Shown: positions 1-38,772 of the stretch, piece by piece | Position numbering within the stretch: the first letter of the stretch is position 1 | How the letters are laid out: each line of letters opens with the position of its first letter | From: a virus | Taxonomy: Duplodnaviria > Heunggongvirae > Uroviricota > Caudoviricetes | Reading direction: 5' to 3' (one strand) | Virus record (IMG/VR): IMGVR_UViG_2681813004_000022 | Length of the DNA: 38,772 nucleotides | Notes under the pieces: model-generated | Databases searched by the model: none | Seen by the model: the letters and a program-made list of their open reading frames with translations, nothing else | What the model was told of the DNA's origin: nothing | Position numbers and translations under genes: made by a program

Positions 1-1053
1 TTACGGGGTAATGCCAACCGCTGCCGCCACTTTGTCGCCACTTGGCAGCGTTGCCAGAGGATTGAAACGGAGCGCCGTTTCCAGATGATCCGGTGCCAGA
101 TGAGCGTAACGCATAGTCATTTTTATATCGTGATGTCCGAGGATTTTTTGCAAAGCAAGGATATTTCCACCCGACATCATGAAATGCGCCGCAAACGTAT
201 GGCGCAGAACGTGTGTCAGTTGACCGCGAGGGAGCACGATTGACGTTTTTTCCATCACGGATAAAAATTGAAAATAGCAGTCTGTGAAGAAATTGAACCC
301 ATCAAGCGCCATGATCTCTTCATAAAGCTCTTTACTGATAGGGATGCTTCTGTTTTTCTTCCCCTTCGTTCTTACAAAGGTAATTCGGTATTTAGTCACC
401 TGTGATCGGGTAAGGTTTATTGCTTCTCGCCAGCGTGCGCCTGTGCTTAAGCATATCTTGACTACCAGTGCCAGAATTGGGTCCTGACGTTTGCAATCAG
501 CCAGCAGTTCAACAATCTGCTCATGGGTAAGCCATGCCATCTCTTTTTCTGCGATGGTGAATTTTCGCATGTTCTCCAGTGGGTTTGGATACGACCATTC
601 GCCCAGGCGGGATAGTTCGCTAAAAACACTACTTAGATAGCTTTGCTCCAGGTTAATGGTGACCGGGCTTGCTCCTTTCTTCCATTTCTCGCTGAAGTAG
701 ATCTCACCTGTCAGGCGTTTATCTCGATAGTGGGCAAACATTTTAGAGGTGAGATCGGTTGCAAGGGGATTGCCCAGAGCGTCAACCATCAACAGCAATT
801 TATCATAGACATGCTGCCCAGCGGTTAGAGATTTACCATGTAGTTTGAACCATAGCTCAACCACGTCTTTCAGTGTTCGACGATCCACTGATTCTCCCAG
901 CCAGGGCTTTGCTTCGGTTTCTTCCATCGTATGGCGCTCAAAAGCCAGAGCTTCGCCTTTGGTGGCGAATTGTTTACGCACACGACGCCCACTACGTCCG
1001 GCGGGGTAACATTCGCAAAGCCATTTTCCTGTGGTGAGTTTTCGTACTGCCAT
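1..1053 (-). CDS. int: Tyrosine integrase (P2 Int-like)
   Basis: ORF 1-1131 minus; likely ATG at 1053 preceded by GGAGGG RBS. C-terminal RHTFA...GH...Y catalytic motif region and N-terminal similarity to P2 Int (MA..KL..G). Confidence 0.9.
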   Translation of the reverse strand: MAVRKLTTGKWLCECYPAGRSGRRVRKQFATKGEALAFERHTMEETEAKPWLGESVDRRTLKDVVELWFKLHGKSLTAGQHVYDKLLLMVDALGNPLATDLTSKMFAHYRDKRLTGEIYFSEKWKKGASPVTINLEQSYLSSVFSELSRLGEWSYPNPLENMRKFTIAEKEMAWLTHEQIVELLADCKRQDPILALVVKICLSTGARWREAINLTRSQVTKYRITFVRTKGKKNRSIPISKELYEEIMALDGFNFFTDCYFQFLSVMEKTSIVLPRGQLTHVLRHTFAAHFMMSGGNILALQKILGHHDIKMTMRYAHLAPDHLETALRFNPLATLPSGDKVAAAVGITP

Positions 1054-1239
1054 AAAAAATGCCCTCCAATAGAGAGCATTTTTACTGTATATATAACCAG
1101 TGTCAATGTATGAAATCCTGCGACCATACATCTCACTGAAGCCATAATGAAGTTGGCTATTTTTTGCTATGTGAGTATGTGACTTTTGCGGTTAGCCTGC
1201 GGCTCATTGTTATATTAGGCGCAGATATAAAAGCAAAAT

Positions 1240-1431
1240 TTATCGCGAGTTTTTAGTACAGATTTTTTTTGATTTACTAATAGTTCCATCATTGCAAACG
1301 AACTTTCCATCGGAGGTACAGTGAGAGACACCTCCCTTTTTCCCAGAACAAGGATAATTTTTAGCATAGGTAGTTAGTGGGTTTAATAACAAAGAGCATG
1401 ATAAAACCACAAAAAATACCTTACCAAGCAT
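1240..1431 (-). CDS. Small secreted cysteine-rich protein (moron between int and repressor)
   Basis: 63-aa ORF with strong GGGAGGA RBS, N-terminal hydrophobic signal-like segment and 6 Cys; visibly AT-rich surroundings. Confidence 0.5.
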
Positions 1432-1446
1432 AGTTTCCTCCCGATA

Positions 1447-2022
1447 TTACCTAACGTACTTAATTGTTAAACTTATAATTTTCCCAATTATTTCAACATC
1501 TTCTATCTTGCACTCGAAGGCTCTGTTTCCACCTTCAACGAAGATTCTTCCACCGGGTAAACGAGTAATGTCGCGGATTGTTATTTCGCCATCAATACTT
1601 ATTACCCATTTACCGTCACGTATATCATCAAATTCTTTATCACAAATAAATTCAGAATTGTTATCTGTGATGACAAAAGGTTTTTTAAACGTAGAGGGTA
1701 GAAATCCCTTATCAAAAATATAAAAACCGTCTTCACGCAAGGCACCATCAGATAATACATATTTAGCAACTTCCATAGTATTTGTATTACCTGAAGTTTG
1801 CTTTGAACCATGTCCGGTTGTGAGCCAATTAAGCGAGGTGCCCGTTTCAAGGGCGCACTGGATTACCCATTCTGCTGGGAATGAGTCACGCATGTAGCGT
1901 GTGGCGAGTGTACTTTTAGAGATTCCTAAATGATCGCACAACGCCTGTCGAGTTTTGAATCCATAAGCTTCTACCATGCGCTCTATAGCGCCTCGTCCGC
2001 CTTTCTCCAAATTCATGGTCAC
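1447..2022 (-). CDS. cI: CI-like immunity repressor (186 CI size class, 191 aa)
   Basis: Position next to int, N-terminal HTH-like segment (TRQALCDHLGISKSTLATRY), size like 186 CI. Start may be GTG at 2022 or ATG at 2016. Confidence 0.8.
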   Translation of the reverse strand: MTMNLEKGGRGAIERMVEAYGFKTRQALCDHLGISKSTLATRYMRDSFPAEWVIQCALETGTSLNWLTTGHGSKQTSGNTNTMEVAKYVLSDGALREDGFYIFDKGFLPSTFKKPFVITDNNSEFICDKEFDDIRDGKWVISIDGEITIRDITRLPGGRIFVEGGNRAFECKIEDVEIIGKIISLTIKYVR

Positions 2023-2040
2023 TCCAAGTGAACTTTTATC

Positions 2041-2069
2041 TTGACGATTTCACTGTGCGATCGTATGTT
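2041..2069 (+). promoter_or_regulatory. Candidate sigma70 early promoter (pR-like), TTGACG-17bp-TATGTT
   Basis: TTGACG at 2041-2046, 17-bp spacer, TATGTT at 2064-2069, located in the repressor/early-gene intergenic switch region. Confidence 0.3.
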
Positions 2070-2141
2070 TATGGTGTTCACAAAATACAAACGATCCGTA
2101 TTCGTCCTGATTAATCATCATTAAACGAGGAATGTTGCATC

Positions 2142-2363
2142 ATGAGACCTAACATTTCAATCACTCTTACCACGCCTCATGTGACTATTGAACGCTATAG
2201 CGAGCTGACAGGGCTGTCCATCGATACCATCAATGACATGTTGGCTGACGGACGCCTTATCCGTCACCGTCTGCGCAAAGATAAAAAACGTGAAAAAGTG
2301 ATGATCAACATAGCAGCCATGACCGTTGATGCGCTTTCAGAATGCAATCTAAACCTTAATTAG
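2142..2363 (+). CDS. Apl/Cox-like small DNA-binding regulator/excisionase
   Basis: First rightward ORF after the switch region, 73 aa, GAGGA RBS; position equals cox (P2) / apl (186). Confidence 0.55.
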
Positions 2364-2395
2364 TTCGATTCTGAAATACATCAGAGGCATTGACC

Positions 2396-2905
2396 ATGTT
2401 TGATTACCAAGTTTCCAAACATCCACATTTTGATGAAGCCTGTCGTGCATTCGCATTGCGCCACAACCTAGTGCAACTGGCAGAACGTGCAGGCATGAAT
2501 GTGCAGATTCTGCGGAACAAGCTGAACCCAGCTCAACCTCATTTATTAACCGCACCAGAAATCTGGTTGCTTACCGATCTGACTGAAGATTCAACGCTGG
2601 TAGATGGCTTTCTGGCACAGATTCACTGCCTGCCATGTGTACCGATTAATGAGGTGGCAAAAGAGAAACTGCCGCATTACGTCATGAGTGCAACTGCAGA
2701 GATAGGGCGTGTCGCGGCAGGTGCGGTTTCTGGCGATGTAAAAACCAGTGCAGGCCGTCGTGATGCGATCAGCAGCATTAACTCTGTTACACGACTGATG
2801 GCGCTGGCTGCTGTTTCATTGCAGGCCCGTTTACAGGCTAATCCTGCGATGGCGAGTGCAGTTGATACCGTGACTGGCCTCGGTGCTTCATTCGGTTTGC
2901 TGTGA
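2396..2905 (+). CDS. cII: CII-like phage regulatory protein
   Basis: About 169 aa from ATG 2396, second gene of the early operon as in phage 186; recognised by position and size, not verified by search. Confidence 0.55.
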
Positions 2906-2912
2906 GGTGCTT

Positions 2913-3113
2913 ATGCTGACGAAAGAACCATCATTTGCATCGCTGCTGGTAAAACAAAGTCCGGCAATGCACTACGGTCACGGCTGGATCATGGGTGAGG
3001 ATGGTAAACGCTGGCATCCGTGCCGTTCACAAGATGAATTGCTGGCAGAACTATCTACGAAAAAACGGGGGAACAAATGGCTATTGAAGGCGCTGCGGCG
3101 ACTGTTCCATTAA
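2913..3113 (+). CDS. Hypothetical early protein (Fil-like position)
   Basis: ORF with GAGGTG RBS and ATG 2913; early operon context. Confidence 0.45.
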   Translation: MLTKEPSFASLLVKQSPAMHYGHGWIMGEDGKRWHPCRSQDELLAELSTKKRGNKWLLKALRRLFH

Positions 3114-3418
3114 GACCCGGTGAACGCCTGAATGGACTTAATCATATTGCGGAGTTAAGGGCGAAAGTTTTTGGTTTGAATATTGAGTCAGAGCTTGAGC
3201 GGTTTATTAAAGATATGCGTGATCCTCGGGATATCAATAATGAACAAAATAAACGGGCACTGGCTGCCATATTCTTTATGGCAAAAATTCCAGCTGAACG
3301 TCATAGCATCAGCATTAATGAGCTGACCACTGACGAAAAGCGGGAGTTGATTAAAGCAATGAATCATTTTCGTGCAGTGGTGAGCTTATTTCCCAGACGG
3401 CTAACCATGCCGAATTAA
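3077..3418 (+). CDS. Hypothetical early protein
   Basis: 113-aa ORF, GGGGGAA RBS before ATG 3077, overlaps the previous gene end. Confidence 0.45.
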   Translation: MAIEGAAATVPLRPGERLNGLNHIAELRAKVFGLNIESELERFIKDMRDPRDINNEQNKRALAAIFFMAKIPAERHSISINELTTDEKRELIKAMNHFRAVVSLFPRRLTMPN

Positions 3419-3485
3419 CCAACTAATGAAATTAATGGCGTAAACCCGCCGGGCATCCCTTTATCTAAATTCAGGAGAATTGCTT

Positions 3486-3719
3486 ATGCGTAATATTGAA
3501 ACCCTCACGACCAAAACCGGACCGAATGATGCAGGTCTTAATCTTTTACTGACAGAGGCTCGTCTGGAAGAACGCCGGGCAAGGGCTGAAGCAATGGCTG
3601 CTCGCCTCGATAGCCTGGCGTATCATATCACCTCCCGCCAGCTAAACCACGTCGAAGCGGCAGAACTGCTGCGTGTGACTGCTGAAGCAATCCAGAACGA
3701 AGCGCAGGAGATCCACTGA
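3486..3719 (+). CDS. Hypothetical early protein
   Basis: ORF with AGGAG RBS; stop overlaps the next start (TGATG). Confidence 0.45.
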   Translation: MRNIETLTTKTGPNDAGLNLLLTEARLEERRARAEAMAARLDSLAYHITSRQLNHVEAAELLRVTAEAIQNEAQEIH

Positions 3720-3946
3720 TGGCTGATGCAATGGATCTCGTACAGCAGCGCGTTGAAGAAGAACGCCAACGCCATATCCGTGCTGCCCGTGCCAAAACGC
3801 CGGGCGTGTCCCGCGTGCTTTGCGTTGAGTGTGAAGCGCCAATTCCGCCAGCACGCCGCCGTGCCATTCCGGGTGTGCAGCTTTGCATTACCTGTCAGGA
3901 AATCGCAGAGCTGAAAGGCAAACATTACAACGGAGGTGCTGTATGA
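3719..3946 (+). CDS. TraR/DksA-family C4 zinc-finger protein
   Basis: 75 aa with CxxC...CxxC pairs (CVECEAPIP...LCITCQ) typical of the TraR/DksA zinc finger; start overlaps the upstream stop. Confidence 0.65.
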   Translation: MADAMDLVQQRVEEERQRHIRAARAKTPGVSRVLCVECEAPIPPARRRAIPGVQLCITCQEIAELKGKHYNGGAV

Positions 3947-4800
3947 GCACCATCCTGAAATGGGCAGGAAATAAAACCGCCATAATGTCCGAACTGAAAA
4001 AGCATCTTCCTGCTGGCCCGCGACTGGTTGAACCTTTCGCGGGTTCCTGTGCAGTGATGATGGAGACGGATTATCCCAGCTATCTTGTTGCGGATATTAA
4101 TCCTGATTTAATCAACCTCTATAAAAAGGTTGCTGCTGATTGTGAGGCGTTTATATCTCGTGCCAGAGCTTTATTTGAGGAAGCAAACAGGGAGGTGGCT
4201 TATTACAACATAAGGCAGGAGTTTAATTACTCCACTGAAATTACTGATTTCATGAAAGCGGTATATTTCCTGTATCTCAATCGTCACGGTTACCGTGGTT
4301 TATGTCGCTATAACAAGAGCGGGCATTTCAACATTCCCTACGGTAATTATAAAAATCCGTATTTCCCTGAAAAAGAAATTCGCGCATTTGCAGAGAAAGC
4401 CCAGCGGGCAACGTTTATCTGCGCCAGCTTTGATGAAACGCTGGCGATGTTGAAGGCGGGGGATGTGGTGTATTGCGATCCGCCTTATGACGGTACGTTT
4501 TCCGGCTATCACGCTGACGGCTTTACTGAAGATGACCAGTATCACCTGGCATCCGTTCTTGAACATCGGTCATCAGAAGGACATCCGGTCATTGTTTCTA
4601 ACAGTGACACATCCCTGATCCGTTCGCTGTATCGCAATTTTACTCACCACTATATCAAGGTAAAACGCAGCATCGGCGTAGCAGCTGGTGAGAGTAAATC
4701 AGCAACAGAAATCATTGCTGTTTCCGGGCCGCGCTGCTGGGTGGGATTTGATTATTCGCGTGGCGTGGATAGTTCTGCCGTGTACGGAGTACGTGCATGA
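3943..4800 (+). CDS. dam: DNA adenine methyltransferase (Dam-like, N6-A MTase with DPPY motif)
   Basis: Motifs [32 protein letters not shown] and DPPY align with E. coli Dam as I recall it; GGAGG RBS; ATG overlaps the upstream stop. Confidence 0.9.
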
Positions 4801-7211
4801 GCCATGCCGATATGAGCAACTGCTGCGGCTTTAACGAGGCTGCCGCATCGTTCTCATGGAACAGCCCGAAAAAGGCCATTAACCCTTATCTGGACCCGGC
4901 GGAAGTTGCGCCGGTTTCTGCGCTTTCAAACCTGATCACTCTGTACGCTGCCGATAACGAGCAGGAACAACTGCGCCGCGAGGCACTGAGTGATCAGGTC
5001 TGGGAGCGTTATTTCTTTAATGAATCCCGTGATCCTGTCCAACGCGAAATAGAGCAGGATAAGCTCATTAGCCGGGCAAAGTTGGCGCATGAGCAGCAGC
5101 GTTTTAACCCGGACATGGTCATTCTGGCAGACGTCAGCGCCCAGCCCTCCCATATCAGCAAGCCGCTGATGCAACGTATTGAATACTTCAGCAGCCTGGG
5201 CAGGCCAAAGGCTTATTCCCGCTATTTACGTGAGACGATTAAGCCATGTCTGGAACGACTGGAGCATGTACGCGACAGCCAGCTATCTGCATCTTTTCGT
5301 TTTATGGCAAGCCATGTAGGGCTGGACGGCCTGCTGATTCTGCCTGAAATGAGTCAGGATCAGGTGAAACGCCTGTCTACCCTTGTCGCTGCGCATATGA
5401 GCATGTGCCTTGATGCAGCTTGTGGTGATTTGTATGCCACCGATGACGTTAAGCCAGAAGAAATCCGCAAGACATGGGAAAAGGTGGCAGCGGAAACCCT
5501 GCGTCTGGATGTCATCCCGCCTGCGTTTGAGCAACTCCGTCGGAAAAGAAACCGCCGTAAACCCGTGCCCTATGAACTCATTCCGGGTTCGCTGGCGCGT
5601 ATGTTGTGCGCCGACTGGTGGTACCGGAAATTATGGAAAATGCGTTGCGAATGGCGGGAAGAGCAGTTGCGTGCTGTCTGCCTGGTCAGCAAAAAAGCAT
5701 CTCCCTATGTCAGCTATGAAGCCGTGATGCATAAACGTGAGCAGCGCCGCAGGTCACTGGAGTTTTTCCGTTCTCATGAACTGGTGAACGAAGAGGGCGA
5801 CACGCTGGATATGGAAGACGTGGTAAACGCCAGCAGCAGCAACCCGGCGCACCGCCGCAATGAGATGATGGCCTGTGTTAAAGGTCTGGAGCTTATCGCG
5901 GAAATGCGCGGTGACTGCGCCGTTTTCTACACCATTACCTGTCCGTCACGTTTCCATTCCACGCTCAATAACGGCAGACCAAACCCAACCTGGACAAATG
6001 CGACGGTAAGACAAAGCAGCGATTATCTGGTCGGCATGTTTGCTGCATTTCGTAAGGCGATGCACAAAGCCGGGTTGCGCTGGTATGGCGTGCGGGTGGC
6101 TGAGCCGCATCATGACGGTACAGTTCACTGGCACCTGTTGTGTTTCATGCGCAAAAAAGACCGCCGCGCCATTACTGCATTGTTGCGTAAGTTTGCCATC
6201 CGTGAAGACCGCGAGGAACTGGGTAATAACACTGGTCCACGCTTTAAATCTGAGCTGATAAACCCGCGCAAAGGAACGCCGACAAGCTACATCGCGAAAT
6301 ACATCAGTAAGAACATTGACGGGCGTGGTCTGGCTGGCGAGATCAGCAAGGAAACGGGTAAATCCCTGCGTGATAACGCTGAATACGTTAATGCCTGGGC
6401 GTCTCTGCATCGTGTTCAGCAATTCCGCTTCTTTGGTATTCCGGGACGTCAGGCTTACCGTGAACTTCGCTTGCTGGCTGGTCAGGCGGCAAGGCAACAG
6501 GGTGACAAAAAAGCAGGTGCGCCGGTACTGGATAACCCGCGTCTTGATGCCATTCTGGCTGCTGCTGATGCTGGTTGTTTTGCCACCTACATCATGAAGC
6601 AGGGCGGCGTACTGGTTCCCCGCAAATATCACCTCATCAGAACCGCTTATGAAATCAACGAAGAGCCAACCGCCTATGGCGATCACGGTATTCGTATTTA
6701 TGGCATCTGGTCACCCATTGCAGAGGGCAAGATCTGCACTCATGCAGTGAAGTGGAAAATGGTTCGTAAGGCCGTTGACGTTCAGGAGGCGGCAGCCGAC
6801 CAGGGCGCTTGCGCCCCTTGGACTCGTGGCAATAACTGTCCCCTTGCTGAAAATTTGAACCAACATGAGAAAGATGAATCAGCAGATGGGGATACCAGAA
6901 CGGACATTACCTGCATGGATGACAAGGAATTGCACGATTACCTGCACAGTATGAGCAAAAAAGAGCGCCGGGAACTGGCAGCAAGATTGCGCCTGGTTAA
7001 ACCGAAACGGCGTAAAGACTACAAACAGCGAATTACAGAGTATCAGCGTCAGCAGCTCGTCTATGAACTGAAGTCCAGAGGATTTGATGGCAGCGAGAAA
7101 GAGGTCGATTTGCTCCTTTGCGGTGGCAGTATTCCGTCAGGAGCAGGCCTGCGTATCTTCTATCGGAACCAGCGTTTGCAGGAAGATGATAAGTGGCGGA
7201 ACCTGTATTAA
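4797..7211 (+). CDS. A: Replication initiation endonuclease (P2 gpA-like rolling-circle initiator)
   Basis: 804 aa; HUH-like motif (GTVHWHLL) and paired tyrosines (YIAKYISK) characteristic of gpA-type initiators; ATGA overlap with dam. Confidence 0.85.
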
Positions 7212-7364
7212 TCACGCGGGTTAACAATTCGTGCTCTTAATAATACCAGGCATATCAGGCTGATGAACGTAAAAAAACGTTTTACATCAGTAAGATTATT
7301 ATATACTGTAAATATAAACAGTGGTTATATGTACAGTATTGCGTATGGTGTTATAGGAGGAAAG

Positions 7365-7553
7365 ATGCAGGACTATTTTTTGGAGTCTTTGAAGCTCCAG
7401 CGCATTGATTTTTTTCTTAAGCTTGTAGCGGCTAGTGAGTGTAGTGATGAAGAGAAGGGGCTAGCTCTGCAGTGGGTTTCTGAATTGACTGATGAGTTGA
7501 TGGCGAAAATTCGAAGCCATGAATACAGTAGGTCGATGGATGTAATCAGTTGA
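7365..7553 (+). CDS. Small acidic hypothetical protein (62 aa)
   Basis: AGGAGG RBS 5 nt before ATG 7365; followed by an intrinsic terminator. Function unknown. Confidence 0.4.
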   Translation: MQDYFLESLKLQRIDFFLKLVAASECSDEEKGLALQWVSELTDELMAKIRSHEYSRSMDVIS

Positions 7554-7585
7554 GCTTGTTTCGTTAGGACTTGATAAGGGAACCG

Positions 7586-7608
7586 AAAAGGGGCATTAAG
7601 CCCCTTTC
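7586..7608. terminator. Bidirectional intrinsic terminator between convergent genes
   Basis: GGGGC-ATTAA-GCCCC hairpin flanked by an A-run on the left and a T-run on the right. Confidence 0.5.
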
Positions 7609-7620
7609 TCATAAGTTGAT

Positions 7621-7920
7621 TTAGTTGTTACCCAAAGAGCCGGCCATGGCTGCATATTTAATTTCTTCGCTGGGTATTTCAGGATGTAGTTGAATTTGCC
7701 TGATGATATAGCCAGGAACTTCTTCACTCCACAGTTTCGCCGCGTCCTTACAGACCTTATACGCGAAGTCTCTATTCTCAAAGGCATAGGATTTTCCGTA
7801 TGCATATTGCTGACAGGCATGAACATAAGCTCCGAAGTCGCCGTCTTTATCTGGCAAAGCACATCCAGCTAAGGCTATGATGATTGCTACTAACGTAAAG
7901 GAGAAAGTTATACGTTTCAT
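7621..7920 (-). CDS. Small lipoprotein (99 aa), function unknown
   Basis: Signal peptide with lipobox LAGC (MKRITFSFTLVAIIIALAGC). Confidence 0.6.
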   Translation of the reverse strand: MKRITFSFTLVAIIIALAGCALPDKDGDFGAYVHACQQYAYGKSYAFENRDFAYKVCKDAAKLWSEEVPGYIIRQIQLHPEIPSEEIKYAAMAGSLGNN

Positions 7921-8028
7921 GGTCTCTTTCTAAGCGTTTAGCATTATTTAACTAAGGGGTATCTGCCGTGATTTGGTAGTCCCTGATATATATTCTCAGG
8001 GACTATGCTGAAGTAGCTTTAATTTTGA

Positions 8029-8835
8029 TTATTTAGAAAGGTACTTATCTCTAAGTTGATTCAGTCTGTCAGCATCGCGTTCTGAAAACTCGGCGTCACC
8101 ATAGATCGATTTCCCATCTGCGTCTTCAAGGCCAATGACTGTGACGGTAAATATAGCATCAGCCGGAACTTTAAGTTTTCCCCAATCAGAGTATCTATTA
8201 GGGGCTAATTTCCAGTTGGCTTTCTCACCTGGTTCCAGACCTCCAGAAATTTTATAGTTGAAGACGTCAGAGAACCAAGGGACGCTTCTTCCTGGGCTGG
8301 CAATAACTCCTTTGAAGAATACTCTGGCAACCGCTTTGTCTGTTTCGTTTTCAACGCTAATATCTAGAATTGGCTGATCATTGCCGTAATCCTCTTTCTG
8401 GAAATAAAAACGGGAACGTTCGACCTTGAAGGCTTTCATTTTTTCCGCAGCCTGTGTTGCAGAGGTTTGTTTGGCTTCCAGTTCTTTTATTTCTTGCAGA
8501 GCCTGTTCTTTCTCTCTCTTCTCACGCTCAAGGCGAATAGTTTGTGCGTAATTTATAACCTCATCACCAGTTTTACCTTCCAACGCTGACTTAATTTTTG
8601 TTTCGTAGACGTCCCCAGAAGACGTTCCAGCCTGCATTAGCTCTCTCATGTTGATTTGGCTAAAGGCAACGACTTTAACTGCATCATCAAACTGAGCTTT
8701 TTTATCTGCAGGTAAGGACTCTCTTACTTTTTGAATGGACTCTTTCATCGACTGATCGCTTGATGCATCGATCTTCGGTTTGTCACAAGCAGTAAGCAGC
8801 AGAGCAAAAGCAATTACGCCAGTTAATTTCTTCAT
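8029..8835 (-). CDS. Lipoprotein (about 268 aa), function unknown
   Basis: Probable start MKKLTGVIAFALLLTAC (lipobox LTAC) at 8835 with AGGGA RBS; the longer ORF-track start at 8907 would translate a hairpin/T-run. Confidence 0.6.
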   Translation of the reverse strand: MKKLTGVIAFALLLTACDKPKIDASSDQSMKESIQKVRESLPADKKAQFDDAVKVVAFSQINMRELMQAGTSSGDVYETKIKSALEGKTGDEVINYAQTIRLEREKREKEQALQEIKELEAKQTSATQAAEKMKAFKVERSRFYFQKEDYGNDQPILDISVENETDKAVARVFFKGVIASPGRSVPWFSDVFNYKISGGLEPGEKANWKLAPNRYSDWGKLKVPADAIFTVTVIGLEDADGKSIYGDAEFSERDADRLNQLRDKYLSK

Positions 8836-8852
8836 ATCCCTATCCCAATCGT

Positions 8853-8884
8853 AAAAAAACAAGGCTAATCCTAACAGGATTAGC
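8853..8884 (-). terminator. Terminator-like hairpin plus T7 run in the leader immediately 5' of the lipoprotein gene
   Basis: On the minus strand GCTAATCC-TGTTA-GGATTAGC followed by CTTG and TTTTTTT, ending about 18 nt before the ATG. Confidence 0.3.
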
Positions 8885-9357
8885 GGGCATGACAAACTCA
8901 TAGCCATATAGGTGTGCTGTATAAATTAGCGGGATGAGAAAGCCTGCACAGACCCTCATGTTGAAACTTGATTTTAGCTCAAAAGAGCTGACACTAAATA
9001 ACTGCGCGGAATAATGCTCCACTTTCGGTTAGCCCTTGGCCCTTGCTGGGTAAGGCGTGGGGCCGTTTTCTTCGCCTGATCCTGCTGTATCTGGCCTACA
9101 GTATGTTGTCCTTACGCGACATGCCACATGTCAGTAAACGGCAGGTGTAGCAGTATTAGACGCAGCTATTTAGTGTGTATTAAGCTGGCTCATATTTATG
9201 ACTGGTTTCAAGGTTTGACCGATTTTCATGTCATGCATGTCTATGCTGCATGAGTTCGCATGATCGTTTGAGGATCGGTTTGGCTAAGACATGCCAGAAC
9301 TGGCGGGCTTTTGCTCATGTCATGCAGGTGCATGAAAACTACTACATAAAGCGGGCA

Positions 9358-9376
9358 GGCGTGGCGGGGATACGAG
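9358..9376. other. Candidate cos site (cohesive-end sequence)
   Basis: GGCGTGGCGGGGATACGAG: the first 13 nt match the 186 cos as I recall it (GGCGTGGCGGGGAAAGCAT; P2 GGCGAGGCGGGGAAAGCAC), followed by CGCGCGC as in P2. Lies between A and Q as expected. Confidence 0.4.
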
Positions 9377-9523
9377 CGCGCGCAAGGTATAGAAACAGTC
9401 GTTTGTTTACAAACAGATACTATGATTTTCAATGTTCTTTCAAATTGTTGCTTTAAGATAGCAGGTAGATGTTTGTAGTTGTTGCGTGAACTGATAAGCT
9501 TCAACAACTATCGAGGAAAGGAT

Positions 9524-10591
9524 ATGAAGCGGCTAACTGAAGAACAAATTGAACATTCTTTGATCAGAGCAAGGAAGATTGCGAAGCGGGAGTCAAGAAA
9601 GCTTTCTGGTGGAAGACGGATGCTACAGCCCATGCGGGTATTCTCTCGTGTGAGAATACCCGCGCCTGCGTCATTGGACTTATTTAATACTAAAAATTAC
9701 AAACTATTTATAGAGTTTATCACTTTAATCAGAGATTACATCAATGATGGTGAGAAAATTTTAATAGATTTCAGAAATACAAAATCTCTGAAAGCATGTG
9801 CAGTAATCGTATTGTATGCACATATTGACTTTTTACAAAGGCAAACAAAAGATAAAAATATAATTTCTATTACTACGTGCGGTTCATCCAGGGCAAATAA
9901 CTGGTTTAAAATATGTGGTATTTGGGGGATTACAGGGTTTCAGCGTATAGCTGCAGATAAGCTTAATTCAATGGAAATTGTTTCCGCTGTTGCAGGCAAA
10001 ACTAGAGATGATCATGAAAGTGCCGAAGCAAGACAAAAAATTAAAAATATTCTACGTTATATAAAAGATACCATTTATGAAGGTAAGATTTCCGCTTCGG
10101 ATGGTGTGAAATTATATGCAGCCTTAACTGAATCTATTAGCAATGTTGGTCTACATGCGTATTCAAATGAAGAACAGTTCTCTGAATTTATTGAGGACAT
10201 TGGTAAAAGATGGTGGATATTGGCACACAAAGTCGAAGAACAACTATTTTTGATGGTGTATGATATGGGAGAAGGTATCCCAGTTACATTGGTTAAAAAA
10301 GACTTTTTCACATTTATCGCTCAGATATTTAATCCTAAGACGGATTCTGATAAAATATTCGCGGCTGTACAGTATGGTGAGACAAGAATGAATAGTCAGA
10401 AGCATGGTAAAGGATTACCTGATATGAAAAGGTATGTTGTAGATAACCCTGAGGGGCAGTTACATATTTTTAGTGGAATGGGACGATATTCTTATGATGC
10501 TGAAAATAATGTTGAAGATAAATTTGATCTGCCATACTCCATAGGTGGAACCCTTATTCAATGGAATGTAAGTTTGAGAGGTGCTGAATGA
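9524..10591 (+). CDS. GHKL-type (histidine-kinase-like) ATPase / putative Ser kinase, cargo gene 1
   Basis: Bergerat-fold motifs in order: N-box ESISNVGLHAY, G1 YDMGEGIP, G2 HGKGLPD. About 170 aa of N-terminal extension. GAGGAAAGG RBS before ATG 9524. AT-rich. Confidence 0.65.
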   Translation: MKRLTEEQIEHSLIRARKIAKRESRKLSGGRRMLQPMRVFSRVRIPAPASLDLFNTKNYKLFIEFITLIRDYINDGEKILIDFRNTKSLKACAVIVLYAHIDFLQRQTKDKNIISITTCGSSRANNWFKICGIWGITGFQRIAADKLNSMEIVSAVAGKTRDDHESAEARQKIKNILRYIKDTIYEGKISASDGVKLYAALTESISNVGLHAYSNEEQFSEFIEDIGKRWWILAHKVEEQLFLMVYDMGEGIPVTLVKKDFFTFIAQIFNPKTDSDKIFAAVQYGETRMNSQKHGKGLPDMKRYVVDNPEGQLHIFSGMGRYSYDAENNVEDKFDLPYSIGGTLIQWNVSLRGAE

Positions 10592-10908
10592 AAATCAAAG
10601 AGATACATGTTGCTGAAGATTTTTCAGATGTTCCCTATGGCCGCTATGATGAGGATGGTCCTGATAATGGACAACGTTTCCGTGAAAAGTATCTTTTGAA
10701 AGCCATCCAAGATTATGATGAGGTGCACGTGTACCTTGATGGTGCTATGGGTTATGGTTCTTCATTCTTGGAAGAGGCGTTTGGTGGACTTTATAGAACA
10801 AATAATATAGATAAAGCTATAATTAGGAAAAAATTAAAAATATTTACTGATTTGGATTTCCTCAAGGATAGTATATGGGGATATATTTCTGATGCTAAAA
10901 AGGAGTGA
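10588..10908 (+). CDS. Small STAS-like protein (anti-sigma-antagonist-like), cargo gene 2
   Basis: 106 aa; VHVYLDGAMGYGSSFLEEAFGGL resembles the STAS core, and I recall the DUF4325 STAS-like family having a conserved SFL motif. ATGA overlap with gene 1. Confidence 0.55.
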   Translation: MKIKEIHVAEDFSDVPYGRYDEDGPDNGQRFREKYLLKAIQDYDEVHVYLDGAMGYGSSFLEEAFGGLYRTNNIDKAIIRKKLKIFTDLDFLKDSIWGYISDAKKE

Positions 10909-11402
10909 TGTTCATGGATGAACTTCCGGTTTATCTGCGGTTATTACAATACCTTGCTAGTTCAGGTGTGATTGCAATTCTAACAGCCTTGATTGGTTGG
11001 GTTTTTGTTTATAGAAACTCCCGTGCGTTGCAAAAGAGGAGTGAAACATGGGCAATTGTAAAAAATGTTTCAGATAATTTAAAGGAAATTGAATCTGCAT
11101 CAAGAAAGTTTTGGATACCGGGAGATTCAAAAGAAATTGATGCAATGTCATTTCAAAATGAGATAACAGCACTTCTTGCGGAGACCGAGCGGTGGTTGAA
11201 TCATCTAAAACAACGCATTAATATCGAAGGTGACTATAAACCTTTGATTGCTGATTTATTCAAAGATGCTACATCTAATATTGAAAAAGCACAGGAGTAT
11301 GATAAAAGTCAAAGGACAAGAATTAGTGTATTAGTGTCAAAAAGGGCGAAAATAATTAAATCTCTAATTGATGAGTCTTATCAGAAAAAATTCTTAAAGT
11401 GA
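10905..11402 (+). CDS. Single-pass membrane protein with helical C-terminal domain, cargo gene 3
   Basis: 165 aa; hydrophobic helix LRLLQYLASSGVIAILTALIGWVFV near the N-terminus, charged helical remainder; start overlaps gene 2 stop. Confidence 0.6.
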   Translation: MMFMDELPVYLRLLQYLASSGVIAILTALIGWVFVYRNSRALQKRSETWAIVKNVSDNLKEIESASRKFWIPGDSKEIDAMSFQNEITALLAETERWLNHLKQRINIEGDYKPLIADLFKDATSNIEKAQEYDKSQRTRISVLVSKRAKIIKSLIDESYQKKFLK

Positions 11403-11410
11403 TAATTTGT

Positions 11411-11439
11411 TACGGCACGGTAGTGCCGTAGTTTTTTTT
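11411..11439 (+). terminator. Intrinsic terminator closing the cargo operon
   Basis: ACGGCAC-GGTA-GTGCCGT hairpin followed by eight T residues, 9 nt after the gene 3 stop. Confidence 0.6.
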
Positions 11440-11487
11440 CTTATTATGTGTTGAGCGATGGATGTCCTATTAAGTGATGTAAATGTA

Positions 11488-12516
11488 TCAGAATGAATAT
11501 ATTTCAAATTCTATTATTTTTTTATCAAGCCATTCATTTATCTCTCCTAAGCGCTTTTGTAATGGTATAAGTTCGTTTCGTACAAACACTTTACTTGCTT
11601 TCTCCACATCCCCAAACCCCCCAACATTATTCGGCATAATCCCCATCATTTGCGGCGGCACGCGGTGCGCTGCCATCATGTCATCCCGACTCACGTTCTT
11701 GATATTTAGAAACTCATCCTTCGCCGCAACTTCTGACAAAGGGATGATCTGAAGGCCGTCCTTTTTGCCGTTAGGCGAGTACATAAACAGGTTGCGGAAG
11801 TTACCCGGACCTTTGGCACTTTTCATTGCATTGCGGAGGTTGTTCACGTCCTCCTGGTTCTGCGCAGCATCGGTCATGTACATGATGAAGCCTGCATGAC
11901 TACCGTTAATGTAATACTTGCGGCGGAACAGCGTGGCAGACTCATTGAGCAGGGCGGACGGAATGGCAGAAAGATAGCCGGGCAGGCCGTAGATCTCCTG
12001 GTTAATGTCCGGTTCCATCAGATGAAAAATGCTGCCTTTCGTGAACTGATACGGCTGGGTTGTCATACCGTATTGCACAAACCAGTAGGTATCCAGGTCT
12101 AACCCGCGTCGGGTGTATTTTGCCAGAGCAGGCTCAAGGGCGATAACTTCACCGAAGCGGTTCGTGCGTTTCTCCAGGTAGGCGTTACCAAATACCAGAT
12201 AGTCCTGCACAAAACGTGAAAAAGCCTGCTGGCTGAGCAGCGGGTGAGGGATGTAGGTACTGGTCAGAATGTTGCATTTTACTGCAATCGGTGAGCTGTG
12301 ATGCACGGCAGCGCGGAAGGTTCGTGCCAGTCCGTCAAAGCTGACGGGCGGCTCATACCAGCGGTCCATCTGTACGCATTCCACATAGTCCAGCAGTTCA
12401 CGGCGGTCCAGAACAGGAACGGGATCGCCAAAGCTGAATGCTTCGGCTGAAGTCTGGCTTTTATGCTTGAGCTGATTCGTCGCCGCAGCGCGGTTTTTCT
12501 TACTCTTTCCCATCAA
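11488..12516 (-). CDS. Q: Portal protein (P2 gpQ-like)
   Basis: 342 aa (P2 Q is about 344), immediately downstream of P on the same strand. Confidence 0.9.
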   Translation of the reverse strand: MMGKSKKNRAAATNQLKHKSQTSAEAFSFGDPVPVLDRRELLDYVECVQMDRWYEPPVSFDGLARTFRAAVHHSSPIAVKCNILTSTYIPHPLLSQQAFSRFVQDYLVFGNAYLEKRTNRFGEVIALEPALAKYTRRGLDLDTYWFVQYGMTTQPYQFTKGSIFHLMEPDINQEIYGLPGYLSAIPSALLNESATLFRRKYYINGSHAGFIMYMTDAAQNQEDVNNLRNAMKSAKGPGNFRNLFMYSPNGKKDGLQIIPLSEVAAKDEFLNIKNVSRDDMMAAHRVPPQMMGIMPNNVGGFGDVEKASKVFVRNELIPLQKRLGEINEWLDKKIIEFEIYSF

Positions 12517-14279
12517 AAAATCTCCACAATATTGCTGGTATTGGCGGATTCGCCCTGCAGCGGTTCGTTAAACAGTGCGTGCATCGTTGCCCAGGCCAGA
12601 TCGGCGTGGCTGGCTTCTTCGCTACGGCTGGCTTCATAGGTCGGGCGGTTGCCGCTGGCGGTGGTGGCGCGACGGATTGCCATGAATGACTGCGCAATGT
12701 CGGTGTGCCCGGCGTCAAACTCCAGACGGCGGTGGCTGATAATGTCGTAGGCCTTGAGTACCAGGGCGTTTTTAACATTGGGGTTGTAGACAAACTCCCG
12801 GACGGCAGGAAAGAACGCTTTCACGTTCTCATAAACCCCGTGACCAACGCCGGTTGAGTCGATACCGATATAGGTCACGTTGTACTGTTCGGTGAGTTTT
12901 TTGATGGCGTCAGCCTGGGCGCGGAAGTCCATCCCGCGCCACTGGTGACGCTCAAGAATGCGGAACTTACCACCCGGCACGGCTGGCGGAGCCACCACCA
13001 CGCATCCGGCACTGTCGCCGTTCTGCGTACCTTTTGCCGGGTCATAACCGATCCACACTTCGCGCCAGCCAAACGGGCGCAGGGCCAGTGCATGAAAGTC
13101 GGTCCAGACTTCCCAGCTGTCCACCATGCACGCCTGCAGTTCGCTGAGCGGGAACACGGACGCGAGATCGTCCACGAACTCACACATCAGCAGATTCTGG
13201 TATTCGTCCGGGCTGTACTCCATGCGCAACTGGTCAAGGTCGAACAGGTTACATCCGCCGCGCACCGCATCTTCCACAGTGACTATCTGGCGGTACTGCC
13301 CGTCTGCGCACAGCAGGCCGGGGGCCAGATTGCTGTGGGACAGGTCGATGTCCACCTTATCGGCTTTGTTGCGTCCACGGTTGAACAGCGCACCGGACCA
13401 GAACGGATAAGCACTGTGGGTCAGGCTGGATGGCGTGGAAAAATAGGTTTGTCGCCATTTTTTGTGAATAGCCATCCCGGAAGCCACTTTGCGCAGCTCC
13501 TGGAATTTCGGTATCCAGAAATATTCATCCAGGTACAGGTTGCCGTGATAACTCTGGGCCGTGCGGGCATTGGTGCCGAGGAAGTAAAGCGTGGCTCCGT
13601 TAGGAAGCACCATCGGATCGCCTTTTAGCTCCACCTCGACTTCTTTGGCGAAGTCGATGATGTATTGTTTAAAGACGTGGGCCTGAGCCTTACTGGCAGA
13701 AAGGAAAATCTGGTTACGTCCGGTAAGCAGGGCGTCAATCAGGGCTTCACGGGCAAAATAGAAGGTCGCGCCGATCTGGCGTGACTTCAGCAGGTTGCGG
13801 ATGCGGTTGGTTTTTCCGGCTTCCCACCAGTGGCGCTGGTAGTTGAACATGGAGGAATGGAAGATTTCTTCCAGCTTCTCAATCTGCTCATCGGTGAAAA
13901 CATTCTTTTCCGGCTGACGGCGTGGGCCTTTATTGCGGTTGGCGACGTTAGGGTTTAAGTCGGCTTCGTTGCCGCCATTGTTAAACTTGCCGATCCGCGC
14001 GTGGCGCTCAGACTGGCGCGCCAGCAGGTCAATCTCTTTGAAATCTTTCCCTTCTTTGTGCTCCTTCATAATGAGCTGGCAGTAGCGTGCGGCGGTGGTG
14101 AGCTGCATCTGATCCAGCGGCCCATAGTCACCCCACTTGTCGCGTTTTTTCCAGCTGTGAACGGTTGCAACTTTCTCGCCCAGCATTTCAGCAATGCGGG
14201 CTACGCGGTATCCCTGAAAGTACAGCAGCATGGCCTGCCGACGGGGATCGAGATCTGCGGGTGTCAGTGTGGTGTTCAT
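12513..14279 (-). CDS. P: Terminase large (ATPase) subunit (P2 gpP-like)
   Basis: 588 aa (P2 P is about 590); divergent from O as in P2. Confidence 0.9.
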   Translation of the reverse strand: MNTTLTPADLDPRRQAMLLYFQGYRVARIAEMLGEKVATVHSWKKRDKWGDYGPLDQMQLTTAARYCQLIMKEHKEGKDFKEIDLLARQSERHARIGKFNNGGNEADLNPNVANRNKGPRRQPEKNVFTDEQIEKLEEIFHSSMFNYQRHWWEAGKTNRIRNLLKSRQIGATFYFAREALIDALLTGRNQIFLSASKAQAHVFKQYIIDFAKEVEVELKGDPMVLPNGATLYFLGTNARTAQSYHGNLYLDEYFWIPKFQELRKVASGMAIHKKWRQTYFSTPSSLTHSAYPFWSGALFNRGRNKADKVDIDLSHSNLAPGLLCADGQYRQIVTVEDAVRGGCNLFDLDQLRMEYSPDEYQNLLMCEFVDDLASVFPLSELQACMVDSWEVWTDFHALALRPFGWREVWIGYDPAKGTQNGDSAGCVVVAPPAVPGGKFRILERHQWRGMDFRAQADAIKKLTEQYNVTYIGIDSTGVGHGVYENVKAFFPAVREFVYNPNVKNALVLKAYDIISHRRLEFDAGHTDIAQSFMAIRRATTASGNRPTYEASRSEEASHADLAWATMHALFNEPLQGESANTSNIVEIF

Positions 14280-14325
14280 GGCACAAACCTACAGCCTTGA
14301 ATGACGGCTTTCCCCGCCTGCGGTT

Positions 14326-14343
14326 TGTGTGGTTGTCGGTACA
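14326..14343. promoter_or_regulatory. Candidate late-promoter activator site (TGT-N12-ACA dyad) in the P/O divergent region
   Basis: TGTGTGGTTGTCGGTACA; P2 late promoters carry a TGT-N12-ACA element bound by Ogr. Confidence 0.35.
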
Positions 14344-14421
14344 AATACCGCGCATTGTTTCACTGCCCCCATCACCGCAACCATAAGGCTCCAGTAAGTT
14401 TTTTCTAACGGAGCACGGCTC

Positions 14422-15255
14422 ATGACAGTGAAAGCAAAGCGTTTTCGCATCGGGGTGGAAGGTGCCACCACCGACGGACGCGAAATCCAGCGTGAATGGC
14501 TGGAACAGATGGCAGCCAGCTATAACCCGGCGGTGTATACCGCGCTGATTAACCTTGAGCACATCAAGTCTTATCTGCCGGACAGCACCTTTAACCGCTA
14601 CGGCAAGGTGACGGCGCTGTTTGCTGAAGAAATCACGGAAGGTCCGCTGGCAGGCAAGATGGCGCTGTATGCCGACGTTGAGCCAACGGAGTCCCTGGTG
14701 GAGCTGGTGAAAAAAGGCCAGAAATTATTCACCTCTATGGAAGTCAGCCCGAAGTTCGCTGATACGGGCAAAGCCTACCTGGTCGGCCTGGCTGCCACTG
14801 ATGACCCTGCCAGTCTGGGCACTGAAATGCTGACATTCAGCGCCAGTGCAGCCCATAACCCGCTGGCAAACCGCAAGCAGAATCCCGCCAATCTCTTTAC
14901 CGCCGCAGAGGAAACGGTGATCGAACTGGAAGAAGTCCAGGACGACAAACCGTCCCTGTTTGCCCGCGTCACGGCGCTGTTTACCAAAAAAGAGCAGTCC
15001 GATGACGCCCGGTTCTCTGATGTGCATAAGGCCGTGGAGCTGGTCGCCACTGAGCAGCAGAACCTGAGCGCACGCACCGAAAAATCCCTGTCTGAGCAGG
15101 AAGAACGTCTGTCTGAGCTGGAGACTGCCCTGCAGGCACAGCAGACCGCCTTTAACGAACTGGTGAATAAGCTGAGTCATGAAGACAGCCGCCAGGACTA
15201 CCGCCAGCGTGCAACAGGCGGTAACGCCCCCGCTGACACTCTGACCAATTGCTGA
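14422..15255 (+). CDS. O: Capsid scaffolding protein (P2 gpO-like)
   Basis: 277 aa, position and size as P2 O; coiled-coil-rich C-terminus. Confidence 0.85.
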   Translation: MTVKAKRFRIGVEGATTDGREIQREWLEQMAASYNPAVYTALINLEHIKSYLPDSTFNRYGKVTALFAEEITEGPLAGKMALYADVEPTESLVELVKKGQKLFTSMEVSPKFADTGKAYLVGLAATDDPASLGTEMLTFSASAAHNPLANRKQNPANLFTAAEETVIELEEVQDDKPSLFARVTALFTKKEQSDDARFSDVHKAVELVATEQQNLSARTEKSLSEQEERLSELETALQAQQTAFNELVNKLSHEDSRQDYRQRATGGNAPADTLTNC

Positions 15256-15271
15256 TGGAGCACAAAACCCG

Positions 15272-16330
15272 ATGAAGAAGAATACCCGCTTTGCTTTTAA
15301 CGCTTACCTGCAGCAGCTGGCGCGTCTGAACGGTGTGGCAGTTGAAGAACTGTCCAGCAAATTCACTGTGGAGCCGTCTGTGCAGCAGACGCTGGAGGAC
15401 CAGATCCAGCAGTCCGCCGCTTTCCTGACGCTGATTAACGTCACGCCAGTGACTGAGCAGTCCGGTCAGCTGCTGGGGCTGGGTGTTGGCAGCACCATTG
15501 CCGGAACCACTGACACCACCGCGAAAGAGCGTGAACCCGTCGATCCGACCCTGATGGTCGATGTGGAATATAAATGCGAGCAGACCAACTTTGACACGGT
15601 GCTGACCTACGCGAAGCTGGATCTGTGGGCGAAGTTTCAGGATTTCCAGGTGCGCATCCGTGACGCCATCGTGAAACGTCAGGCACTGGACCGCATCATG
15701 ATCGGCTTTAACGGCGTGAAGCGTGCGAAAACCTCCAACCGTAGCGAAAACCCGCTGCTGCAGGATGTGAACAAAGGCTGGCTGCAGAAAATCCGTGAGG
15801 ATGCACCGGATCACGTCATGGGCAGCACCACCACGGGCGGTGAGACCACTCCGGGTGCGGTGAAAGTCGGGAAAGGTGGCGAATATGCCAACCTGGACGC
15901 TGTGGTGATGGATGCCGTCAATGAGCTTATCGACGTGGTTTACCAGGACGATGACGATCTGGTGGTGATTTGCGGTCGTGAACTGTTGTCTGACAAGTAT
16001 TTCCCGCTGGTCAACAAAGAGCAGGAAAACAGTGAAAAACTGGCTGCCGATATGATCATCAGCCAGAAACGCATGGGTGGCCTGCAGGCCGTGCGTGCGC
16101 CGTTCTTCCCGCCGAATGCGCTGCTGATCACCCGTCTGGATAACCTGTCCATCTACTGGCAGGAAGACACCCGCCGCCGTTCAGTTATCGACAACCCGAA
16201 ACGTGACCGGATTGAAAACTTTGAATCCGTTAATGAAGCCTATGTGGTTGAGGACTACCGCTGCGCCGCACTGGTGGAAAACATCCAGATTGGTGATTTC
16301 AGCGCCGCCGCAGCCGAAACCGGAGCGTAA
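15272..16330 (+). CDS. N: Major capsid protein (P2 gpN-like)
   Basis: 352 aa (P2 N is about 357), follows O. Confidence 0.9.
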   Translation: MKKNTRFAFNAYLQQLARLNGVAVEELSSKFTVEPSVQQTLEDQIQQSAAFLTLINVTPVTEQSGQLLGLGVGSTIAGTTDTTAKEREPVDPTLMVDVEYKCEQTNFDTVLTYAKLDLWAKFQDFQVRIRDAIVKRQALDRIMIGFNGVKRAKTSNRSENPLLQDVNKGWLQKIREDAPDHVMGSTTTGGETTPGAVKVGKGGEYANLDAVVMDAVNELIDVVYQDDDDLVVICGRELLSDKYFPLVNKEQENSEKLAADMIISQKRMGGLQAVRAPFFPPNALLITRLDNLSIYWQEDTRRRSVIDNPKRDRIENFESVNEAYVVEDYRCAALVENIQIGDFSAAAAETGA

Positions 16331-16333
16331 TCC

Positions 16334-16984
16334 ATGAGCCTGAGTCCCGCACGGCAGCATCGCCTGCGCGTTCAGGCTGAACAGGCCGCCCGCGAGGGCG
16401 GCAGTGTTCGCCACGCATCGGGCTATGACCTGATGCTGCTGCAACTGGCGGAAGACCGCCGCCGTCTCAAGGGCGTTCAGTCCACGGTCAAAAAAGCGGA
16501 AATCAAGGTGGAGCTGCTGCCGAAGTACGCCGCCTGGGCAGAGGGTGTCCTGGCTGCCGGAGGCGCTCAACAGGATGACGTGCTGATGTACGTGATGCTG
16601 TGGCGCATTGATGCCGGAGATTATGCCGGGGCGCTGGAGATCGGGCGTCATGCCCTGCGTCATGGCTGGGTGATGCCGCTGGGTAACCGCAACGTGCAGA
16701 CCGTGCTGGCAGAGGAAATGGCAGACGCCGCGCAGAGCGCAATGCTTGCCGCCACCGGCTTTGATGCCGATCTGTTGTTGCAGACGCTGGAGCTGACAGA
16801 CGGTCTGGATATGCCGGACCAGTCACGGGCGCGTCTGCATAAAGCGATTGGCGCTGTCCTGAGTGAAAGCAATCCGGCTTCCGCCCTTAATCATCTCAAC
16901 CATGCGTTACAGCTTGATCCCCGCTGTGGCGTGAAAAAAGACAAACAGCAGCTGGAGCGCAGACTGCGCAATGACAGCCGCTGA
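16334..16984 (+). CDS. M: Terminase small/endonuclease subunit (P2 gpM-like)
   Basis: 216 aa, follows N. Confidence 0.8.
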   Translation: MSLSPARQHRLRVQAEQAAREGGSVRHASGYDLMLLQLAEDRRRLKGVQSTVKKAEIKVELLPKYAAWAEGVLAAGGAQQDDVLMYVMLWRIDAGDYAGALEIGRHALRHGWVMPLGNRNVQTVLAEEMADAAQSAMLAATGFDADLLLQTLELTDGLDMPDQSRARLHKAIGAVLSESNPASALNHLNHALQLDPRCGVKKDKQQLERRLRNDSR

Positions 16985-17079
16985 CAGAACGTGCCCCCGC
17001 GCACGGGCGGCACGGGGTGGCGAAAGGCACTGCCACATCAAAACCCCGTCCACCGCCCTCTATTTCAGGAGAAAGCAGC

Positions 17080-17544
17080 ATGAAGTTTGTTGCGCCAGAA
17101 CAGGCACCGGAACAGGCGGAAATCATCAGAAATACGCCGTTCTGGCCTGATGTGGACCTGTCGGAGTTTCGCAGTGTCATGCGCACTGACGGCACGGTGA
17201 CGCAGCCGCGTTTAAAGCAGGTTGCGCTGTCGGCAATTTCGGAGGTCAACGCAGAGCTGTATGAGTTTCGCAGACGTCAGCAGATGCTGGGGTATGTGTC
17301 GCTGGCTGAGGTTCCGGCGGAACAGCTGGACGGCAAAAGTGAGCGCATTCAGCACTATTTCAACGCGGTTTACTGCTGGGCACGCGCCATGCTCAACGAA
17401 CGATACCAGGACTATGACGCCACGGCATCCGGTGTGAAGCGAGGCGAGGAACTGGCGGAATCCAGCGGTGATTTGTGGCGTGACGCCCGCTGGGCCATCA
17501 GCCGGGTGCAGGATGCGCCGCACTGCACAGTGGAGCTTATCTGA
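17080..17544 (+). CDS. L: Head completion/stabilisation protein (P2 gpL-like)
   Basis: Start ATG 17080 with AGGAGA RBS; synteny. Confidence 0.8.
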   Translation: MKFVAPEQAPEQAEIIRNTPFWPDVDLSEFRSVMRTDGTVTQPRLKQVALSAISEVNAELYEFRRRQQMLGYVSLAEVPAEQLDGKSERIQHYFNAVYCWARAMLNERYQDYDATASGVKRGEELAESSGDLWRDARWAISRVQDAPHCTVELI

Positions 17545-17747
17545 TGAAAGTGCATGCGCATCAGTATGACACGGTGGACGCGCTTTGCTGGCGTCATTAC
17601 GGGCGCACGCAGGGTGTCACGGAGCAGGTACTGAAGGCAAATCCGGGGCTTGCCGAATATGGCCCCTTTTTACCTCACGGGCTGCAGGTGGAGCTGCCGG
17701 ACATTCCGACCACCACCACCGTGCAGACCGTCCAGCTATGGGACTGA
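17544..17747 (+). CDS. X: Tail protein X
   Basis: 67 aa, same size and position as P2 X. Confidence 0.75.
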   Translation: MKVHAHQYDTVDALCWRHYGRTQGVTEQVLKANPGLAEYGPFLPHGLQVELPDIPTTTTVQTVQLWD

Positions 17748-17750
17748 ATT

Positions 17751-17966
17751 ATGACGCTTGAGCGAATCAGCGCCTTTATCACGTACTGCATCGCCGTTGT
17801 GCTGGCCTGGCTGGGCGATTTGTCCATCAAGGATGCCTCAACGCTGGGCGGCCTGATGATTGGTGTGCTGATGCTGGCTATCAACTGGTACTACAAACAC
17901 AAAGCCTACCAGCTTCTGCGCGACGGGCAGATCTCGCGGGAGGACTATGAATCCATCAATCGTTAA
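17751..17966 (+). CDS. Putative holin
   Basis: 71 aa with hydrophobic helices, immediately upstream of the endolysin (P2 Y position). Confidence 0.6.
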   Translation: MTLERISAFITYCIAVVLAWLGDLSIKDASTLGGLMIGVLMLAINWYYKHKAYQLLRDGQISREDYESINR

Positions 17967-18459
17967 ACGCTGCCTTGTCGGGGCCGTGCTGGCTATTGCT
18001 GCCACGCTGCCGGGGTTTCAGCAGCTTCACACCTCCGTGGAGGGGCTGAAACTGATTGCCGATTACGAAGGCTGTCGTCTGCAGCCGTATCAGTGCAGCG
18101 CGGGCGTCTGGACCGACGGCATTGGTAACACGTCAGGCGTCATTCCCGGCAAAACCATTACGGAACGACAGGCAGCAGAAGGACTGATTTCCAACGTGCT
18201 GCGTGTGGAGCGGGCGCTGGAAAGGTGTGTGAAACAACAGCCGCCGCAGAAGGTATATGACGCTGCGGTGTCGTTTGCCTTCAACGTGGGAACGGGCAAT
18301 GCCTGCAGTTCCACGCTGGTGAAATTACTCAATCAGCGGCGCTGGGCGGATGCGTGCCGACAGTTGCCGCGCTGGGTTTATGTGAAAGGTGTGTTTAATC
18401 AGGGGCTGGATAACCGCCGTGCGCGGGAGATGGCCTGGTGTTTACAGGGAGCAAACTGA
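17947..18459 (+). CDS. K: Endolysin, lysozyme (P2 gpK-like)
   Basis: 170 aa; EGLKLIADYEGCRLQPYQCSAGVWTDGIGNT resembles the phage lysozyme catalytic region; GGAGG RBS. Confidence 0.85.
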   Translation: MNPSIVKRCLVGAVLAIAATLPGFQQLHTSVEGLKLIADYEGCRLQPYQCSAGVWTDGIGNTSGVIPGKTITERQAAEGLISNVLRVERALERCVKQQPPQKVYDAAVSFAFNVGTGNACSSTLVKLLNQRRWADACRQLPRWVYVKGVFNQGLDNRRAREMAWCLQGAN

Positions 18460-18460
18460 A

Positions 18461-18838
18461 ATGAAAAAGAAATTAATCAGCGGGCTGTTTCTGATGTTAT
18501 GGATGGCGCTGTTAATCGCAGCAATGGTGTATCCCCAGGGGATTTTTCCGGTACTGGCAGCGTCCGGCGTTTGGGTAGCCTGTTTACTGACATGGGCGGT
18601 AATTCCGGTAGCACTGGCTGCGTTAATTAAGAATGGCCCGCTCTGGCAGGAGTTGAGGGCATCTTTGCTGAAGACCATTACCCGAAAAGAAAACGTATTT
18701 ATCAGCTGGGTGATGCGATTGCTGATTGTCGTAAGTCTCGCCTGGACGGGGTGGGCTATTACCCTGGTCTTTTATCTACTGACCGTTATTGCCTTCTGGA
18801 TCACCCGTAATCAGATGGCGCAACAGGTAGCAGCATGA
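18461..18838 (+). CDS. lysA: LysA-like membrane protein
   Basis: Multi-helix hydrophobic protein after the endolysin, as P2 lysA. Confidence 0.6.
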   Translation: MKKKLISGLFLMLWMALLIAAMVYPQGIFPVLAASGVWVACLLTWAVIPVALAALIKNGPLWQELRASLLKTITRKENVFISWVMRLLIVVSLAWTGWAITLVFYLLTVIAFWITRNQMAQQVAA

Positions 18839-19263
18839 ACCGGTTGCTGCTGGTTATGCTGGCGTTATTACTGGCGGCGCTGGGCTGGCAGACGTGGCGG
18901 CTGGCTGATGCCAGCCAGACCATCAGCACGCAGGCAGACGAGCTGCAGAGCAAAAGCCAGGCACTGGCAAAGAGCAACAGCCAGCTTATCAGCCTGTCCA
19001 TTCTGACTGAAACCAACAACCGGGAGCAGGCGCGGCTCTACGCCGAAGCAGAACAGACCAGCGCGCTGCTGAGACAACGACAACACCGGATTGAGGAACT
19101 GAAACGTGAGAACGAGGATTTACGCCGCTGGGCTGATACTCCTTTGCCTGCTGACATTATCCGGCTGCGGGAACGTCCGGCACTCACCGGAGGTGCCGCT
19201 TACCGTCAGTGGTTGTCCGCGAGTGACGCCGTGTCGGCTGGATCAGACAGCGCCGCGCACTAA
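18835..19263 (+). CDS. lysB: LysB (Rz-like i-spanin)
   Basis: 142 aa, N-terminal TM helix then coiled coil; P2 lysB position. Confidence 0.65.
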   Translation: MNRLLLVMLALLLAALGWQTWRLADASQTISTQADELQSKSQALAKSNSQLISLSILTETNNREQARLYAEAEQTSALLRQRQHRIEELKRENEDLRRWADTPLPADIIRLRERPALTGGAAYRQWLSASDAVSAGSDSAAH

Positions 19264-19396
19264 CGGTGATCTGAACGCATTGCTGGATGAAACGGAGGCC
19301 GCCTGGGCGGTCTGTGCAGACAAAGTGGACATGATTATTGCGTGTCAGGAGCGAAACAGTGAACAAACCACAATCCCTGCGCCACGCCCTCAATAA
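19106..19396 (+). CDS. lysC: LysC (Rz1-like o-spanin lipoprotein) embedded out of frame in lysB
   Basis: Lipobox LTLSGCG, proline-rich; overlaps the lysB 3' end in another frame as in P2. Start codon uncertain. Confidence 0.5.
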   Translation: MRTRIYAAGLILLCLLTLSGCGNVRHSPEVPLTVSGCPRVTPCRLDQTAPRTNGDLNALLDETEAAWAVCADKVDMIIACQERNSEQTTIPAPRPQ

Positions 19397-19790
19397 AGCG
19401 GTGCCTTATGTCCGCAATAACCCGGACAAACTGCATCTGTTTGTGGATAACGGTTCGCTGGTTGCCACGGGGGCCAGCTCCATGTCATGGGAGTACCGCT
19501 ACACCCTGAACGTGGTGATTGAGGATTTCAGCGGCGACCAGAATCTGCTGATGGCCCCGGTTTTGCTGTGGCTGCGGGATAACCAGCCCGATGCCATCAA
19601 TAACCCGGCGTTACGGGAAAAGCTATTCACCTTTGAGGTGGATATTCTGCGCAACGATGTCTGTGATATCAGCCTTAACCTGCAACTGACGGAGCGTGTG
19701 CTGGTCAGCACTGACGGCAGTGTGTCGAACGTTGAAGCGGTAGCGGAACCAGATGAACCTGAAGAAATGTGGACGGTGAAACGTGGCTGA
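19359..19790 (+). CDS. R: Tail completion protein R
   Basis: Likely GTG start at 19359 after AGGAG; ORF-track alternative start 19338. Confidence 0.75.
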   Translation: MNKPQSLRHALNKAVPYVRNNPDKLHLFVDNGSLVATGASSMSWEYRYTLNVVIEDFSGDQNLLMAPVLLWLRDNQPDAINNPALREKLFTFEVDILRNDVCDISLNLQLTERVLVSTDGSVSNVEAVAEPDEPEEMWTVKRG

Positions 19791-20226
19791 ACTGCAGAAG
19801 GTGGACGACTGGCTGAGTGCCTTACTGGCGAATCTGGAACCAGCCGCAAGAAGCCGCATGATGCGTCAGCTGGCGCAGGAACTGCGCAGGACACAACAGA
19901 AGAACATCAGGATGCAGCGCAATCCAGATGGCAGTAGTTATGAACCGCGACGGGTAACAGCACGCAGTAAAAAGGGGCGTATCAAACGTCAGATGTTTGC
20001 AAAGCTACGCACCACAAAATATCTGAAAACTGCCGCCAGCGCCGATTCTGCCAGCGTGCAGTTTGAAGGTAAGGTGCAGCGCATTGCCCGTGTTCACCAT
20101 TACGGCCTGCGCGATCGCGTCAGTCGCAAAGGGCCGGAGGTCCGTTACGCAGAGCGTCGCCTTTTGGGTGTTAACGACGAAGCGGAAATGATAACTCGTG
20201 ATATTTTTTTTCGCTACTTGTCTTAA
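19783..20226 (+). CDS. S: Tail completion protein S
   Basis: 147 aa (P2 S about 150); GTG start overlapping the R stop. Confidence 0.75.
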   Translation: MAELQKVDDWLSALLANLEPAARSRMMRQLAQELRRTQQKNIRMQRNPDGSSYEPRRVTARSKKGRIKRQMFAKLRTTKYLKTAASADSASVQFEGKVQRIARVHHYGLRDRVSRKGPEVRYAERRLLGVNDEAEMITRDIFFRYLS

Positions 20227-20244
20227 TTAACTACAGCATATGAT

Positions 20245-21006
20245 TTATATGGCTAAGTTATTCCTACATGTGGAGATAAAGTCACAGTAAAGCTGATGAA
20301 TTGTAGAACTCCACTCATTGGCTATTTTTATATTTTCCTTTGTTTGAGGTAGTAATTCCATCACCATAGCTCGATCTCTGTCAGTAAGCATGCTAAACAT
20401 ATAGTTATTGATATTGTGCGATTTATAAGCGAGAAAATAATTAAACTTTATTATTTCACTGTAAAGATGAGTGGCTTTATCTTCAATTTCATTGTCATGA
20501 AAATGTTGATCTGCATGACCCCACCCGTATTCAAGATTACTAATATCTTTTGTATTATTATCATGATAGGAGTTTTCAAAATTATGGTCTTTTAAGAATT
20601 CAATTGATAACGAGGTTGTTGGTAGAATATCAATAAATGCCTCATAAAGTTTAACGTCTGCTACTCTTTTTCTTTCCTGTATTTCTTTTTGGTTATTCTC
20701 TTTTAGAATTTCTTGGTATATATGGGGGACTTTTATTAATAGGTGAAAGACTAGCCCGGATAGAATTAAAGTTAAAGCAACCCCACTACTTGGTGTAATG
20801 CTATCAATCTTAAGAAGGCTTATTTCTGAATTAGTTGTTTTGTTGTAAAAATCAATTATAAGGTTTACGAATAATAAATATGTGGGTGCAGGTAGTGCAA
20901 GAATACCGATCCCTGCAGTGAGTAAAGTCCATGTTACCTTATTGCTAAATTCAGGAAATGCCTTTCTTATTAATTTTTTTATAAGAAGATTTAAATTGTC
21001 TTTCAT
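20245..21006 (-). CDS. AT-rich membrane protein of unknown function (moron between S and V)
   Basis: 253 aa, two N-terminal hydrophobic helices; opposite strand to the late genes; codon usage visibly AT-rich unlike the flanking phage genes. Confidence 0.6.
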   Translation of the reverse strand: MKDNLNLLIKKLIRKAFPEFSNKVTWTLLTAGIGILALPAPTYLLFVNLIIDFYNKTTNSEISLLKIDSITPSSGVALTLILSGLVFHLLIKVPHIYQEILKENNQKEIQERKRVADVKLYEAFIDILPTTSLSIEFLKDHNFENSYHDNNTKDISNLEYGWGHADQHFHDNEIEDKATHLYSEIIKFNYFLAYKSHNINNYMFSMLTDRDRAMVMELLPQTKENIKIANEWSSTIHQLYCDFISTCRNNLAI

Positions 21007-21034
21007 TTTATATCCTTAAAAGTAAGCAACGTAT

Positions 21035-21052
21035 TGTGCCATGAATCAAACA
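21035..21052. promoter_or_regulatory. TGT-N12-ACA dyad upstream of V (possible Ogr site)
   Basis: TGTGCCATGAATCAAACA about 55 bp upstream of the V start and about 30 bp upstream of the divergent moron start. Confidence 0.25.
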
Positions 21053-21098
21053 TTCCTATCTACTCGATTGCGTTTGCAATGGCGGTTAGTTTTTTCTC

Positions 21099-21677
21099 AT
21101 GAACGCACATTTAACCGAAATCATGCGCCTTATCACCAACCTGATTCGCACTGGTGTAGTCACCGAAGTGGACCGGGAGAACTGGCTTTGCCGGGTGAAA
21201 ACAGGCGACCTTGAAACCAACTGGATCAGCTGGCTGACGCTGCGTGCGGGTAATGCCCGCACATGGTGGAAACCATCGGAAGGTGAGCAGGTGGTGCTGC
21301 TGAGTCTGGGTGGCAATCTGGAAACCGCCTTTGCGTTGCCCGCTGTCTATTCGAATCAGTTCGCGCCGCCGTCGACGTCGGCGGACGCCTGCGTGACAGA
21401 ATATCCTGACGGTGGCTGGTTTGAATACGAACCCGCCACCGGGCGCTGGTATGTCAGGGGCATCAAATCAATGGTCATTGAGGCTGTCGACAACATCACC
21501 CTGAAAACCAGTGAGTTTGTACTGGAGGCTGACCGCGCACGTATTAACAGCGAAGTGGTGATCAATGGTGGCGTTACCCAGGGCGGCGGTGCGATGAGTT
21601 CTAACGGGATCGTGGTTGATGCGCATCAGCATACTGGCGTCCAGAAAGGTGGCGACACCACCGGAGGCCCGGTATGA
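21099..21677 (+). CDS. V: Baseplate spike/assembly protein V
   Basis: 192 aa; N-terminus resembles P2 gpV (..IRTG..TE.D......RV.TG); synteny. Confidence 0.85.
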   Translation: MNAHLTEIMRLITNLIRTGVVTEVDRENWLCRVKTGDLETNWISWLTLRAGNARTWWKPSEGEQVVLLSLGGNLETAFALPAVYSNQFAPPSTSADACVTEYPDGGWFEYEPATGRWYVRGIKSMVIEAVDNITLKTSEFVLEADRARINSEVVINGGVTQGGGAMSSNGIVVDAHQHTGVQKGGDTTGGPV

Positions 21678-22033
21678 CGCTTTATATCGGGATGAACAAT
21701 ACCAGCGGTAAAGCCATTACTGATATTGACCATCTGCGCCAGTCGGTGCGGGATATTCTGCTGACGCCGCAGGGTAGCCGCATTGCCCGTCGTGAATATG
21801 GTTCCCTGCTGTCGGCGCTGATAGACCAGCCACAAAATCCGGCGTTACGCCTGCAGATTATGTCGGCGGTGTATGTGGCGCTGAGTCGCTGGGAGCCTCG
21901 GCTGACGCTGGAATCCATCACCATCAACAGCAATTTTGACGGTTCTATGGTGGTGGAACTGACCGGACAGCGTAATAACGGTGTGCCTGTTTCCCTTTCC
22001 GTATCAACAGGAGCCGAGAATGGCAGTGATTGA
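21674..22033 (+). CDS. W: Baseplate protein W
   Basis: 119 aa (P2 W about 115). Confidence 0.85.
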   Translation: MTLYIGMNNTSGKAITDIDHLRQSVRDILLTPQGSRIARREYGSLLSALIDQPQNPALRLQIMSAVYVALSRWEPRLTLESITINSNFDGSMVVELTGQRNNGVPVSLSVSTGAENGSD

Positions 22034-22928
22034 CCTTTCGCAGTTGCCTGCACCGCAGATTGTGGATGTGCCGGACTTTGAAACGCTGTTTGCAGAACGT
22101 AAGGCAGAATTTGTGGCGCTCCATCCGAAAGATGAGCAGGAAGCTGTGATGCGTACGCTGGAACTGGAATCTGAACCCGTCACCAAATTGTTGCAGGAGA
22201 ACGCTTACCGTGAGTTGCTTCTGCGCCAGCGCATTAACGAAGCCGCGCAGGCGGTGATGGTGGCTTACGCGATGGGCGGCGATCTTGACCAGCTCGCTGC
22301 CAACTACAACGTGAAACGCCTGACGGTGACGCCTGCTGATAATGACGCTGTGCCGCCCGTTGCAGCTGTGATGGAAAGCGATGAAGCGTTACGCCTGCGT
22401 GTGCCTGCAGCCTTTGAAGGGCTTTCAGTCGCGGGGCCAACTGCAGCTTATGAATTTCATGCCCGAAGCGCCGACGGTCGCGTGGCGGATGCCAGTGCAA
22501 CCAGCCCGGCACCTGCAGAGGTGGTGCTGACTGTCCTTAGCCGCGAAGGCGATGGAACTGCAGAAAAAGACCTGCTGGACGTGGTGGGAAAAGCTCTGAA
22601 CAGTGAGAACGTCCGCCCGGTGGCTGACCGTCTTACGGTTCGCAGCGCAGAAATCATCCCGTATCGCGTGGAAGCCACCATTTTTCTTTATCCGGGACCG
22701 GAAGCAGAGCCGGTAATGGCAGCGGCAAAAGCCAGCCTGCAGAAGTACATCGCCAGTCAGACGCGTCTTGGTCGGGATATTCGCCGTAGCGCCATCTTTG
22801 CCGCCCTGCATGTTGAGGGTGTGCAGCGTGTGGAGCTGGCTTCTCCTCTGGCGGATGTGGTCCTGAACAAAACACAGGCGGCATCATGTACGCAGTGGAG
22901 CGTAACCAACGGAGGAACGGATGAATAG
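22020..22928 (+). CDS. J: Baseplate protein J
   Basis: 302 aa from ATG 22020 (P2 J is 302 aa); AGGAG RBS. Confidence 0.85.
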   Translation: MAVIDLSQLPAPQIVDVPDFETLFAERKAEFVALHPKDEQEAVMRTLELESEPVTKLLQENAYRELLLRQRINEAAQAVMVAYAMGGDLDQLAANYNVKRLTVTPADNDAVPPVAAVMESDEALRLRVPAAFEGLSVAGPTAAYEFHARSADGRVADASATSPAPAEVVLTVLSREGDGTAEKDLLDVVGKALNSENVRPVADRLTVRSAEIIPYRVEATIFLYPGPEAEPVMAAAKASLQKYIASQTRLGRDIRRSAIFAALHVEGVQRVELASPLADVVLNKTQAASCTQWSVTNGGTDE

Positions 22929-23526
22929 TCTGCTGCCACCGGGTTCAACACCACTGGAGCGCCGACTGGCGCAAACCTGCAGCGGGATTTCTGATCTGCA
23001 GGTGCCGCTTCGTGACTTGTGGAATCCGGCAACCTGTCCGGTCAGTTTCCTGCCTTATCTCGCCTGGGCGTTCTCTGTGGATCGCTGGGACGAGGGCTGG
23101 ACAGAAAGCGTCAAGCGCCAGGTGGTGAAGGATGCTTTTTATATTCATCAGCATAAAGGGACCACCAGTGCCGTGCGGCGGGTGGTGGAGCCGTTCGGCT
23201 TTCTGATCCGCATTATTGAGTGGTGGCAGACCGGAGAGGCAGCGGGCACGTTTCGCCTAGATATCGGCGTGCAGGACCAGGGCATCACTGAAGATACCTA
23301 TCTGGAACTTGAGCGACTGATAAGCGATGCCAAACCATGTAGCCGCCACATGATCGGCATGTCCATCAATCTGCAGACCAGCGGCCCGCATTGGGTGGGA
23401 GCCGCCAGCTATCTTGGCGAAGAAATCACGATCTATCCGTATATCAACGAAACGATTATTTCCGGTGGCACCGCGCATGAAGGCGGGGCGGTCCATGTTA
23501 TTGACACAATGAGAGTGAATCCATGA
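22921..23526 (+). CDS. I: Baseplate protein I
   Basis: 201 aa, synteny. Confidence 0.8.
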
Positions 23527-24923
23527 GCACAAAATTTTATACCCTGCTGACGGATATTGGCGCGGCGAAACTTGCCAGCGCCGCCGCGCTCGGTGTGCCG
23601 CTAAAAATTACCCATATGGCGGTGGGCGATGGCGGCGGAGTATTGCCAACGCCGGACGCAAAGCAGACGGCACTGGTAAATGAGAAACGCCGGGCTGCGC
23701 TGAATATGCTTTATATCGACCCGCAGAACAGCAGCCAGATTATTGCTGAACAGGTGATCCCTGAAAACGAGGGCGGTTGGTGGATACGTGAAGTGGGCCT
23801 GTTTGATGAGTCCGGGGCATTGATTGCCGTGGGCAACTGCCCGGAAAGCTATAAGCCGCAACTGGCTGAAGGCAGCGGGCGCACCCAGACCGTGCGCATG
23901 GTGCTGATTACCAGCAGTACGGACAATATCGCCCTGAAAATCGACCCTGCTGTAGTGCTGGCAACCCGTAAATACGTGGATGATAAAGTCCTGGAATTAA
24001 AGCTGTATGTGGATGACCAGATGAGAAACCACATTGCCGCACAAGATCCTCATACCCAGTATGCGCAGAAACATAATCCGACATTTACCGGAGAACCAAA
24101 AGCGCCGACGCCTGCAGCAGGAAATAACACCACTCGGATTGCGACCACAGAGTTTGTTCAGGCCGCTATTACTGCTCTGATTAACGGTGCGCCAGCCACG
24201 CTGGACACACTGAAAGAAATTGCCGCAGCCATTAACAATGACCCGAAATTCAGTACCACTATTAATAATGCGCTGGCACTGAAAGCGCCGCTGTCGAGTC
24301 CGGCACTCACCGGAACGCCAACAGCACCTACTGCGGCACAGTCGGTCAACAATACACAGATTGCCACCACGGCATTTGTGAAATCGGCGATTGCGGCAAT
24401 GGTGGGTTCTGCACCTGCGGCACTGGATACACTGAACGAACTGGCGGCGGCACTGGGGAATGATCCGAACTTTGCCACGACAATGCTTAATGCGCTGGCA
24501 GGTAAACAACCGCTGGACAATACGCTGACTCATTTGAGTGGAAAGGATGTAGCAGGTCTTCTCGCATACCTTGGTTTGGGAGAAGCGGCTAAAAGGAATG
24601 TAGGGACAGGGGCGAATCAGATACCTGATATGGGTAGCTTCACGCTTTCTGTTTCAGGTACTGGATATCAAAAATTACCATCAGGTTTTATTCTTCAGTG
24701 GGGCTCAATCGGCGCACCAGGCATTGCACAGGATGTAGTAACCCATTTCCCGATTGCATTTCCAAACAGATGTCTGCGTGTTTTGGTCTCACAAGACTAC
24801 ACACCAGATAGCGGGGCTGTTGGTTATATTGCCTGTGCAGGTTTTAGTCCCGATCCGGTTAAATTTATATCCAGAGCCAGTACTCCTGGCCTCGGCGCTT
24901 CATTTTTAGCGTTAGGCTGTTAA
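23523..24923 (+). CDS. H: Tail fibre protein H (constant N-terminal part plus currently expressed variable C-terminus)
   Basis: 466 aa; repeated xTxAxxAxxAxxTTxFVxxAI-type segments; contains an invertase crossover site at 24559-24584. Confidence 0.85.
24559..24584. repeat. 26-bp hix/gix-like invertase crossover site (left)
   Basis: TTCTCGCATACC-TT-GGTTTGGGAGAA, an imperfect palindrome (half-sites 10/12 matching); 15-bp core TTGGTTTGGGAGAAG repeated inverted at 27533-27547. Confidence 0.5.
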
Positions 24924-24944
24924 TTTAGCTATATGGAGTGAAAA

Positions 24945-25385
24945 ATGAATTACATATATTCCGCGACTACAAACTCTTTCTATCCGCTGGAGATGAAAGA
25001 GGATTACACTCAAGCTGACTCATGGCCAGATGATGCTGTTGAAGTTGATGAGCAAGTGTATATTGAGTTTTCCGGATTACCGCCGAAAGGAAAAATCCGT
25101 ATCGCTGGAGAAAATGGTTTTCCTGCATGGTCTGAAATTCCACCACCAACACATGAGGAACAGATTGCTGCAGCCGAACTGGAAAAGCAGCAACTGATTA
25201 ATCAGGCCAACGATTATATGAACAGTAAACAATGGCCTGGTAAAGCGGCTATTGGTCGTCTGAAAGGTGAGGAACTGGCGCAATATAATTTGTGGCTGGA
25301 TTATCTGGACGCACTGGAACTGGTCGATACTTCTGGTGCGCCAGATATTGAATGGCCTACGCCTCCGGCAGTTCAGGCCAGATGA
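24945..25385 (+). CDS. G: Tail fibre assembly chaperone (P2 gpG / Mu U-like)
   Basis: 146 aa with conserved C-terminal motif YNLWLDYLDALELVDTSGAPDIEWP. Confidence 0.8.
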   Translation: MNYIYSATTNSFYPLEMKEDYTQADSWPDDAVEVDEQVYIEFSGLPPKGKIRIAGENGFPAWSEIPPPTHEEQIAAAELEKQQLINQANDYMNSKQWPGKAAIGRLKGEELAQYNLWLDYLDALELVDTSGAPDIEWPTPPAVQAR

Positions 25386-25959
25386 CATCCGGCGCGGTGC
25401 TGGTATCAGTTGCCGTCACCGCGTCAATGTAATCCAGCGCAGCGTTAAGTCGGGCGGTTTCTGCCTGCGTCAGATTCCGTCCGGCCTGCAATTTCAGCTG
25501 AATCAGACTAATGGAAGCCATTGCAGTATCAATCAGTGACTGACGCTGTGCTTCTGCCGCGCCTACTGCGGCGCTATGCTGTGCCTCAGTATCTGTTACC
25601 CATTTCTCACCATCCCATTCATCGTATGGCGTTAACGGGGCGATAGTGGTTGTATTTTCAGGATAATCACCCGGAGCTGTGATTTCTTTCGATTCTCTCG
25701 TTTCGGTGTTATAGACGATTTCACCGCGATGGTCTGGTACATATTCCCATGAGTTAAAATCTGCAGAGCGGCAGATTGCATAACCAGCTTTGTAGGTGCC
25801 TGGAGCATCTAAACAGGAATATGCCGGAATGCCGACACCAACAGCAAGATATTCAGTTGAAGCTGAAATATACTCCCGACTCATGACGTCAAAGTTATAA
25901 ACAGTAATTTCTCCTGCCATAGTGGCAATTAATTCACTGTTTAATTCTGCGTTATTCAT
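25357..25959 (-). CDS. Alternate tail fibre assembly chaperone (U'-like)
   Basis: 200 aa, C-terminal LDYIDAVTATDTSTAPDVIWPELP motif; convergent with and overlapping G by about 29 bp. Confidence 0.75.
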   Translation of the reverse strand: MNNAELNSELIATMAGEITVYNFDVMSREYISASTEYLAVGVGIPAYSCLDAPGTYKAGYAICRSADFNSWEYVPDHRGEIVYNTETRESKEITAPGDYPENTTTIAPLTPYDEWDGEKWVTDTEAQHSAAVGAAEAQRQSLIDTAMASISLIQLKLQAGRNLTQAETARLNAALDYIDAVTATDTSTAPDVIWPELPEA

Positions 25960-26233
25960 TATGCAGCCCTCACAATATAGTTAAAAGCGACATTTCGTGG
26001 GCGTGTTTCATTCGCACCTGCAGGTTTAGTCGTTGCCGCAACAACACCACCCTCTGTAATAGCCGGGTTGGGAATTGGGTAATTATCGAAGTCAATGGCC
26101 GGAGACAGGGGCGTGATTTGTTTTAAAATCGTGGTGCCTGAAAAACTTCCCAGAGTCTGGTCGTTAGTTCGTGAAGTCCAGATTCCCCAATAGTGGTTAT
26201 GACTGACAATCGCACCGTCCTGAAGCGTTAATA

Positions 26234-26241
26234 ATCCCCTT
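26234..26241. repeat. 8-bp target-site duplication ATCCCCTT (left copy)
   Basis: Identical 8-mer directly abuts the outer IS26 inverted repeats at 26234-26241 and 27329-27336. Confidence 0.7.
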
Positions 26242-27061
26242 GGCACTGTTGCAAAGTTAGCGATGAGGCAGCCTTTTGTCTTATTCAAAGGCCTTACATT
26301 TCAAAAACTCTGCTTACCAGGCGCATTTCGCCCAGGGGATCACCATAATAAAATGCTGAGGCCTGGCCTTTGCGTAGTGCACGCATCACCTCAATACCTT
26401 TGATGGTGGCGTAAGCCGTCTTCATGGATTTAAATCCCAGCGTGGCGCCGATTATCCGTTTCAGTTTGCCATGATCGCATTCAATCACGTTGTTCCGGTA
26501 CTTAATCTGTCGGTGTTCAACGTCAGACGGGCACCGGCCTTCGCGTTTGAGCAGAGCAAGCGCGCGACCATAGGCGGGCGCTTTATCCGTGTTGATGAAT
26601 CGCGGGATCTGCCACTTCTTCACGTTGTTGAGGATTTTACCCAGAAACCGGTATGCAGCTTTGCTGTTACGACGGGAGGAGAGATAAAAATCGACAGTGC
26701 GGCCCCGGCTGTCGACGGCCCGGTACAGATACGCCCAGCGGCCATTGACCTTCACGTAGGTTTCATCCATGTGCCACGGGCAAAGATCGGAAGGGTTACG
26801 CCAGTACCAGCGCAGCCGTTTTTCCATTTCAGGCGCATAACGCTGAACCCAGCGGTAAATCGTGGAGTGATCGACATTCACTCCGCGTTCAGCCAGCATC
26901 TCCTGCAGCTCACGGTAACTGATGCCGTATTTGCAGTACCAGCGTACGGCCCACAGAATGATGTCACGCTGAAAATGCCGGCCTTTGAATGGGTTCATGT
27001 GCAGCTCCATCAGCAAAAGGGGATGATAAGTTTATCACCACCGACTATTTGCAACAGTGCC
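26242..27061 (-). mobile_element. IS26 (IS6 family), complete 820-bp copy
   Basis: 14-bp terminal inverted repeats GGCACTGTTGCAAA at 26242-26255 and (reverse complement) 27048-27061; 820 bp; encodes the 234-aa Tnp26 sequence I recognise. Confidence 0.9.
26294..26998 (-). CDS. tnpA: IS26 transposase Tnp26
   Basis: 234 aa starting MNPFKGRHFQRDIILWAVRWYCKYGISYRELQEM..., DDE transposase of IS26. Confidence 0.9.
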   Translation of the reverse strand: MNPFKGRHFQRDIILWAVRWYCKYGISYRELQEMLAERGVNVDHSTIYRWVQRYAPEMEKRLRWYWRNPSDLCPWHMDETYVKVNGRWAYLYRAVDSRGRTVDFYLSSRRNSKAAYRFLGKILNNVKKWQIPRFINTDKAPAYGRALALLKREGRCPSDVEHRQIKYRNNVIECDHGKLKRIIGATLGFKSMKTAYATIKGIEVMRALRKGQASAFYYGDPLGEMRLVSRVFEM

Positions 27062-27328
27062 GTTACGCCAGTACCAGCGCAGCCGTTTTTCCATTTCAGG
27101 CGCATAACGCTGAACCCAGCGGTAAATCGTGGAGTGATCGACATTCACTCCGCGTTCAGCCAGCATCTCCTGCAGCTCACGGTAACTGATGCCGTATTTG
27201 CAGTACCAGCGTACGGCCCACAGAATGATGTCACGCTGAAAATGCCGGCCTTTGAATGGGTTCATGTGCAGCTCCATCAGCAAAAGGGGATGATAAGTTT
27301 ATCACCACCGACTATTTGCAACAGTGCC
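27062..27328 (-). mobile_element. Partial IS26 copy (267 bp, tnp-proximal end with terminal IR), tandem to the complete copy
   Basis: Sequence equals 26795-27061 of the complete copy and ends in the same terminal IR at 27315-27328; encodes only the first about 67 aa of Tnp26. Confidence 0.8.
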
Positions 27329-27336
27329 ATCCCCTT
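27329..27336. repeat. 8-bp target-site duplication ATCCCCTT (right copy)
   Basis: Matches 26234-26241. Confidence 0.7.
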
Positions 27337-27533
27337 CCGTTATCCACTCCACGTCCGTCATCCCAGCCACGAATAAACTCACCACGTAAATCAGGCAATT
27401 TATTTGTCGGATAAGCCTTTGCCAGTTCCGGGTATTCTTCAGCAGAAAAAGCGGCACCGTTGCATTTCAGCCAGCCTGTTGGCGGAGTGGCTGAAGGCCA
27501 CGGAACAGGCACCCCAACCGGTAATGCAGAGCC

Positions 27534-27559
27534 TTCTCCCAAACCAACGTTTAAGAAAA
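27534..27559. repeat. hix/gix-like invertase crossover site (right, inverted)
   Basis: TTCTCCCAAACC-AA-CGTTTAAGAAAA; shares the inverted 15-bp core with the left site; 55 bp upstream of the invertase gene. Confidence 0.5.
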
Positions 27560-27614
27560 TGCAGAGGTAACGGCTAACTGGCATCATCCCCGGTATTTAT
27601 TCAGGGGATTGATC

Positions 27615-28181
27615 ATGCTTATTGGCTATGTACGCGTGTCAACAAATGACCAGAACACCGATTTGCAACGTAATGCACTGAACTGCGCGGGATGTGAGCG
27701 GATTTTTGAGGACAAAATCAGTGGCACTAAGTCCGAAAGACCGGGGCTGAAAAAACTGCTCAGGACACTATCGGCAGGAGACACTCTGGTTGTCTGGAAG
27801 CTGGACAGGTTAGGGCGCAGTATGCGGCATCTTGTTACGCTGATAGAAGAGTTGCGCCAGCGTGGTGTGAATTTCAGAAGCCTGACTGACAGTATTGATA
27901 CCAGTACCCCAATGGGCCGTTTCTTTTTTCATGTCATGGGTGCCCTGGCTGAAATGGAACGCGAACTGATAGTTGAACGTACCAGGGCAGGGCTGGCTGC
28001 AGCTCGTGCCAAAGGCAGAGTAGGTGGACGCCGTCCTAAGTTGACCACCGAACAGTGGGCACAGATTGGGCGTTTACTCGAGGCCGGAGAATCAAGACAG
28101 CGTATTGCACTGATTTTTGATGTAGGCGTTTCTACCATTTATAGAAAATTTCCGGCAAATAAGATCAATGAATCCCCCTGA
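27615..28181 (+). CDS. Serine DNA invertase (Pin/Gin/Hin/Cin family)
   Basis: N-terminus MLIGYVRVSTNDQNTDLQRNAL... with catalytic Ser in the VRVST context, and C-terminal HTH; closely resembles e14 Pin as I recall it. Confidence 0.9.
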   Translation: MLIGYVRVSTNDQNTDLQRNALNCAGCERIFEDKISGTKSERPGLKKLLRTLSAGDTLVVWKLDRLGRSMRHLVTLIEELRQRGVNFRSLTDSIDTSTPMGRFFFHVMGALAEMERELIVERTRAGLAAARAKGRVGGRRPKLTTEQWAQIGRLLEAGESRQRIALIFDVGVSTIYRKFPANKINESP

Positions 28182-28229
28182 ATCAGCATTATGTTGATTA
28201 TCCCTGCAAGCAGACAAATACCGTTATTT

Positions 28230-28247
28230 TGTGTGAATAACGACACA
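28230..28247. promoter_or_regulatory. Candidate late-promoter activator site (TGT-N12-ACA) upstream of FI
   Basis: TGTGTGAATAACGACACA centred about 85 bp upstream of the FI start, the same spacing as the O-side dyad. Confidence 0.35.
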
Positions 28248-28323
28248 ACTGCGCTTAGCTGTTTGTCAGGCACAATCACTTCAACATAGGGCGAAGCCTA
28301 ATCCAATCAGGAGGTTCGCCACT

Positions 28324-29496
28324 ATGGCTCAGGATTACCACCACGGGGTGCGCGTTGTTGAAGTCAACGAAGGCACCCGATCTATTACCACGGTGAGCAC
28401 CGCCATCGTGGGTATGGTCTGCACGGGCGATGATGCCGATGCAAAAATGTTTCCTCTTAATAAACCCGTGCTGATCACTGATGTGCTGACTGCCAGCGGT
28501 AAAGCGGGTGAGTCCGGTACTCTGGCCCGTTCGCTGGATGCCATCGCTGACCAGGCAAAACCCGTGACCATTGTTGTGCGTGTGCCGCAGGGTGAAACGG
28601 AAGACGAAACCACGACCAATATCATCGGCGCAGTGACTGCTGAAGGTAAAAAAACAGGTATGAAAGCCCTGTTATCTGCCCAGTCACAGCTCGGCGTTAA
28701 ACCGCGCATTCTCGGCGTGCCAGGCCACGACACCAAGGCGGTAGCTACTGAGTTGCTGAGCGTGGCGCAAAGCCTGCGTGGATTTGCTTACCTGTCAGCG
28801 TATGGCTGCAAGACAGTGCAGGAGGCGATCACTTACCGCGAAAACTTCAGCCAGCGCGAAGGGATGCTGATCTGGCCTGACTTTACTGGCTGGGACACGG
28901 TGCTGAATGCCGAAGCAACGGCATATGCCACCGCCCGTGCGCTTGGTCTGCGCGCCAAAATTGACGAGCAGACCGGATGGCACAAAAGCCTGTCCAACGT
29001 GGGCGTGAACGGTGTCACCGGAATTTCTGCAGATGTGTTCTGGGATCTGCAGGACCCGGCAACCGATGCAGGTCTGCTGAACCAGAACGACGTCACCACG
29101 CTTGTGCGTAAAGACGGTTTCCGCTTCTGGGGTTCCCGCTGCCTGAGTGATGACCCGCTCTTTGCCTTCGAAAACTACACCCGCACGGCGCAGGTGCTGA
29201 TGGACACGATGGCAGAAGCACACATGTGGGCGGTGGATAAACCGCTTAACCCGTCGCTGGCCCGCGACATTATCGAAGGTATCCGCGCCAAAATGCGCAG
29301 CCTGGTCAGTCAGGGCTATCTCATTGGTGGTGATTGCTGGCTGGATGAGTCGGTGAACGACAAAGACACGCTGAAAGCCGGAAAACTCACCATCGACTAC
29401 GACTACACGCCAGTGCCGCCACTTGAAAACCTGATGCTGCGTCAGCGCATCACCGATCAGTACCTGGTGAATTTCGCCAGCCAGGTCAGCGCGTAA
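28324..29496 (+). CDS. FI: Tail sheath protein FI
   Basis: 390 aa (P2 FI about 396), AGGAGG RBS, followed by the tube gene. Confidence 0.9.
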
Positions 29497-29505
29497 GGGG
29501 ACAAC

Positions 29506-30021
29506 ATGGCTTTACCACGCAAATTAAAACACCTGAACCTGTTTAACGACGGGAACAACTGGCAGGGGATCGTTGAGTCGCTGACGCTGCCGAAATTTAC
29601 CCGCAAATATGAGAAGTATCGCGGCGGCGGAATGCCGGGTGCGGTGGATGTGGATCTGGGGCTTGATGACAGTGCGCTGGACACAGAATTTTCCATTGGT
29701 GGTACTGAATTGCTGCTGTTTAAACAGATGGGTAAAGCCACGGTGGATGGCATCCAGCTGCGCTTTACCGGCTCTATTCAGCGTGACGATACCGGGGAAG
29801 TGCAGGCCGTGGAGCTTGTCGTGCGTGGACGTCACAAAGAAGTGGATTCCGGCGAGTGGAAGACGGGCGAAAGCAACACCACCAAAGTGACCAGTACCAA
29901 CAGCTACGCGAAGCTGACCATCAATGGTGAGGTGCTCTATGAAGTGGACCTTATCAACATGGTGGAAATTGTGGACGGTGTGGACCTGATGGAAGCGCAC
30001 CGCAACGCCCTCGGCCTCTGA
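29506..30021 (+). CDS. FII: Tail tube protein FII
   Basis: 171 aa (P2 FII about 172). Confidence 0.9.
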   Translation: MALPRKLKHLNLFNDGNNWQGIVESLTLPKFTRKYEKYRGGGMPGAVDVDLGLDDSALDTEFSIGGTELLLFKQMGKATVDGIQLRFTGSIQRDDTGEVQAVELVVRGRHKEVDSGEWKTGESNTTKVTSTNSYAKLTINGEVLYEVDLINMVEIVDGVDLMEAHRNALGL

Positions 30022-30075
30022 TATATCTGAACGGCGCGGGATACCGCGCCAGAACCCAATTGACAGGACAGCAAA

Positions 30076-30378
30076 ATGAGCGATAAGCAGACTGAAAAGA
30101 CCATTCAACTGGATACCCCCATCAAGCGCGGTAAAACAGAAATCACCGAAATTGTGCTGCGTAAACCGCAGTCCGGTGCGCTGCGCGGTACACGCCTGCA
30201 GGCCATTATGGATATGGATGTAAACGCGATGATGATCGTGATCCCCCGCATCTCCAGTCCGGCACTGACTGCACAGGAAATTGCAGAGATGGACCCGGCA
30301 GATCTCACTGCCATGTCGGTTGAGGTTGTCACTTTTTTGTTGAAGAAGTCGGTGCTTGCCGGTTTACCGACAGCCTGA
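30076..30378 (+). CDS. E: Tail assembly chaperone E
   Basis: 100 aa ORF upstream of the tape measure gene; contains a slippery heptamer. Confidence 0.8.
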   Translation: MSDKQTEKTIQLDTPIKRGKTEITEIVLRKPQSGALRGTRLQAIMDMDVNAMMIVIPRISSPALTAQEIAEMDPADLTAMSVEVVTFLLKKSVLAGLPTA

Positions 30379-30512
30379 CGGTTGACGATCTGGTGGCAGA
30401 TATCGCCACCATTTTTCACTGGCCGCCATCCGTTACTGACGTTATGCCGCTGACCGAAGTGCTGGAATGGCGGTATAAAGCGATTCAGAGAAGCGGGGCC
30501 AACGATGAGTGA
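30076..30512 (+). CDS. E': Tail assembly chaperone E' (E+E' fusion by programmed -1 frameshift)
   Basis: Slippery T_TTT_TTG at 30333-30339; the -1 frame stays open to a TGA at 30510-30512 overlapping the T start, giving about 145 aa (P2 E' about 142). Confidence 0.55.
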
Positions 30513-33500
30513 TAACAACCTGCGTCTGCAGGTCATTCTTAATGCGGTTGACAAGCTCACCCGCCCATTTCGATCTGCGCAGGCCAGTTCAAGAGAACTG
30601 GCTGCTGCTGTCAAAAAATCCCGCGATGCAATAAAGCAGCTTGATCAGGCCGGGAGCAGTCTGGACAGCTTCCGAAAGCTGCAGGCAGAAAATCAGAAAT
30701 TAGGCGACAGGCTGAACTATGCCCGCCAGCGTGCAAATTTGCTCAGTCAGGAACTGGGAGCGATGGGGCCGCCTTCGCAACGTCAGGTTGTTGCTCTGGG
30801 CCGTCAACGGCTGGCTGTTCAGCGCCTGGAAGAACGCCAGAAAAAGCTGCAGCAGCAGACGGCGCTTGTGCGTGCTGAACTGTACCGGGCGGGAATTTCT
30901 GCGAAAGACGATGCGGGTGCAACTGCCCGTTTAGCCCGTGAAACATCACGTTATAACCAGGAACTTTCGAAACAGGAGGCGCGGCTGAAGCGACTGGGGG
31001 AAGCTCAGCGCAGGATGAATGCAGCGCGTGCCAGTTATGCCCGTTCGCTGGAGGTGCGTGATCGTATTGCAGGTGCCGGAGCCACCACCACGGCTGCAGG
31101 GCTGGCAATGGGCGCACCAGTGATGGCGGCAGTAAAAAGCTATACCAGCATGGAAGATGCCATGAAAGGTGTGGCAAAGCAGGTCAATGGTCTGCGTGAC
31201 GATAATGGCAACCGCACTGCACGTTTTTATGAAATGCAGGATGCCATCAAGGCTGCCAGCGAACAGTTGCCGATGGAAAACGGTGCGGTGGATTTCGCTG
31301 CACTGGTTGAAGGTGGTGCGCGCATGAACGTCGCAAACCCTGACGACAGTTGGGAAGATCAGAAACGTGACCTGCTGGCCTTCGCCAGTACGGCAGCAAA
31401 GGCGGCAACAGCCTTTGAGCTGCCAGCGGATGAACTGTCAGAAAGTCTGGGGAAAATCGCCCAGCTCTACAAAATCCCCACCCGCAATATTGAACAGCTC
31501 GGTGATGCGCTGAACTATCTGGATGATAACGCCATGTCGAAAGGGGCAGACATCATTGATGTGATGCAACGTCTGGGCGGTGTGGCTGACCGTCTGGATT
31601 ATCGTAAAGCGGCGGCGCTGGGTTCCACCTTCCTGACACTGGGCGCTGCGCCAGAGGTTGCAGCCAGTGCAGCAAACGCGATGGTGCGTGAATTGTCCAT
31701 TGCCACCATGCAAAGCAAAAGTTTCTTTGAAGGGATGAATCTGCTGAAACTCAATCCTGAAGTGATTGAAAAGCAGATGACGAAGGATGCGATGGGAACC
31801 ATCCAGCGCGTGCTGGAGAAGGTAAACGCGCTGCCGCAGGACAAGCGCCTGTCTGCCATGACTATGTTGTTTGGTAAAGAGTTTGGCGATGACGCGGCGA
31901 AACTGGCAAACAACCTGCCGGAACTGCAGCGTCAGTTAAAACTGACAGCGGGCAATGATGCGCTCGGCTCCATGCAGAAAGAATCCGACATTAACAAGGA
32001 TTCACTTTCTGCGCAGTGGTTGCTGGTCAAAACCGGAGCGCAGAACACCTTCAGCAGCCTGGGCGAAACGCTGCGCCAGCCGCTGATGGATATTCTGTAC
32101 ACGGTGAAAAGCGTCACGGGGGCGTTGCGTCGCTGGGTGGAAGCTAACCCGGAACTGACAGGCACACTGATGAAAGCATCGGCTGTTGTGGCTGCGGTTA
32201 CCGTCGGCCTCGGCACCTTAGCGGTGGCGCTGGCTGCAGTGCTGGGGCCGCTGGCAGTGATCCGTCTGGGATTCTCTGTGCTGGGTATCAAAACGTTATC
32301 TTCCGTTACGGCAGCAGTAACTCGAACCAGCAGCGCGTTGTCCTGGCTGGCTGGCGCACCACTGGCACTGCTGCGACGCGGGCTTGCTTCATCGGGCAAC
32401 GCTGCAGGTTTACTTACTGCGCCGTTGTCGTCTTTGCGCCGCACGGCATCACTGACGGGAAATGTCCTGAAAACTGTAGCAGGTGCGCCGGTTGCACTTT
32501 TGCGGTCTGGATTATCCGGTTTACGTGCTGTTGCTGTGATGTTTATGAATCCTCTGGCGGTACTGCGCGGTGGACTGGCCGCCGCAGGTACGGTGCTGCG
32601 AGTACTGGCATCTGGTCCACTGGCGATGCTGCGCGTTGCCCTGTATGCCATATCTGGTCTGTTAGGTGCTCTGCTCAGTCCGATAGGTCTTGTGGTTACT
32701 GCACTGGCGGGCGTGGCGCTGGTTGTCTGGAAATACTGGCAACCCATCACCGCATTTCTCGGTGGCGTGGTGGAAGGATTCAAAGCGGCGGCAGGTCCCA
32801 TCAGTGCAGCGTTCGAACCGCTTAAGCCCGTGTTCCAGTGGATTGGCGACAAAGTGCAGGCGCTGTGGGGCTGGTTTACTGATCTGCTGACGCCCGTTAA
32901 GTCGACCTCTGCCGAACTGCAGAGCGCAGCGGCAATGGGGCGGCGATTCGGGGAGGCACTGGCGGAAGGGCTGAATATGGTCATGCATCCGCTGGACTCC
33001 CTGAAATCCGGCGTTTCCTGGTTGCTGGAGAAGCTCGGCATTGTCAGTAAAGAGGCCGCAAAGGCAAAACTGCCGGAAAGCGTGACGCGTCAGCAACCTG
33101 CGACGGTGAATGCAGACGGTAAAGTGATGATGCCATCGGGTGGTTTTCCATCATGGGGATATGGCTTTGCGGGGATGTATGACAGCGGCGGGTATATCCC
33201 GCGCGGGCAGTTTGGCATCGTCGGTGAAAACGGGCCGGAAATTGTTAACGGCCCGGCAAATGTGACCAGCCGGAGAAATACAGCTGCACTGGCTGCCGTT
33301 GTTGCCGGAATGATGGGCGTTGCTGCCGCGCCAGCAGAGCTTCCACCGTTGCACCCTTTGGCACTTCCCGCGAAAGGTGGAGAAGCAATTGTGAGTCGCG
33401 CAGCCACTGTGCCGCTCGTTCAACGGATTGAGGCACCGACGCAGATCATCATTCAGACGCAGCCAGGACAAAGTGCGCAGGATATTGCGCGGGAGGTGGC

Positions 33501-33582
33501 ACGCCAGCTTGATGAACGTGAACGCAGGCTGAAGGCAAAAGCCAGGAGTAACTACAGCGATCAGGGGGGATACGACGCATGA
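30505..33582 (+). CDS. T: Tail tape measure protein T
   Basis: 1025 aa, coiled-coil N-terminus and Ala/Gly-rich hydrophobic middle; position after E/E'. Confidence 0.85.
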   Translation: MSDNNLRLQVILNAVDKLTRPFRSAQASSRELAAAVKKSRDAIKQLDQAGSSLDSFRKLQAENQKLGDRLNYARQRANLLSQELGAMGPPSQRQVVALGRQRLAVQRLEERQKKLQQQTALVRAELYRAGISAKDDAGATARLARETSRYNQELSKQEARLKRLGEAQRRMNAARASYARSLEVRDRIAGAGATTTAAGLAMGAPVMAAVKSYTSMEDAMKGVAKQVNGLRDDNGNRTARFYEMQDAIKAASEQLPMENGAVDFAALVEGGARMNVANPDDSWEDQKRDLLAFASTAAKAATAFELPADELSESLGKIAQLYKIPTRNIEQLGDALNYLDDNAMSKGADIIDVMQRLGGVADRLDYRKAAALGSTFLTLGAAPEVAASAANAMVRELSIATMQSKSFFEGMNLLKLNPEVIEKQMTKDAMGTIQRVLEKVNALPQDKRLSAMTMLFGKEFGDDAAKLANNLPELQRQLKLTAGNDALGSMQKESDINKDSLSAQWLLVKTGAQNTFSSLGETLRQPLMDILYTVKSVTGALRRWVEANPELTGTLMKASAVVAAVTVGLGTLAVALAAVLGPLAVIRLGFSVLGIKTLSSVTAAVTRTSSALSWLAGAPLALLRRGLASSGNAAGLLTAPLSSLRRTASLTGNVLKTVAGAPVALLRSGLSGLRAVAVMFMNPLAVLRGGLAAAGTVLRVLASGPLAMLRVALYAISGLLGALLSPIGLVVTALAGVALVVWKYWQPITAFLGGVVEGFKAAAGPISAAFEPLKPVFQWIGDKVQALWGWFTDLLTPVKSTSAELQSAAAMGRRFGEALAEGLNMVMHPLDSLKSGVSWLLEKLGIVSKEAAKAKLPESVTRQQPATVNADGKVMMPSGGFPSWGYGFAGMYDSGGYIPRGQFGIVGENGPEIVNGPANVTSRRNTAALAAVVAGMMGVAAAPAELPPLHPLALPAKGGEAIVSRAATVPLVQRIEAPTQIIIQTQPGQSAQDIAREVARQLDERERRLKAKARSNYSDQGGYDA

Positions 33583-34064
33583 TGATGGTGCTGGGATTGT
33601 ACGTGTTTATGCTGCGCACCGTTCCGTATCAGGAACTGCAGTATCAACGCAGCTGGCGACATGCGGCAAACAGTCGGGTAAACCGACGTCCGTCCACGCA
33701 GTTTCTGGGACCGGAAAACGACATGCTGACGCTTTCCGGTGTTCTTATGCCGGAAATAACAGGCGGCAGGCTGTCGTTGCTGGCACTGGAGCAGATGGCA
33801 GAACAGGGGAAAGCATGGCCCCTGATTGAAGGCAGCGGCACGATTTACGGCATGTATGTGATTGAGGGACTGAATCAGACTAAAACGGAGTTTTTCCGCG
33901 ACGGTATGCCGCGCCGGATTGAGTTCACCCTGTCGCTCAAACGAGTGGATGAATCCCTGTCCGATATGTTCGGTGATCTCAGTGCGCAACTGAATAATCT
34001 GCAGGACACGGCAACGTCTGCCTTAAGCGATATCAGTAAAACGGTGGGAGGGCTGCTGTCGTGA
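33579..34064 (+). CDS. U: Tail protein U
   Basis: 161 aa (P2 U about 159). Confidence 0.8.
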   Translation: MMMVLGLYVFMLRTVPYQELQYQRSWRHAANSRVNRRPSTQFLGPENDMLTLSGVLMPEITGGRLSLLALEQMAEQGKAWPLIEGSGTIYGMYVIEGLNQTKTEFFRDGMPRRIEFTLSLKRVDESLSDMFGDLSAQLNNLQDTATSALSDISKTVGGLLS

Positions 34065-35161
34065 ATTTCAGCTCTGAACTGCTTAACAAAGGCAACAAAA
34101 CTCCCGCATTCAGCATCAGTATTGAGGGCAGGGATATCACCACTGTGCTGGATAACCGCCTGATGAGTTTGACGCTGACGGATAACCGGGGCTTTGAAGC
34201 GGACCAGCTTGATCTGGAGCTGGATGACGCTGACGGAAAAATCGTGCTGCCGCGCCGTGGTGCGGTTATTACGCTGGCGCTGGGCTGGAAGGGGCAGCCG
34301 CTTTTCCCGAAAGGGGCATTCACAGTGGACGAGATTGAACACACTGGCGCACCGGACCGCCTGACTATCCGGGCGCGAAGTGCTGATTTTCGGGAAACGC
34401 TGAATACCCGCCGTGAAAAATCGTGGCATAAGACCACCGTCGGGGAAGTGGTGAAGGAAATAGCCGCGCGGCACAAGCTGAAGATGGCACTGGGTAAAGA
34501 CCTGTCGGATAAGCCCGTGGAGCATATAGACCAGACTAATGAGAGTGACGGCAGTTTTCTGATGCGGTTGGCGCGACAGTACGGTGCCATCGCGTCGGTG
34601 AAAAATGGCAATCTGTTATTCATCCGGCAGGGGCAGGGCAAAAGCGCCACTGGTAAACCTCTGCCAGTGATCACTCTCACACGCAAGGACGGCGACAGTC
34701 ACCGATTTACCCTGGCAGATCGCGGAGCCTACACGGGCGTAATTGCCAGCTGGTTGCATACCCGCGAACCTGCGAAGAAAGAAAGCACCACGGTGAAGCG
34801 TAAGCGCAGAACTAAGAAGCAGAAGAAAGAGCCAGAAGCGAAGCAGGGCGATTACCTGGTGGGTACGGATGAAAACGTGCTGGTACTTAATCGCACTTAT
34901 GCCAACCGGAGCAACGCTGAACGGGCAGCGAAAATGCAGTGGGAACGCCTGCAACGCGGCGTTGCGTCATTCTCGCTACAACTGGCGGAAGGGCGGGCAG
35001 ATCTCTACACAGAAATGCCTGTGAAGGTCAGTGGCTTTAAACAGCCGATAGATGATGCGGAATGGACCATTACGACTCTGACGCATACCGTCAGCCCGGA
35101 TAACGGTTTTACGACCAGTCTGGAGCTTGAAGTGAGGATTGATGATTTCGAAATGGAATGA
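34061..35161 (+). CDS. D: Tail protein D
   Basis: 366 aa, last late structural gene before ogr. Confidence 0.85.
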   Translation: MNFSSELLNKGNKTPAFSISIEGRDITTVLDNRLMSLTLTDNRGFEADQLDLELDDADGKIVLPRRGAVITLALGWKGQPLFPKGAFTVDEIEHTGAPDRLTIRARSADFRETLNTRREKSWHKTTVGEVVKEIAARHKLKMALGKDLSDKPVEHIDQTNESDGSFLMRLARQYGAIASVKNGNLLFIRQGQGKSATGKPLPVITLTRKDGDSHRFTLADRGAYTGVIASWLHTREPAKKESTTVKRKRRTKKQKKEPEAKQGDYLVGTDENVLVLNRTYANRSNAERAAKMQWERLQRGVASFSLQLAEGRADLYTEMPVKVSGFKQPIDDAEWTITTLTHTVSPDNGFTTSLELEVRIDDFEME

Positions 35162-35251
35162 TTCTTCGCAATGGAGAACTTTTAAGTTTGCAAAATGGAA
35201 TAATGCGGTATCATTATTGTGAATTTAGCAAAAATGGGGAGAGCTCGAAAA

Positions 35252-35470
35252 ATGATGATTTGCCCACTGTGTGGAAGTGCCGCCCATACTCGCAGCAGTT
35301 TTCAGGTATCTTCATTGACCAAAGAGCGTTACAACCAGTGCCAGAACATTAACTGCAGCCATACTTTTGTTACCCATGAAACTTTTGTTCGTTCGATTGC
35401 AACGCCAAAAGAGTCAAATCCGGTTCAGCCGCATCCAATGAAATCAGGACAGGTGGCGCTCTCTCTTTGA
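35252..35470 (+). CDS. ogr: Ogr/Delta-family zinc-finger late transcription activator
   Basis: 72 aa from ATG 35252 (GGAGA RBS); CPLCGSAAH...TKERYNQCQNINCSHTF matches the Ogr C2C2 finger pattern. Confidence 0.8.
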   Translation: MMICPLCGSAAHTRSSFQVSSLTKERYNQCQNINCSHTFVTHETFVRSIATPKESNPVQPHPMKSGQVALSL

Positions 35471-35550
35471 CGCTGCCGCCATTTTGTCGCCATCGTTAAA
35501 GAATAGTGCTTCTAACATCATGATTTTAAACAGCTTAAATTTCAGACAAC

Positions 35551-35593
35551 AAAAAACCCATCAACCTTGAACCGAAATGGCGGGGTTGATGGG
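35551..35593 (-). terminator. Intrinsic terminator on the minus strand (probably the ybjL terminator)
   Basis: 10-bp stems CCCATCAACC/GGTTGATGGG followed on the minus strand by TTTTTT; about 110 nt downstream of the ybjL stop. Confidence 0.4.
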
Positions 35594-35705
35594 CTCCACA
35601 AAATGGGGACATCAAAGAAAAGCAGTGGCATTAATTAAGACTGATGCCCTGCGGAAAAGTTCTGCGGTTGTGCAAAAAAATTTCATTTTCAGGGCAACTT
35701 CAGTT

Positions 35706-37391
35706 TTATCCTAATCCTGGCCATACCATGACGATGATTGTCCCTGCCAGCGTCAGCAGGACGTTGGCGATTGCGTAGGTGCCCGCATAGCCCAGCGCAG
35801 GGATGTTACTGCGAGCTGTATCACTGATGATCTCCATTGCCGGCGCGCAGGTGCGTGCGCCCATCATTGCGCCGAACAACAGTGCGCGGTTCATTCGCAA
35901 TACATAAGCACCGAACAAGAAACAGATAACCACGGGCACAAGACTGACAATTAATCCGGCAATCAACATCTGACCGCCAATCGCGCCCAGGCCGTTATTA
36001 ATACCGCTACCGGCGCTCAGACCAACGCCTGCCATAAACACCATCAAGCCGAACTCTTTCACCATGCTTAATGCACCTTGCGGAATGTAACCGAAGGTCG
36101 GGTGGTTAGCACGCATAAAGCCCAGCATAATTCCGGCGAATAACAACCCGGCAGCGTTCCCCATGCCGAAACTGAATGTGCTGAACTGGAAGGTGATCAT
36201 CCCGATCATCAGCCCAATAACAAAGAAGGCGCAAAATGCCAGCAGGTCAGTGACCTGGCTGTGAATCGAGATAAAGCCGATGCGATCGGCGATGGTTTTT
36301 ACGCGACGGGCATCACCGCTGACTTGTAAAACGTCACCTTTGTTAAGCACGACGTTGTCATCTATCGGCATCTCAATCTGGCTACGAATGACGCGGTTAA
36401 GGAAGCAACCGTGATCGGTCAACTTCAGTTGTGCGAGACGTTTACCTACAGCGTTATGGTTTTTAACGACCACTTCTTCAGTGACGATACGCATGTCGAG
36501 AAGGTCACGATCGAAAACTTCTTTACCGTTACGGAAGCTGGGATCGAGTCGGGCATGGGCGTCGGGATAGCCTACCAACGCTATTTCATCGCCCATTTGT
36601 AGCACGGCATCACCGTCTGGATTTGCCAGAATCCCGTTACGTCGAATACGTTCAATGTAGCAGCCGGTTTGTCGATAAATACCCAGTTCACGCAGATTTT
36701 TGCCGTCGGTCCAGGCCACCAGCTCCGGGCCGACGCGATAGGCGCGGATCACCGGTAAATAAACCTTACGGTTGGCATCAGTGTCCAGGCCACGTTCGCG
36801 GGCGATTTGCTGGGCGCTGGTCTGTAAGTCCTGATGCTGCAATTTCGGCAAGTAACGCGCACCAACAATCAAACTCACCAGACCGATTAAATAGGTTAAG
36901 GCATACCCGAGGCTCAGATTATCCAGTGCCAGTGAGAGCTGCCTGCTTTCCATGCCGGAATGACGCAGTGTATCGCCAGCACCGACCAGAACCGGTGTCG
37001 ACGTCATAGAGCCTGCTAACATACCGGCCGTCAGGCCAATATCCCAGCCAAACAGCTTACCTAACCCTAAGGCGATCACCAGCGCACTGCCAACCATCAC
37101 CAGTGCTAACATTAGGTAATTTTTCCCATCGCGAAAAAAAATGGAAAAAAAGTTCGGTCCGGCTTCGACCCCGACGCAGAAAATAAACAGCATAAAGCCA
37201 AGATTAAGCGCATCGGTGTTAATGCTGAAATGTTGTTGGCCTAATAACAGCGATACGACTAAAACGCCAATGGAATTACCCAGTTGGATCGAACCAAGTC
37301 GTAACTTTCCGAGACATAGCCCAAGCGCGAGGACCACAAATAATAACAGAATGTAATTCCCATTTAACAATTCGGCGACGTTTATATTCAC
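35706..37391 (-). CDS. ybjL: Putative transport protein YbjL (AAE-family transporter with TrkA-C domains)
   Basis: 561 aa, N-terminus [29 protein letters not shown] as I recall for E. coli YbjL; neighbours ybjM/grxA/ybjC support the assignment. Confidence 0.85.
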
Positions 37392-37660
37392 GGAGGCTAA
37401 CTTCTTGTTTACTAGTAAGCTGTTGAAAGAAATGCTAATTTACGATAATGTTTTTTACCAGAATTCAGGGCGCAGATTCATTCAGCGCACCTAAACGATA
37501 GTAAAGTAACAATATATTTTACTAGTGTAATCACATTAGGTATCAACGGCTATATGAATTGCGTTGGCCTATATTAGCATGGAATGCGAAGCGGCTTTAT
37601 CTTACTGAACGCCACACTGGCGAAAAATGTGTTCGATAGACGCAGTGTCAGGAGGAACGA

Positions 37661-38038
37661 GTGAAACATAAACAACGTTGGGCGGGGGCAATCTGCTGTT
37701 TTGTCCTCTTCATTGTGGTGTGCCTTTTTCTGGCGACGCACATGAAAGGCGCTTTTCGGGCTGCCGGGCATCCTGAAATCGGCTTGCTATTTTTCATTCT
37801 TCCTGGAGCAGTCGCCAGCTTCTTTTCACAGCGTAGAGAAGTCCTGAAACCTCTATTTGGCGCAATGCTGGCGGCACCCTGTTCAATGCTCATTATGCGG
37901 CTGTTTTTTTCACCGACGCGCTCATTCTGGCAAGAGCTGGCATGGTTACTAAGCGCGGTGTTCTGGTGTGCGCTGGGGGCACTGTGTTTCTTATTTATCA
38001 GTAGTTTGTTTAAACCACAGCACAGAAAAAATCAGTAA
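37661..38038 (+). CDS. ybjM: Inner membrane protein YbjM
   Basis: 125-aa hydrophobic protein in the conserved ybjL-ybjM-grxA context. Confidence 0.8.
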   Translation: MKHKQRWAGAICCFVLFIVVCLFLATHMKGAFRAAGHPEIGLLFFILPGAVASFFSQRREVLKPLFGAMLAAPCSMLIMRLFFSPTRSFWQELAWLLSAVFWCALGALCFLFISSLFKPQHRKNQ

Positions 38039-38058
38039 AGCCCTCAACGCGAGGGCTT
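38038..38058. terminator. Bidirectional intrinsic terminator between ybjM and grxA
   Basis: AAGCCCTC-AACGC-GAGGGCTT hairpin between convergent genes. Confidence 0.45.
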
Positions 38059-38067
38059 GTCAGACGA

Positions 38068-38325
38068 TCAGGCGTCCAGATTTTCTTTCACCCATGCAGC
38101 AAAATCGGTATAGCCGCCGATATGTTGCTGATCGACAAAAATCTGCGGCACGGTTTCTACGGGTTTACCTGCCTTTTGTTGTAGATCTTCTTTAGTGATC
38201 CCTTCCGCACGAATATCTACATACTGATACTGAAAATCATCGCGTTCATTGCTCAATTTCTCAGCCAGATCTTTTGCACGCACACAGTAAGGGCAACCCG
38301 AACGACCAAAAATAACGGTTTGCAT
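38068..38325 (-). CDS. grxA: Glutaredoxin 1
   Basis: 85 aa starting MQTVIFGRSGCPYCVRAKDLAEKL with the CPYC active site. Confidence 0.9.
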   Translation of the reverse strand: MQTVIFGRSGCPYCVRAKDLAEKLSNERDDFQYQYVDIRAEGITKEDLQQKAGKPVETVPQIFVDQQHIGGYTDFAAWVKENLDA

Positions 38326-38484
38326 TATTTCTCTCCTCATAGATTTATGCCTGTAATGATCACGCTAAAATGTATTCGCTGAAAGTAGGTTTAACCTGTT
38401 GCATTAATTGCTAAAAGCTATAACTGTTAAACACAATACAGTGAAAAGTTTTAGACTGAAGGCTCACTTTGCAGAGGGAAGCGT

Positions 38485-38772
38485 ATGCGCGCGATCGGTA
38501 AATTGCCTAAAGGCGTGTTGATACTGGAATTTATCGGAATGATGCTACTGGCGGTGGCGCTGCTGTCGGTAAGCGACTCCCTGTCGCTGCCTGAGCCATT
38601 TTCTCGGCCAGAAGTGCAGATTCTGATGATTTTTCTCGGTGTTTTGCTCATGCTTCCCGCTGCGGTGGTGGTTATTCTTCAGGTGGCAAAACGTCTTGCC
38701 CCACAGCTGATGAACCGTCCACCGCAATATTCACGTTCAGAAAGAGAAAAAGATAATGACGCCAACCATTGA
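38485..38772 (+). CDS. ybjC: DUF1418-family membrane protein YbjC
   Basis: 95 aa, two hydrophobic helices, conserved position downstream of grxA; stop at window end. Confidence 0.75.
   Translation: MRAIGKLPKGVLILEFIGMMLLAVALLSVSDSLSLPEPFSRPEVQILMIFLGVLLMLPAAVVVILQVAKRLAPQLMNRPPQYSRSEREKDNDANH

What the first reader, a model, noticed from the sequence alone, without database searches (positions are those of the whole stretch)
7621..8884. Two lipoprotein genes in the old/tin accessory position with a terminator-like leader hairpin
Two consecutive minus-strand genes encode lipoproteins (lipoboxes LTAC and LAGC) of unknown function at the locus where P2 carries old and tin. Prophage-encoded lipoproteins are an established way to block phage receptors (T5 Llp and phi80 Cor are the paradigm), so exclusion is a plausible role. 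A GC hairpin plus T7 run ends only about 18 nt upstream of the first start codon, which suggests attenuation or a processed 5' end rather than a simple promoter.
Basis: partly seen in the sequence, partly recalled or inferred. Interest (0 to 1): 0.5.

Follow-up and report, generated by a model that had tools for sequence, protein, structure and literature searches.

The report
Two-lipoprotein moron in P2-like prophage
A P2-family prophage of E. coli carries a self-contained two-gene cassette for two lipoproteins of unknown function, one from a widespread family (DUF6694) that keeps turning up inside phage tail modules and next to anti-phage systems; the "leader hairpin" upstream overlaps the cassette's own promoter and is not an attenuator.

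Summary
The sequence observation holds. Two minus-strand genes encode lipoproteins: 8029-8835 (268 aa, LTAC) and 7621-7920 (99 aa, LAGC). They lie between replication gene A and cos, the old/tin-equivalent slot. A 9-bp hairpin plus T7 run ends 17 nt before the ATG, but only 4 of its 9 pairs are G-C.

- **Cassette.** Bases 7555-9233 form a low-GC insertion replacing the DinI-like gene of related prophages. It has its own promoter, an intercistronic stem-loop and a terminator, so it is a classic "moron". Both genes are under strong purifying selection (dN/dS 0.05-0.15).
- **Hairpin.** Its 3' arm is the -10 box of an extended -10 promoter (TTGTCA-16-TGtTAGGAT). That promoter is conserved in orthologues down to 45% protein identity. 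The 5' arm is lost in the phage-plasmid lineage. Attenuation is not supported.
- **DUF6694 context.** The family recurs in tail modules of unrelated phages, in phage-plasmids, and beside WYL/BREX and restriction genes.
- **99-aa protein.** It is confined to enterobacterial mobile elements and almost always follows another lipoprotein gene.

Envelope-level phage exclusion is the best guess, though probably not by receptor masking.

The parts
7555..9233 (.). Inserted accessory cassette (moron plus flanking junk) between orf62 and the cos block. It replaces the DinI-like gene of related prophages.
   Evidence: Homology to reference prophage L017 covers only 7000-7554 and 9234-9385. GC is about 42% against 52-57% in core genes. 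L017 has A - orf62 - DinI - cos.
8029..8835 (-). DUF6694 family lipoprotein, 268 aa. Signal peptide with lipobox LTAC and Asp at +2. Helical bundle, long helix, beta-sandwich and C-terminal helix.
   Evidence: Pfam PF20404 E = 3.4e-22; phrog_7468; PGAP annotation. AF2 model pLDDT 87.9. dN/dS 0.05-0.15.
7621..7920 (-). 99-aa lipoprotein with lipobox LAGC and Ala at +2. The mature 79-aa part is predicted helical, with two further conserved Cys. The family is confined to enterobacterial mobile elements.
   Evidence: Only 3 real clusters among 1.84 billion representatives. phrog_7666. dN/dS 0.07-0.12. AF2 pLDDT 65.
8868..8895 (-). Predicted sigma-70 promoter of the cassette: -35 TTGTCA (8895-8890), 16-nt spacer, TG (8876-8875), -10 TAGGAT (8873-8868). 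Predicted start near 8862-8859.
   Evidence: Consensus scan. TG(T/A)TA(G/A)(G/A)AT is conserved 31-32 nt before the ATG in window, L018, L106, L109, L012, L015, L023, L063 and L007, although dS exceeds 2 between lineages.
8864..8884 (-). Perfect 9-bp inverted repeat with a 3-nt loop (the 'leader hairpin'). Its 3' arm contains the -10 hexamer.
   Evidence: The 5' arm is kept in L018, L106 and L015 but destroyed in phage-plasmid copies L004 and L012.
8853..8859 (-). T7 run. It would be a terminator tail for transcripts arriving from upstream, and a U-rich start of the cassette's own mRNA.
   Evidence: A run of at least five T is kept in L018, L012, L015 and L063; in L106 a G interrupts it (TTTGTTT). 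It persists in L012 and L063 even though the hairpin is absent there.
8843..8846 (-). Shine-Dalgarno-like GGGA, 7 nt before ATG 8835.
   Evidence: Read from the sequence. GG(G/A)AUAGGGA is conserved in relatives.
7977..8005 (-). Intercistronic stem-loop (10-bp stem) 24 nt after the DUF6694 stop codon, with no T run.
   Evidence: Fold. Kept in L018, L106, L012 and L015 through G-U to Watson-Crick changes. It is the right-hand limit of homology in L015.
7586..7608 (-). Intrinsic terminator-like hairpin (GAAAGGGGC-UUAAU-GCCCCUUUU) after the 99-aa gene.
   Evidence: Fold gives -15.1 kcal/mol. It is the left-hand limit of homology with phage-plasmid copies, at 7586.
8836..8907 (-). In-frame upstream extension (ATG 8907), judged non-coding.
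   Evidence: The extension differs in length and sequence between close relatives. PGAP and the homologues use the MKKL start.
9234..9385 (.). Conserved cos-region block of the prophage (GGCGTGGCGGGGA at about 9359-9371). It is the right-hand boundary of the slot.
   Evidence: The identification of the motif as a 186-type cos is from my own knowledge.

Best explanation
Bases 7555-9233 are a horizontally acquired 'moron' in the A-to-cos accessory slot of a P2-family (186/Fels-2-like) prophage.

Shown:
- The cassette replaces the DinI-like gene of relatives and has lower GC.
- It carries two genes under purifying selection, each encoding a protein with a lipoprotein signal peptide.
- The same two-gene unit, bounded at 7586 and 8876, also occurs in SSU5-like phage-plasmids.

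Inferred from conservation:
- The cassette is transcribed from its own extended -10 sigma-70 promoter (TTGTCA-16-TGtTAGGAT). The -10 hexamer forms the 3' arm of the hairpin.
- The cassette's own mRNA therefore starts at about 8862-8859 and lacks the 5' arm, so the hairpin cannot attenuate it.
- The mRNA has a roughly 25-nt U-rich leader, a GGGA Shine-Dalgarno, an intercistronic stem-loop that probably sets the ratio of the two products, and a terminator at 7608-7586.
- If the hairpin plus T run does anything as RNA, it stops transcripts arriving from upstream across cos. That would insulate the cassette.

Inferred function:
- Both products face the periplasm. DUF6694 (Cys-Asp-Lys) is probably retained in the inner membrane. 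The 99-aa protein (Cys-Ala) probably goes to the outer membrane.
- I propose they protect the lysogen at the envelope against other phages, acting after receptor binding by interfering with tail-tip or tape-measure passage or DNA delivery through the periplasm. Receptor masking seems less likely.
- DUF6694 would be the widely portable effector. The 99-aa protein would be an enterobacterial partner that always rides behind another lipoprotein.
For: Architecture:
- Insertion boundaries, GC, annotation.
- dN/dS 0.05-0.15 for both genes.
- The unit is conserved at 74% nucleotide identity in Citrobacter and Enterobacter phage-plasmids.

Promoter and hairpin:
- Promoter scan.
- The -10 box and T run are conserved while the 5' arm is lost at dS > 2.
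- No minus-strand promoter-like site lies upstream of the hairpin, and there is no Rfam match.
- The palindrome is not repeated elsewhere in the window.

Function by context:
- The A-to-Q region is the documented P2 defence hotspot (PMC9122126; PMC9519451).
- DUF6694 lipoprotein genes lie inside tail modules of four isolated phages.
- They lie directly upstream of the tape-measure gene in 8 Pseudomonas prophages. That is the slot of the HK97 gp15 exclusion moron (PMC3594210).
- In Alloalcanivorax the order is WYL regulator | DUF6694 - BrxA - BrxB, on an integrative island.
- Among 131 immediate neighbours, the commonest Pfam families are WYL (8), BrxA (4), ResIII (3) and SWI2_SNF2 (3). AAA_15, AAA_21, EcoEI_R_C and HNH also occur.
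- Asp at +2 is found in the enterobacterial copies listed except Pectobacterium, which has Asn. The Lol-avoidance rule is from PMC9595528.
- The 99-aa gene follows a lipoprotein gene in 22 of 23 viral contigs.
Against: - There are no experimental data of any kind, and no paper mentions DUF6694.
- Neither protein hits any PADLOC model.
- Many DUF6694 genes sit in ordinary-looking chromosomal places, for example after rplS in Pectobacterium and near GntR/peptidase M3 in Enterobacter.
- The neighbour tally has no matched control.
- 40-50% identity across phyla is unusually conservative for a protein in an arms race.
- The DUF6694 gene is broken or carries an IS1 insertion in some carriers, so it is dispensable.
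- Whether Lys at +3 allows inner-membrane retention was not tested.
- The transcription start is predicted, not mapped.
Confidence: 0.4

Rival explanations
1. Receptor masking of the Cor/Llp type. [quoted passage not shown]
For: Both are lipoproteins encoded by a prophage. The 99-aa protein has Ala at +2, is small like Cor, Llp and Bor, and is confined to Enterobacteriaceae, as expected for a receptor-specific blocker. DUF6694 genes lie in tail modules, as cor and llp do (the cor/llp location is from my own knowledge).
Confidence: 0.15
2. Lysogenic-conversion or host-fitness factor unrelated to phages. The envelope lipoproteins would alter serum resistance, adhesion, envelope stress tolerance or cell-wall homeostasis, as with lambda Bor, TraT or Iss, or a housekeeping DUF6694 function copied by mobile elements.
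Against: This does not explain repeated capture into tail operons of unrelated phages or placement between brxR-like and brxA genes. No Pfam hit to Bor or TraT.
Confidence: 0.25
3. The hairpin plus T7 run is a transcription attenuator or a processed, stabilising 5' end of the lipoprotein mRNA.
For: The hairpin is stable and non-random, with a U-tract 17 nt before the ATG. The two outer pairs change to G-U rather than break in L015, although two such events have about a 25% chance expectation.
Against: No promoter-like site lies upstream on that strand. There is no alternative antiterminator fold: the 141-nt region has z = -0.84. There is no Rfam family. The 5' arm is lost in the phage-plasmid lineage while the -10 box and T run persist. 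More distant orthologues keep the promoter without any hairpin.
Confidence: 0.07
4. The 21-bp perfect palindrome overlapping the -10 box is an operator for a dimeric repressor, from phage or host, that gates expression of the cassette.
For: It has perfect dyad symmetry centred on the promoter. It sits at the edge of the transferred module in L015 and in plasmid pEH10-18-47_2.
Against: There is no second copy, and half-sites are not enriched in the window: 7 observed against 6.9 expected. The cassette carries no regulator gene. The dyad is not conserved in phage-plasmids. In L015 the changes break DNA symmetry but keep RNA pairing.
Confidence: 0.1

Closest known systems
Phage T5 Llp and phi80/N15/HK022 Cor (outer-membrane lipoproteins that block FhuA)
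   Same: Small phage-encoded lipoproteins with SPase II signals, carried as accessory genes. Related DUF6694 genes sit in tail modules, as llp and cor do.
   Different: No sequence similarity: Cor phrog_1119 matches only the signal peptide. No fold match. DUF6694 is about 25 kDa with Asp at +2 and spans several phyla. The 99-aa protein is predicted all-helical. No receptor is known.
HK97 gp15 moron (inner-membrane superinfection-exclusion protein that blocks DNA entry)
   Same: A moron with its own promoter and terminator, and with bacterial homologues outside prophages. In 8 Pseudomonas prophages and phage OQ658367, DUF6694 sits in the tail operon at or just upstream of the tape-measure gene, in or close to the gp15 slot (PMC3594210). 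An inner-membrane, periplasm-facing location is likely.
   Different: gp15 is a small transmembrane YebO-like protein, not a lipoprotein. There is no homology, and no exclusion phenotype has been shown here.
Streptococcus thermophilus TP-J34 Ltp (lipoprotein that blocks DNA injection by targeting the tape-measure protein)
   Same: A lipid-anchored, largely helical extracytoplasmic protein made by a prophage. Its mechanism is the one proposed here.
   Different: It comes from a Gram-positive host and has a different fold (helix-turn-helix-like repeats, from my own knowledge). No sequence similarity was detected in the PDB sequence searches.
P2 old and tin (occupants of the same slot in P2)
   Same: The same genomic slot between gene A and cos, within the recognised P2 defence hotspot (PMC9122126).
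   Different: old and tin are not exported lipoproteins (from my own knowledge). This cassette encodes exported lipoproteins with no nuclease or ATPase domains.
Lambda Bor, TraT and Iss (lipoproteins of mobile elements that confer serum resistance or surface exclusion)
   Same: Small outer-membrane lipoproteins expressed from prophages or plasmids, about the size of the 99-aa protein.
   Different: No Pfam match to these families, and no phenotype data.

Membership tests
DUF6694 (Pfam PF20404) / NCBI 'DUF6694 family lipoprotein' | Significant match to the PF20404 profile above its gathering score | tested here: met
   79.2 bits against a cutoff of 24.3, E = 3.4e-22, residues 7-101. PGAP gives the same name. 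More than 350 homologues share the full two-domain architecture.
Bacterial lipoprotein (SPase II substrate) | N-terminal basic region, hydrophobic stretch and lipobox [LVI][ASTVI][GAS]C | tested here: met
   MKKLTGVIAFALLLTAC and MKRITFSFTLVAIIIALAGC. The Cys is nearly invariant or invariant in both families. Lipidation itself cannot be tested here.
Cor superinfection-exclusion family (phrog_1119) | Profile match over the mature protein | tested here: not met
   The only match is residues 1-20 (the signal peptide) of the DUF6694 protein, E = 0.053. The 99-aa protein has no match.
T5 Llp | Fold or sequence similarity to the solved Llp structure | tested here: not met
Known anti-phage defence systems (PADLOC-DB 2.0) | Match to any PADLOC protein model | tested here: not met
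   No family at E <= 0.1 for either lipoprotein or for the neighbouring genes.
Phage moron (Juhala/Hendrix sense) | Extra DNA absent from related phages, with deviant GC content | tested here: met
   The cassette is absent from L017, which has DinI instead. GC is 42% against 52-57%.
Phage moron (Juhala/Hendrix sense) | Own promoter and own terminator | tested here: inconclusive
   A conserved extended -10 promoter and a terminator-like hairpin are predicted. Neither has been mapped experimentally.
Intrinsic (Rho-independent) terminator, for the 8884-8853 element | G+C-rich stem immediately followed by a U-tract | tested here: inconclusive
   The 9-bp stem has only 4 G-C pairs and -11.8 kcal/mol. 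The tail is CUUGUUUUUUU. It passes the loose scan, but termination efficiency is unknown.
Transcription attenuator or leader | A promoter upstream of the hairpin plus an alternative (antiterminator) structure or leader peptide, conserved with the gene | tested here: not met
   No upstream promoter-like site. The 141-nt region folds no better than shuffles. No Rfam hit. The 5' arm is not conserved in phage-plasmid or more distant orthologues.
Two-component spanin (Rz/Rz1-like), considered because of the inner-membrane coiled-coil plus small outer-membrane lipoprotein pairing | Location in the lysis cassette and an embedded or adjacent i-spanin/o-spanin pair | tested here: not met
   The pair lies in the accessory slot, not with the lysis genes. 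In phage-plasmids it lies beside replication and recombination genes. The alternative upstream partner has Ala at +2.

The most novel reading that the evidence does not exclude
DUF6694 would define a widespread family, crossing several phyla, of periplasm-facing lipoprotein anti-phage effectors. These would block genome delivery by interfering with the tape-measure or tail-tip channel, making them a Gram-negative counterpart of Ltp and HK97 gp15. They would be traded among phage tail operons, phage-plasmids, the P2 cos-proximal hotspot and BrxR-controlled BREX and restriction islands. In enterobacterial elements the effector would work together with a dedicated 79-aa outer-membrane lipoprotein.
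Probability: 0.22. Interest if true: 0.75.

Novelty: new variant of a known kind. Interest (0 to 1): 0.5.

Why it matters
Envelope-level exclusion is under-sampled in defence catalogues. One functional screen discarded clones suspected of affecting adsorption (PMC9519451), and none of these genes matches a PADLOC model.

A lipoprotein family appears in P2-like prophages, SSU5-like phage-plasmids, lambda-like and other siphophage tail modules, and at the head of BREX loci. That makes it a concrete, cheaply testable candidate for a new class of exclusion protein.

If it acts on a conserved step of genome delivery, it would affect phage-therapy host range in E. coli, Klebsiella and Pseudomonas.

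The promoter embedded in a terminator-like hairpin is also a compact example of how a moron could insulate itself from surrounding phage transcription.

Tried and rejected
- **Family scans.** Pfam, NCBIfam, PADLOC and PHROGs gave only DUF6694 and unnamed PHROGs.
- **Rfam.** No hit on 7000-9600 at E <= 1.
- **PDB sequence profiles.** Nothing for either family.
- **Exhaustive profile search for the 99-aa family.** It found no distant relatives. The two extra hits are eukaryotic repeat junk.
- **Homology between the proteins.** The alternative 139/144-aa upstream lipoprotein is not related to DUF6694, and the two window lipoproteins are not related to each other. Only the signal peptides align.
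- **P2-type cos sequence recalled from memory.** It did not match. The cos block was found by conservation instead.
- **Operator idea.** No other copy of the palindrome exists.
- **Spanin idea.** Rejected on location and on the partner's sorting signal.
- **Longer ORF from 8907.** Rejected because the extension is not conserved.
- **Literature.** No paper mentions DUF6694. Rousset et al. 2022 list the arrangement only as 'hypothetical' genes.
Full report
**What the window is.** The window is a P2-family prophage of E. coli.
- The integrase is at 1-1131 (-) and the replication endonuclease A at 4797-7211 (+). The portal Q is at 11488-12516 (-) and the terminase P at 12513-14279 (-).
- The stretch 7200-9480 is 100% identical to several E. 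coli chromosomes. It is complete in 20 of 5426 complete genomes.
- A 152-bp block (9234-9385) is conserved at about 90% in roughly 1400 E. coli genomes and in Fels-2, SopEPhi, RE2010 and other P2-like phages.
- That block contains GGCGTGGCGGGGA, which I recognise from my own knowledge as a 186-type cos core. The P2 cos sequence I recalled did not match.
- The two lipoprotein genes therefore lie between gene A and cos, the slot where P2 carries old and tin. This is part of the documented gpA-to-gpQ defence hotspot (PMC9122126; PMC9519451).

**Checking the observation.**
- Both ORFs exist as described, and PGAP annotates the same coordinates.
- The 268-aa product starts MKKLTGVIAFALLLTAC-DKPKID. 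The 99-aa product starts MKRITFSFTLVAIIIALAGC-ALPDKD.
- The hairpin is GCTAATCCT-GTT-AGGATTAGC (8884-8864), followed by CTTG and T7 (8859-8853). There are 17 nt between the T run and the ATG at 8835.
- Its free energy is -11.8 kcal/mol, z = -4.5.
- It is the only perfect stem of 9 bp or more with a T-rich tail in the window, against 0.01 expected from shuffles.
- It is not G+C-rich: 4 of 9 pairs.
- The in-frame extension to ATG 8907 is not conserved in length or sequence among close relatives. Homologues start at the MKKL-type Met. I therefore treat 8835 as the start.

**Anatomy of the cassette.**
- Against a typical relative (L017: A - 62-aa orf - DinI-like - cos - variable gene - portal), homology covers only 7000-7554 and 9234-9385. 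So 7555-9233 is an insertion that replaces dinI.
- GC is about 42%, against 52-57% in the core genes.
- The functional unit is smaller. SSU5-like phage-plasmids of Citrobacter and Enterobacter carry the same two genes at 74% nucleotide identity, over exactly 7586-8876.
- The left limit falls at a terminator-like hairpin (7608-7586, -15.1 kcal/mol). The right limit falls inside the promoter and hairpin region.
- Between the genes is a 10-bp stem-loop (8005-7977) with no T run. It is kept in four diverged lineages through G-U to Watson-Crick changes.
- Both genes are under strong purifying selection: dN/dS 0.05-0.15, with dS above 2 between the P2-like and phage-plasmid copies.
- A 189-bp piece (8985-9173) resembles DNA next to ISEc1 in an Rhs locus. 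It is absent from the P2-like carriers L018 and L106. It is unrelated junk.

**The hairpin.**
- The consensus scan finds one minus-strand promoter-like site in 7200-9500: TTGTCA (8895-8890), a 16-nt spacer, then TAGGAT (8873-8868) preceded by TG. This is an extended -10 promoter.
- Its -10 hexamer is the 3' arm of the hairpin.
- I aligned the DNA upstream of DUF6694 genes from increasingly distant relatives. The motif TG(T/A)TA(G/A)(G/A)AT sits 31-32 nt before the ATG in the window, L018, L106, L109, L012, L015, L023 (53% protein identity), L063 (45%) and Pectobacterium L007 (60%).
- A TTGTC-type -35 at the same spacing is visible only in the P2-like and phage-plasmid copies.
- The 5' arm lies in the promoter spacer. 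It is kept only in the closest lineage and in L015. It is destroyed in the phage-plasmid copies (TTTGTATCTTT) and absent further out.
- Synonymous sites are saturated between the P2-like and phage-plasmid lineages. Survival of TGTTAGGATTA and CTTGTTTTT in non-coding DNA therefore indicates selection on the -10 box and on the T run, not on the stem.
- No promoter-like site lies upstream of the hairpin on that strand. The wider region folds no better than shuffles. Rfam finds nothing.
- The predicted start (about 8862-8859) gives an mRNA that lacks the 5' arm. It begins near G-U7, followed by GGGA 7 nt before the ATG.
- I conclude that this is a simple promoter, and that the attenuator reading is not supported.
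- The hairpin plus T run could still terminate transcripts entering from upstream across cos, which would insulate the moron. This is inference.
- An operator role has no support. There is no second copy and no half-site enrichment.
- The T run at the very start of the transcript could in principle permit UTP-sensitive reiterative transcription, as in upp and codBA (my own knowledge). This is pure speculation.

**The DUF6694 protein.**
- Pfam PF20404 matches residues 7-101.
- The whole 270-aa architecture is conserved in more than 350 clusters. These span Enterobacterales, Pseudomonas, Alcanivorax, Methylophaga, Desulfobacterota, Bacteroidota, Acidobacteriota and others, at 40-50% identity.
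- The AlphaFold model is confident (pLDDT 87.9). It shows a lipid anchor, a three-helix bundle (27-85), one long helix (90-133), a beta-sandwich (136-245) and a terminal helix.
- The most conserved residues cluster in the sandwich: R183, P186, W187, G198, G199, E201 and E204.
- Nearly all enterobacterial copies examined have Cys-Asp-Lys; Pectobacterium has Asn at +2. Asp at +2 followed by certain residues at +3 is the Lol-avoidance signal (PMC9595528). Inner-membrane retention is therefore likely but unproven.

**The 99-aa protein.**
- It has only 14 clusters at 90% identity, all above 70% identical. There are three real clusters at 50% identity among 1.84 billion representatives.
- It is confined to P2-like prophages and to SSU5-like phage-plasmids: about 190 Klebsiella plasmids and several Klebsiella phages.
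- Ala at +2 predicts outer-membrane sorting.
- The mature part has two further invariant Cys and a low-confidence four-helix model (pLDDT 65). No meaningful fold match was found.
- In 22 of 23 viral contigs it is immediately preceded by another lipoprotein gene. That gene is either DUF6694 (gap about 110 nt, containing the stem-loop) or an unrelated 139-aa Cys-rich lipoprotein (gap about 11 nt).
- The downstream gene is therefore the constant partner, and the upstream lipoprotein is exchangeable.

**Context of DUF6694 elsewhere.** No neighbour is universal across 84 non-redundant loci, but several patterns recur.
- In eight Pseudomonas genomes the gene lies directly upstream of a tape-measure gene inside a prophage tail module.
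- Four isolated phages carry it in or beside the tail module:
  - Pseudomonas phage OQ658367, before the tail and tape-measure genes;
  - E. coli phage PHB10, right after the tape-measure gene;
  - PseuP_222, between tail genes K and I;
  - Marinobacter AS1, between the integrase and the tail-fibre block.
- The slot upstream of the tape-measure gene is where HK97 carries the gp15 moron, an inner-membrane protein that blocks DNA entry (PMC3594210).
- In Alloalcanivorax and Alcanivorax the gene is divergent from a WYL regulator. It is followed by BrxA and BrxB, by an HsdR-like enzyme, or by a helicase, on an island with DUF3987 and YagK/YfjJ genes.
- Three Pseudomonas loci have an AAA_11/AAA_12-MTES_1575-DUF3320 helicase-nuclease next door.
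- I tallied Pfam families over 131 immediate neighbours. The leaders were WYL (8), BrxA (4), ResIII (3) and SWI2_SNF2 (3). AAA_15, AAA_21, EcoEI_R_C, HNH, AAA_13, N6_Mtase and PIN_8 also appeared. This tally has no matched control.
- Other copies sit in ordinary places: after rplS in Pectobacterium, and near GntR/peptidase M3 in Enterobacter.
- In E. coli the gene also occurs alone, flanked by IS elements, on small plasmids at 99% identity.
- It is interrupted by IS1 or truncated in some prophages.

**Interpretation.**
- The architecture is well supported: a moron with its own promoter, two exported lipoproteins and a terminator.
- The function is inferred only from context. It rests on repeated capture by unrelated phages into tail operons, residence in the P2 hotspot, and adjacency to BREX and restriction genes under WYL regulators.
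- These point to an envelope-level role in phage-phage or phage-host conflict.
- Three features argue against Cor/Llp-style masking of a specific receptor and favour a conserved periplasmic step such as tail-tip or tape-measure passage: Asp at +2, the long helix, and the distribution across phyla.
- A phage-independent fitness role remains a serious rival. The family is broadly chromosomal and slowly evolving.

**Prior knowledge.**
- No paper in the library mentions DUF6694.
- A supplementary table of hotspot gene arrangements in Rousset et al. 2022 lists WP_001580533 + WP_001580534 (orf62 and the 99-aa protein) with further 'hypothetical' proteins. The main text does not mention lipoproteins.
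- PADLOC has no model for either protein.
- Vassallo et al. 2022 did find a lipoprotein among new E. coli defence genes, but the two lipoproteins here match no PADLOC model.

**Verdict.** The Cor/Llp analogy and the attenuator idea are not supported.

Noticed in passing
window 9479-11402 (+): A three-gene low-GC (33-37%) cassette sits in the separate cos-to-portal slot. It encodes a 370-aa protein with a weak HATPase_c match, a 106-aa STAS-like DUF4325 protein and a 165-aa protein whose only weak PHROG hits include holin-like families. A strong terminator follows at about 11410-11440. None of the three hits PADLOC. It looks like an uncharacterised defence candidate.
   Followed up: partly
window 8985-9173: A 189-bp segment is 87% identical to unannotated DNA just upstream of an ISEc1 (ISAs1-family) transposase in an Rhs locus of another E. 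coli (L016). The otherwise homologous P2-like carriers L018 and L106 lack it, so it may be a small mobile or IS-associated fragment.
   Followed up: partly
window 7555-9233 compared with L017 3178-3500: The lipoprotein cassette has replaced the DinI-like gene that most related prophages carry between orf62 and cos.
   Followed up: yes
H13/H14 (E. coli ECONIH4, CAVP776); L108, L109, L124: In some P2-like carriers the DUF6694 gene is interrupted by IS1 or has a truncated ORF, while the 99-aa gene stays intact. This suggests the upstream gene is dispensable or sometimes selected against.
   Followed up: partly
L027, L028, L034, L075 (Alloalcanivorax/Alcanivorax), about 2900-6600: A DUF6694 lipoprotein gene sits between a divergent WYL (BrxR-like) regulator and brxA-brxB, on an island with DUF3987 and YagK/YfjJ genes. 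In L034, in the unrefined first-start ORF calls, the ORF overlaps the brxA ORF by 4 nt.
   Followed up: partly
L005, L006 and L126-L144 (SSU5-like phage-plasmids), gene immediately upstream of the 99-aa homologue: A 139-144-aa Cys-rich lipoprotein (MIKKTLITGMSFIMVGC...), unrelated to DUF6694, takes the upstream position 11 nt before the 99-aa gene. It has no Pfam family.
   Followed up: partly
window 7263-7553 (+): The ORF lister gives 96 aa, but PGAP and phrog_698 support a 62-aa product starting at 7365. It is a conserved small gene of unknown function just after gene A in many P2-like prophages.
   Followed up: no
L002 and L003 (E. coli plasmids pEH10-18-47_2 and pYLPM4b): The DUF6694 gene alone, without the 99-aa gene, occurs at 99% identity on 12.6-kb and 29-kb plasmids flanked by IS remnants. 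In L002 the homology starts exactly at the base of the hairpin.
   Followed up: partly

What the first reader, a model, noticed from the sequence alone, without database searches (positions are those of the whole stretch)
9524..11402. Candidate undescribed defence/signalling module: GHKL ATPase-kinase + STAS-like protein + membrane protein
Three translationally coupled genes (each start overlaps the previous stop) form an AT-rich cassette between the cos-like site and Q, ending in a strong intrinsic terminator. Gene 1 carries an ordered N-box/G1/G2 Bergerat ATPase signature (ESISNVGLHAY, YDMGEGIP, HGKGLPD) like RsbW/SpoIIAB-type serine kinases but with an extra N-terminal domain of about 170 aa. 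Gene 2 looks STAS-like, i.e. a possible phosphorylatable antagonist. Gene 3 is a single-pass membrane protein that could be the effector. A partner-switching kinase/antagonist pair with a membrane component in a prophage cargo hotspot does not match any named defence system I can recall, so an abortive-infection or superinfection-exclusion role is a hypothesis only.
Basis: partly seen in the sequence, partly recalled or inferred. Interest (0 to 1): 0.85.

Follow-up and report, generated by a model that had tools for sequence, protein, structure and literature searches.

The report
Kinase–STAS–membrane protein prophage cassette
A P2-like E. coli prophage carries three tightly linked genes (a serine-kinase-like ATPase, a small STAS protein with an invariant serine, and a membrane-anchored helical-bundle protein) that look like an untested, membrane-acting relative of the VapKSC phage-defence toxin–antitoxin system described in 2026.

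Summary
Three co-oriented, AT-rich genes lie between the cos-like site and portal gene Q of a P2-like prophage and end in a strong terminator.

- **Gene 1 (K):** a basic N-terminal helix, its own STAS domain and a SpoIIAB/RsbW-type GHKL kinase domain. All ATP-binding motif residues are invariant across the family.
- **Gene 2 (S):** a Pfam DUF4325 STAS-like protein. Its invariant Ser59 aligns with the proven phospho-acceptor serines of VapS and CapS.
- **Gene 3 (T):** one N-terminal transmembrane helix followed by a cytoplasmic four-helix bundle, with no enzymatic domain.

K is homologous over both domains to VapK, and S shares a Pfam family with VapS (Chambers et al., EMBO J 2026). The PIN toxin VapC is replaced here by T.

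K-S-T is conserved in 22 of 22 distant genome loci. It is also cargo in P2-like, P4-like and lambdoid temperate elements. Rousset et al. 2022 listed the cassette as an untested P2-hotspot candidate.

Best reading, by inference only: an infection or damage cue activates K, K phosphorylates S on Ser59, and S releases T to damage the membrane (abortive infection). This would be a new variant of a known kind. No function has been tested.

The parts
9351..9370 (.). cos-like core (GCGGGCAGGCGTGGCGGGGA). It marks the upstream boundary of the cargo slot.
   Evidence: Exact unique match to the sequence flanking cos in the cloned P4-like element pFR90 of Rousset Table S2. The canonical P2 19-mer differs by more than 3 mismatches.
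9524..10591 (+). Gene 1 (K), 355 aa: a basic N-terminal helix (aa 1-30), a STAS domain (about aa 37-137), a helical linker, and a SpoIIAB/RsbW-type GHKL kinase domain (about aa 190-352).
10588..10908 (+). Gene 2 (S), 106 aa: a DUF4325 STAS-like protein with an invariant Ser59 in GYGSSFLEEAFGGL. Its start overlaps the g1 stop (ATGA).
   Evidence: Pfam PF14213 E 3.5e-12, 46 bits against a cut-off of 23. In 24 family members P16, R19, G28, R32, S59, F60, E63, F65 and G67 are invariant. hhalign places S59 on VapS S48 and on CapS S54 (weak). VapS is itself DUF4325, E 2.7e-17.
10900..10905 (+). Shine-Dalgarno AAGGAG for gene 3.
   Evidence: Read directly from the sequence. It lies 8 nt upstream of ATG 10914.
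10914..11402 (+). Gene 3 (T), 162 aa (an in-frame GTG 10905 or ATG 10908 start is possible but unlikely). It has an N-terminal transmembrane helix (about aa 14-32) carrying a small-residue face (G18, A21, A25, G28, W29), followed by a cytoplasmic four-helix bundle.
11409..11440 (+). Intrinsic terminator closing the operon, convergent with portal gene Q.
   Evidence: 10-bp stem with 5 GC pairs and a 4-nt loop, followed by TTTTTTTCTT.
11488..12516 (-). Portal gene Q, the downstream boundary of the cargo slot. It is not part of the module.
   Evidence: ORF. Annotated as phage portal protein in the identical RefSeq locus.

Best explanation
The cassette is a three-component phospho-switch module of the CapK/VapK-CapS/VapS kind. 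It is carried as accessory cargo in the cos-proximal hotspot of a P2-like prophage.

**Shown here.**
- K is a STAS plus SpoIIAB-type GHKL kinase-like protein with an intact ATP-binding site.
- S is a DUF4325 STAS protein. Its invariant Ser59 sits at the position phosphorylated in VapS, CapS and SpoIIAA.
- T is an inner-membrane protein with an N-out/C-in topology and a cytoplasmic four-helix bundle.
- The three genes are co-inherited as a unit across phyla and across unrelated temperate elements.

**Inferred by analogy with VapKSC.**
- In the resting lysogen, unphosphorylated S binds the cytoplasmic bundle of T and keeps it inert.
- A cue produced by an infecting phage activates K. The cue could be single-stranded DNA as for CapK/VapK, or something else.
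- K phosphorylates S on Ser59. Phospho-S lets go of T.
- T self-associates through the small-residue face of its transmembrane helix and compromises the membrane.
- This stops growth or kills the cell before the invader completes its cycle, which would be abortive infection or exclusion.
- No phosphatase is encoded, so the switch is one-way.
For: **K domain structure.**
- AF2 pLDDT 79.
- The N-box, G1 and G2 residues are invariant over 25 sequences.

**Homology to the tested system.**
- K against VapK: hhalign E 4.9e-8, probability 94.8%, both domains.
- VapS and g2 both fall in Pfam DUF4325.
- The invariant S59 aligns with VapS S48 and CapS S54. Both are experimentally phosphorylated or phosphomimetic-sensitive (PMC13373217).
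- The gene order kinase-STAS-third gene is the same as in vapKSC.

**Co-inheritance.**
- In 22 of 22 distant genome loci (Gamma-, Beta- and Alphaproteobacteria, Phycisphaerae, Verrucomicrobia), a K-like gene is followed by an S-like gene and then by a 140-217-aa protein with an N-terminal TM helix.
- The profile search finds 1,354 clusters (50% identity) at E<1e-30.

**Cargo context.**
- Homologues in Klebsiella, Serratia and Enterobacter (53-87% identity) occupy the same cos-Q slot.
- A second K-S-T lineage, 31-35% identical, occupies that slot in other prophages.
- A third lineage sits in the P4 hotspot.
- In Marinobacter phage AS1 the triad lies directly downstream of the CI-like repressor gene, co-oriented with it, like rexAB in lambda.
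- The gpA-gpQ region is an experimentally supported defence hotspot (PMC9122126).

**T topology and fold.**
Against: - Nothing about this triad has been tested: not kinase activity, S-T binding, T toxicity or phage resistance.
- K reaches only 19 bits on Pfam HATPase_c, below the 26.4-bit cut-off.
- T has no recognisable effector domain, and its four-helix bundle matches only generic bundles. It could equally be a sensor or an anchor.
- g2 and VapS show no BLASTP similarity, and the profile match is modest (E 2.9e-4, probability 40%).
- VapK F54, the predicted ssDNA-stacking residue, aligns with the variable, non-aromatic S88 of g1. The activating signal therefore cannot be transferred from VapK.
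- Outside Enterobacterales the neighbours are mostly integrases or ordinary genes, with few known defence genes.
- No sigma-70-like promoter was found upstream.
- P2 hotspots also carry non-defence cargo.
Confidence: 0.5

Rival explanations
1. T is not the killer but a membrane-anchored sensor or scaffold. It would detect an envelope event, such as phage DNA injection or membrane stress, and pass the signal to K and S. The real output would be phosphorylation of other host or phage proteins by K, or sequestration of a target by S.
For: - The closest structural matches to T's bundle include four-helix-bundle sensor domains of histidine kinases and chemoreceptors.
- T has no enzymatic domain.
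- S carries invariant residues (P16, R19, G28, R32) that are absent from VapS and could bind a different partner.
- K has a conserved basic N-terminal helix of unknown role.
Against: - The sensor-type bundles matched are periplasmic. T's bundle is predicted to be cytoplasmic in 22 of 22 homologues, leaving only 0-27 residues outside the membrane.
- The cassette would then lack any effector, yet it is strictly a three-gene unit with a terminator.
- In the homologous VapKSC system, the third gene is the effector.
Confidence: 0.2
2. The triad is a toxin-antitoxin or stress-response module. It would stabilise the prophage or satellite (addiction), or respond to general DNA damage, without a specific role against other phages.
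For: - VapKSC behaves as a toxin-antitoxin system, and its authors note that the line between stress response and immunity is blurred.
- Many non-enterobacterial loci sit beside integrases or ordinary genes rather than in defence islands.
- P2 hotspots also carry maintenance cargo such as partition systems.
Against: - The triad is repeatedly acquired at cargo slots in which anti-phage systems have been validated: the P2 gpA-gpQ region and the P4 hotspot.
- It also sits next to a phage repressor gene, a position known for exclusion genes.
- VapKSC did protect against phage Bas42.
- At least three diverged lineages compete for the same slots, a pattern typical of arms-race cargo.
Confidence: 0.17
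3. It is a classical partner-switching module of the SpoIIAB-SpoIIAA or RsbW-RsbV type that controls a sigma factor or prophage transcription.
For: K's kinase domain is structurally closest to SpoIIAB and RsbW, and its N-box (ESISNVGLHAY) resembles theirs. S is STAS-like.
Against: - No sigma factor and no PP2C phosphatase gene is present in the cassette or among the annotated prophage genes.
- S has no DNA-binding domain, unlike CapS. It is 106 aa with no wHTH.
- The operon is followed by a terminator and a convergent gene, not by a regulated operon.
- The profile match to CapK covers the GHKL domain only (E 2.7e-4).
Confidence: 0.03
4. It is a phage-intrinsic function, with T acting as an accessory holin or lysis-timing factor or a packaging helper next to cos, regulated by K and S.
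For: - T gives a weak PHROG holin hit (phrog_20, E 0.0059).
- The cassette is adjacent to cos and to the packaging genes Q and P.
Against: - The cassette occurs in only 20 of 5,426 complete E. coli genomes. It is replaced by unrelated cargo in other P2-like phages, so it is dispensable.
- It is also found in chromosomal loci with no phage genes.
- The prophage has its own holin, lysozyme and spanin genes.
Confidence: 0.03

Closest known systems
VapKSC (VapK kinase, VapS STAS antitoxin, VapC PIN toxin); Chambers et al., EMBO J 2026, PMC13373217
   Same: - Three-gene operon in the order kinase, small STAS protein, third gene.
- K and VapK share the STAS+GHKL architecture and are homologous over both domains (hhalign E 4.9e-8).
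- S and VapS are both Pfam DUF4325. Each is about 110 aa with a short helical C-terminus and has a conserved Ser at the same aligned position.
- No phosphatase is encoded in this cassette, and none is described for vapKSC.
   Different: - The third gene is a membrane-anchored four-helix-bundle protein, not a PIN nuclease.
- K has an additional conserved basic N-terminal helix and a longer inter-domain linker (355 aa against 302 aa).
- The VapK F54 position is not aromatic in K.
- S has a conserved PxGR...DG..G..FR insert that VapS lacks.
- The two K families do not find each other by phmmer.
CapK-CapS (DNA-damage-activated kinase and STAS-wHTH repressor upstream of CBASS, Bub and other immune operons), same paper
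   Same: A GHKL kinase with an internal STAS domain phosphorylates a conserved Ser (CapS 'DSS54F', against g2 'GSS59F') at the start of helix 2 of a STAS protein.
   Different: - K has no HTH domain, and the profile match covers the GHKL part only (E 2.7e-4).
- S has no wHTH DNA-binding domain.
- The cassette does not sit upstream of an immune operon. It ends in a terminator.
SpoIIAB-SpoIIAA and RsbW-RsbV anti-sigma kinase/antagonist pairs
   Different: - There is no sigma-factor partner and no PP2C phosphatase.
- Kinase and STAS domains are fused in K, in addition to the separate STAS protein.
- The module is mobile-element cargo rather than a developmental or stress regulon.
Candidate systems of the P2 and P4 hotspots (Rousset et al. 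2022, PMC9122126): P2 Table S5B #61 'DUF4325' and P4 Table S1 #69 'HATPase_c | DUF4325'
   Same: Entry #61 lists this very K protein, differing at one residue, and the same S protein called from a start two codons further in. WP_052928646 and WP_130723475 appear in Table S5A. Entry #69 is a diverged K-S-T triad with a 1-TM third protein.
   Different: - These are catalogue entries only. Neither sequence appears among the cloned and tested systems of Table S2.
- Row #61 pairs our K and S with the T protein of a different, diverged triad.
Anti-phage systems with transmembrane effectors (for example the P4/P2-hotspot Hydrolase+TM, RT-nitrilase+TM and 2TM-1TM-TIR systems of Rousset et al.)
   Same: A cytoplasmic sensor or enzyme is paired with a small membrane protein that lacks any enzymatic domain and is presumed to act as the effector. 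The hotspots are the same.
   Different: No sequence relationship was found. The PADLOC models gave no hit for K, S or T. Signalling here would go through protein phosphorylation rather than a nucleotide messenger.

Membership tests
GHKL / Bergerat-fold ATPase, SpoIIAB/RsbW-type serine kinase | Bergerat fold of the C-terminal domain | tested here: met
GHKL / Bergerat-fold ATPase, SpoIIAB/RsbW-type serine kinase | Ordered N-box (E..N), G1 (DxGxG) and G2 (GxGL) ATP-binding motifs, conserved across the family | tested here: met
   E203, N207, H211, D247, G249, G295 and G297 are invariant, and G251 nearly so, in 25 sequences down to 23% identity.
GHKL / Bergerat-fold ATPase, SpoIIAB/RsbW-type serine kinase | Pfam HATPase_c match above the gathering threshold | tested here: not met
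   19 bits, E 0.002, against a cut-off of 26.4. VapK, an accepted member, is likewise below threshold at 23.4 bits.
GHKL / Bergerat-fold ATPase, SpoIIAB/RsbW-type serine kinase | ATP-dependent phosphorylation of a STAS serine | not testable with these tools
   Needs a Phos-tag or in vitro kinase assay.
STAS / DUF4325 (gene 2) | Pfam PF14213 match above the gathering threshold | tested here: met
   46.3 bits against a cut-off of 23, E 3.5e-12.
STAS / DUF4325 (gene 2) | Conserved Ser/Thr at the N-terminus of helix 2, the phospho-acceptor of SpoIIAA, CapS and VapS | tested here: met
   S59 is invariant in 24 sequences. It aligns to VapS S48 and to CapS S54 in 'SSF'. Its structural position was not modelled.
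VapKSC | Kinase with a CapK-like STAS domain followed by a GHKL domain | tested here: met
VapKSC | Small STAS protein with a short C-terminal region encoded immediately downstream | tested here: met
   g2 is 106 aa and overlaps the g1 stop. It is in the same Pfam family as VapS.
VapKSC | Third gene encodes a VapC-like PIN nuclease toxin | tested here: not met
   g3 has no PIN or any other Pfam, NCBIfam or PADLOC match. It is modelled as a TM helix plus a four-helix bundle. The third gene is of this type in all 22 distant loci.
VapKSC | Conserved aromatic residue (VapK F54 / CapK W68) for ssDNA activation | tested here: inconclusive
   F54 aligns with S88, a variable non-aromatic column. The paper's equivalence of F54 and W68 is structural, so another aromatic residue could serve. 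No K-ssDNA model could be made.
VapKSC | Protects against phage, and the toxin is neutralised by the STAS protein | not testable with these tools
   Requires plaque and toxicity assays.
CapK-CapS regulators | N-terminal HTH in the kinase and C-terminal wHTH in the STAS protein | tested here: not met
   g1 has only a basic helix before its STAS domain, and the CapK match covers the GHKL domain only. g2 ends after the STAS domain at 106 aa, against 183 aa for the CapS construct translated here.
CapK-CapS regulators | Located directly upstream of a regulated immune operon | tested here: not met
   The cassette is followed by a terminator and the convergent portal gene.
Classical partner-switching module | Sigma-factor (or equivalent) partner of the kinase, and a PP2C phosphatase to reset the antagonist | tested here: not met
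   Neither is present among the annotated genes of the identical prophage locus or in the homologous loci.
P2 cos-proximal defence hotspot cargo (Rousset 2022) | Lies between replication gene A and portal gene Q, next to cos, and varies between related prophages | tested here: met
   Gene map and cos-like core. Only 20 of 5,426 genomes carry it. The slot holds a different triad in L034-L037. The cassette's proteins are listed in Table S5.
Any system in PADLOC-DB v2.0.0 (2023) | HMM match to a known or candidate defence protein | tested here: not met
   No hits for g1, g2 or g3 at E up to 1. VapK and VapS also have no specific model there, so the library predates this kind of system.

The most novel reading that the evidence does not exclude
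K-S-T is a distinct, widespread anti-phage abortive-infection system. A serine-kinase phospho-switch on a STAS protein would unleash a membrane-anchored four-helix-bundle executioner. The logic resembles kinase-triggered four-helix-bundle killers such as RIPK3-MLKL.

Its sensor input would differ from the ssDNA sensing of CapK and VapK. The F54-equivalent position is not conserved, and K has a family-specific basic N-terminal helix.
Probability: 0.3. Interest if true: 0.75.

Novelty: new variant of a known kind. Interest (0 to 1): 0.6.

Why it matters
- If the model is right, the CapK/VapK-type kinase-STAS switch is a general, portable trigger that bacteria and their temperate phages couple to very different outputs: a transcriptional repressor, a PIN RNase, and here a membrane protein.
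- The membrane version looks like a large branch. The profile search finds 1,354 clusters at 50% identity below E 1e-30. The authors of VapKSC report 289 vapKSC and 443 capKS loci, although those counts are not directly comparable.
- It would add a defence system that current annotation tools miss and would assign a function to a catalogued but untested P2/P4-hotspot candidate.
- It offers a simple genetic system (S59A/E, K N207A, T alone) for asking what signal this kinase family senses and how a four-helix bundle on one TM helix harms a cell.

Tried and rejected
- **PADLOC v2.** A scan of the three proteins found nothing. VapK and VapS are also absent from that 2023 library, so this says little about novelty.
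- **NCBIfam.** No meaningful hit.
- **PDB sequence search with g2.** Only chance-level portal-protein matches at E 0.3. Rejected.
- **BLASTP of g2 against VapS.** No alignment. The relationship shows only at the Pfam and profile level.
- **Canonical P2 cos 19-mer.** Not found within 3 mismatches. The cos-like site was placed instead by an exact 20-mer shared with a cloned P4-like cos region.
- **Promoter scan.** No sigma-70-like site upstream of g1, and the overall count was at the chance level.
- **Rousset row #61.** It suggested that one K+S pair could carry a different third gene. On checking, that third protein belongs to a separate, diverged K-S-T triad, so I dropped the idea of a recent effector swap.
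- **Defence-island enrichment around the 22 distant loci.** Only scattered hits (PD-T4-6-like kinase, mad6, MkoA), alongside 6 integrases. I do not claim defence-island association outside Enterobacterales.
- **Literature searches.** Searches for DUF4325, STAS with anti-phage terms, and partner-switching with phage defence found no description of the membrane version.
Full report
**What is in the window.** The window is a P2-like (186-type immunity) prophage of E. coli integrated next to rcdA. The identical sequence occurs in 20 of 5,426 complete E. coli genomes, always chromosomal.

The finding lies in the stretch between replication gene A and portal gene Q. Three + strand genes are present: g1 at 9524-10591 (355 aa), g2 at 10588-10908 (106 aa), and g3 ending at 11402.

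- The g1 stop and g2 start overlap (ATGA).
- For g3, the AAGGAG at 10900-10905 and the RefSeq and homologue length of 162 aa point to ATG 10914. This is 5 nt after the g2 stop, not the overlapping GTG at 10905.
- The block has 33-37% GC, against 53-59% in the structural genes.
- It ends in a 10-bp stem plus T-run terminator at 11409-11432.
- A cos-like core at 9351-9370 matches exactly the cos flank of a cloned P4-like element.

**Gene 1 (K).** Pfam gives only a sub-threshold HATPase_c hit (19 bits), but the family alignment and the structure are clear.

- In 25 homologues down to 23% identity, E203, N207, H211, D247, G249, G295, G297 and T343 are invariant. These are the N-box, G1, G2 and G3 positions of a Bergerat ATPase.
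- The N-box ESISNVGLHAY has the SpoIIAB-like E..N...H.Y form.

The column that would hold a phospho-acceptor in this internal STAS domain (C92) is not conserved, so it is unlikely to be a substrate.

**Gene 2 (S).** It is Pfam DUF4325, a 'STAS-like domain', well above threshold (46 bits). In 24 family members at 30-71% identity, P16, R19, G28, R32, S59, F60, E63, F65 and G67 are invariant. Ser59 lies in the motif GYGSSFLEEAFGGL.

**Gene 3 (T).** It has no family in Pfam, NCBIfam or PADLOC.

- The AF2 model (pLDDT 89, pTM 0.73) is one N-terminal transmembrane helix that runs on into a four-helix bundle.
- In 22 homologues, the 15 residues after the TM helix carry +1 to +4 charge (sum +53), against -5 before it. 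The bundle is therefore cytoplasmic.
- The TM helix carries invariant small residues on one face (G18, A21, A25, G28) followed by W29. This fits helix-helix self-association, although that is my inference.

**The triad is a conserved unit.** A profile of K finds 3,961 representative clusters at E≤1e-3 and 1,354 at E≤1e-30, nearly all full length.

In 22 loci retrieved from species-representative genomes, every K-like gene is followed directly by an S-like gene. These loci come from Gamma-, Beta- and Alphaproteobacteria, Phycisphaerae and Verrucomicrobia. Each S-like gene is followed by a 140-217-aa protein with an N-terminal TM helix and shared motifs: GW..F..NSR.L.R.SE after the helix, and a later [YF]W. 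Two cases missed by the automatic pass were found by eye.

Closer homologues in Klebsiella, Serratia and Enterobacter (53-87% identity) occupy the same cos-Q slot of P2-like prophages.

- A second triad (382+137+214 aa, 31% and 35% identical to K and S) fills that slot in other E. coli and Klebsiella prophages.
- A third lineage is in the P4-satellite hotspot.
- In Marinobacter phage AS1 the triad lies directly downstream of the CI-like repressor gene, co-oriented with it. In lambda that position holds the exclusion genes rexAB (my knowledge).

Outside Enterobacterales the neighbours include six integrases but few known defence genes.

**What is already known.** Rousset et al. 2022 (PMC9122126) defined the gpA-gpQ, cos-proximal region of P2-like phages as a hotspot of anti-phage systems.

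- Their Table S5A lists this cassette's proteins WP_052928646 and WP_130723475. Table S5B lists the system as #61 'DUF4325' with 68 occurrences. Table S1 lists the P4 version as #69 'HATPase_c | DUF4325' with a 1-TM third protein.
- Neither sequence appears in the table of cloned systems, so the cassette was catalogued but not tested.

Chambers et al. (EMBO J 2026, PMC13373217) then described two related systems.

- **CapK-CapS.** CapK (HTH-STAS-GHKL) is activated by ssDNA and phosphorylates CapS (STAS-wHTH) on Ser54 to de-repress immune operons.
- **VapKSC.** VapK (STAS-GHKL) is proposed to phosphorylate the STAS antitoxin VapS on Ser48, releasing the PIN toxin VapC. VapKSC protected E. coli about 100-fold against phage Bas42.
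- That paper does not mention a membrane-protein version. My other literature searches found none either.

**Tests of the relationship.** I took VapK, VapS, CapK and CapS sequences from that paper's source data. The numbering of W68, N218, K237, K239 and S54 checks out.

- The K family profile aligns with VapK over 256 columns covering both domains (probability 94.8%, E 4.9e-8).
- It aligns with CapK only over the GHKL domain (E 2.7e-4).
- VapS is itself DUF4325 (E 2.7e-17).
- The S family profile aligns with VapS at E 2.9e-4 and places Ser59 on VapS Ser48.
- The local match to CapS puts 'GSS59F' on 'DSS54F'.
- Direct BLASTP of g2 against VapS finds nothing, so these are distinct subfamilies.
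- VapK F54, the predicted ssDNA-stacking residue, aligns with the variable, non-aromatic S88 of K.

K and S therefore belong to the CapK/VapK-CapS/VapS kind and are closest to VapKSC. The defining third component of VapKSC, a PIN nuclease, was tested and is not present.

**Most likely mechanism.**

- Shown: the domain folds, the intact ATP site, the invariant Ser at the phospho-acceptor position, the membrane topology of T, strict three-gene co-inheritance, and mobile-element cargo status.
- Inferred: S holds T inactive through T's cytoplasmic bundle. A cue from infection or DNA damage activates K. K phosphorylates S on Ser59. Freed T oligomerises and damages the inner membrane, aborting the infection. 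With no phosphatase encoded, the switch is irreversible.

I give this about 0.5. The K-to-S phosphorylation step alone is more likely (about 0.75). The claim that T is the effector is the weakest link.

The rivals are as follows.
- T is a sensor or anchor, with another output (0.2).
- The triad is an addiction or stress toxin-antitoxin module without anti-phage specificity (0.17).
- It is classical sigma-factor partner switching (0.03).
- It is a phage-intrinsic lysis or packaging function (0.03).

**Verdict.** It overstated novelty and remains untested on function. The cassette is best described as a new variant of a known kind: a VapKSC-like kinase-STAS switch with a membrane four-helix-bundle protein in place of the nuclease. 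It is widespread, recurrent in P2, P4 and lambdoid cargo slots, and absent from the PADLOC v2.0.0 (2023) defence-model library. It is a good, cheap experimental target rather than a categorically new system.

Noticed in passing
window 20245-21006 (- strand): A second AT-rich island (GC 0.31-0.41). It encodes a 253-aa orphan protein with hydrophobic N-terminal segments, inserted antisense between the virion-morphogenesis gene (S-like) and baseplate gene V. It has no Pfam or PADLOC match. It may be another cargo slot of this prophage.
   Followed up: partly
window 8029-8907 (- strand), and 7263-7920: On the A-proximal side of cos, the hotspot carries a DUF6694 lipoprotein gene (phrog_7468) and two or three small orphan ORFs. 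In E. coli L725, which has the identical K-S-T cassette, this gene is replaced by an unrelated 386-aa hypothetical protein. The two sides of cos therefore vary independently.
   Followed up: partly
L034 4419-6645 (also L035-L037): A second, strongly diverged kinase-STAS-TM triad (382+137+214 aa) occupies exactly the same cos-Q slot in other E. coli and Klebsiella P2-like prophages. Its third protein has its TM helix in the middle, after a domain of about 60 aa. Its S protein scores below the Pfam DUF4325 threshold (21.5 bits against 23).
   Followed up: partly
Rousset et al. 2022, Table S5B row 61: The catalogue row pairs the K and S proteins of this cassette with the third protein of the other, diverged triad. 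The published 'system 61' is therefore a composite, and its count of 68 occurrences may pool two lineages.
   Followed up: partly
L038 2899-5277 (Marinobacter phage AS1, MK088078): This is the only deposited phage genome with a K homologue. It carries the full triad directly downstream of a CI-like HTH repressor gene and co-oriented with it, divergent from cro. That is the position of rexAB in lambda.
   Followed up: partly
window 10588-10908 against PHROGs: g2 matches only the last 100 positions of phrog_5816, whose profile is 441 positions long. This suggests that some phages encode a larger protein with a C-terminal DUF4325 domain, possibly a kinase-STAS fusion.
   Followed up: no
L025 (metagenome contig), 1-12029: A 31%-identical K homologue, with S and T genes present but uncalled, lies between a 976-aa protein and a 2,137-aa DEAD/Helicase_C/MZB helicase. 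That size and domain set recall the large helicases of known defence systems.
   Followed up: no
window 9401-9414: A short inverted repeat, GTTTGT-TT-ACAAAC, lies between the cos-like core and the g1 start. It could be an operator or part of the packaging signal, or simply chance.
   Followed up: no

What the first reader, a model, noticed from the sequence alone, without database searches (positions are those of the whole stretch)
20245..21006. AT-rich membrane-protein moron inserted between tail genes S and V on the opposite strand
The 253-aa protein has two N-terminal hydrophobic helices and an Asn/Lys/Ile-rich composition that contrasts with the GC-rich late genes, which points to horizontal acquisition. 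It interrupts the late region in antisense orientation, as expected for a lysogeny-expressed moron such as an Abi or exclusion factor.
Basis: partly seen in the sequence, partly recalled or inferred. Interest (0 to 1): 0.55.

Follow-up and report, generated by a model that had tools for sequence, protein, structure and literature searches.

The report
Swappable candidate defence gene in P2-like prophage
A foreign, AT-rich gene for an uncharacterised inner-membrane protein sits backwards between two tail operons of a P2-like E. coli prophage, at a known gene-swapping site where relatives carry anti-phage systems, so it is probably an untested defence gene.

Summary
ORF 20245-21006 (-) encodes 253 aa with two N-terminal transmembrane helices. 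It has the lowest GC in the window (0.31 against about 0.55 in the flanks; GC3 0.26). It lies antisense between tail gene S and baseplate gene V.

It is cargo at the P2 "orf30" locus, the gap between the PO and PV late operons. Of 78 close relatives, about 51 have an empty 68-bp gap. About 27 carry one of at least 11 unrelated AT-rich cargo types, nearly all antisense. These include PARIS (AriA/AriB), a fused AriAB-like protein and an AbiU-like protein. Each cassette brings its own S tail and its own PV promoter box.

The protein has no Pfam, NCBIfam, PHROG, PADLOC or PDB match, but it is under purifying selection (dN/dS about 0.18).

It has two modules. The first is a conserved FPEFSNKVTW motif plus a 2TM hairpin. 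The second is a C-terminal helical-bundle domain (pLDDT 97.5) found in at least 931 protein clusters. That domain always sits at the C-terminus, behind TM helices or occasionally TIR, Schlafen or HNH domains.

Best reading, not demonstrated: a single-gene abortive-infection or exclusion protein, with a sensor domain controlling a membrane effector. Expression and phenotype are untested.

The parts
20245..21006 (-). Cargo gene: 253-aa two-module inner-membrane protein (stop codon 20245-20247)
   Evidence: ORF list. A family of 31 clusters at 45-99% identity, all annotated 'hypothetical'. dN/dS about 0.18. GC 0.31.
20923..21006 (-). aa 1-28: basic N-terminal helix plus the invariant FPEFSNKVTW motif (aa 17-26)
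   Evidence: Invariant columns in alignment A1. 6 K+R against 2 D+E. The motif recurs as FP[DE]FSNKxTW in remote relatives, some with different C-termini.
20866..20922 (-). TM helix 1 (aa 29-47)
   Evidence: Kyte-Doolittle peak 1.77. Helix in the AF2 model.
20728..20784 (-). TM helix 2 (aa 75-93). It continues as one long helix (aa 74-127) into the C-terminal domain
   Evidence: Kyte-Doolittle peak 2.08. AF2 helix H74-127.
20248..20658 (-). C-module (aa 117-253): cytoplasmic up-down helical bundle with a small beta hairpin; an unannotated domain family
   Evidence: AF2 domain model with pLDDT 97.5 and pTM 0.90. At least 931 representative clusters match the profile. The domain is always C-terminal, behind TM, TIR, SLFN or HNH N-termini. 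No specific structural neighbour was found.
21013..21017 (-). Shine-Dalgarno AAGGA, 6 nt upstream of the ATG
   Evidence: Read from the sequence. AAGGA is kept in four of the five homologous loci compared.
21035..21052 (+). TGT-N12-ACA box (TGTGCCATGAATCAAACA) of the PV late promoter, retained between the cargo gene and V
   Evidence: Read from the sequence. The box is conserved in empty and occupied sites alike. The consensus for P2 late promoters is given in PMC3931495. The activator site is annotated at the equivalent place in P2.
20175..20226 (+). Cassette-specific, AT-rich re-coded 3' end of S (last ~17 codons). The left junction of the cassette lies inside S
   Evidence: Alignment to the empty-site phage 500465-1. 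Every cargo type has its own S tail, with GC 0.30-0.48 against 0.57 in empty sites.
19783..20226 (+). Gene S (tail completion), last gene of the PO late operon
   Evidence: PHROG 26. Pfam Phage_tail_S in homologous loci. Operon structure from PMC3931495.
21099..21677 (+). Gene V (baseplate spike/assembly), first gene of the PV late operon
   Evidence: PHROG hits. Pfam Phage_base_V in homologous loci. RefSeq annotation.

Best explanation
The ORF is the single-gene cargo of a swappable cassette at the P2 'orf30' locus. This locus is the gap between the last gene of the PO late operon (S) and the first gene of the PV late operon (V) in a 186/P2-like E. coli prophage.

Shown: the cassette runs from about 20175 to 21098. 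It consists of a re-coded S 3' end, the antisense cargo gene and its own copy of the Ogr-dependent PV promoter. Such cassettes are exchanged between P2-like phages, apparently by recombination within the conserved S and V coding sequences.

Inferred: the product is an inner-membrane protein with both ends in the cytoplasm. Its conserved N-module (basic helix, FPEFSNKVTW motif, 2TM hairpin) is the effector. Its faster-evolving C-terminal helical-bundle domain is a sensor or regulator, joined to TM2 by one continuous helix. On sensing a cue from an infecting phage, the C-module would switch the TM module, probably through oligomerisation, into a state that depolarises or permeabilises the membrane. 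That would abort or exclude the infection and so protect the lysogen population and the resident prophage. The antisense position means late read-through transcription from PO would oppose cargo expression during the prophage's own lytic growth.
For: Cassette and hotspot:
- Closest phages have S and V 68 bp apart.
- Of 78 IMG/VR relatives with V at least 94% identical, about 51 are empty. About 27 carry inserts of 550-2232 bp, all with GC 0.31-0.35.
- At least 11 mutually unrelated cargo families occupy the site, nearly all antisense.
- Each cassette has its own S tail and its own TGT-N12-ACA box.
- P2 Orf30 is at the same place, between an annotated O-operon terminator and the PV activator site.
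- The literature names this locus as a horizontally acquired variable region.

Defence association:
- Cargo in relatives includes AriA+AriB (PARIS), a fused AriAB-like protein and an AbiU-like protein.
- A 34%-identical homologue lies between A and Q, the main P2 defence hotspot, in a divergent P2-like phage. The hotspot is defined in PMC9122126 and PMC13586616.
- The homologue is retained in a degraded Erwinia prophage.

Module logic:
- The C-module occurs in at least 931 representative clusters.
- Among the top 150, 107 have TM helices before it. Others have TIR_2 or CAP12/Pycsar-type TIR, Schlafen AlbA_2 or HNH. It is never followed by more than 29 residues.
- No residue pattern typical of an enzyme is conserved across the wide family; only D117, W162 and F169 reach 90% or more.
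- The N-module is more conserved than the C-module (67.5% against 52% mean pairwise identity).
- The charge distribution fits an N-in/C-in topology.
- AF2 predicts a continuous helix 74-127.

Real gene: dN/dS about 0.18.
Against: - No experiment or expression data were available. The scan found no sigma-70 consensus promoter upstream and no terminator.
- No hit in PADLOC.
- TIR, SLFN and HNH fusions are only about 7 of 142 relatives scanned.
- The TM segments could be mere anchors.
- Several other cargo types at this site are also unknown, and hotspots carry non-defence cargo too. One example is the Y-family polymerase in L101.
- The gene is split by IS1 in two ETEC genomes, which shows it is dispensable.
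Confidence: 0.45

Rival explanations
1. Superinfection-exclusion protein. The membrane protein blocks DNA entry or receptor function of incoming phages at the inner membrane, without killing the cell. The C-module binds a host or phage injection component rather than acting as a switch.
For: The protein is in the inner membrane with a 2TM topology. It is prophage cargo at a site shared with defence genes. It is a single gene with no partner. P2 Orf30 and several other cargo proteins at this site are also TM proteins.
Against: The same C-module is fused to cytoplasmic toxic enzyme domains (TIR, HNH, Schlafen) in relatives. That fits a switch controlling an effector better than an entry block. 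The periplasmic loop is short, at 27 aa.
Confidence: 0.2
2. Orphan effector of a nucleotide-signalling immune system (CBASS, Pycsar or Thoeris-like). The C-module binds a small-molecule second messenger made by a synthase encoded elsewhere in the host.
For: The N-terminal partners of the C-module (2TM, CAP12/Pycsar-type TIR, HNH) are the same set used by CBASS and Pycsar effectors.
Against: No cyclase or other partner gene lies in the cassette or next to any relative examined. The C-module has no similarity to cNMP-binding, SAVED, STING or SLOG models in Pfam or PADLOC. A single-gene cassette that moves between genera would rarely meet its synthase.
Confidence: 0.1
3. Not a defence gene. It could be a lysogenic-conversion or phage-accessory membrane protein, for example one that alters the envelope or tunes lysis or assembly. 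It could also be a neutral, H-NS-silenced passenger maintained by hitch-hiking.
For: No promoter was detected. The AT-richness is extreme and typical of silenced foreign DNA. The gene is dispensable, as shown by empty sites and the IS1 disruption. Hotspots also hold non-defence cargo.
Against: Purifying selection acts across genera. The gene is retained in a decayed prophage. Its site-mates are defence systems. The phage has a complete lysis cassette of its own elsewhere. The antisense orientation argues against a late lytic role.
Confidence: 0.2

Closest known systems
Phage P2 Orf30 (NP_046770, non-essential) and the 'orf30 region' of P2-like phages
   Same: Identical genomic site (between S and V), antisense orientation, AT-rich, about 260 aa, hydrophobic segments, non-essential, flanked by the PV activator site. 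The literature recognises it as a variable, horizontally acquired locus (PMC3091744).
   Different: No detectable homology: tblastn found nothing and the hhalign probability is 0.35%. Orf30 has a different TM layout and lacks both modules.
P2/P4 defence hotspots (old/tin between A and Q; Z/fun) - Rousset et al. 2022, PMC9122126; PMC13586616
   Same: Conserved flanking core genes, highly variable AT-rich cargo, known defence systems among the cargo, and rapid swapping without linkage to the core genes. Here the cargo is 47% identical between phages whose S and V are 96-98% identical.
   Different: A different location. The S-V site is not one of the two classical hotspots. In PMC13586616 it is only lumped under 'within the tail genes / downstream of GpL'. 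The site is empty in most close relatives, whereas no P2 had both main hotspots gene-free.
TM effectors of signalling defence systems (Pycsar PycTM; CBASS 2TM-SAVED Cap14, Cap15; TM-STING) - from my own knowledge of these families
   Same: The architecture has an N-terminal TM effector and a C-terminal regulatory domain. The C-terminal domain is shared with TIR and HNH versions.
   Different: No synthase partner. The C-module is an unrelated all-helical bundle, not a CNB, SAVED or STING domain. No PADLOC effector model matches it.
Csx28 (Cas13b accessory membrane pore, PDB 8gi1)

Membership tests
P2 'orf30-locus' moron cassette | Lies between tail gene S and baseplate gene V, at the PO/PV operon boundary | tested here: met
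   Operon structure from PMC3931495.
P2 'orf30-locus' moron cassette | Present or absent, or replaced by unrelated genes, in otherwise near-identical phages | tested here: met
   About 51 empty and about 27 occupied sites, with at least 11 unrelated cargo families.
P2 'orf30-locus' moron cassette | Deviant (AT-rich) composition and codon usage | tested here: met
   GC 0.31, GC3 0.26, CAI 0.45.
P2 Orf30 protein family | Sequence homology to P2 Orf30 | tested here: not met
   No tblastn hit. hhalign probability 0.35%.
Pycsar/CBASS-type TM effector | Adjacent nucleotide cyclase or oligonucleotide synthase gene | tested here: not met
   Single-gene cassette with no such neighbour in any locus examined.
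Pycsar/CBASS-type TM effector | Recognised ligand-binding domain (cNMP-binding, SAVED, STING) | tested here: not met
   No Pfam or PADLOC hit to the C-module in the query or in 142 relatives.
Pycsar/CBASS-type TM effector | N-terminal TM helices followed by a C-terminal cytoplasmic domain | tested here: met
HEPN-domain Abi proteins | Conserved Rx4-6H motif in a four-helix bundle | tested here: not met
   A helical bundle is present. No conserved R-x4-6-H exists: the only positions conserved at 90% or more in the wide family are D117, W162 and F169. There is no Pfam HEPN hit.
Any defence family modelled in PADLOC v2.0.0 | Significant match to a PADLOC HMM | tested here: not met
   0 families at E<=1. 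In relatives only the N-terminal TIR, SLFN and HNH parts match.
Abortive-infection / exclusion protein (functional class) | Reduces plating of phages when expressed; expressed in the lysogen | not testable with these tools
   Requires cloning with a phage challenge, and RNA-seq.
Virion structural / essential late gene | Conserved in all relatives and co-oriented with the late operons | tested here: not met
   Absent from about 65% of close relatives, antisense, and disrupted by IS1 in two genomes.

The most novel reading that the evidence does not exclude
The C-terminal helical-bundle module (aa 117-253) defines a large domain family of at least 931 clusters at 50% identity. It is absent from Pfam, NCBIfam, PHROGs, PADLOC and the PDB. 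It may be a previously undescribed phage-sensing or regulatory domain of single-protein immune effectors. It is always C-terminal and is combined with interchangeable killing modules: a conserved FP[DE]FSNKxTW 2TM hairpin, other TM helices, CAP12-type TIR, Schlafen or HNH. The P2 S-V junction may be a third, so far unexploited reservoir of such systems.
Probability: 0.3. Interest if true: 0.7.

Novelty: new member of a known kind. Interest (0 to 1): 0.45.

Why it matters
If the prediction holds, it adds a new single-gene anti-phage system and a widespread new sensor-like domain to the bacterial immunity catalogue. It would also show that the S-V (orf30) junction of P2-like phages is a usable discovery site alongside the A-Q and Z/fun hotspots. 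At least six further cargo families at this site are uncharacterised. The cassette anatomy is a clear example of how cargo can be swapped inside a late region without breaking late gene expression: each cargo travels with its own S tail and PV promoter. If the prediction fails, the finding remains an ordinary moron at a known variable locus.

Tried and rejected
1. Direct family assignment. Pfam, NCBIfam, PHROGs, PADLOC and PDB sequence searches of the protein gave nothing. A profile search against the PDB gave only noise.
3. Homology to P2 Orf30 or to the Cartapus cargo was rejected, as was homology to any other S-V cargo.
4. A signalling partner such as a cyclase next to relatives was not found.
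5. Promoter and terminator. The consensus scan found no sigma-70 promoter upstream of the ORF and no terminator. On the minus strand I noticed TGGCAC-N6-TTGC (about 21040-21025), which resembles a sigma-54 promoter. The spacing is one base too long, and the string is simply the reverse of the Ogr box region, so I treat it as chance.
6. A wide-family scan of species genomes failed for lack of conserved stretches. The close-family scan found only three species.
7. L009 looked like a chimeric or frameshifted allele. It also has altered homopolymer runs in the S tail and upstream of V, so sequencing error is the likelier cause.

Full report
**1. Observation**

The ORF at 20245-21006 (minus strand, ATG start, 253 aa) exists as described.

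- Position. It lies between S (19783-20226, +; PHROG 26 tail completion) and V (21099-21677, +; baseplate spike/assembly).
- Composition. GC falls from about 0.55-0.58 to 0.30-0.32 across the ORF. The gene has GC 0.312 and GC3 0.264. Eight late genes have GC 0.52-0.57 and GC3 0.49-0.69. CAI relative to those late genes is 0.45 against 0.65-0.79. This is the lowest-GC 762-nt stretch in the window (mean 0.508, sd 0.067).
- Protein. It is rich in L, I, N and K and has two hydrophobic helices, at aa 29-47 and 75-93.
- Not a chance ORF. At this composition about 8% of random codons are stops, so 253 open codons are expected with probability of about 1e-9 (my arithmetic). Homologues at 45-99% identity share 39 invariant positions. 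dN/dS is about 0.18 where dS is not saturated. AAGGA sits 6 nt before the ATG.

**2. Genomic setting**

The window is a 186/P2-like prophage of E. coli next to ybjL. It has integrase, CI, CII, A, Q, P, O, N, M, L, lysis genes, R, S, V, W, J, I, H, tail genes, D and ogr.

The identical 901 bp occurs in 12 of 5426 complete E. coli genomes, always in this context. In two ETEC genomes IS1 splits the ORF.

The nearest sequenced phages (Escherichia phage 500465-1, Klebsiella phage 4LV2017 and others) match both flanks at about 94% but lack the insert. In them S and V are 68 bp apart. Phage Cartapus carries a different antisense ORF at the same place. P2 itself carries the non-essential antisense Orf30 there, between an annotated O-operon terminator and the PV activator-binding site.

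P2 late genes are transcribed from PP, PO, PV and PF. Each promoter has a TGT-N12-ACA box. PO covers genes up to S, and PV covers V, W, J, I, H and G (PMC3931495). The insert therefore sits exactly at an operon boundary. The orf30 region is already listed as one of three regions of P2-like phages that hold horizontally acquired genes (PMC3091744).

**3. The site is a cargo hotspot with defence genes**

I fetched 80 IMG/VR loci whose V protein is at least 94% identical and measured the S-V interval.

- Of 78 loci containing both genes, about 51 have the empty 68-bp gap (GC 0.50).
- About 27 have inserts of 550-2232 bp, all with GC 0.31-0.35.
- The cargo falls into at least 11 mutually unrelated protein families.
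- All are antisense except one 503-aa gene.
- PADLOC recognises AriA+AriB (PARIS) in L034/L035, a fused AriAB-like 598-aa protein in L051, and an AbiU-like 566-aa protein in L026/L033.
- The rest are unknown: 146, 176/189, 268, 304, 314, 393 and 503 aa.

Each cargo type comes with its own AT-rich re-coded version of the last ~20 codons of S. Each also has its own PV promoter segment that keeps the TGT-N12-ACA box (alignment). In the window the box is TGTGCCATGAATCAAACA at 21035-21052. The exchangeable unit is therefore [S tail + antisense cargo + PV promoter], bounded by conserved S and V coding sequence. This points to exchange by homologous recombination in the flanks (inference).

Cargo and core are unlinked. 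L069 has S 97.5% and V 95.8% identical to the window, but its allele of this gene is only 47% identical.

**4. The protein family**

A search of 5.8 billion proteins found 31 clusters (45-99% identity). All are from Enterobacterales, including Escherichia, Salmonella, Klebsiella, Enterobacter, Citrobacter, Raoultella, Lonsdalea and Erwinia. All are annotated 'hypothetical'. Pseudescherichia and Buttiauxella were added.

Wherever context could be read, the gene is antisense between S and V of a P2-like prophage. In Erwinia billingiae it survives beside V in a decayed prophage. In L006/L007 a second 222-aa TM gene lies upstream on the same strand. All alleles are AT-rich, with GC 0.30-0.35.

**5. 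Two modules**

An exhaustive profile search of 1.84 billion representatives gave 931 hits at E<=1e-3. Most of the more distant hits among the 150 listed match only profile positions ~105-254, which is the C-terminal domain.

Among the best 150 hits:
- 107 have one or more TM helices before the C-module.
- 14 are essentially the domain alone.
- 25 have non-TM N-termini.
- 4 have only the N-module.
- The domain is never followed by more than 29 residues.

The non-TM N-termini include TIR_2 (P0117), CAP12/Pycsar-type TIR (P0153, P0168, P0174), Schlafen AlbA_2 (P0087) and HNH (P0151). PADLOC models match only those N-terminal parts, never the shared domain.

Conversely, the N-module (FP[DE]FSNKxTW plus a 2TM hairpin) also occurs with other C-termini. 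Examples are P0158, P0163 and a Methylophaga protein next to a RES-domain gene.

No cyclase or other constant partner gene was seen.

In a divergent P2-like phage (L101) a 34%-identical full-length relative lies between A and Q, the principal P2 defence hotspot.

**6. Structure**

- The full-length AF2 model is confident only for the C-terminal half.
- A domain-only model built with 150 sequences is excellent: pLDDT 97.5, pTM 0.90. It shows an up-down bundle of four long helices with two short helices and a beta hairpin.
- TM2 and the first bundle helix form one continuous helix, aa 74-127.
- Across the wide family only D117, W162 and F169 are conserved at 90% or more. This does not look like a catalytic site.
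- The charge distribution (6 K+R before TM1, 6 K+R after TM2) fits an N-in/C-in topology. That agrees with the cytoplasmic nature of the TIR, HNH and SLFN partners.
- Within the close family the N-module is more conserved than the C-module: 67.5% against 52% mean pairwise identity.

**7. Interpretation**

Shown:
- This is a horizontally acquired, non-structural cassette at the known orf30 locus.
- It is a real, selected gene for a two-module inner-membrane protein.
- The locus carries known defence systems in relatives.
- The C-module is a large unannotated family combined with defence-type effector domains.

Inferred: the protein is a single-gene abortive-infection or exclusion factor. In this reading the C-module senses infection and switches the TM module into a membrane-damaging state.

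Rivals:
- A non-lethal entry block.
- An orphan effector of a signalling system.
- A non-defence or silent passenger.

Open point: no sigma-70 consensus promoter or terminator was detected, so when the gene is expressed remains unknown. The antisense placement would let PO read-through oppose its expression during the prophage's own late phase (inference).

**8. Novelty**

The site and the 'moron' nature are already known (P2 orf30; PMC3091744). Defence hotspots in P2 are well known, but the published ones are A-Q and Z/fun (PMC9122126; bioRxiv 2024.10.15.618418). PMC13586616 mentions defence systems 'within the tail genes / downstream of GpL' without resolving this junction.

The protein family and its C-terminal domain are uncharacterised in every library searched. 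I therefore class this as a new member of a known kind (prophage hotspot cargo, a candidate single-protein effector-sensor defence). It has moderate interest and a clear experimental test.

Noticed in passing
window 9479-11402 (+), with 8029-8907 (-) and 7263-7920: A second AT-rich island (GC 0.33-0.40) lies in the classical A-Q defence hotspot. It holds three co-oriented, overlapping genes of 370 aa, 106 aa (annotated STAS-like) and 165 aa. Nearby are a DUF6694 lipoprotein and two small ORFs. None hit PADLOC, so this may be an uncharacterised three-gene defence candidate.
   Followed up: partly
window 21035-21099: The PV TGT-N12-ACA box is centred about 55 nt before the V ATG, and no Shine-Dalgarno precedes that ATG. 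The P2 record likewise annotates the V-operon transcription start at the first base of V. V may therefore be translated from a leaderless mRNA, or its start may be mis-set.
   Followed up: no
L034/L035 (S-V interval, 2.2 kb), L051, L026/L033: Close relatives carry PARIS (AriA 418 aa + AriB 285 aa), a fused AriAB-like 598-aa protein, or an AbiU-like 566-aa protein at the S-V junction. The hotspot descriptions I read do not name this junction as a separate defence hotspot.
   Followed up: yes
L017/L071 (304 aa) and L023/L027/L075 (393 aa) S-V cargo: Both unknown cargo proteins contain R-x4-H strings (RHSLFH and RDKIAH) near their C-termini, reminiscent of HEPN motifs. I only read this from the sequence.
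   Followed up: no
L006/L007 5257-5925: In one lineage the homologue is preceded on the same strand by an extra 222-aa TM protein with no convincing Pfam or PADLOC hit. This is either a two-gene variant of the cassette or two stacked cargos.
   Followed up: partly
L099 (E. coli ETEC4089; also ETEC1702): An IS1B element splits the ORF into 192-aa and 75-aa pieces in two pig ETEC genomes.
   Followed up: yes
L101 1180-7327: A divergent P2-like phage carries a 34%-identical relative of this gene in its A-Q hotspot. The same hotspot also holds a Y-family (DinB/UmuC-like) DNA polymerase gene and several unknown ORFs.
   Followed up: partly
window ~25357-27100: Oppositely oriented tail-fibre and tail-fibre-assembly genes lie next to a recombinase-family gene (RefSeq annotation of the equivalent prophage). 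This suggests a Gin/Cin-type invertible host-range segment.
   Followed up: no
L009 (IMG/VR 2744054627_000015): This copy of the cassette shows frame disruptions in the cargo ORF, in the S tail and in a T-run upstream of V. All appear to be at homopolymer runs, so sequencing error is more likely than true decay.
   Followed up: partly

Follow-up and report, generated by a model that had tools for sequence, protein, structure and literature searches.

The question raised by this locus is whether positions 24559-27559 form an invertible tail-fibre segment, and what each of its two orientations would encode. The window (the whole stretch of DNA analysed, 38,772 nucleotides) carries a prophage that appears complete, with integrase, repressor, replication, head, lysis and tail genes all present. 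The region 24559-27559 is an invertible tail-fibre segment of the Pin/Gin/Cin type, bounded by gix/cix/pix-like sites and adjoining an invertase gene. We consider it highly probable that this is a P-segment-type switch of a P2-like prophage in the E. coli chromosome, with the stored cassette damaged by IS26. The kind of system is already known: Pin/Gin/Cin tail-fibre switches are textbook examples and have been demonstrated in P2-like E. coli prophages. The analysis established the anatomy of the segment, its homology, the IS26 insertion and precise inversion at identical sites in relatives with an identical invertase. All sequence features named in the initial annotation (sites, core, invertase and convergent genes) were found where it had placed them.

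Recombination sites

The left recombination site (24559-24584, 26 bp, pix/gix-like, TTCTCGCATACC TT GGTTTGGGAGAA) is located inside the tail-fibre gene H and has the centre TT. The right site (27534-27559, 26 bp, TTCTCCCAAACC AA CGTTTAAGAAAA) has the centre AA, which is TT on the opposite strand. Both sites are dyad-symmetric and inverted relative to each other, and their central dinucleotides are compatible in the inverted orientation. The half-sites of the left site agree at 10/12 positions, making it an imperfect palindrome. The palindrome in H and the inverted 15-nt core that it was said to share with the right site were both read directly from the sequence (24571-24585 vs 27533-27547). 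The length of the core is unremarkable by itself, because ten further inverted pairs of 13-20 nt occur in the 4.3 kb around the segment.

The alignment of the sites to known invertase substrates, suggested in the initial annotation, supported their assignment. A position matrix derived solely from eight half-sites of Mu gix and P1 cix ranked the left site first (25.6 bits) and the right site second (24.0 bits) in the whole 38.8-kb window; the next-best score in the window was 12.1 bits, and the maximum over 30 shuffles was 18.5 bits. This Mu gix/P1 cix matrix scan detected no third recombination site in the 38.8-kb window. The right site of e14 differs by one base from that of the window, and the inner half-sites are identical.

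Tail-fibre gene H and its two cassettes

In the present orientation H is read through as a continuous ORF of 466 aa (23523-24923, forward strand), ending in a gp53-like C-terminus; the H-G orientation is the expressed one, as had been proposed. The left site divides H into a constant N-terminal part, which extends through the central TT of the site (23523-24572; Pfam Phage_tail_fib N-terminal domain, residues 1-150, E=3.6e-64), and the expressed variable C-terminus (24573-24923; Pfam Gp53-like_C, residues 384-466, E=1.2e-13). The expressed C-terminus is followed on the same strand by its tail-fibre assembly (chaperone) gene of 146 aa (24945-25385; Pfam Caudo_TAP, E=8.4e-38), the counterpart of which in the related locus L001 (HH194M) is annotated as a tail fiber assembly protein.

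The second cassette is encoded on the reverse strand. It contains a silent, TfaE-like tail-fibre assembly gene of 200 aa (25357-25959; Pfam Caudo_TAP, E=7.7e-32), the product of which is identical to e14 TfaE at 173/200 residues, and a silent fibre C-terminus in two fragments. The proximal fragment (27329-27545) matches Pfam Collar (E=3.3e-16), and the distal fragment (25959-26241), identified by the match of the join to L001, is severed from its start by IS26. The two assembly genes are convergent and overlap by 29 bp, which confirms this part of the initial annotation.

In-silico inversion showed that the present and the flipped H fusions are both in frame, with the flipped junction reading LGLGE-GSALPVG. 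The 15-nt core encodes a G-L-G-E peptide common to both fibre C-termini, each of which starts with LGLGE.

Serine invertase and candidate enhancer

The serine DNA invertase gene (27615-28181, forward strand, 188 aa) begins 55 bp past the right site, outside the segment. As previously suggested, the product belongs to the Pin family; its identity is 84% with PinE, 77% with Cin, 71% with Gin and 100% with the invertase of L001. Both Pfam Resolvase (E=2.6e-53) and HTH_7 were matched, and the best PDB match is Gin (3uj3, E=4.3e-92). The ORF is intact and the catalytic Ser9 sits in the motif YVRVSTNDQ. Hin residues K47/R48/K51 and Q151/R154/L155 are uniquely conserved in Fis-dependent invertases (PMC3798978); the counterparts K46/K47/R50 and Q150/R153/L154 are all present in the window invertase. 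By its size, within the family's usual range of about 185-195 aa, and by its N-terminal catalytic domain, C-terminal HTH and predicted Fis-contact residues, the protein has the features of the Fis/enhancer-dependent family. A consensus scan for a promoter of the invertase gene found none.

The 5' end of the invertase gene contains a candidate recombinational enhancer with predicted Fis binding (27633-27704), which aligns gap-free to the annotated enhancer of P1 cin (cin +19 to +90). Two candidate Fis 15-mers of the form G-N13-C were detected at +22 and +71, GTGTCAACAAATGAC (27636-27650) and GCGCGGGATGTGAGC (27685-27699). Identity to cin is 56/72 in the candidate enhancer vs 305/450 in the remaining gene. 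The synonymous difference fraction is 0.175 vs 0.262, a modest and phylogenetically uncontrolled drop, and Fis and enhancer dependence of the window invertase is suggested by these similarities. A constraint on translation at the 5' end could also produce the lower synonymous difference.

IS26 in the silent cassette

A 1,087-bp IS26 unit (26242-27328), missed in the initial annotation, splits the silent Collar C-terminus and accounts for 37% of the segment's 2,973 bp. The unit consists of IS26 itself (26242-27061, 820 bp, transposase on the reverse strand), with 14-bp terminal inverted repeats GGCACTGTTGCAAA at 26242-26255 and 27048-27061, and of an exact tandem copy of 267 bp from its transposase-5' end (27062-27328, reverse strand), a 100% direct repeat of 26795-27061. 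The transposase matches Pfam DDE_Tnp_IS240 (E=2.5e-48) and NCBIfam transpos_IS6 (275.5 bits, cutoff 125). In its length of 820 bp, its 14-bp terminal inverted repeats, its Tnp26 transposase and its 8-bp target duplication the element agrees with IS26 (IS6 family); the exact 267-bp copy added in tandem from the transposase-proximal end is lacking in the canonical element. The target-site duplication ATCCCCTT has its left copy at 26234-26241; the octamer recurs at 27329-27336 as the first 8 bp of the proximal Collar fragment.

In-silico removal of 26242-27336 restored a 177-aa ORF that matches L001 exactly across the join, and the flipped H then has 513 aa, whereas with IS26 retained the flipped H stops at residue 427. 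With the silent C-terminus interrupted by IS26, the flipped state would thus encode a 427-aa fibre and not one of 513 aa, and the truncated fibre is presumably non-functional. Only the present orientation of the segment encodes an intact fibre. Two intact back-to-back pairs of C-terminus and chaperone, absent in the window, are present in IS26-free relatives. The initial annotation had described two alternative fibre C-termini forming a host-range switch; the architecture was recovered, but the silent C-terminus is split and the fibre of the flipped state truncated. Our search for a second instance of IS26 inserted at this site, able to show the opposite orientation, found none.

Orientations in related prophages

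The occurrence of both orientations, which the initial annotation had proposed as a check, was sought in relatives and detected in copies of the same prophage in complete E. coli genomes, the invertase (100% identity) and sites of which are those of the window. The 1,878-bp segments of L001 and L003 (SCU-204) match at 1877/1878 positions as reverse complement and at 482/1878 directly, and the flanks are identical at 1499/1500 (H constant side) and 1500/1500 positions. Both have the window's invertase and sites unchanged, the left site is the inversion breakpoint between them, and the 513-aa flipped H protein is annotated in L003. A close relative, in strain ATCC 8739, is represented by two assemblies (NC_010468 and CP033020) that are distinguished solely by the exact inversion of the segment (1853/1853 as reverse complement), with flanks matching at 3000/3000 positions on either side and a half-site polymorphism that swaps sides upon the flip; their invertase is 97.9% identical to that of the window. 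In relatives, the inversion breakpoint falls within site positions 13-25.

With a match required over 80% or more of an 800-nt probe, 28 complete E. coli genomes have the present junction and 45 the flipped one. Among the IMG/VR loci related to the window, 14 express the Collar cassette and 17 have it silent. Since both orientations occur in E. coli genomes whose invertase and sites are identical to the window's, the system is of a known kind and active in relatives. Inversion was shown experimentally in P2-like E. coli prophages and in e14 (PMC4272514).

Alternative explanations

The repeats could be mere shared coding sequence for LGLGE, with the orientation differences produced by RecA-dependent recombination or by assembly error. 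The identical 15-nt core does encode the common G-L-G-E peptide, and a few IMG/VR contigs (e.g. L025, L042, L047, L058) have odd site arrangements resembling mixed-population assemblies. However, 15 nt is below the minimal homology for efficient RecA-dependent recombination. The outer half-sites also fit the gix/cix dyad consensus, and the right outer half-site falls beyond any fibre gene. In nearly all of the 80 related loci that include DNA upstream of the invertase, the right site precedes the start codon of that gene by 80-81 nt, and the breakpoints of independent complete genomes fall exactly within the sites. Shared coding sequence is therefore a very remote explanation. A site-specific switch may nevertheless be a frozen relic in this strain, its orientation fixed because the invertase is unexpressed or because of IS26 or the host background. 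A single orientation is available for the genome of the window, and the consensus scan revealed no promoter-like site upstream of the invertase. Similar regions in other prophages of E. coli have been struck by IS26, in FORC_081 within the invertase gene itself, which indicates that decay of such switches occurs. Against this, the window has intact copies of both sites, of the invertase ORF and of the stretch equivalent to the enhancer, with the very sequences found in prophages seen both ways. IS26 leaves the invertase gene untouched and is separated from each site by more than 200 bp. We regard a frozen relic as unlikely; judged from its sequence, the segment is probably still able to flip in the window's own strain.

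It was also considered that the flip chiefly benefits the bacterium, by a chimeric fibre that alters the surface or blocks phages, and does not serve the host range of the prophage. The precedent is e14, where PinQ-driven inversion of the P segment makes StfE2, which blocks T2 adsorption (PMC12529663). The restored silent cassette of the window does resemble e14 StfE (109 identical residues in a 186-column alignment) as well as TfaE. The StfE-like cassette, however, is the one that IS26 destroyed, and the prophage appears complete in gene content, so the fibre has a normal virion role. A host-serving role appears improbable, although less so than mere shared coding sequence, and a prophage tail-fibre switch with a damaged stored cassette is preferred.

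Comparison with known systems

The e14 P segment with PinE, from a cryptic prophage of E. coli K-12, has the same layout as the window: a constant fibre part, a C-terminus with tfa, reversed tfaE and stfE, and the closely related invertase described above. However, e14 is a defective lambdoid remnant with another tail/baseplate module, whereas the window contains a complete P2-like prophage; the expressed cassette of the latter is of a different gp53-like type, and its StfE-like cassette bears IS26. The P2-like prophages of EPEC E2348/69 are similar by description, with an invertase beside a tail-fibre gene; sequencing and PCR revealed coexisting orientations in them (Goldberg et al. 2014, PMC4272514). 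There are three inverted repeats and four variants at one of the EPEC loci, but just two sites in the window.

The Mu G / P1 C-type architecture claimed in the initial annotation is borne out by the left site inside the fibre gene, the two C-terminus/chaperone cassettes and the invertase outside the right site. Mu G likewise has 26-bp dyad sites, the left one in fibre gene S, two C-terminus/chaperone pairs and an invertase (Gin, the structure of which is the best PDB match) just outside the right site. Mu gix differs in its central dinucleotide (TC/GA vs TT/AA in the window), the fibre and chaperone cassettes are distant (about 26% identity), and the Mu segment of about 3.06 kb is intact. The cix sites of P1 have the TT/AA centre, with cixL reading ...AAACCTTGGTTTAAGAGAA, and the annotated enhancer in the 5' end of cin is the one aligned with the window invertase gene; cin, however, is on the other side relative to S, and the C segment of ~4.2 kb has longer inverted repeats. 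Salmonella Hin belongs to the same invertase subfamily, with 26-bp hix sites, conserved Fis-contact residues and a Fis enhancer inside the invertase gene, the window counterpart of which is a candidate only. Hin flips a promoter and carries its own gene inside the segment, whereas the window swaps coding sequence and has the invertase outside.

The segment has 2,973 bp in the window vs 1.1-2.0 kb in relatives. Related invertases tolerate segments as long as that of the window (Mu G, about 3.06 kb; P1 C, 4,256 bp).

Proposed mechanism and significance

The Pin-family invertase would bind both inverted 26-bp sites, and host Fis, bound to the enhancer in the 5' end of the invertase gene, would assist inversion. 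Both sites would presumably be cut at the central dinucleotide TT/AA and rejoined after a 180-degree rotation, flipping the intervening DNA. As the left site is inside H, the flip would replace the receptor-binding C-terminal part of the fibre and the following chaperone gene by the pair that lies in reverse at the opposite end. The 1,087-bp IS26 unit has entered the stored Collar-type C-terminus, with an 8-bp target duplication. The present orientation yields the intact 466-aa fibre with its chaperone; the flipped one would yield a fibre truncated at residue 427, with the chaperone gene split off by IS26.

It is conceivable, if somewhat doubtful, that the insertion turned a switch between two host ranges into an on/off switch of infectivity; flipped cells would then, on induction, release particles with truncated fibres. 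An assembly would thus capture a mixed population in just one of its orientations, and the H product annotated from it is one of two possible. The result matters little beyond correct annotation, although automated annotation flags neither the sites nor the invertible segment.

The alternative fibre was presumably inactivated by IS26, a marker of multi-resistance plasmids, and the locus is a small case of IS26 invading and eroding prophages. The 1,087-bp unit is identical at 1086/1087 positions in NZ_CP018365.1, an unrelated plasmid of K. pneumoniae. We tentatively suggest that it is a mobile variant transposing as a whole, which may interest those who track IS26.

Results

The window is a piece of the E. 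coli chromosome carrying a complete P2-like prophage. Its right flank (ybjL, ybjM, grxA, ybjC) has 99.9% identity with many E. coli genomes. The integrase, a CI-type repressor and the gpA replication protein are encoded, the P2 gene order is present, including tail protein I, H and the sheath, and the structural genes have about 96% identity with recorded P2-like phages of Klebsiella and E. coli.

The initial annotation proposed hix/gix-like sites with an inverted 15-bp core, bounding an invertible tail-fibre segment. We detected both sites: the left one (24559-24584, TTCTCGCATACC TT GGTTTGGGAGAA) is inside the tail-fibre gene H (23523-24923), the right one is at 27534-27559 (TTCTCCCAAACC AA CGTTTAAGAAAA), and the inverted core is exact over 15 nt (24571-24585 versus 27533-27547). 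The 4.3-kb region also has ten other inverted pairs of 13-20 nt, making the repeat length alone unconvincing, and a degenerate site pattern (2 matches versus 0 expected) was built partly from the window's own sites. Therefore a position matrix was built from eight half-sites of Mu gixL/gixR and P1 cixL/cixR only (annotated phage records), and dyads were scanned window-wide. The two sites were the top two positions, with 25.6 and 24.0 bits; the next best position scored 12.1, the maximum over 30 shuffles was 18.5, and this dyad scan found no third site in the whole window. A single half-site with at most two mismatches gave 5 matches versus 2.85 expected, not significant alone. The right centre, AA, reads TT on the other strand like the left one, which makes the two compatible for religation once the segment has flipped. 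Both sites align with known invertase substrates, and the e14 right site (TTCTCCCAAACCAACGTTTATGAAAA) differs from the window right site by one base.

The Pin-family invertase expected just outside the segment was found as a 188-aa serine invertase ORF (27615-28181; Pfam Resolvase and HTH_7), with 84% identity to PinE of e14, 77% to Cin of P1 and 71% to Gin of Mu, and matching the solved Gin structure (E=4.3e-92). The start codon is placed at the ATG at 27615, in line with the alignment to Gin, Cin and PinE and with the annotation of relatives. The catalytic Ser9 is present, as are K46, K47, R50 and Q150, R153, L154, corresponding to Hin K47/R48/K51 and Q151/R154/L155, which are reported to be uniquely conserved among Fis/enhancer-dependent invertases (PMC3798978). 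No NCBIfam model was above its cutoff for the invertase or fibre proteins, and the promoter/terminator scan around the invertase gene gave one weak minus-strand match, no more than in shuffles.

Every testable defining feature of the invertase family was detected, apart from the enhancer, which is predicted by homology in the 5' end of the invertase gene. This end aligns without gaps with gin, cin and pinE, and the candidate enhancer (27633-27704), the counterpart of the enhancer annotated in P1 cin (+19 to +90), is identical to cin at 56/72 positions, compared with 305/450 for the rest of the gene. Two G-N13-C 15-mers are located at +22 and +71 of the invertase gene. Synonymous differences, compared pairwise over 72 distinct invertase genes with kinship ignored, amounted to a fraction of 0.175 in codons 7-30 versus 0.262 elsewhere; a 5'-end effect could explain the lower value.

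Within the segment, the expressed gp53-like C-terminus of H (plus strand, to 24923) is followed by a 146-aa assembly protein gene (24945-25385, plus strand), which overlaps by 29 bp a convergent TfaE-like assembly gene of 200 aa (25357-25959, minus strand), in agreement with the initial annotation. Of the two alternative fibre C-termini that it also described, both are recognizable, and the second (Collar domain, minus strand) is in two pieces with IS26 between them, which had been missed. Immediately after IS26 (26242-27061; 820 bp, 14-bp terminal inverted repeats, IS6-family transposase), its transposase-proximal end is repeated exactly in tandem over 267 bp (27062-27328), and the 8-bp direct repeat ATCCCCTT (26234-26241 and 27329-27336) flanks the entire 1,087-bp unit (26242-27328). 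Removal of the unit and one repeat copy gives the exact sequence of E. coli HH194M, with a continuous 177-aa ORF. The IS26 disruption of the silent fibre C-terminus is essentially certain, and because of it the two intact alternative C-termini of a host-range switch are not present in the window genome.

The 1,087-bp unit was also detected in the K. pneumoniae plasmid pKp_Goe_629-1 (NZ_CP018365.1; L090:948-2034 in our comparison loci), identical at 1086/1087 positions and adjoining catB3 and blaOXA-1 in a context unrelated to the prophage. The internal IS26/IS26 junction was absent from the genome contig collection and was found in one plasmid. The plasmid copy and the intact target duplication in the window argue that the unit is real and moved whole, rather than being a one-off assembly error. 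It probably transposes as a unit via the outer inverted repeat; no description of this variant was found in the literature searched.

Exact junction patterns of the window's insertion had no match in genome, metagenome and viral contig collections, the 3,951-nt query including IS26 was not covered to 80% or more by any complete E. coli genome, and exact-protein look-up of the two split ORFs returned no record. Within the collections searched, the lesion is a private feature of the isolate. E. coli FORC_081 and 40EC were considered as carriers of the same insertion and rejected, having different insertions in related regions: in FORC_081 (L002 4872-5709) IS26 lies within the invertase gene, at its 5' end, and in 40EC (L009 4822-6045) it lies in a silent gp53-like C-terminus of an e14-like element. 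Such different positions in equivalent regions suggest repeated erosion of switches in IS26-rich strains.

When the segment is inverted in silico at the central dinucleotides, both states stay in frame. The present state yields an H of 466 aa. Flipping of the IS26-free ancestor gives ...AYLGLGE-GSALPVGVPVPWP... and an H of 513 aa, the protein annotated in E. coli SCU-204. With IS26, the flipped H would end after 427 aa (...GRGWHCCK*), without about 90 C-terminal residues, and IS26 would stand between H and its chaperone gene. With one of the two states probably defective, the element would be a crippled host-range switch in the window genome.

Both orientations were detected in relatives. The window's prophage is also carried by HH194M and SCU-204, with an invertase under the same protein accession and with identical sites. 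From one central dinucleotide to the other their segments span 1,878 bp; the two are identical at 1877/1878 positions as reverse complements and at only 482/1878 directly, with 1.5-kb flanks identical at 1499/1500 and 1500/1500. Among complete genomes of relatives with at least 99% identity, the present junction was found in three and the flipped one in four; an 800-nt junction probe (at least 80% coverage) detected 28 genomes in the present state and 45 in the flipped state. Two independent assemblies of ATCC 8739, which has a related prophage with a 97.9% identical invertase, carry the segment exactly inverted relative to each other (reverse complement 1853/1853; flanks 3000/3000 each). In these assemblies the inner half-site is polymorphic at its outer end, and the variant switches sides with the flip; the exchange must therefore fall within positions 13-25 of the 26 bp, a range that includes the central dinucleotide.

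We compared 80 IMG/VR loci with invertases 86-99% identical; in almost all of those with upstream DNA available, the right site precedes the invertase start codon by 80-81 nt. Segments are 1.1-2.0 kb, with one four-site exception, and cassettes are very diverse; 14 loci have the Collar cassette in the expressed position and 17 have it in the silent one. Six loci (L025, L033, L037, L042, L047, L058) have 3-4 sites, duplicated invertase starts, or a left site that is the reverse complement of the right site, and are either multi-site shufflon-like versions or assemblies of mixed-orientation populations. In E. coli 13TMH22 (NZ_CP019256.1 / NZ_CP019257.1) the chromosome has a related prophage junction in the flipped state, and a separate 36-kb record, which may be an excised circular phage genome, has a related invertible region in the window's orientation.

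Discussion

We consider it highly probable that the segment is an inversion switch of the standard family, with one state defective in the window genome. By analogy with Hin and Gin (PMC3798978), invertase dimers would occupy both sites and come together in a synapse at the enhancer with Fis bound, the four strands would be cut at the central 2 bp, and one subunit pair would rotate 180 degrees before religation, exchanging the fibre C-terminus together with its chaperone. Systems of this kind are already known, the closest being PinE with the e14 P segment; next come P2-like prophages with invertible fibre loci, then Mu G/Gin and P1 C/Cin.

The segment likely still flips in the window isolate, judging from the cis and trans parts, which are all intact and identical to those of active relatives. 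For this kind of segment, coexisting orientations in e14 and E. coli P2-like prophages were shown by experiment (PMC4272514). A frozen relic, retaining the switch architecture and no longer flipping in this strain, is improbable. RecA-mediated recombination or an assembly artefact as the source of the orientation differences is very improbable, given the outer half-sites matching the consensus, the near-constant 80-81 nt between right site and invertase gene, and breakpoints that fall exactly in the sites. It is conceivable that members of the family serve the host against phages, with PinQ/StfE2 as the precedent (PMC12529663), but this is unlikely as the main role here: the prophage is complete, and the StfE-like cassette is the broken one.

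The same prophage has a low-GC cassette (9479-11402, GC 0.33-0.37) located between the portal gene and the replication region, whose three ORFs share one strand. They encode a 370-aa protein with a weak HATPase_c match, a 106-aa STAS-like protein (DUF4325) and a 165-aa protein with no match. The cargo genes had no PADLOC match, and nothing useful on DUF4325 was found in the literature searched. The cassette is a candidate uncharacterised defence system because of its position, a known cargo and defence hotspot of P2-like phages. The adjoining ORF 8029-8907 (minus strand, 292 aa, DUF6694 domain, local GC about 0.42) appears to be a further cargo gene. ORF 20245-21006 (253 aa, GC 0.31), which separates the tail-completion genes from baseplate gene V, is on the opposite, minus strand, and neither Pfam nor PADLOC gave a match for it. 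In the related prophage of ATCC 8739 this position holds a Sll1717-family P-loop ATPase, which marks it as a variable cargo slot.

What the first reader, a model, noticed from the sequence alone, without database searches (positions are those of the whole stretch)
26234..27336. IS26 insertion with 8-bp TSD disrupts the alternate tail-fibre gene, followed by a tandem 267-bp partial IS26
A complete 820-bp IS26 with intact 14-bp IRs and a full Tnp26 ORF is inserted in the alternate fibre variable segment. Removing the IS block and one copy of the flanking ATCCCCTT restores a continuous reading frame, so the insertion is clean and probably recent. A second, partial copy of the tnp-proximal end (267 bp including the terminal IR) is fused head-to-tail, with the TSD flanking the whole compound structure. 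This would make one inversion state yield a truncated fibre, and IS26 in a prophage tail gene is notable because IS26 usually marks plasmid or resistance regions. The tandem partial repeat could be a real rearrangement or an assembly artefact.
Basis: seen in the sequence. Interest (0 to 1): 0.6.

Follow-up and report, generated by a model that had tools for sequence, protein, structure and literature searches.

The report
IS26 with duplicated end in prophage
A common resistance-associated jumping gene (IS26), carrying an extra 267-bp copy of its own left end, has landed cleanly in the currently unused alternative tail-fibre gene of an otherwise intact P2-like E. coli prophage. It is real and tidy but an ordinary kind of event.

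Summary
An 820-bp IS26 lies at 26242-27061, with tnp26 on the minus strand. An exact 267-bp tandem copy of its transposase-proximal end lies at 27062-27328. The 8-bp repeat ATCCCCTT flanks the whole 1,087-bp block. Deleting the block plus one repeat reproduces the empty site of a near-identical prophage in E. coli HH194M.

The target is the silent alternative C-terminal fibre segment inside a Gin/Pin-type invertible region. After in-silico inversion the fibre is 427 aa instead of 513 aa.

The partial copy is unlikely to be an assembly artefact. Its junction falls exactly at the IS terminus with no microhomology. The same junction occurs in a K. pneumoniae plasmid and in further K. pneumoniae contigs. 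Analogous left-end::IS26 composites (313 and 330 bp) occur in complete plasmids.

I think the 1,087-bp block most likely arrived as a pre-formed unit, as IS15 does, using the outer inverted repeat. Formation in place by Tnp26 attacking a sister or its own copy is nearly as likely.

IS26 in or beside prophage fibre-inversion modules also occurs in other E. coli chromosomes.

Verdict: a new member of a known kind, low to moderate interest.

The parts
26234..26241 (.). Left copy of the 8-bp target-site duplication ATCCCCTT
   Evidence: A single copy is present at the empty site in HH194M.
26242..27061 (-). Complete IS26, 820 bp. The right inverted repeat (IRR) is at 26242-26255 and the inner left inverted repeat (IRL) at 27048-27061.
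   Evidence: 100% identical to annotated IS26 copies in L001 and L003.
26294..26998 (-). tnp26, encoding the 234-aa DDE transposase Tnp26; intact
   Evidence: Matches PF13610 DDE_Tnp_IS240 at E=2.5e-48.
27062..27328 (-). Partial IS26: positions 1-267 in the transposase sense, a 100% tandem copy of 26795-27061. The outer IRL is at 27315-27328.
27035..27265 (-). Truncated ORF of 76 aa: Tnp26 M1-N68 followed by GTVANSRW, read through into the inner IRL. It covers the whole TIR-binding domain (M1-P56).
   Evidence: called as a gene in the source contig. The domain boundary is from PMC8477213. There is no evidence that it is expressed.
27329..27336 (.). Right copy of the 8-bp target-site duplication ATCCCCTT
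27337..27587 (-). 5' part of the alternative (silent) fibre C-terminal segment, carrying the Phage Tail Collar domain
   Evidence: Matches PF07484 at E=1e-15.
25959..26233 (-). 3' part of the alternative fibre segment (last 91 codons together with the TSD), cut off by the insertion
   Evidence: Contiguous with the 5' part in HH194M (WP_171274451.1).
24559..24585 (.). Left crossover site of the invertible segment, inside the fibre gene
   Evidence: inverted repeat I1; 15 identical bases, TTGGTTTGGGAGAAG
27533..27559 (.). Right crossover site of the invertible segment
27615..28181 (+). Serine invertase of the Gin/Pin/Cin/Hin type, 188 aa; intact
   Evidence: Resolvase E=2.7e-53 plus HTH_7
23523..24923 (+). 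Tail-fibre gene in its present, intact orientation: 466 aa with a gp53-like C-terminus
24945..25385 (+). Tail-fibre assembly gene for the current orientation
   Evidence: Caudo_TAP
25357..25959 (-). Tail-fibre assembly gene for the alternative orientation; intact
   Evidence: Caudo_TAP

Best explanation
What it is. A real IS26 element with a duplicated left end sits in the silent alternative fibre tip of an invertible host-range switch. The structure in the transposase sense is IS26[1-267]::IS26[1-820], 1,087 bp in total. The host is an otherwise intact P2-like E. coli prophage in NCBI GCA_001447405.1, contig AOTC01000279.1.

How the inner junction formed. The transposase Tnp26 joined an IS26 left terminus to position 267 of another IS26. 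Either an adjacent deletion or an IS26-into-IS26 insertion followed by homologous recombination would give this result. This most plausibly happened in a multi-IS26 resistance plasmid.

How it got here (inferred). The three-ended composite then transposed as one unit, using the outer IRL and the IRR. The steps would be copy-in cointegrate formation with the chromosome, then RecA-dependent resolution. That leaves one copy flanked by the 8-bp duplication ATCCCCTT. IS15 (IS26 nested in IS26, 1,648 bp) behaves this way.

Consequences.
- In the present orientation the fibre gene is intact (466 aa).
- After invertase-mediated inversion the fibre would be 427 aa instead of 513 aa and would lack its distal 91 residues. 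One of the two host-range states is therefore dead.
- The 267-bp direct repeat can collapse to a plain IS26 by homologous recombination.

Shown versus inferred. The anatomy, the TSD, the empty site, the frame disruption and the independent occurrence of the junction are shown. The order of events and unit transposition are inferred.
For: Anatomy and TSD.

Empty site: an exact match in HH194M, and the insertion is the only structural difference over 38.8 kb.

Not slippage: the junction is exactly at the IS terminus with no microhomology.

Same structure elsewhere:
- The same 820+267 structure, with one SNP and different flanks, is in K. pneumoniae pKp_Goe_629-1.
- That group's genome series was assembled from PacBio long reads (PMC8066831).
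- The diagnostic 76-aa read-through protein, L15R variant, is on 3 further K. pneumoniae contigs.

Analogous composites:
- IS26[1-313]::IS26 occurs in 7 plasmids with at least 4 different flank pairs.
- IS26[1-330]::IS26 occurs in 6 plasmids.
- In E. coli complete genomes these composites are found almost only on plasmids.

Precedent: IS15 is IS26 nested in IS26, forms cointegrates like IS26 and makes an 8-bp duplication.

Fibre truncation and the Collar domain.
Against: - A TSD flanking the whole block is equally predicted if a plain IS26 inserted first and was then hit in place.
- At x=313 and x=330 the same nucleotide is joined to IS26 in both orientations in different plasmids. That suggests target hot spots inside IS26, so the shared x=267 junction in K. 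pneumoniae need not mean common descent.
- The window's partial copy is identical to its neighbour, whereas the K. pneumoniae one carries a SNP.
- Composite donors are rare: 1 of 72,556 plasmids and 0 of 20,395 E. coli records.
- None of the other composites examined has a TSD.
- No read data were available for the draft source assembly.
Confidence: 0.5

Rival explanations
1. Formed in place. An ordinary 820-bp IS26 first inserted at ATCCCCTT. Later its left end, or that of the sister-chromatid copy, attacked position 260-267 of the resident IS26 by copy-in transposition. After dimer resolution one chromosome carries flank-IS26[1-267]-IS26[1-820]-flank with the original TSD preserved.
For: - On paper the product is identical to what is seen (inference from the Shapiro copy-in model).
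- There is evidence for preferred target positions inside IS26. The same x is used in both orientations at 313 and 330.
- The partial copy is 100% identical to the adjacent full copy.
- The draft contig runs straight through the IS (129.5 kb), which suggests there is no other IS26 copy in the genome.
Against: - It needs two rare events in a lineage so young that no other genome shares even the first one.
- A lone chromosomal IS26 has few partner copies, whereas all other composites found lie in multi-IS26 plasmid regions.
- It requires a coincidental hit at the very nucleotide used in K. pneumoniae.
Confidence: 0.3
2. Assembly artefact or misplacement. The prophage carries only a plain IS26. 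The 267-bp repeat was created or mis-threaded by the assembler, for example with the junction reads coming from another IS26 locus.
For: - The source is a draft assembly and no reads could be inspected.
- A common IS26 variant has a SNP at position 268. Also, 581 contigs carry a Tnp26 fragment ending exactly at residue 68, which is position 267. Assembly graphs can therefore break at this exact boundary.
Against: - Assemblers tend to collapse tandem repeats rather than create them (general knowledge of assembly methods, not tested here).
- A junction at the exact IS terminus is a transposase signature.
- The same junction is in a K. pneumoniae plasmid from a PacBio-sequenced series and in 3 other K. 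pneumoniae contigs.
- A 129.5-kb contig passing through the IS argues against several unresolved IS26 copies.
- There is no matching duplication at the other IS end.
Confidence: 0.08
3. A tandem duplication made by replication slippage or unequal homologous recombination, unrelated to transposase activity.
For: Tandem duplications of a few hundred bp do arise this way. A plasmid with two tandem 313-bp partial copies (L013) shows that such units can be amplified once they exist.
Against: - There is no microhomology at either boundary.
- One boundary coincides exactly with the IS terminus.
- The same junction occurs in another species.
Confidence: 0.02

Closest known systems
IS26 (IS6/IS26 family; synonyms IS15-delta, IS46, IS140)
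   Same: 820 bp, 14-bp perfect terminal inverted repeats, a 234-aa DDE transposase, and an 8-bp target duplication. The DNA is 100% identical to annotated IS26 copies.
   Different: It carries an extra 267-bp copy of its own left end, so the TSD-bounded element is 1,087 bp with three Tnp26-binding termini and a second, truncated tnp26 ORF.
IS15 (1,648 bp; IS15-delta-1 inserted in IS15-delta-2)
   Same: A composite made of IS26 sequence joined to IS26 sequence at an IS terminus. It is bounded by IS26 inverted repeats and reported to form cointegrates and generate an 8-bp duplication as a unit (PMC7986276, PMC6807381, PMC4196232).
   Different: Only the first 267 bp of the 'outer' copy are present and its right-hand part is missing. 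The predicted second junction of a full nested structure at this position was not found in plasmids or E. coli genomes.
IS26[1-313]::IS26 and IS26[1-330]::IS26 composites in resistance plasmids (unnamed; found here)
   Same: A left-end fragment fused head-to-tail to a complete IS26, with a read-through truncated Tnp26 ORF bearing the same IRL-encoded tails (GTVANSRW or GHCCK).
   Different: A different breakpoint (267). This one is chromosomal, in a prophage, and is the only one seen here that is flanked by a target-site duplication.
Gin/Cin/Pin/Hin-type invertible tail-fibre segments (Mu G, P1 C, e14 P)
   Same: An adjacent serine invertase, inverted crossover sites inside the fibre gene, and two alternative fibre tips each with its own assembly gene in opposite orientations.
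   Different: Here it sits in a P2-like prophage, and one of the two tips is insertionally inactivated.
IS26 insertion in the alternative fibre segment of another prophage (E. coli 40EC, NZ_CP070920.1)
   Same: A clean IS26 insertion with an 8-bp TSD (AGTTTTTC) in a silent fibre segment next to a pin-type invertase.
   Different: A plain 820-bp IS26, a different prophage type (Mu/e14-like baseplate genes) and a different target segment (gp53-like).

Membership tests
IS26 (IS6/IS26 family insertion sequence) | About 820 bp bounded by perfect 14-bp terminal inverted repeats GGCACTGTTGCAAA | tested here: met
   26242-27061, inverted repeats identical.
IS26 (IS6/IS26 family insertion sequence) | A single ORF for a DDE transposase with an N-terminal HTH (Tnp26, 234 aa) | tested here: met
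   The DNA is identical to copies annotated WP_001067855.1.
IS26 (IS6/IS26 family insertion sequence) | 8-bp target-site duplication | tested here: met
   ATCCCCTT on both sides of the 1,087-bp block, with a single copy at the empty site in HH194M.
IS26 (IS6/IS26 family insertion sequence) | Moves only by cointegrate formation (copy-in or targeted conservative) | not testable with these tools
   Needs a mating-out assay. Taken from the literature (PMC4196232, PMC8477213).
IS15-type nested IS26 composite | Two complete IS26 copies, one inserted in the other (1,648 bp = 2 x 820 + 8) | tested here: not met
   Only 267 bp of a second copy are present. The second junction expected for a full nested structure at this site is absent from plasmids and E. 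coli genomes.
IS15-type nested IS26 composite | The composite is bounded by IS26 inverted repeats and flanked as a whole by an 8-bp duplication | tested here: met
IS15-type nested IS26 composite | Transposes as a unit | not testable with these tools
   Inferred from the TSD position and from the same junction in K. pneumoniae. Formation in place predicts the same TSD.
Serine-invertase (Gin/Pin/Cin/Hin) invertible fibre segment | A small serine recombinase (Resolvase domain plus C-terminal HTH) adjacent to the segment | tested here: met
   Resolvase E=2.7e-53 and HTH_7 E=1.5e-15, at 27615-28181.
Serine-invertase (Gin/Pin/Cin/Hin) invertible fibre segment | Inverted crossover sites, one of them inside the fibre ORF, bounding two opposed fibre-tip and assembly gene sets | tested here: met
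   (27-nt inverted repeats with a 15-nt identical core). In-silico inversion gives an in-frame 513-aa fibre once the IS is removed.
Serine-invertase (Gin/Pin/Cin/Hin) invertible fibre segment | The segment is actually found in both orientations | not tested
   The window and HH194M are in the same orientation. Other relatives were not examined for orientation.
P2-like (Peduoviridae) prophage | P2-type gene order: integrase, CI/Cox region, replication gene A, portal, terminase, scaffold, P2-family capsid, lysis genes, baseplate V/W/J/I, fibre gene H, sheath, tube, tape measure, gene D, ogr | tested here: met
   Annotation of the collinear HH194M prophage, 99.8-99.98% identical. About 95% identity to deposited P2-like phages over 72-76% of the query.

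The most novel reading that the evidence does not exclude
Left-end-duplicated IS26 elements (IS26[1-x]::IS26 with x = 267, 313 or 330) may form a recurrent class.

- Origin: they would arise because Tnp26 preferentially attacks a few sites about 270-330 bp inside another (or its own) IS26.
- Mobility: they would remain mobile as three-ended units.
- Regulation: they would express a stand-alone Tnp26 DNA-binding domain (residues 1-68, 1-83 or 1-89). That domain would modulate transposition by competing for the terminal repeats, as InsA does for IS1 and OrfA does for IS3-family elements.

On this reading the prophage copy is the one natural example that preserves a target-site duplication around the whole unit.
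Probability: 0.1. Interest if true: 0.5.

Novelty: new member of a known kind. Interest (0 to 1): 0.25.

Why it matters
The significance is modest.

1. A recent, clean IS26 entry into an otherwise intact, probably inducible P2-like prophage has knocked out one of the two states of its host-range switch.
2. Tnp26 strongly prefers to integrate translocatable units next to an existing IS26 (PMC4196232). A resident IS26 is therefore a landing pad through which resistance genes could be recruited onto a packageable phage genome.
3. A TSD-flanked IS26 with a duplicated left end is a natural record of unusual end or target usage by Tnp26. Together with the 313-bp and 330-bp analogues found here, it points to a cheap database survey of IS26-into-IS26 junctions and a simple mating-out test.

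Tried and rejected
- Full nested precursor. I searched for the second junction expected if a complete IS26 were nested at position 260-267 (IS15-like). There were no hits in plasmids or E. coli genomes.
- The x=267 junction elsewhere. There were no hits in 5,426 complete E. coli genomes, GTDB species representatives, JGI metagenomes or IMG/VR. Only one plasmid carries it.
- Short-read fragments of the junction protein. Exact look-ups of the partial forms expected for k = 77, 99 and 127 were not in the 15-billion-protein collection.
- Sister strains with the same insertion. No record covers at least 80% of the 3.2-kb region. The flank-to-IS junction is absent from IMG/VR and metagenomes. The truncated fibre ORF is not on record as a called gene.
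- Literature searches for partial or truncated IS26 next to IS26, and for the source assembly accession, gave nothing specific.
- The consensus promoter scan found no sigma-70-like site in 26200-27650. Expression of the 76-aa ORF is therefore unsupported.
- Slippage was rejected as the origin because there is no microhomology and the boundary is at the IS terminus.

Full report
**1. Checking the observation**

- Positions 26242-27061 are an 820-bp element with perfect 14-bp terminal inverted repeats (GGCACTGTTGCAAA).
- Its DNA is 100% identical to IS26 copies annotated as 'IS6-like element IS26 family transposase' (WP_001067855.1) in E. coli 40EC and in K. pneumoniae pKp_Goe_629-1.
- The minus-strand ORF at 26294-26998 encodes the 234-aa Tnp26 and matches Pfam DDE_Tnp_IS240 at E=2.5e-48.
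- Positions 27062-27328 are a 100% identical tandem copy of 26795-27061. In IS26's own orientation this is positions 1-267, which includes the left inverted repeat (IRL).
- ATCCCCTT occurs at 26234-26241 and again at 27329-27336, so it brackets the whole 1,087-bp block.
- The repeat cannot be shifted. The bases just outside the two copies differ (G versus C on one side, A versus G on the other). The inner junction is therefore exactly the IS terminus joined to IS26 position 267, with no microhomology.

**2. Empty site and context**

The window is 100% identical to NCBI GCA_001447405.1 contig AOTC01000279.1, a 129.5-kb contig.

It is collinear with a P2-like prophage of E. coli HH194M that lies between rcdA and ybjL.
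- Window 1-26241 is 99.977% identical to HH194M (6 mismatches) and 27329-38772 is 99.816% identical (21 mismatches). There are no gaps in either stretch.
- The only structural difference over the whole window is the 1,095-bp insertion.
- Removing 26242-27336 gives an 80-bp stretch across the site that is found exactly in HH194M.
- The insertion is therefore clean and, given the near-identity of the relative, recent.
- No complete E. coli genome carries this insertion, with or without the extra 267 bp.
- The flank-to-IS junction is absent from IMG/VR and JGI metagenomes.

**3. What was hit**

The fibre gene (23523-24923, 466 aa; Phage_tail_fib N-terminus, gp53-like C-terminus) crosses a 27-nt site at 24559-24585. 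That site is repeated in inverted orientation at 27533-27559, with a 15-nt identical core.

Between the two sites lie:
- two opposed tail-fibre assembly genes (24945-25385 on the plus strand and 25357-25959 on the minus strand);
- on the minus strand, an alternative fibre tip carrying a Phage Tail Collar domain.

An intact serine invertase (Resolvase plus HTH_7) follows at 27615-28181. This is a Gin/Pin/Cin-type host-range switch.

In-silico inversion gives a 513-aa fibre once the IS block is removed. With the block present the fibre is 427 aa: 422 native residues plus WHCCK read from the IRL. In the assembled orientation the expressed fibre is intact and the IS lies in the silent copy. The insertion would therefore have cost nothing when it happened. 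It inactivates one of the two host-range states.

**4. Is the partial copy real?**

A 40-mer centred on the inner junction cannot match an ordinary IS26 by megablast, because any 28-base word in it spans the junction.
- It found nothing in 20,395 E. coli records.
- It found nothing in GTDB species representatives, JGI metagenomes or IMG/VR.
- It found one plasmid, K. pneumoniae pKp_Goe_629-1.

That plasmid has the same structure: a full IS26 followed by the 267-bp left-end copy. It has one SNP (L15R in the truncated ORF) and entirely different flanks, lying next to the aac(6')-Ib-cr/blaOXA-1/catB3 module. The group that deposited it assembles its Kp_Goe series from PacBio RSII reads (PMC8066831). 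Whether that applies to this particular isolate is an inference.

The partial copy encodes a diagnostic 76-aa protein, Tnp26 M1-N68 followed by GTVANSRW.
- The exact window version is on one contig only, the source.
- The L15R version is on three further K. pneumoniae contigs under four NCBI accessions.

In my judgement, a junction at the exact IS terminus that recurs in independent assemblies is a transposase product rather than an assembler product. I leave about 8% for misplacement because no reads could be inspected. One caveat supports that reserve. A common IS26 variant has a SNP at position 268, and 581 contigs carry a Tnp26 fragment ending exactly at residue 68. Assembly graphs can therefore break at this very boundary.

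**5. The wider class**

Other members of the same protein cluster end in tails encoded by the IRL. They are uniquely explained by IS26[1-313]::IS26 and IS26[1-330]::IS26 junctions.
- The 313 junction is in 7 plasmids from Klebsiella, Escherichia and Serratia, with at least four different pairs of flanks. One of them (OW849352.1) has two tandem 313-bp copies.
- The 330 junction is in 6 plasmids.
- In complete E. coli genomes, the direct-orientation (full-length) junction hits lie on plasmids apart from one chromosomal copy of the 330 junction.
- None of those examined has a target-site duplication.

Left-end::IS26 composites are thus a recurrent, if unnamed, by-product of IS26 activity in multi-IS26 regions.

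IS15 is the described precedent. It is one IS26 isoform inserted in another (1,648 bp), and it forms cointegrates and makes 8-bp duplications as IS26 does (PMC7986276, PMC6807381, PMC4196232).

**6. How the block arose**

Two routes give the observed product.

Route A, which I favour at about 0.5.
- The composite formed in a resistance plasmid.
- Either an IS26 deleted adjacent DNA up to position 267 of a directly oriented neighbour, or an IS26 inserted at 260-267 and the 561-bp direct repeats then recombined.
- The composite then moved as a unit by copy-in from its outer IRL and its IRR, and the cointegrate was resolved by homologous recombination.
- This accounts for the TSD around the whole block, the shared junction in K. 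pneumoniae, and the plasmid location of all other composites.

Route B, about 0.3.
- A plain IS26 inserted first.
- A sister-chromatid or self attack at 260-267 then produced the same structure with the original TSD retained.

Route B gains weight from one unexplained observation. At both 313 and 330 the same nucleotide is joined to IS26 in direct orientation in some plasmids and in inverted orientation in others. That suggests preferred target sites inside IS26, in which case identical junctions need not be related by descent. The two routes cannot be separated in silico with the data available.

**7. Possible function of the extra piece**

The truncated ORF (27035-27265) covers the whole Tnp26 DNA-binding region. 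M1-P56 alone binds the terminal repeats, although weakly (PMC8477213). It could in principle compete with full-length Tnp26. This is speculation, and a consensus promoter scan found nothing in the region.

The 267-bp direct repeats make the composite prone to collapse to a plain IS26.

**8. How unusual is IS26 here?**

Only 6 of 50,697 deposited phage records carry a full IS26. They are mostly P1-like phage-plasmids or fragment records, and none of them is among the top P2-like matches.

Chromosomal prophages are not exempt, however.
- E. coli 40EC has a plain IS26 with TSD AGTTTTTC in the alternative fibre segment of a different, pinE-linked prophage.
- TUM12357, TH9F11 and EC15 have IS26 truncating the invertase or the fibre of related modules.
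- IS26-mediated loss of the P1 C-segment has been published (PMC6906374).

**9. Verdict**

The finding is correct and well described. It is an ordinary IS26 insertion in an interesting place, with an uncommon but not unique left-end duplication. I class it as a new member of a known kind, with an interest score of about 0.25.

Noticed in passing
window 26100-26171: Four of the only six differences from the HH194M prophage in window 1-26241 cluster within 140 bp of the IS, at 26100, 26141, 26149 and 26171. Two are non-synonymous in the alternative fibre tip (G/E and S/T). This could be recombination in the receptor-binding tip or relaxed selection after inactivation.
   Followed up: partly
L018 2191-3340 and L019 2191-3340; 34-of-40-nt hits: IS26 positions 313 and 330 are each joined to a complete IS26 in direct orientation in some plasmids and in inverted orientation in others. 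This suggests target hot spots for IS26 inside IS26. No inverted partner was seen for position 267.
   Followed up: partly
L013 (OW849352.1) 1395-2840: A K. pneumoniae plasmid has two tandem 313-bp IS26 left-end copies followed by a full IS26. Such partial units can evidently be amplified, so the copy number in a short-read assembly may be underestimated.
   Followed up: no
protein P0004; L009 2438-3257: A 68-aa Tnp26 fragment (H8Y) on 581 contigs ends at N68, exactly the boundary of the window's junction. The H8Y IS26 variant differs from IS26 at positions 48, 85 and 268. These fragments are therefore probably assembly-graph breaks at the position-268 SNP. The coincidence with the 267 junction is unexplained.
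   Followed up: partly
L001 (E. coli 40EC, NZ_CP070920.1) 3001-3820: A plain IS26 flanked by the 8-bp duplication AGTTTTTC splits a gp53-like alternative fibre segment next to pinE in a different prophage. This is an independent case of IS26 hitting a fibre inversion module.
   Followed up: yes
window 35631-36078 and 37167-38301: 19 of the 21 differences from HH194M to the right of the IS lie in the chromosomal flank beyond ogr (ybjL to ybjC), not in the prophage. The prophage is more conserved between the two strains than the neighbouring chromosome.
   Followed up: no
window 25357-25385: The two opposed tail-fibre assembly genes overlap by 29 bp at their 3' ends. The same arrangement is annotated in all relatives inspected.
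   Followed up: no
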